A stretch of 17,093 nt of DNA from an uncultured delta proteobacterium (GCA_963708295.1 CAVPSJ010000003.1:1-17093); one strand, 5' to 3'. Counted from the first letter of the stretch, positions 1-17,093 are shown. The notes: generated by a model not told the origin, from the sequence alone. Numbers and translations are program-made.

Positions 1-2
1 AC

Positions 3-1112
3 CTGGTCAAACCAGGACAGACGGTTGCCCTGGTGGTCACGGACATCACACGTCAGCTTTCCGAAGAGATGATTCTTCCTCTTCTCCTCAGGGAACTGGA
101 GACAGGAGGAATCAGGAAGCAGGATATAACGGCTGTGGTGGCCACAGGGACGCATCGCCCCAATACTCCCGAGGAGTTGAAGGAGAAGTTCGGCGACGTG
201 GTAAACGAAATCCCTTTTATCAACCACGACCCTTATGATCCAGATCATTTGGTCAGATTGGGCACTTCCTCAAGTGGGATCCCTCTCGTATTGAATCGAA
301 GGGTTGCTCAGGCCAGTATTCGAATTTCCACGGGGGTCATTGAAACCCATCTCCTTGCAGGTTATAGCGGCGGGGTGAAGAGCATGGCAGTAGGAGTGGC
401 AGGTGAGGAAACCATTGCCGCCACCCATAACTACCAAATGCTTCAGCAGACTCGCCTGGGCATCGTTGAGGGAAACGCGTTCAGGGGATTTCTCACGGAG
501 GCAACGCGGGCCGTTGGTCTTGACTTTATTGTCAATGTCGTGCAGAACGGCAAAAAGGAAGTGGTGAAGATCGTCGCAGGAGATCCTGTGGAGGCTTTTC
601 ACGAAGGAGTGAGGACGGCTCGCCGTCTTTATGAAGTGGAAATTAGTCAGCCTGGCGAGATTGTGGTGAGTGGTGTAAGTTATCCGAAGAGTCGAGACCT
701 TTACCAATCGACCCGGGCGGCCAATGTGGTGGTTTTTGGTCCCCGGCCAGTGGTGACAAAGGGAGGAACGATTCTCATTCCCGCGCCCTGTGAGGACGGA
801 TGCGGCCATCCTGGCTATTGCACTATCATGAGAAGGTCCAAGGATGCAGAGGATGTGATCGCTATCTCCCGCGAAGAGGGATTCGCTGCAGGGGAGCAGA
901 AAGCCTTGATCCTGGCATGGATACTGAAGCGGGCGAGGATTGTGATCACGGACTGTTCCATTCCCGAGGACACGTTAAGGGAAATTCACCTTGAGTCGAG
1001 CCCAACCTTACAGGAGGCTCTGAATCGGGAATTGGAAAGAAGGCCAGGGGCAAGGGTGGTTCTCATCCCCGATGGGCTCTTAACCCTGCCCATCATAAAG
1101 CATAGCGCATAG
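3..1112 (+). CDS. larA: LarA-family nickel-pincer (NPN)-dependent 2-hydroxyacid racemase/epimerase, 5'-truncated by window edge
   Basis: Frame is open from base 3 (LVKPGQTVALVVTDITR). Motifs DITR, GTHR, HLLAGYSGGVK and ATHN have the spacing of L. plantarum LarA D72/R75/H108/H174/K184/H200. C-terminal LYQSTR and PCEDGCG. Substrate is not necessarily lactate. Confidence 0.9.
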   Translation: MVKPGQTVALVVTDITRQLSEEMILPLLLRELETGGIRKQDITAVVATGTHRPNTPEELKEKFGDVVNEIPFINHDPYDPDHLVRLGTSSSGIPLVLNRRVAQASIRISTGVIETHLLAGYSGGVKSMAVGVAGEETIAATHNYQMLQQTRLGIVEGNAFRGFLTEATRAVGLDFIVNVVQNGKKEVVKIVAGDPVEAFHEGVRTARRLYEVEISQPGEIVVSGVSYPKSRDLYQSTRAANVVVFGPRPVVTKGGTILIPAPCEDGCGHPGYCTIMRRSKDAEDVIAISREEGFAAGEQKALILAWILKRARIVITDCSIPEDTLREIHLESSPTLQEALNRELERRPGARVVLIPDGLLTLPIIKHSA

Positions 1113-1143
1113 AGCGAGGCGTAATAGAAATGGAGGAGAAAAA

Positions 1144-2028
1144 ATGGATTTTCAACCTAAGGGGATCATTCCCGCCATGGTTACTCCGGTCACATCCGAC
1201 GGAGAAATCAATGTGGAGGCGCTCCGGAAGCTCACAAATTATTTGATCCAAGGAGGTGTCCATGGGCTGTTTCCAGCCGGCAGCCAAGGAGAATTTTATG
1301 CCCTCACCTTTGAGGAGAAAAAACGTGTGATTGAAGTTGTTGTGGAAGAAGCTAAAGGGAGAGTCCCTGTCTATGCCGGTACAGGAGCCGTCACCACCCG
1401 GGAGGCTGTCGCTTTGACGAAGATGGCAGAGGAAGCGGGTGTGAGTGCCGTCTCCATTCTCACTCCCTTTTTCATTCGACCGAACGAAGAGGAGCTCTTC
1501 GAACACTATTCGGCAATCTCTAAGGCGACACGACTTCCCGTCCTCCTTTATAACAATCCTCAACGGACAGGCGTAAATATTTCAGCTGAATTTGTCGCGC
1601 GGGCCTCTAAGATTGAGAATATCGTCGGAATTAAAGACTCCTCTGGAGATCTAACGCTCTCTTCAGAATATATCAGGAGAACCAGTGATAAGTTTTCTGT
1701 TCTCGCAGGTCGCGATACGCTTATCTACGGAACGCTCTGTTACGGAGGGAAAGGCGCGATTGCAGCGACCGCCAATGTGGCACCTAGGGTGGTTGTTGAA
1801 ATTTATGAGGCCTTTCAGGCTGGAGACTGGAAACGATCGCTGGAGACCCAGTTCCGGTTGGCACCTCTTCGGTTAGCCTTTGATCTTGGAACTTTTCCGG
1901 TGGTGATCAAAGAAGCGCTCAATCTGCTCGGCATCGATGCCGGAGTCGGAATACCGCCCGTGGGGGGGATTACTCCCAAGGCAAAGGCAGAATTGAAAGA
2001 AATCTTGAAAAATATGGAACTACTATAG
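1144..2028 (+). CDS. DapA/NanA-family class I aldolase (DHDPS-like; possibly 2-keto-3-deoxy sugar-acid aldolase or dehydratase)
   Basis: GIIPAMVTP, GSQGEF, LYNNP (catalytic Tyr), GIKDSSG (Schiff-base Lys); GGAGGAG RBS upstream. Confidence 0.9.
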   Translation: MDFQPKGIIPAMVTPVTSDGEINVEALRKLTNYLIQGGVHGLFPAGSQGEFYALTFEEKKRVIEVVVEEAKGRVPVYAGTGAVTTREAVALTKMAEEAGVSAVSILTPFFIRPNEEELFEHYSAISKATRLPVLLYNNPQRTGVNISAEFVARASKIENIVGIKDSSGDLTLSSEYIRRTSDKFSVLAGRDTLIYGTLCYGGKGAIAATANVAPRVVVEIYEAFQAGDWKRSLETQFRLAPLRLAFDLGTFPVVIKEALNLLGIDAGVGIPPVGGITPKAKAELKEILKNMELL

Positions 2029-2035
2029 CAAAAGC

Positions 2036-2127
2036 TAAGGTTGAGGTTGAGGTTGAGGTTAAAGGTGAGCTTAGAAAAATGAAGTCCTGAATCTAAACCT
2101 TAACCTTAACCTTAACCTAAACCTAAT
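2036..2127 (+). repeat. Inverted pair of hexamer tandem arrays, (AGGTTG)n ... (AACCTW)n, forming a long hairpin
   Basis: AGGTTG x3 + AGGTTA at 2038-2061; AACCTT x3 + AACCTA x2 at 2096-2125. Confidence 0.85.
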
Positions 2128-2160
2128 CTTATTTCTGATTTATTACTTTGGGAGGTGATT

Positions 2161-2931
2161 ATGGCTTGGACAGGTTTAAGAAGGAGGGTTCTGGCAGGGG
2201 AATGTGTCTACGGGATGATGATCCGGCAGGCTAGGGATCCGGGGGCGCCAGCGATCTACGCCGCAGCAGGTTATGACTTTGCCTTCATCGATATGGAACA
2301 CGGAAACTACTCGATGGAGACTGTGGCCGATCTCATTCGAGGTGCCAAATCTGCGGGGATTGCGCCGGTTATCAGGATTCCTCATCTGGAGACTCATTTT
2401 ATTTCGAGGGTCTTCGATGCGGGAGCAGAAGGAATCATGGTGCCCATGACTTCTACAAAAGAGCAGGCAGAGGCCATCGTTCATTACAGCAAATATACTC
2501 CCCTGGGACACCGCGGATTCGGATCCCAGACCGGCCAGACGGACTACAAGCCGGTGAAGTCCGTTGAGTTTATGAAAGAGGCAAATGAGCGCACCCTTAT
2601 CATTGCCCAGATCGAGACTCAGGAAGCCGTAGAGAATATTGATGCAATCCTCGGCGTGGAGGGTATTGATGTCGGTCTCATCGGCCCGAATGATCTTTCC
2701 ATCTCCCTGGGCATCCCCGATCAGATGAATTCCGAAAAACTCCTAAAAGCCATCGACAGGGTCGTCGAGGTTGCGAAAAAGAGAAAGAAGGCAACGGGGA
2801 TTCATATTGGAAATATCGAGGCGATTAAGAAGTGGCGTTCCAAAGGAATGACTGTCCTCGCCTATTCGACGGATGTCAGTTTTCAATACAACGCCTCAAA
2901 ATCCAGCCTCGAAGAACTGAAACGGCCATAG
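2161..2931 (+). CDS. HpcH/HpaI-family class II pyruvate aldolase (GarL/RhmA-like)
   Basis: GYDFAFIDMEHG, DAGAEGIMVPM, YTPLGHRG, AQIET, IGPNDLS motifs; GGGAGGT RBS before ATG 2161. Confidence 0.9.
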   Translation: MAWTGLRRRVLAGECVYGMMIRQARDPGAPAIYAAAGYDFAFIDMEHGNYSMETVADLIRGAKSAGIAPVIRIPHLETHFISRVFDAGAEGIMVPMTSTKEQAEAIVHYSKYTPLGHRGFGSQTGQTDYKPVKSVEFMKEANERTLIIAQIETQEAVENIDAILGVEGIDVGLIGPNDLSISLGIPDQMNSEKLLKAIDRVVEVAKKRKKATGIHIGNIEAIKKWRSKGMTVLAYSTDVSFQYNASKSSLEELKRP

Positions 2932-3170
2932 CTTTGCTGTTCAAAGTTTGACGGAGGAGGTTAGAGGCAAATGAACAGATAGATGGATAGATTAAGATTG
3001 AAGCAGTGCTTTGCCCTGAACCGAGTTCGGCTCAAGGTCTCGCTTGAGAGTGAGCGCTGAAAAGTCCTTACCATTCAAAGCCGACACTTCCCATTACCAA
3101 AAACTTCTTCCTCAGTAGTTTTAGCGCGTTTCGTTTTTAATACGTATAGCACCTCGAAATCAACAGGCTT

Positions 3171-4025
3171 TCAAATTGAAAGTACTCTCACTTCTCCCAC
3201 CTCCATCACGTTTAAAATATTTTCTGTCGAACGTACGATTTCTTTTTTGAGATCCTTTTGCGATTGAATGGGAAGAAGCAAGTATTTCATTCTTAGAAAT
3301 TCACTGCTGTCCGCGAAGCGTGCAATTACCTTCTGGACTTCTGAAGGAGATGTTTCCCTTAAGTGGGTTAAAGCCCCACGGAACTCATCTTCTTTATAAC
3401 GCTCCATGATATCATATTCTCGGAATCGCATACGGGATTGGAGGGTATCGATCAGCTTTTTCTCTCCTAACAAGGCAAAGAGGGAGATGCTTCGTATTCC
3501 CTTCTGAGTTAGCTCCCGTCTCCGCTCAAATCCCAATTCAAATCTGGTTTTATAGTCCAGCTCGCTTAGCTTTTCCAGATTTCTCAAAAGGACAATCTGC
3601 TTCCCCGCAGATTGAAACCATCGAAACAGTATATGCTGACTGACCGCCACAAAATGTTCTCCTCTATCTTTTAGCTTGCTTTTTGCTTCTATCTCCTGCA
3701 ATGTATATTCGAATTTCAAGTTCAAATTCTTGGCCAAAAACGCAATTTCCGTGATCTCTCTTTCGCGGCGGGAGTCTCTGTGATAATACTGCCCGTATTT
3801 GCCTTCTAAAAGTTGCCTGGCTCCGCTGATCTTTGTGAGTTGATCCTGAATTTTCTTGTAGGTTTGGCGGGTCTCGGTAATGATATCTATTGGGACATTT
3901 CTCTCCGCGGTAATCGTCAAGCATAGCCCCTGAAATTGGTCCATGGCCTCTCTGAGGTCGATACGGGTATTCTCCATGATTCGTTCTAAGCCTGCGGCAA
4001 TTCCTTGAAAACTTCCTCGCTCCAT
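3171..4025 (-). CDS. Hypothetical protein (284 aa, helical/charged N-terminal half)
   Basis: Long ORF with GGAGGT RBS and an upstream sigma-54 promoter; no family recognised. Confidence 0.75.
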   Translation of the reverse strand: MERGSFQGIAAGLERIMENTRIDLREAMDQFQGLCLTITAERNVPIDIITETRQTYKKIQDQLTKISGARQLLEGKYGQYYHRDSRREREITEIAFLAKNLNLKFEYTLQEIEAKSKLKDRGEHFVAVSQHILFRWFQSAGKQIVLLRNLEKLSELDYKTRFELGFERRRELTQKGIRSISLFALLGEKKLIDTLQSRMRFREYDIMERYKEDEFRGALTHLRETSPSEVQKVIARFADSSEFLRMKYLLLPIQSQKDLKKEIVRSTENILNVMEVGEVRVLSI

Positions 4026-4135
4026 GGGTCACCTCCGAATAGGGCGTTTGAATCCACCTTTTCAAGCGGGCGGGCACCCCCATAATTGTTCTTGATTTGC
4101 CTTTGTCGCCCTTTCTTCTTGTTATTCTCTGAGAG

Positions 4136-4152
4136 GGCAAGGATGATGCCAG
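4136..4152 (-). promoter_or_regulatory. Sigma-54 (-24/-12) promoter for the 4025..3171 gene
   Basis: Minus strand reads CTGGCATCATCCTTGCC, i.e. GG-N10-GC in TGGCA...TTGC context. Confidence 0.75.
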
Positions 4153-4455
4153 ATATCCAAGAAATCTATAACTATTTAAAGCTTAAAGATTTTTTGTGAT
4201 TATTCCTGACTAGCAGATTCGTTGATACAACAAAAATTGTCGTTTCCCTGCGAGTCTGTTAAGAGAGCCCGAATCGCAAGCCGAAAAAATTATGTAAAAT
4301 GAGCGAAGTCTCTCTCAATGATTCTCATCCCTTAATCCTCAGCTTTGAAGGCTAACTTCTACCTACGAAGGTTCTCGCAACTTTCACTCTATGATGACGC
4401 AAATAGGCACTTTTGGTCTTTCCTCATAGTTTTATTTTCAGATATCTTCATTTGA

Positions 4456-4471
4456 AATCAATGCCTTGATT
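4456..4471. promoter_or_regulatory. IHF binding site
   Basis: AATCAATGCCTTG (4456-4468, +) and AATCAAGGCATTG (4471-4459, -) both match WATCAANNNNTTR, just upstream of the sigma-54 -24 box. Confidence 0.65.
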
Positions 4472-4484
4472 GCTAAATGTTTTC

Positions 4485-4501
4485 TTGGCATCTAAATTGC
4501 T
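4485..4501 (+). promoter_or_regulatory. Sigma-54 (-24/-12) promoter for the riboswitch-PilZ-GGDEF transcript
   Basis: TTGGCATCTAAATTGCT, GG-N10-GC; predicted TSS near 4512, upstream of the aptamer. Confidence 0.85.
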
Positions 4502-4536
4502 ATTCAATACAACAGGAACAACTAAAAACCGAAGTT

Positions 4537-4612
4537 TTTCGATAAAGCCAAACCACGAGCAATCGTGGGACGGAAAGCCACGGGTCCCCTGGGGATAGCC
4601 GGGTTGCCTAAG
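4537..4612 (+). ncRNA. Cyclic di-GMP-I (GEMM-I) riboswitch aptamer
   Basis: GCCAAA-CCACGA-GCAA-TCGTGG-GACGG-AAAGCCACGGGTCCC...GGGGATAGCCGGGTTGCC: P2 with GNRA loop, AAAGCC junction and P3 ending TAGCCGGGTTGCC. P1 is weak. Confidence 0.92.
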
Positions 4613-4627
4613 TCAGATCAAAGGGAC

Positions 4628-4673
4628 CGGATTACCGTGGCTTCATTCAAAATGGTAATCCGTTTTTTGTTTT
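4628..4673 (+). terminator. Intrinsic terminator (riboswitch expression platform)
   Basis: CGGATTACCGT (4628-4638) pairs with ATGGTAATCCG (4652-4662), followed by TTTTTTGTTTT. Confidence 0.85.
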
Positions 4674-4742
4674 CAGGGATATTCTTGATGAGTGATGATC
4701 TAAATGAAAAATCAGTTTCCATACTAGGACAAGGGGTGCAGC

Positions 4743-4979
4743 ATGTTGACTGAGATTGATCTGATGCAGTGGATAGAACATTTTGGCCGGTGGAACGTAC
4801 AAGAACTTGTAGCTCAAAGGCAAGACCTATGGGATGTGATCACTTATCTCAGAGCGGAGAGGAGCCTTGAATTGGCCAAGGGCATGGCATTTGTGACCTC
4901 GGACTCGGTTCGTTTTGAAAGGGAAGAACTTTCAAGCCTGTCGCTAAGAGGTCTGAATGATGTGCAGAAGATAGATTGA
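4743..4979 (+). CDS. Small hypothetical protein (78 aa)
   Basis: First ATG ORF after the terminator, AAGGGG RBS-like site, ends shortly before the PilZ gene. Confidence 0.5.
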   Translation: MLTEIDLMQWIEHFGRWNVQELVAQRQDLWDVITYLRAERSLELAKGMAFVTSDSVRFEREELSSLSLRGLNDVQKID

Positions 4980-5021
4980 AACACAAATCTGGTGATAGAA
5001 AGCTGGAGGAACGAGAAGACA

Positions 5022-5438
5022 ATGGAAGAATCATGGAGTAACGGAGAGAAAAGAAGATATCCTCGAATTGTTATTAATTTGCCCCTCGAATACCAGGATA
5101 CGGGTGACACCAGTTTACGCGGAGCAATGGTTGTCAATGCAGGCGAGGGAGGTTTTCTGATCGAATCCACTAGAGACATGCCTGTGGGTACGGAATTAAG
5201 CATCACTCTTCTGTTCTCAAAGGGGTTTGAATTGGCTGACTTCAAAGCGGTGACCAAGATTGTGCGGAAAGAACCTTATCGGAAGGAAAACTCTCAAGGA
5301 AGCCACTCTTGGGAGGGATACCGGTATGGGTTGGAGTTTATTCAGGTCTCAAAGGAGGATCGTTGGAAACTGAACTGGCTGCTTGGTGGGCGATTTGAAT
5401 TTGAGGAAACCTTCCTAAGTTTATTTTCTCAAGTTTAG
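5022..5438 (+). CDS. Stand-alone PilZ-domain protein (c-di-GMP receptor)
   Basis: EKRRYPR (RxxxR) and NAGEGG (variant of D/NxSxxG), C-terminal YGLEF. ATG 5022 follows GGAGG; alternative GTG start at 4992. Confidence 0.88.
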   Translation: MEESWSNGEKRRYPRIVINLPLEYQDTGDTSLRGAMVVNAGEGGFLIESTRDMPVGTELSITLLFSKGFELADFKAVTKIVRKEPYRKENSQGSHSWEGYRYGLEFIQVSKEDRWKLNWLLGGRFEFEETFLSLFSQV

Positions 5439-5452
5439 ATGGAGAGGTCGAA

Positions 5453-6217
5453 ATGAATCGATTCCTTCGTTGTATGGATTGTGGTGAAGGCTTTATGAAA
5501 ACCCCTTTTGACCAGTGCCCAGAATATGGATATGACCCTCATCATCCATCTGAGTCTGTCCAGGTTATAAAGAGGAATGATTTTGAGGAGTTCTTAACAA
5601 CTCATCGCGGACACCGGTTAGAAGATTTGGAAGTAATTGAGAATTCTTTTGTCAGTGAAAGAAACTACCTGGAACCGGTTAAAACCTCTTACCTCAAGGC
5701 AACCAACAGCAAAAATGAAAAGTTTATCATCAAGCGATTTAGAGAAACAAGTGGAGAGAAAGTGAGATATCAGGTCATCCCTGGGGACTACTTCTTGGAA
5801 TGCACTGGAGTGGGAGTTCAATCGGAAGAGATTACGAAACAGCTGAACATGGAATTCAGGACGCATCCCTTTTCCGAAAGCAAAACTTCCAGATTTCTTA
5901 GGTTGTATAGCCGCATCGTCGAGGGTATCGATGTAAAGAAATTAGAGAGAATTTCGGGAGAGTCCTCCCATCCATTAGAGGAATTTTATAAAATCGACGA
6001 CATGAGTTTATTCTACTTATTGAGAAATTGTCGAAATATCTTTAAGGGGGTGGAGTATTCCGGTATTGAGGATTTTATCTACCGTCACAAAGACGATGGG
6101 GTCCTGCTTTTGAAAGCAACATACAGAATTCAAATGATCGAGAAGCCAAAGAACAAAGAAGAAGCTGCCGCGACTGTTATTCCGGCAGAAGTTAAGAAAG
6201 GGATAAGAAAGGGATAA
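5453..6217 (+). CDS. Hypothetical protein with putative N-terminal zinc site (CxxC...HxxH)
   Basis: 254-aa ORF, GGAGAGG RBS, C7-x2-C10 and H51-x2-H54. Confidence 0.75.
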   Translation: MNRFLRCMDCGEGFMKTPFDQCPEYGYDPHHPSESVQVIKRNDFEEFLTTHRGHRLEDLEVIENSFVSERNYLEPVKTSYLKATNSKNEKFIIKRFRETSGEKVRYQVIPGDYFLECTGVGVQSEEITKQLNMEFRTHPFSESKTSRFLRLYSRIVEGIDVKKLERISGESSHPLEEFYKIDDMSLFYLLRNCRNIFKGVEYSGIEDFIYRHKDDGVLLLKATYRIQMIEKPKNKEEAAATVIPAEVKKGIRKG

Positions 6218-6252
6218 TCTTATCCCTCCATGATTGGATCCGTCTCCACTGA

Positions 6253-7251
6253 GTGACTGATGAGAATATGGAAAATCTCACGGATAGCCAAATGAAGGTT
6301 GAGAAACTCCCCGAAGAAAGCCCGGCGCAAACGGGTCGCGCCATGAACGAGCAGGAAGTCACAACCGATTCGTTCTTTGGATTAATCGTGGAATATCTGT
6401 CTAAGCTCCCTCAGTTACTTTTGATATCCATTGGATCCATCTTCGTACTTTTGGTGGGGATTCTTAACCATCTCGCTGGTCCCGAGATTTCTACTACCAT
6501 ATTCTATCTGATCCCCATCGTACTGGTTACCTGGTTTACCAGGAGATCGATTGGATTCATCTTCTCAATCCTCAGTGCTCTCACGTGGTTGATCGCCGAT
6601 CTCACATCGGGGACTACTCACCTCAATTCAGACATCCCTTATTGGAACGGCGTTGCACGGTTGGGTTCTTTTTTTATCCTCACATTCATTCTCTCGACGT
6701 TGAAAAACACCTTAAAGCAAGAAAAAGAATATTCCAGAACCGATTTTTTGACCGGCACTCGGAACCGAAGGTACTTTATCGAGCTTCTCCATATGGAGAT
6801 CAACAGAGCCCGCAGGTATGATCACCCCTTCACCGTCGTGTGCATTGACCTGGACAATTTCAAGACGGTGAATGATTGTTTCGGACACAGCACCGGAGAT
6901 ATGATCCTGCGTTCAGTCGCACGTACCCTGCAAGAAAACATCCGGGTCACAGATACGTTGGCACGGCTGGGGGGTGATGAATTTGCCATCCTGTTGCCGG
7001 AGACCGGACGGAGCGTGGCGAAAACGATCTTGCGCAAGGTTCGGAAGATCAATCTGGACATCATGCGGAGGCATGGGTGGCCTGTCACATTGAGCATCGG
7101 GGTCGTGACCTTCGCCCGTCCACCTTCCACGGTTGACGAAACGCTACAGAAAGCTGATCGACTCATGTATGCTGCAAAAAACAGCGGCAAGGACGGCATT
7201 CGATATGAAATTTTTGGAACGAAAGAACCGCCGGCAGTGGCAGCATCTTAA
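6253..7251 (+). CDS. Membrane-anchored diguanylate cyclase (GGDEF)
   Basis: About 4 hydrophobic segments, then TDFLTG, DLDNFKTVND.FGH..GD, RVTD I-site, RLGGDEF, SIG and ADRLMYAAK. True start may be ATG 6268 or 6343. Confidence 0.95.
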   Translation: MTDENMENLTDSQMKVEKLPEESPAQTGRAMNEQEVTTDSFFGLIVEYLSKLPQLLLISIGSIFVLLVGILNHLAGPEISTTIFYLIPIVLVTWFTRRSIGFIFSILSALTWLIADLTSGTTHLNSDIPYWNGVARLGSFFILTFILSTLKNTLKQEKEYSRTDFLTGTRNRRYFIELLHMEINRARRYDHPFTVVCIDLDNFKTVNDCFGHSTGDMILRSVARTLQENIRVTDTLARLGGDEFAILLPETGRSVAKTILRKVRKINLDIMRRHGWPVTLSIGVVTFARPPSTVDETLQKADRLMYAAKNSGKDGIRYEIFGTKEPPAVAAS

Positions 7252-7311
7252 CGGTCTTTTCGTTGCCGGTTAGGTTTAAGGCATAAATAGAATCGAAAGG
7301 GGTATTCGGGT

Positions 7312-7545
7312 ATGGTTGTTTATAAATTCTATTTGCGTGATCCAATAAAAGGTGACATATTTCTTGGCTCATTACCGGAGAGGAGAAAAAATCCACGAAG
7401 AATTACTGAACAATCCGCCGAAGAATCCATCATTAACTGGGGAAGGACCTATTTTGGTAAGAATGGCAAGGATAAGGATATTTTTTTCATTAAGACTATT
7501 TCGGAGGAGCGAGAAACAAAAACCGACCCCCTCTCCAGCATATAA
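7312..7545 (+). CDS. Small hypothetical protein (77 aa, LPERRKNP.RIT...S..NWG motif)
   Basis: ATG ORF with purine-rich upstream site; resembles from memory a small uncharacterised deltaproteobacterial family (not verified). Confidence 0.65.
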   Translation: MVVYKFYLRDPIKGDIFLGSLPERRKNPRRITEQSAEESIINWGRTYFGKNGKDKDIFFIKTISEERETKTDPLSSI

Positions 7546-7856
7546 TCACTCAGGGAGAAGATACTAGGAAAATAAATTCTTTATTTGATTTTAATCAGGA
7601 AAATGGGGGTCTGAAACAGCTTCTTTTCGAATATTTCAACGCGACATCGTCGGCCTCCCCTTGATGTCCTAGAGTGAACATTGGTACAAGCTCCAAGTGG
7701 ACGGTTGATGACGTTGGCACCCAATTCAAGGTCATCCACCCACACCTAAATTTCCTTTACGGCGTTTCATTTCCTCGGTCGATTGTCCCTGTAGTTAAAT
7801 TAGATTCCACCCTACAAAATTAACAATTCTCTGCTCATTCAAGTGTAACCCCTCAT

Positions 7857-8828
7857 TCAACCGGGTTTCTTCACAACAACAGGGTTGACCGGATGGACGG
7901 GTTTCTTCCCTTCCAGGACTCTTATAATATCCACGGCCACCCTGCTCATTCTCCTGAGAGCTTCCTCCGTATGGGCGGCCATGTGCGGCGTTCCAATAAA
8001 GTTTTCTAACTGAAAGAGCGGATGATCTTTTGTGGCGGGCTCCACTTCGAACACGTCCGACCCCGCTCCGGCAATCTTCCTTTCCTTGAGCATACGATAA
8101 AGGGCCTTCTCATCCCAGACCGGGCCTCTCGCCACATTGATGATAAAGGCAGTCGGCTTCATGAAGCTGAACTCCCTCTCCCCGACCAACCCCTTCGTCT
8201 CAGGCAACATCGGAAGATTAATGGAGACATAATCGGATTGTGAAAGAACCTCGTCCAGGCTTACCTTCCTCGCCTTTATTTCTTCCTCAACCTCCTGATA
8301 CCGAACGGTATCATAATAGAGGATTTTCATCTCGAATCCCTTGGCTCCCATTCGCGCGACTGTCTTTCCAATTCGACCAAAACCGAGGATGCCGAGTGTC
8401 TTTCCGTGTAGCTCATTCCCGATATACTCGTAACGGGCCTCAAACCGGCCTTCCCTCAACGCAATTTCCCCTTTCTTCAGCATCTTGGAGAGCATCAGGG
8501 CCAGACCGAAGAAATGTTCAGCCACGGAGGCATCGTTGGCATCGGGTGTGTTCACTACCCATATCCCTCTTTCTGTCGCTGCTTCCAGATCAATGTTCTC
8601 CACCCCTACCCCGTGCCTTCCGACGACCTTGAGCTTTGGGGCAGACTCCATCACCTTTCGGCTGGCTCTTCCGTTGGCTCTTACGATAATGCCGTCAATA
8701 TCCCTGACGCGGTCAACGAGATAACCCTCGTCCAGCCGTTCAGCAAAAAAGATGTCCGCTTTCTCTCTCAAAATCGTTTTCCCCTCTTCGTGCATCTCTT
8801 CATAGAGCAACACTTTGAATCTTTCCAT
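7857..8828 (-). CDS. D-isomer-specific 2-hydroxyacid dehydrogenase (SerA-like, no ACT domain)
   Basis: RHGVGVENID, GFGRIG Rossmann motif, NVARG, DVFEVEP, TPHMAA. GGAGG spacing favours ATG 8828 over 8834. Confidence 0.93.
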   Translation of the reverse strand: MERFKVLLYEEMHEEGKTILREKADIFFAERLDEGYLVDRVRDIDGIIVRANGRASRKVMESAPKLKVVGRHGVGVENIDLEAATERGIWVVNTPDANDASVAEHFFGLALMLSKMLKKGEIALREGRFEARYEYIGNELHGKTLGILGFGRIGKTVARMGAKGFEMKILYYDTVRYQEVEEEIKARKVSLDEVLSQSDYVSINLPMLPETKGLVGEREFSFMKPTAFIINVARGPVWDEKALYRMLKERKIAGAGSDVFEVEPATKDHPLFQLENFIGTPHMAAHTEEALRRMSRVAVDIIRVLEGKKPVHPVNPVVVKKPG

Positions 8829-8887
8829 TGTCATACCCTCCGCTTCTTTTCCCTCAACCCTTCACAAGCCTCTCGAAGAATTTCCAA

Positions 8888-8929
8888 CTCACCCTTCCCC
8901 TCTCCCCAGTGGGAGAGGGAGGGGGAAGG
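8888..8929. repeat. REP-like palindrome CCCTCTCCC-N4-GGGAGAGGG
   Basis: Perfect 9-bp stem 8898-8906/8911-8919 plus outer CCTTC/GAAGG. Confidence 0.7.
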
Positions 8930-9062
8930 CGAAGTTTCAAATATTCTGTCTAACATTTAACATAAAAAAAGGGAAGCGGAATTAACGAAAAGCCTCCTCG
9001 ACCCGGCCAGTGATGGGAAATGGGAGGGTGGGACTCCCTTTAGCACTCGTTTTAAAAAAAAC

Positions 9063-9090
9063 TTGACAGATTTTACGAAACTAATATAAT
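9063..9090 (+). promoter_or_regulatory. Sigma-70 promoter of the IclR gene
   Basis: TTGACA (9063-9068), 16-bp spacer, TATAAT (9085-9090). Confidence 0.8.
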
Positions 9091-9117
9091 GTGGAACATC
9101 ATTCCGCATTACGGAAC
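9091..9117. promoter_or_regulatory. Putative IclR-family operator (overlapping palindromes)
   Basis: TTCCG-CATTA-CGGAA (9102-9116) overlapping GTGGAA-CATCA-TTCCGC (9091-9107), directly over the predicted TSS. Confidence 0.6.
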
Positions 9118-9123
9118 GATCAA

Positions 9124-9927
9124 ATGCCTCCAAAAGACCCTTCCAAACCCAGCAACCTGGTCCAAACCATCGAACGTGTTTCTTCGATCCTTGATATGTT
9201 GGCCCAATCTGTTCAGGGCATCAGCATCCGCGAACTATCCTCCGCGATTGGACTTCCCAAGGGGACGACACACCGTCTCCTCTCTTCACTCTCCTATTTC
9301 GGCTACGTCCGGCAGGATCCAAAGACGAGGAACTACTTCTTAGGCCTAAAATTCGTGGAGCTGGGTCAAACGCTTCTTGGCCAGCTCGACCTCAGAAAAG
9401 AGGCCGAGCCTTTTTTGCGGGATCTCGCTGAGCGAACAAACGAAACAATCCATCTGGTCATCCTCGACCGGAACGAGATCGTCTATATCGATAAGGTGGA
9501 AACCGATCGGAATCCGAGCGGTCTAAAGATGGCTTCCAGAATAGGCCTTCGAAACCCTGCACACAGCTCCGCTGTAGGAAAAATGATCCTAGCCAATTTC
9601 TCCGAGGAGGAATTGCGAAGTTTCTTTAAAGAAAAAACTTTGGTGAGAAGAACCGAAAACACGATTACGGACCCGATCCTGTTGCGAGAACACCTGAAAA
9701 CCGTCCGGAAACAAGGATATGCCATTGATGATGAGGAGAACGAAAAGGGAATTCGATGTGTGGCCTCACCCATCTATAACGAGATTGGAAAAACGGTGGC
9801 TGCAATCAGTATCACAGCCCCTGCCTTTCGAGTCACGAAAAAGGTCATTCAAGATACCCTGAAAAGGGAAGTGACGGAAACGGCCCTGAGAATTTCTGAG
9901 AGATTGGGGTATCGAGAAAGGAAATGA
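9124..9927 (+). CDS. IclR-family transcriptional regulator (KdgR/KipR-like)
   Basis: VQTIER...LPKGTTHRLL HTH, NETIHL, HSSAVGK, GYAIDDEENEKGIRCVASPI. ATG 9124 chosen because GTG 9091 abuts the -10 box. Confidence 0.95.
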   Translation: MPPKDPSKPSNLVQTIERVSSILDMLAQSVQGISIRELSSAIGLPKGTTHRLLSSLSYFGYVRQDPKTRNYFLGLKFVELGQTLLGQLDLRKEAEPFLRDLAERTNETIHLVILDRNEIVYIDKVETDRNPSGLKMASRIGLRNPAHSSAVGKMILANFSEEELRSFFKEKTLVRRTENTITDPILLREHLKTVRKQGYAIDDEENEKGIRCVASPIYNEIGKTVAAISITAPAFRVTKKVIQDTLKREVTETALRISERLGYRERK

Positions 9928-10150
9928 ATCGGGAGTTCAAAGTGTACGACAGTGATCGGACCACCTCAATGTATCATACGAAGTTTAGGGCTGAGATTTG
10001 AACTTAAGGGCATGAGGGAGGAAAGTAAAGCTTTTCCAAGCGATCGGAAAGGTTGTTAAGAAGGGGGTGGAAGGCGGGTTGGAGTAAGGTCTTTATGTTT
10101 ATCTTTGTACGTTCAGCATTCACCGTCCGGCGTCAAAAGGAGGAGATAAG

Positions 10151-10615
10151 TTGAAGAAGGATGAAGTAATGGTCGGGGTTGTCATCTTTCTTTTCGGAGG
10201 AGCAACCGTCCTTCTCTCTCTGAAAATGCCCATCGGAACCTTCCGAACGGCGGGGACTGGGATGTTTCCCTTAATTCTCGGGATACTGCTCATGATTTTA
10301 TCGGGCGCCTTCGTTTCAAGAATTTTCTTTGAGGGTAGAGAGGAACAGGTAAAAAAGGAAGTCTCGATTGAATCTTCGGAGTCTCCTAAACAGTTGATCT
10401 TCTTTCTGGGGACAATGGTCCTCGTTACTCTCTTTTTCAACAAATGGGGGTATCCCCTCTCCGCTTTCCTTTTGATGCTGGCACTTTTGAGAGTTCTCGG
10501 AGTGAAAAGGTGGACACTCACTCTGCCTTTATCACTTATGATAGCAGTTGTTTGTTATTTTCTATTCGTCCAATGGCTGAAGATCCCATTGCCCAAGGGG
10601 TGGATTGGAATCTAA
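10151..10615 (+). CDS. tctB: Tripartite tricarboxylate transporter small membrane subunit TctB
   Basis: Hydrophobic, G.G.FP motif, C-terminal F..WL.IPLPKG; TTG start after AAGGAGGAG; adjacent to tctA. Confidence 0.88.
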   Translation: MKKDEVMVGVVIFLFGGATVLLSLKMPIGTFRTAGTGMFPLILGILLMILSGAFVSRIFFEGREEQVKKEVSIESSESPKQLIFFLGTMVLVTLFFNKWGYPLSAFLLMLALLRVLGVKRWTLTLPLSLMIAVVCYFLFVQWLKIPLPKGWIGI

Positions 10616-10684
10616 GAAAAAGTAAAAGAAAGGCCATGGTTAAAGAAGAGCGGGTAGAAGTTCATCGTTCGGGGTCGAGAGTAG

Positions 10685-12193
10685 ATGCTTGAATCACTCC
10701 AACATCTGATTAATGGTTTCGCAATCGCCGGGACAATTCAAAATCTTCTTTATTGTCTGATCGGTTGTATCGTAGGAACCCTCATCGGTGTGCTTCCTGG
10801 AATCGGACCGATCGCCGGGATCGCCCTTCTGATCCCTGCTACATTTGGCCTGAACCCCACTTCTGCCATCATCATGCTTGCGGGAATCTACTACGGAGCA
10901 ATGTACGGAGGCTCTACCACCTCCATCCTCCTCAATGTCCCCGGGGAGACGGCTTCGGTCATCACCTGTATCGATGGCTATCGAATGGCACAAAAAGGGA
11001 GGGCAGGCCCTGCTCTGGCCATCGTTGCCATTGGATCTTTTATTGCAGGCACTCTTGCAATTTTTGGATTGGTCTTTTTGGCCCCGCCATTGGCAGAGGC
11101 AGCATTGGCCTTTGGTCCTCCTGAATATTTTTCTTTAATGGTCTTTGGCTTTATTATTTTGAGCAATGTGACAGGTAAATCACTCCTCAAATCTCTCATG
11201 ATGGCCATCATCGGACTGATCATCGGAACCATCGGGCTCGATCCTGTGACTGGAGATGCCCGTTTTACCTTCGGTTCAGTTCCACTGCTCAGTGGAATCG
11301 AATTTGTTGCTGTCGCTATCGGACTCTTCGGAATTGGAGAGGTTTTGGTCAATGTCAATCAGCCCTCAGAACTGCTGGACCAAGGAGTCCTCATGCCGCG
11401 CCTGAGGGAACTTTATCCCTCCCTTCAAGATTTAAAGAAATCGATGGGTGCAATTCTCAGGGGGACGTTATCTGGATTCGGCATAGGTTTGGTCCCAGGA
11501 CCAGCGCCGGTCATTGCCACTTACGCCGCTTATATGATCGAGAGGAAGGTTTCTAAACACCCCGAGGAGTTTGGTACGGGAGCGATCGAAGGAGTGGCTG
11601 GTCCTGAATCTGCCAACAACTCCGCCTGCCAAGCCGCCTTCATTCCACTGTTTGTCCTTGGAATTCCTTTTGCTCCTCCCACGGCCATTCTTCTGGGTGC
11701 TCTTCTCATCCATGGAGTGTCGCCAGGACCATTAATGATCAGTGAGCATGCTGGACTCTTTTGGGGAGTAATCGCCAGCATGTATATCGGTAACTTTATG
11801 CTTCTCATCCTCAACCTTCCCCTCGTCCCTCTCTTTGCCAACATACTCAGAATTCCTAAGAGAATCCTTTTACCCCTCGTCATCCTTTTCTGCATCACAG
11901 GGATGTATACAGTGAATAACTCCGTTTTCGATGTCTGGATGATGCTCCTCTTCGGTGCGATGGGATTTTTGATGAGGAAATGGGCTTACGAGGGTGCACC
12001 GCTTCTCTTGGCATTAGTCCTCGGGCCAAAATTGGAGGTGGCTTTTAGACAGTCGCTGATGATCTCTCATGGTGATTTCGGAGTCTTTATCAATCGGCCT
12101 GTCTCGATGGCCTTTTTGCTCGGAACGGGCATCTTCCTGATAGGTCCGTTGGTTTGGCTGATGTTTAAAAAAAACAAGAAAGGAGGGGTTTAG
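10685..12193 (+). CDS. tctA: Tripartite tricarboxylate transporter permease TctA
   Basis: GTLIGVLPGIG, YYGAMYGGS...ILLNVPG, GVAGPESANN, LGIP, HGVSPGP. Confidence 0.96.
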   Translation: MLESLQHLINGFAIAGTIQNLLYCLIGCIVGTLIGVLPGIGPIAGIALLIPATFGLNPTSAIIMLAGIYYGAMYGGSTTSILLNVPGETASVITCIDGYRMAQKGRAGPALAIVAIGSFIAGTLAIFGLVFLAPPLAEAALAFGPPEYFSLMVFGFIILSNVTGKSLLKSLMMAIIGLIIGTIGLDPVTGDARFTFGSVPLLSGIEFVAVAIGLFGIGEVLVNVNQPSELLDQGVLMPRLRELYPSLQDLKKSMGAILRGTLSGFGIGLVPGPAPVIATYAAYMIERKVSKHPEEFGTGAIEGVAGPESANNSACQAAFIPLFVLGIPFAPPTAILLGALLIHGVSPGPLMISEHAGLFWGVIASMYIGNFMLLILNLPLVPLFANILRIPKRILLPLVILFCITGMYTVNNSVFDVWMMLLFGAMGFLMRKWAYEGAPLLLALVLGPKLEVAFRQSLMISHGDFGVFINRPVSMAFLLGTGIFLIGPLVWLMFKKNKKGGV

Positions 12194-12233
12194 AAGTTCA
12201 AAGTTCAAAGGAGGGATTCGAAGTTAGAAGTCT
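12194..12233 (+). repeat. Short heptamer tandem repeats
   Basis: AAGTTCA x2 (12194-12207) and GAAGTTA-GAAGTCT (12220-12233). Confidence 0.45.
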
Positions 12234-12297
12234 AAGAACGGTTGAGAACGAGTGGTTTGAGACTGGGTGTCTGTGCTTGAATCGAAAGGAGGCTGTT

Positions 12298-13251
12298 ATG
12301 TTCAAGAGAGTTATTCCGATCCTGTTAGTTATTCTAGGACTCATTGCGGCGATCCCTATTCATGCCGCGGAATTTCCTACCAAAGAAGTTCAAATCATTA
12401 TCCCCTGGGCGGCCGGTGGGGCCACAGACCTGATCTTCAGGGCCCTGGCTGCAACGACAGGGAAATATCTCGGGAAGGCCGTGGTCGTCGTCAACCGACC
12501 GGGCGGAGGAGGTGCTGTGGGATATACCGAAGCCGCACAGGCCAGACCGGATGGCCATACGCTGGTTTCTGCGGTCACCCCTCTCACCATTCTTCCGCAT
12601 CAGGTGACCACTGCCTTCACCTACAAGAACTTCGACGCCATCATCAATGTGGTGGACGATCCATCCATGTTCTTGGTACGATCTGACGCTCCCTGGAAGA
12701 ACCTTAGGGATTTCTTGGATTATGCTAAGAAGAACCCTGACATGATCACGGTAGGGAACTCGGGGGCAGGAGGAGGCGTCCACTTGGTTGCCCTTGCCTT
12801 TGAGAGGGCCGCCGGTGTGAAATTCAATCATATCCCATTTTCAGGCGGAGGACCTTCTGTCACCGCCTTGCTCGGGGGCCATATCAATGCCGTTTCCGTC
12901 TCTCCGCCGGAAGGGATCGAGCATGTGAAAGCGGGCAAGCTCAAGATCATTGCTCTCTTTGCTGAAAAACGATTTGAGATGTTTCCCGATGTTCCGACGG
13001 TCAAGGAACAGGGCATTGATTTCGTGATGGGAATGTGGCGCGGATTGGTTGCGCCCAAAGGCACTCCACCCGATGCGGTGAAGAAACTCCACGATGCTTT
13101 CAAACAGGGGATGGATGATCCGGTTTTCAAGAAGAATGCAAAGGACATGGCAGTCAATCTCTCCTATCTTGGCCCGGAGGCCTTTGGAAAACTTCTGGCC
13201 CATGACCATGAGTTCTTTGGCAAGCTCATCACGGAGATGAAGAAGAAATGA
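12298..13251 (+). CDS. tctC: Tripartite tricarboxylate transporter substrate-binding protein TctC (Bug family)
   Basis: Signal peptide, FPTKEV..IIPWAAGGATD, NRPGGGG, IPFSGGG..VTALLGGH, PDVPT, PKGTP; AAGGAGG RBS before ATG 12298. Confidence 0.95.
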   Translation: MFKRVIPILLVILGLIAAIPIHAAEFPTKEVQIIIPWAAGGATDLIFRALAATTGKYLGKAVVVVNRPGGGGAVGYTEAAQARPDGHTLVSAVTPLTILPHQVTTAFTYKNFDAIINVVDDPSMFLVRSDAPWKNLRDFLDYAKKNPDMITVGNSGAGGGVHLVALAFERAAGVKFNHIPFSGGGPSVTALLGGHINAVSVSPPEGIEHVKAGKLKIIALFAEKRFEMFPDVPTVKEQGIDFVMGMWRGLVAPKGTPPDAVKKLHDAFKQGMDDPVFKKNAKDMAVNLSYLGPEAFGKLLAHDHEFFGKLITEMKKK

Positions 13252-13276
13252 CCCATACCGGAAAGGAGGTAAGCTC

Positions 13277-14278
13277 ATGAGAACTGCAAAGATAGGATTC
13301 ATTTTTTCAATGTTCGCCCTCTCATGTTTCCTCTTCGCCTGTGCGGAGACGGGTACCACGGTCAAACCCACGACCCCAGCGGGGAAGAAGACGACCATTC
13401 GTATTGGGAGTCCGTTTAAAGGAGGTATTGTCGTTGAGGCAGCGGAGAAGTTCCAGGAGCTGGTAGAAAAGGGAAGCGGAGGCCGGTTCGAGGTGAAGAT
13501 TGACGCCGGCACCAAGGCGGAAATTGATATTAATAAGCTAAACAGGGCCGGTGAGCTCGAAATGCAGTCTAACGGGACGAATTTCTTGGAGCTCTACGCT
13601 CCCCCGTACTACTTCTTCACGGGTCCCTACGTCATGAAGGACTTCGATCACTACATGCGCGCCTGGAACGGTAAGCTCGGCCAGGCGGCCCGGGCCCAGT
13701 TAGAGAAAAATGACCTGAAGTACCTGGCAACGATCTACCGGGGGCTGCGGCAGACGACGGCGAAGAAACCGCTCTACACGCCGGCCGATGCGTATAACCT
13801 GAAGCTCCGGCTACCGCCTATCCCCAGTTGGATGGCCGTCTGGAAGGCGATCGGTACCGACCCCGTCGGGGTGCCTTTGCCCGAGCTCTATAACTCGCTC
13901 AAGACGGGCAAGGCCGAAGCCTCCGAGGGCGACCTGCCACAGATCCAATCCTTCAAGCTTGACCAGGTCCAAAGCCATTTGATCATCACCAATCACCTTG
14001 TCCAGACCGCAGGAATCCTGATCCACAAGCCTTTCTTCGACAAGCTGTCCAAGGCGGACCAGGATCTCATCGTCAAGGCCGGGAAGGAGGCGGAGGAGTG
14101 GGCCAACAACAAGATCAAGACCGGAGAGGCAGCCATTCTGGTCGAACTCCAGCGAAAGGGTATGCAGGTGATCATCCCGGACGCCAATTCCTTCCGGGAG
14201 AAGGCCAAGCCGGCTGTCGACGAGCTGTTCAAGACCCAATGGTCGGTCACGACCTGGGCTGAAGTGCTGGCTCAGTAA
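13277..14278 (+). CDS. dctP: TRAP transporter substrate-binding protein DctP, predicted lipoprotein
   Basis: YRGLRQTT, LKLRLPP (carboxylate-binding Arg region), ELYNSLKTG, TNHL; lipobox-like LFA-C22; AAGGAGGT RBS. Confidence 0.88.
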   Translation: MRTAKIGFIFSMFALSCFLFACAETGTTVKPTTPAGKKTTIRIGSPFKGGIVVEAAEKFQELVEKGSGGRFEVKIDAGTKAEIDINKLNRAGELEMQSNGTNFLELYAPPYYFFTGPYVMKDFDHYMRAWNGKLGQAARAQLEKNDLKYLATIYRGLRQTTAKKPLYTPADAYNLKLRLPPIPSWMAVWKAIGTDPVGVPLPELYNSLKTGKAEASEGDLPQIQSFKLDQVQSHLIITNHLVQTAGILIHKPFFDKLSKADQDLIVKAGKEAEEWANNKIKTGEAAILVELQRKGMQVIIPDANSFREKAKPAVDELFKTQWSVTTWAEVLAQ

Positions 14279-14285
14279 TCGTTTC

Positions 14286-14331
14286 AATTCCCCCCTTTGG
14301 CCCCTTTGATATAGAGGGCCAAGGAGGGATT
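14286..14331. repeat. REP-like nested hairpin, possible terminator after dctP
   Basis: AATTCCCCCCTTTGGCCC ... GGGCCAAGGAGGGATT imperfect inverted repeat. Confidence 0.55.
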
Positions 14332-14382
14332 ATTAGGCTTTATTCTCCAAAGGTAGTTGTGTTTTTCCAAAAGTTCAAATCG

Positions 14383-14409
14383 AGATCCCGAAATGAATTC
14401 GGGAAGACA
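14383..14409 (-). repeat. REP-like hairpin (TGTCTTCCCGAATTCATTTCGGGATCT on minus strand)
   Basis: TCCCGAA-N5-TTCGGGA stem; inverted partner of the interrupted copy at 14424-14439 + 14613-14623. Confidence 0.7.
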
Positions 14410-14439
14410 TAAGAAATTATTAGTGTCCTGCTGAATTTA

Positions 14440-14610
14440 CTAAGGAGTCCATAATTGCCCAGACACCATTTTCCGAAAATCTCCCCTAGCCCCTCTTTTC
14501 CAAAGAGGGGTAATTCCTCCCTTTGTAAAAGGGAGGTGAGGAGGGATTTTACAACGAATTCTTCAGTCTTTTCCCTGATTCATATGTCTGCTCTAATATG
14601 GACTGATTCG
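14440..14610. mobile_element. 171-bp MITE-like insertion with imperfect terminal inverted repeats and TA target duplication
   Basis: Ends match at 19/26 positions as inverted repeats (cores AGTCCATA/TATGGACT and CAGACA/TGTCTG). TA at 14438-14439 and 14611-14612. Removal restores the hairpin TGCTGAA-TTTAT-TTCAGCA. Confidence 0.7.
14476..14550. repeat. Y-shaped double-hairpin REP-like element
   Basis: Outer AAAATCTCCCC/GGAGGGATTTT enclosing CCCCTCTTT-TCC-AAAGAGGGG and CCTCCCTTT-GTA-AAAGGGAGG. Confidence 0.8.
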
Positions 14611-14654
14611 TATTTCAGCACCTGATTGAAATAGGAGGCTATTAAGGAGAAGAA

Positions 14655-15761
14655 ATGGCACTCATGGATGAAATCAAAGAGAAAGAAAGAAGGGTGAGAG
14701 AGTTTCTTCGATCAAAGAACCTGAAGGCCTTGCTTCTCAAGCGCCAGGCCAATTTCTCCTGGATGACATGCGGTGGCCTCAATCTCGTAGGGATCGCCAC
14801 GGAATTCGGAGCCACCGCTCTCCTCATCACGGAAGATTCGAAGTATGTCCTATCGAACAACATTGAATCCCCTCGGATGATCGATGAGGAAAAGTTGGAG
14901 AAACAGGGGTTCATTGTGAAGACCTTTCCTTGGTATGAGGATTATGAAGTCCCCCTGGTGAGAGAGCTCATGGAGGGGAATCCCTTCGGAAGTGATGTTC
15001 CATTCCAAAATGCGATGATGGTCGCAGAGGGTGTGGCAAGGCTCCGATATTCACTCACACCCGAGGAACGATATCGGTATCGCTGGCTGGGAGAAAAGGC
15101 CTCTCTGGCGCTGGAAAAAACACTGATGAAGACGAAGAAGGGGGAAACAGAGTCAGAGGTCGTGGGCAGGCTTTGCAACGAAATGTGGAAGGTCCGAATC
15201 GATCCGGTTACATTAATGTCAGCGGCGGATGATCGGATCTCTCAGTTTCGCCATCCGATTCCCACGGAGAAGAAGATCAAAAAATTTTTAATGGTTTCAG
15301 TCAATGCCAGAAAATGGGGCCTGATCGTCTCACTCACTCGCTTCGTCTATTTCGGGAAATTGCCCAAAGCGTTGAGAAGAAAGTACGAAACCAATGTTTA
15401 TATCGATTGCATCCTTATGGCGAACACCCGACCCGGAGTTCCTGCAAGAGATGTTCTCCAAAAAGGAATCGACGCTTATCGAGAAAAGGAATATCCGGAC
15501 GAATGGAAACTCCATCACCAGGGAGGCTCGATCGGCTACACGGGCAGGGACTATCGAGTCAATTTCAAGACCCCTGACATGATCCAGGAGCACCAAGCCT
15601 TCACCTGGAATCCGTCGCTCACCGGGACGAAATCAGAGGATACCGTTCTCGCTACTTCCAAGGGACCGGAGATGATCACCTATCCCATCCGGTACCCTAC
15701 CCTTTCCATGGAGGTGGAGAATGTCCCTTTTGTCCGGCCGGCGATCTTGGAGAAGGCGTGA
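14655..15761 (+). CDS. M24 (pita-bread fold) family protein with degenerate metal site
   Basis: Creatinase/prolidase-like N-terminus (NFSWMTCGG); C-terminal SLTRFVYFG, HHQGGSIG, FTWNPS, KSEDT align to M24 motifs; AAGGA RBS. Confidence 0.85.
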   Translation: MALMDEIKEKERRVREFLRSKNLKALLLKRQANFSWMTCGGLNLVGIATEFGATALLITEDSKYVLSNNIESPRMIDEEKLEKQGFIVKTFPWYEDYEVPLVRELMEGNPFGSDVPFQNAMMVAEGVARLRYSLTPEERYRYRWLGEKASLALEKTLMKTKKGETESEVVGRLCNEMWKVRIDPVTLMSAADDRISQFRHPIPTEKKIKKFLMVSVNARKWGLIVSLTRFVYFGKLPKALRRKYETNVYIDCILMANTRPGVPARDVLQKGIDAYREKEYPDEWKLHHQGGSIGYTGRDYRVNFKTPDMIQEHQAFTWNPSLTGTKSEDTVLATSKGPEMITYPIRYPTLSMEVENVPFVRPAILEKA

Positions 15762-15771
15762 GATGATTCTC

Positions 15772-15810
15772 AGTTCGGAGTTCGGAGTTGAAAATTCGAA
15801 ATTCGAAATT
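15772..15810 (+). repeat. Heptamer tandem array
   Basis: AGTTCGG AGTTCGG AGTTGAA AATTCGA AATTCGA AATT. Confidence 0.7.
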
Positions 15811-15841
15811 GACCATTGATTAAACGGGGGAGGTTTTGATC

Positions 15842-16135
15842 ATGATCGAGAGGCACGTCACGTTCAATGTCATTCCCGGAAAAGAAAAGGAATTCGAAAC
15901 CCTGTTCAAAAACGCTTATAGCATGACCATGTCAAAACAACCTGGTTTCGTCTCGGTGGCCTTTCTGAAAGAACATGATAAAGAGGCAGTCTACCAGATG
16001 ATGATCCGATTTCAATCCCTTGAATCGGCGGTGGCCTGGAGAGACTCGGCGGATCACAAAGACCTCTCCCCAAAAATCAAGGCCCTCTATAAGGAAAGCA
16101 CCGTCCAGGTTTATGAAGTCGTTGCACAGAAATAG
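15842..16135 (+). CDS. Antibiotic biosynthesis monooxygenase (ABM/Dabb) domain protein
   Basis: V.PGKEKEFE, QPGFVS, F.S.E....W..S..H pattern; GGAGG 8 nt before ATG 15842. Confidence 0.85.
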   Translation: MIERHVTFNVIPGKEKEFETLFKNAYSMTMSKQPGFVSVAFLKEHDKEAVYQMMIRFQSLESAVAWRDSADHKDLSPKIKALYKESTVQVYEVVAQK

Positions 16136-16182
16136 AGGGGAGATCGCTGTTAGAAATCTATCCGGAGGGATGTGAAACAGAG

Positions 16183-17093
16183 ATGATCCAAACCTATCCA
16201 ATGGCCATTGTCAGTGCTCCGGGGAAAGTAGAGTTTCAGGAAAAGAGGCTCCCCGAGCTTTCGTCCAAAGAGGTCCTGATCGGTGTGAAGGCTTCCTCCA
16301 TCTGTGGGAGTGACCTTCACATCTTCAAGGGAAAACATCCTTCGGCTCCTCTTCCCGTAGCCGTTGGCCATGAATTGTCCGGAGAAGTCTTAAGAATTGG
16401 AAATGGGGTCTCGCGTCTGAGAGAAGGGGATCGCGTCGTTGTCGAGCCGGTCATCACCTGCGGCCAATGCTATTTCTGTCAGAAGGGAGAATATAACCTC
16501 TGTACCCAGATCAGCTTCCAATACCGGAAAGGCCAGGGAGGATTTGCGCCCTATTTCATCGCCAAGGAAGATTGGATTCATCAGCTTCCAGATGGAATCT
16601 CCTATGAAGAGGGAGCCTTGATCGAACCGCTCTCCGTATCCCTTCACGCATTCAAAAAGGGCAACATCCAGCCAGGCCATACCGTTGCCATCTTCGGAGC
16701 GGGGGCCATCGGACTGATCATTCTACTTTTGACCAGACTCTCAGGAGCAGGCGAGGTCTTTATCGTGGATGTCCAAGACTACCGGCTAAGAAAGGCTAAG
16801 GTCTTTGGAGCCTCCTATAGGATGAACAATTCGGAAGAAGAGGCCGTTCCAAAAATTCTGGGAAAGACTTCTCATCTTGGAGTGGACAGGGCCTTTGAGG
16901 CCGTGGGTTTGGAGAGCACGTTAGTCCAATCATTAAAGGTTTTGAAGAAGGGAGGAAGTTCCATTGTTGTTGGCATTTTTGAGGAACAAGAGGTTAAGAT
17001 TCCTGTGAATCTGTTCATTCAAAAAGAGATCGCGTTAATGGGCTCCCAGGGATACTGTTGGGACTTCCAGTCCGCTTTAAAGCTTTTGGAAAA
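16183..17093 (+). CDS. Zn-dependent medium-chain dehydrogenase (sorbitol/L-idonate/threonine DH-like), 3'-truncated by window edge
   Basis: Absent from the ORF track because there is no stop in the window. Translation gives ICGSDLH, GHELSG, GDRVVVEP, CGQCYFC...NLC, IEPLSV and GAGAIG. Confidence 0.93.
   Translation, partial: MIQTYPMAIVSAPGKVEFQEKRLPELSSKEVLIGVKASSICGSDLHIFKGKHPSAPLPVAVGHELSGEVLRIGNGVSRLREGDRVVVEPVITCGQCYFCQKGEYNLCTQISFQYRKGQGGFAPYFIAKEDWIHQLPDGISYEEGALIEPLSVSLHAFKKGNIQPGHTVAIFGAGAIGLIILLLTRLSGAGEVFIVDVQDYRLRKAKVFGASYRMNNSEEEAVPKILGKTSHLGVDRAFEAVGLESTLVQSLKVLKKGGSSIVVGIFEEQEVKIPVNLFIQKEIALMGSQGYCWDFQSALKLLE

Follow-up and report, generated by a model that had tools for sequence, protein, structure and literature searches.

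A probable c-di-GMP-I OFF riboswitch behind a sigma-54-type promoter, ahead of genes for a PilZ protein and a diguanylate cyclase in an uncultured bacterium

Introduction

A list from 2007 already includes GEMM RNAs located upstream of GGDEF and HD-GYP genes (PMC1950547, Table 2), and passages of two reviews restate this association (PMC7266159, PMC12564702). As described in parts of this literature, known c-di-GMP-I switches control genes that make or sense the very ligand the RNA senses, and include a receptor-less subtype with a GYRA-type loop (PMC1950547). Product inhibition at the I-site of PleD and WspR acts on the enzyme itself. Proteins can also sense c-di-GMP and set the transcription of genes for c-di-GMP enzymes: according to excerpts of the respective papers, VpsT activates vpvABC in Vibrio cholerae, which constitutes a positive loop (PMC8754643), and the trigger phosphodiesterases PdeR and PdeL take part in protein-mediated transcriptional feedback (PMC12564702).

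The locus studied here lies on a stretch of DNA of 17,093 nt, which we refer to as the window. With the known c-di-GMP-I switches, as far as the cited passages depict them, it shares the aptamer class, the receptor-less subtype with a GYRA-type loop and the association with genes expected to make or sense the ligand. To these it adds a sigma-54 promoter, a terminator-type OFF platform and three unnamed protein families in a five-gene set. Like PleD and WspR, the cyclase of the window carries an RxxD site, and while feedback in the two described proteins acts on the enzyme, a second, transcriptional layer is proposed for the window. The likeness to VpsT, PdeR and PdeL, taking the excerpts as they stand, is that transcription of a gene for a c-di-GMP enzyme is governed by a sensor of c-di-GMP. 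However, sensing there is done by proteins, and VpsT closes a positive loop, whereas the sensor in the window is an RNA and the proposed loop is negative. An earlier reading of the window by a model, made from the sequence alone (the sequence-only reading), knew of no description of such an arrangement. Reports of riboswitches preceding GGDEF genes go back to 2007, so that the kind of arrangement is already known. In the literature covered, which lies mostly outside the subscription journals, an OFF switch on an operon of a cyclase and a PilZ protein does not appear as a worked example.

Among 26 loci fetched for comparison, one resembles the window in its control region. In this locus, L005 on the Thermodesulfobacteriota MAG contig JBEKWN010000022.1, an aptamer of the type found in the window follows a sigma-54-type promoter at a distance of 32 nt, the platform is likewise terminator-based, and the last gene belongs to the family of the 77-aa protein described below. 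In contrast to the window, L005 is predicted to be an ON switch, since its terminator is built from the aptamer's own 3' half; its first gene encodes a PEP-CTERM protein, and it contains no PilZ, GGDEF or 78-aa gene. As the same aptamer type is predicted to give opposite logic in L005, the platform of the window looks like a specific design.

Results and Discussion

Five genes behind a common leader

The following genes were annotated downstream of the leader:

4743..4979, + strand: 78-aa protein, family unnamed, conserved over a core of about 60 aa (homologue alignment)
5022..5438, + strand: single-domain PilZ protein, 138 aa from ATG 5022, open frame from GTG 4992 (PF07238)
5453..6217, + strand: 254-aa protein of an unnamed family with CxxC and HxxH (homologue alignment)
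6253..7251, + strand: membrane diguanylate cyclase with a GGDEF domain behind about four transmembrane segments (PF00990, TIGR00254)
7312..7545, + strand: 77-aa protein, family unnamed but highly conserved, PERR-x-NP invariant (homologue alignment)

The five co-oriented genes with short gaps described by the sequence-only reading are thus present; the gaps amount to 12 or 42, 14, 35 and 60 nt. No hairpin with a U-tract was found between genes on the + strand from 4700 to 7545, including the region between the PilZ and GGDEF genes, where the same reading had counted a terminator as contrary evidence. One strand, short gaps and the lack of an internal terminator, the features by which we judge a single operon, all occur together here, and on this basis co-transcription of all five genes would be expected.

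The strongest competitor to a common transcript is that the switch controls the first gene or genes only, with the cyclase and/or the 77-aa gene read from promoters of their own, such that no single transcript couples them. Along this line, the longer gaps precede the cyclase (35 nt) and the 77-aa gene (60 nt), the cyclase start lacks a clear ribosome-binding site, the 254-aa gene has a 7-bp hairpin (6210-6227) overlapping its stop codon, weak sigma-70-like sites occur on the + strand at 6110-6138 and 6794-6822, and the 77-aa family stands under opposite riboswitch logic in L005. An internal promoter may exist within the set. However, promoter-like sites are no commoner in the window than in shuffled sequences (7 found, 6.0 expected), and the uniform strand, the short gaps and the lack of a + strand hairpin with a U-tract speak for one unit. 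We regard separate promoters as rather unlikely, though as an explanation to be reckoned with.

Two of the five products belong to known families. The PilZ domain claimed earlier is confirmed by a match of 32.5 bits to PF07238 (cut-off 22.5, E 1.2e-7), and a GGAGG is located 12 nt before ATG 5022. PilZ proteins bind c-di-GMP through the motifs RxxxR and (D/N)xSxxG. The first is present as RRYPR at residue 11. At the usual spacing the second reads NAGEGG (residue 39), with G replacing the consensus S, a deviation that counts against our preferred explanation; DTSLRG at residue 29 fits the letters of the second motif and follows RxxxR by only 13 residues. No relatives of the protein were found in the PDB at E<=1.

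The cyclase, whose start is uncertain (GTG 6253 or ATG 6268), matches PF00990 with 145.3 bits (E 1.8e-42) and TIGR00254 with 152.7 bits (cut-off 37.4). Thirty solved cyclases match at E<=1e-20, among them PleD (1w25) and WspR (3bre). Hydrophobic segments extend over residues 49-118 according to the scan, and another one was recognized by eye at about 135-155. The GGDEF motif at residue 240 is intact. Five residues ahead of it lies RVTD (231-234), which aligns with RQSD of 3ign and bears out the RxxD site of the earlier reading at the level of the motif. The motif NDCFGHSTGD ends in D and not in S, which presumably fits a c-di-GMP synthase and not the cGAMP-making Hypr type. Together, these features suggest that the protein synthesizes c-di-GMP.

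Three unnamed protein families

The remaining three proteins have no assigned family. All three have homologues and can hence be taken as real genes.

For the 78-aa protein, whose gene is preceded at 7 nt by a Shine-Dalgarno-like AAGGGG, 49 cluster representatives were found at E<=1e-3, 12 of them at E<=1e-10. Searches of Pfam, NCBIfam, PADLOC and PHROGs returned no match, and the PDB nothing below E 0.2. The 77-aa protein has 346 homologues, with 67-92% identity among the 120 matches listed. No family could be assigned to it, no PDB match fell below E 0.2, and the ESM Atlas neighbours of its homologue P0163 are hypothetical clusters only. A relation between the 77-aa and the 78-aa protein was not found. 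Within the 26 loci fetched, the 77-aa family recurs once, as the last gene of the sigma-54 and riboswitch unit of L005. As the switch is ON there and OFF in the window, a simple tie of this protein to one level of c-di-GMP is argued against.

The family of the 254-aa protein is composed of 574 homologues with conserved C7, C10, H51, H54 and C193 and a conserved motif YLLRNCRNIF; the protein is putatively zinc-binding. Neither Pfam, NCBIfam, PADLOC nor PHROGs contain a family for it, no match was found in plasmids by tblastn, and no longer, fused forms turned up in a search for them, a negative of little weight. Weak PDB profile matches suggesting a likeness to the aE/catalytic-loop part of the EGFR kinase (E 0.004-0.7) were taken as chance. 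The ESM Atlas has no entry for the protein itself. Its model of the homologue P0111 is poor (pLDDT 0.51), and five of the ten structural neighbours of this model carry GGDEF, at TM scores of only 0.26-0.33; a GGDEF-like fold was dropped, given a probability of <=0.6% in hhalign against the GGDEF protein of the window. Alignment of the family against the PilZ protein and against the REC-HD-GYP alignment likewise yielded <=0.6%. As a side observation, the longest contig given for the 254-aa relative P0085 and for the 77-aa relative P0164 is 3517 nt in each case; the two relatives stem from different sources, and we draw nothing from it.

In 24 of 25 readable related loci, the 254-aa gene is located 0-63 nt behind a gene for a REC-HD-GYP phosphodiesterase, which ties the family to c-di-GMP independently of the window. 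The proposal that the unnamed proteins are c-di-GMP candidates thus gains support for the 254-aa protein and, through the L005 unit, weakly for the 77-aa protein, while for the 78-aa protein none was found.

In contrast, conserved linkage, whose absence from other genomes the sequence-only reading had counted as refuting, did not emerge in any genome read. Not one of the 26 loci with 254-aa relatives has a PilZ, GGDEF or 78-aa neighbour, and as none keeps the PilZ/254-aa/GGDEF linkage, conservation of the cassette is not established. This leads to a second alternative, in which the cassette is a lineage-specific rearrangement without function as a module and the usual home of the 254-aa gene is an HK / NtrC / REC-HD-GYP operon. 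The HD-GYP context in nearly all readable loci agrees with it, as does the GC content of the cassette (45.1%, against 49-50% in the flanks). However, the 254-aa protein of the window belongs to a separate and well-supported clade (SH-aLRT 98), in which 91 of the 92 rows are metagenome proteins, and since all 25 tree-placed loci fall in the other clade of the family, their contexts say little about that of the window. Moreover, the 14-nt gap between the PilZ gene and the 254-aa gene, together with a strong ribosome site GGAGAGG, suggests operonic coupling of the two. A mere rearrangement is in our view unlikely.

The leader and its riboswitch

The control region comprises the following elements:

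4456..4471, no strand assigned: palindrome AATCAATGCCTTGATT, matching an IHF-type consensus (motif scan, inverted-repeat detection)
4486..4501, + strand: sigma-54-type promoter TGGCATCTAAATTGCT with -24 GG and -12 GC (pattern match)
4538..4612, + strand: c-di-GMP-I (GEMM-I) aptamer (cmscan, Rfam RF03167, clan CL00126)
4575..4583, + strand: AAGCCACGG, which serves as 5' strand both in the antiterminator and in the second helix of the aptamer (folding)
4628..4673, + strand: intrinsic terminator with 11-bp stem, 13-nt loop and U6GU4 tail (folding)
4635..4643, + strand: 3' strand of the antiterminator, shared with the upper four pairs and some of the loop of the terminator hairpin (folding)

The sigma-54 promoter of the earlier reading was recovered: TGGCATCTAAATTGCT deviates from TGGCAC-N5-TTGCW by one mismatch (15 of 16 pattern positions), has GG and GC ten bases apart as sigma-54 promoters require, and is the sole such site in the window. 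By chance, 0.32 sites of this type are expected in the whole window, and as 55 of 200 shuffles also gave at least one, the pattern taken alone is weak evidence. The relaxed pattern TGGCA[CT]-N5-[TA]TGC[TA], applied to both strands of the window and the 26 fetched loci (about 288 kb), yielded just two matches, in the window and in L005. Each precedes a riboswitch aptamer by 32-36 nt on the same strand, and these two aptamers are the only ones.

Since the promoter is of the sigma-54 type, an enhancer-binding activator should be needed. According to Pfam domain annotation, no gene for one is present in the window, and a motif common to the upstream regions of the window and L005 promoters, as a candidate activator site, was not found. 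The palindrome AATCAATGCCTTGATT has its centre about 50 nt ahead of the point where transcription is expected to start. The pattern WATCAANNNNTTR, which we take as an IHF-type consensus, has only two matches in the window (0.72 expected by chance), both at 4456..4471, overlapping and on opposite strands. An IHF-type role of this site would be consistent with the motif.

The GEMM-I aptamer, likewise called by the sequence-only reading, is a full-length match (1-80 of 80) with 66.4 bits against a gathering score of 59 (E 4.5e-14) and the window's only Rfam match above a gathering score. Its P1a hairpin carries a GCAA loop cap, and a tetraloop receptor is absent from its short second hairpin. In a comparison with the aptamer of L005, standard pairs occupy 39 of 42 pair cells, and both sides differ in 3 of 21 pairs, whereas slid controls gave 27-51% pairing. 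The P1 helix is weak, with three pairs, one of them C-U. Free-energy folding alone does not favour the aptamer state, so that function of the aptamer depends on the energy of ligand binding and tertiary contacts, which is not part of the model.

The best model is RF03167, the c-di-GMP-I-GGC variant; scores of the overlapping parent RF01051 were masked by the clan filter. This variant is reportedly defined by Weinberg 2017, we know of no established ligand for it, and we take GGC in its name to mean a middle G at the A47-equivalent position. The consensus of RF03167 has G at model position 37, while the window (A4574) and L005 both read A, such that both aptamers lack the G of the variant and instead carry the G, A, C triplet of the parent class, although RF03167 is the best covariance model for both. 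In the cmscan alignment, the ligand-contact and junction nucleotides of the window are G4547, A4574 and C4607, the likely equivalents of Vc2 G20, A47 and C92. Parts of PMC6140456 give G, A and C at the ligand contacts of c-di-GMP binders and A at the first position of cGAMP sensors; the roles of these nucleotides in c-di-GMP-I riboswitches are also described in PMC5888326. Because position 37 reads A, the junction triplet of the window is that of validated c-di-GMP binders. One might argue from the better fit of RF03167 over the parent and from the weak P1 that the RNA senses another ligand or none; this triplet, and the c-di-GMP genes downstream, render it very unlikely. Judging from its nucleotides, the RNA 4538-4612 is thus predicted to bind c-di-GMP.

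The terminator claimed earlier is formed by a stem of 4628-4638 with 4652-4662, with U6GU4 directly behind it at 4663-4673; it escaped the pattern scanner, which is limited to loops of 3-8 nt. The loop of 13 nt is longer than usual, a point against our preferred explanation. In free minimum-energy folds, the terminator is disrupted by pairing between 4575-4583 and 4635-4643. The 11-bp terminator forms in the model only if the aptamer pairs are imposed. Relative to the state with imposed aptamer, the free fold with the antiterminator is favoured by 9.7-18 kcal/mol, and a perfect complement of at least 9 nt arose in 33 of 2000 shuffles of the platform. As far as the energy model goes, the antiterminator fold and the fold with terminator and aptamer are mutually exclusive, in line with the OFF riboswitch of the sequence-only reading. 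Since the only strong alternative pairing joins a strand of the aptamer to a strand of the terminator, the logic is OFF, and the riboswitch is probably of this type; the constrained folds predict the same direction in vivo. An ON switch, with ligand favouring read-through, could draw on the ON prediction for L005 and on the kinetics and tertiary structure that energy models ignore, yet the terminator of the window does not overlap the aptamer and its sole strong alternative pairing gives OFF logic, which makes this a most improbable reading.

Proposed mechanism and implications

We lean towards a sigma-54-started, OFF-switched operon, in which the cyclase and receptor set is made only at low c-di-GMP and thereby exerts negative feedback. 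The control region and the body of this operon would belong to an uncultured Syntrophaceae-like member of the Thermodesulfobacteriota. Transcription would start at the sigma-54 promoter with the help of an enhancer-binding activator, and the leader would fold into the c-di-GMP-I aptamer. At low c-di-GMP, pairing of 4575-4583 with 4635-4643 would remove the top of the terminator stem and let polymerase continue into the genes. When c-di-GMP is high, the ligand would lock 4575-4583 in the aptamer, the hairpin 4628-4662 with its U-tract would form, and transcription would stop. The products switched in this way would be the 78-aa protein, the PilZ receptor, the putative zinc-binding 254-aa protein, the membrane-anchored cyclase and the 77-aa protein. 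With the cyclase and receptor set made only while c-di-GMP is low, the cyclase's own contribution would be capped, and negative feedback at the RNA level would be added to I-site inhibition of the enzyme.

The 254-aa, 77-aa and 78-aa proteins may have roles in the c-di-GMP pathway. A broader proposal, which we put forward only tentatively and hold to be possible rather than probable, is that the 254-aa family represents undescribed c-di-GMP partners of Syntrophaceae-like bacteria, always beside a c-di-GMP enzyme or receptor. In one clade this would be REC-HD-GYP; in the clade of the window it would be PilZ and cyclase under a sigma-54 promoter and OFF switch, acting as an activator-gated, self-limiting pulse generator, with the 77-aa protein as a second recurrent member of riboswitch-led units.

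If the operon model is true, the locus would be a clear natural case of a second messenger that limits its own synthase at both the RNA and the enzyme level, and the sigma-54 activator would be a further gate on the cyclase. The locus also points to three conserved unnamed families, the best supported of which is that of the 254-aa protein, found behind an HD-GYP gene in 24 of 25 genomes. Their members are candidate c-di-GMP binders or candidate partners of c-di-GMP enzymes in poorly studied uncultured syntrophic bacteria.

The leader and the genes it precedes

A promoter element, an aptamer and a hairpin lie, in that order, in the 460-nt gap that separates a minus-strand gene from the first gene on the plus strand, and five genes follow (4485-7545, hereafter the cassette). 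The sigma-54 element, the c-di-GMP-I (GEMM-I) aptamer, the terminator hairpin and the five plus-strand genes named by the sequence-only reading are all present in the sequence, and as an observation this is confirmed.

Features of the window
3171-4025, minus strand, 284-aa gene, divergent, product predicted soluble
4486-4501, plus strand, sigma-54-type element TGGCATCTAAATTGCT (pattern match)
4538-4612, plus strand, c-di-GMP-I riboswitch clan match, 75 nt (Rfam, 66.4 bits, gathering threshold 59, E 4.5e-14)
4628-4638 with 4652-4662, plus strand, terminator hairpin (stem pairing), U6GU4 tail at 4663-4673
4743-4979, plus strand, 78-aa gene, no family
4992 or 5022 to 5438, plus strand, PilZ gene (Pfam)
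5453-6217, plus strand, 254-aa gene, no family
6253-7251, plus strand, membrane GGDEF gene (Pfam)
7312-7545, plus strand, 77-aa gene, no family
7857-8834, opposite strand to the cassette, 2-hydroxyacid dehydrogenase, next gene after the 77-aa gene

Apart from the aptamer, the Rfam scan gave no significant match in the window. The sigma-54 pattern alone is not rare, with 0.32 matches expected per window and at least one in 55 of 200 shuffles. A relaxed pattern matches only twice in the window and 26 related loci together (approximately 288 kb, both strands), and each match precedes, by 32-36 nt and on its strand, one of the two riboswitch aptamers, the only ones in those sequences. The palindrome AATCAATGCCTTGATT (4456-4471), some 50 nt before the expected transcription start, fits an IHF-type consensus on either strand, and the window has no further match to that consensus.

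The three proteins without a family have conserved relatives (574 for the 254-aa protein, 346 for the 77-aa protein and 49 cluster representatives for the 78-aa protein), and judged by this conservation the three ORFs are real genes. For the cyclase, the PF00990 hit has E 1.8e-42, and 30 cyclases of solved structure, PleD and WspR among them, match at E<=1e-20; its hydrophobic N-terminal half contains about four membrane segments. The proposed RxxD inhibitory motif is found as RVTD at residue 231, ahead of GGDEF at residue 240, while product inhibition itself is predicted. The PilZ protein (32.5 bits against a Pfam cut-off of 22.5) carries RRYPR and, as second motif, NAGEGG; no solved relatives at E<=1 were found in the PDB. 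Immediately ahead of the cyclase gene, a 7-bp hairpin lacking a U-tract (6210-6227) overlaps the 254-aa stop codon and could affect RNA processing or stability.

The flanks (1-4025 and 7857-17091) encode, according to Pfam, carboxylate metabolism and transport functions: LarA-like, DHDPS-family, HpcH aldolase, 2-hydroxyacid dehydrogenase, IclR, TctABC, DctP, M24 peptidase, and zinc alcohol dehydrogenase. Their GC content is 49-50%, compared with 45.1% in the cassette. Pfam, NCBIfam, PADLOC and PHROGs gave no hit for the 284-aa protein.

Direction of the switch

As soon as the transcript includes 4635-4643, free folding of the leader pairs AAGCCACGG (4575-4583), which forms the 5' side of the second helix of the aptamer, with CCGUGGCUU (4635-4643), a strand that takes in the four uppermost pairs of the terminator stem. 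Compared with a fold constrained to the Rfam aptamer pairs, this antiterminator state is more stable by 9.7-18 kcal/mol, in an energy model that leaves out ligand, tertiary contacts and kinetics. When the aptamer pairs are enforced, the rest of the leader forms the full 11-bp terminator, so that the ligand would be expected to free the terminator (OFF logic). Dinucleotide shuffling of the platform produced a perfect complement of at least 9 nt in 33 of 2000 cases. As caveats, aptamer P1 has three pairs only, one of them C-U, and the terminator has a 13-nt loop. The predicted OFF design, as first proposed, is well supported by computation, namely by mutually exclusive folds and the 9-nt complementarity.

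Aptamer subtype and ligand

The best Rfam model for the window aptamer is RF03167, the 'GGC' variant, a name that we take to denote a middle G at model position 37, equivalent to A47 of Vc2. RF03167 has a consensus G at this position, but the aptamers of the window (4538-4612) and of L005 (L005:7343-7420), a related Thermodesulfobacteriota MAG contig, both score best on this model and yet carry A there; the automatic 'GGC' label may mislead annotators. The three unpaired junction positions of the window aptamer, G4547, A4574 and C4607, would be the equivalents of Vc2 G20, A47 and C92 by a column mapping that we infer, and the triplet would then be that of the parent c-di-GMP-I class. According to PMC6140456 and PMC5888326, the two guanines of c-di-GMP are recognised by G20 and C92, and sensors of cGAMP have A at the first junction position. 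The GCAA loop of P1a and the short second hairpin fit the receptor-less GEMM subtype outlined in 2007 (PMC1950547, in part).

Between the window and L005 aptamers, standard pairs occupy 39 of 42 pair cells and three of 21 pairs are changed on both sides, compared with 27-51% paired in slid controls; two sequences are a thin sample for this comparison.

A second riboswitch-led unit

The 77-aa family has an invariant PERR-x-NP motif and 67-92% identity among the 120 relatives listed of 346. A single one of the 26 loci, L005, contains a member, in a unit (L005:7295-8603) composed as follows.

Features of the L005 unit
L005:7295-7310, sigma-54-type element
L005:7343-7420, aptamer of the same type as in the window (63.1 bits), predicted ON riboswitch
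L005:7621-8289, PEP-CTERM protein gene
to L005:8546, 77-aa family gene, overlapping the end of the PEP-CTERM gene
L005:8581-8603, unit-end terminator

Promoter type and aptamer type are common to both units, whereas the platform differs: in L005 the 3' half of the aptamer itself serves as the 5' arm of the terminator, a layout that points to ON logic. The 77-aa family closes both riboswitch-led units (2/2), under opposite predicted logic. A second strong hairpin with a U-tract (L005:7527-7569), approximately 110 nt past the terminator of the riboswitch and immediately ahead of the PEP-CTERM gene, gives the L005 leader two terminators in series. Between the terminator of the 254-aa gene and this unit, L005:6917-6965 (minus strand) resembles by eye the 3' part of a tRNA; ARAGORN called no tRNA there, and the stretch may be an insertion-site remnant.

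The 254-aa family and its neighbourhood

Alignments of the 254-aa family show C7, C10, H51, H54, and C193 to be conserved, which suggests a putative metal site. Searches of Pfam, NCBIfam, PDB profiles, longer forms and hhalign returned no named family, fusion partner or convincing structural relative. Residues 97-118 (5741-5806) aligned with PilZ residues 15-35 (5064-5126), just after RxxxR, at a non-significant hhalign probability of 0.12%.

A single scan of species-representative genomes, with the alignment of the family as query, gave the 26 related loci; all belong to Syntrophaceae or Thermodesulfobacteriota MAGs, with identities of 47-63%. In none did tblastn (E<=1e-4) find a relative of the PilZ, GGDEF or 78-aa gene of the window. 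Likewise, no PilZ, GGDEF or EAL domain was found by Pfam in 34 ORFs, taken from 36 picked to represent everything outside the three main clusters (the other two, the L005 PEP-CTERM and 77-aa genes, were scanned or aligned separately). A tree of 146 family proteins, which leaves out the partial copy of the 26th locus, resolves two clades (SH-aLRT 98 each): one holds all 25 locus proteins, the other the window's protein together with 91 metagenome proteins. The synteny check thus did not bear out a conserved cassette in the genomes read, the 25 of these placed in the tree lying outside the window's clade.

Instead, the usual order in L001-L025 is GAF histidine kinase, AAA+/HisKA protein, NtrC-type sigma-54 activator, REC-HD-GYP, 254-aa gene, CcsB, a conserved signalling operon that takes up about 6 kb upstream of the 254-aa match and includes it (e.g., L004:21-7750). 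REC-HD-GYP is the immediate upstream neighbour in 24 of 25 readable loci, a contig end cutting the upstream gene in the other, with gaps of 0-25 nt and one of 63 nt. By this tight, conserved gene order the 254-aa family is linked to a c-di-GMP phosphodiesterase. The order also lends independent support to a probable role of the family in c-di-GMP signalling, and among the proteins proposed as pathway candidates it is this family that gains from it. With 469.5 bits on TIGR02915, the model for PEP-CTERM-box regulators, the NtrC-type activator of the operon stays just below the cut-off of 502.6; it might act on sigma-54 promoters such as that before the L005 PEP-CTERM gene.

Relation to known systems

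As a kind, the arrangement has been known since 2007: a table of that year (PMC1950547) already lists genes with GGDEF and HD-GYP domains that have GEMM RNAs ahead of them. Reviews (PMC7266159, PMC12564702) add that many genes associated with c-di-GMP riboswitches make, degrade or sense c-di-GMP. For the specific case, full-text literature (main texts, few subscription journals among them) yielded no detailed description of a cyclase and PilZ operon under an OFF c-di-GMP riboswitch, nor of a sigma-54 promoter paired with a c-di-GMP riboswitch. Taken as a whole, the earlier interpretation of a self-limiting module is partly supported; a single transcript over the cassette and the resulting feedback are plausible. 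Of the new points, the tie between the 254-aa family and c-di-GMP enzymes is the most useful.
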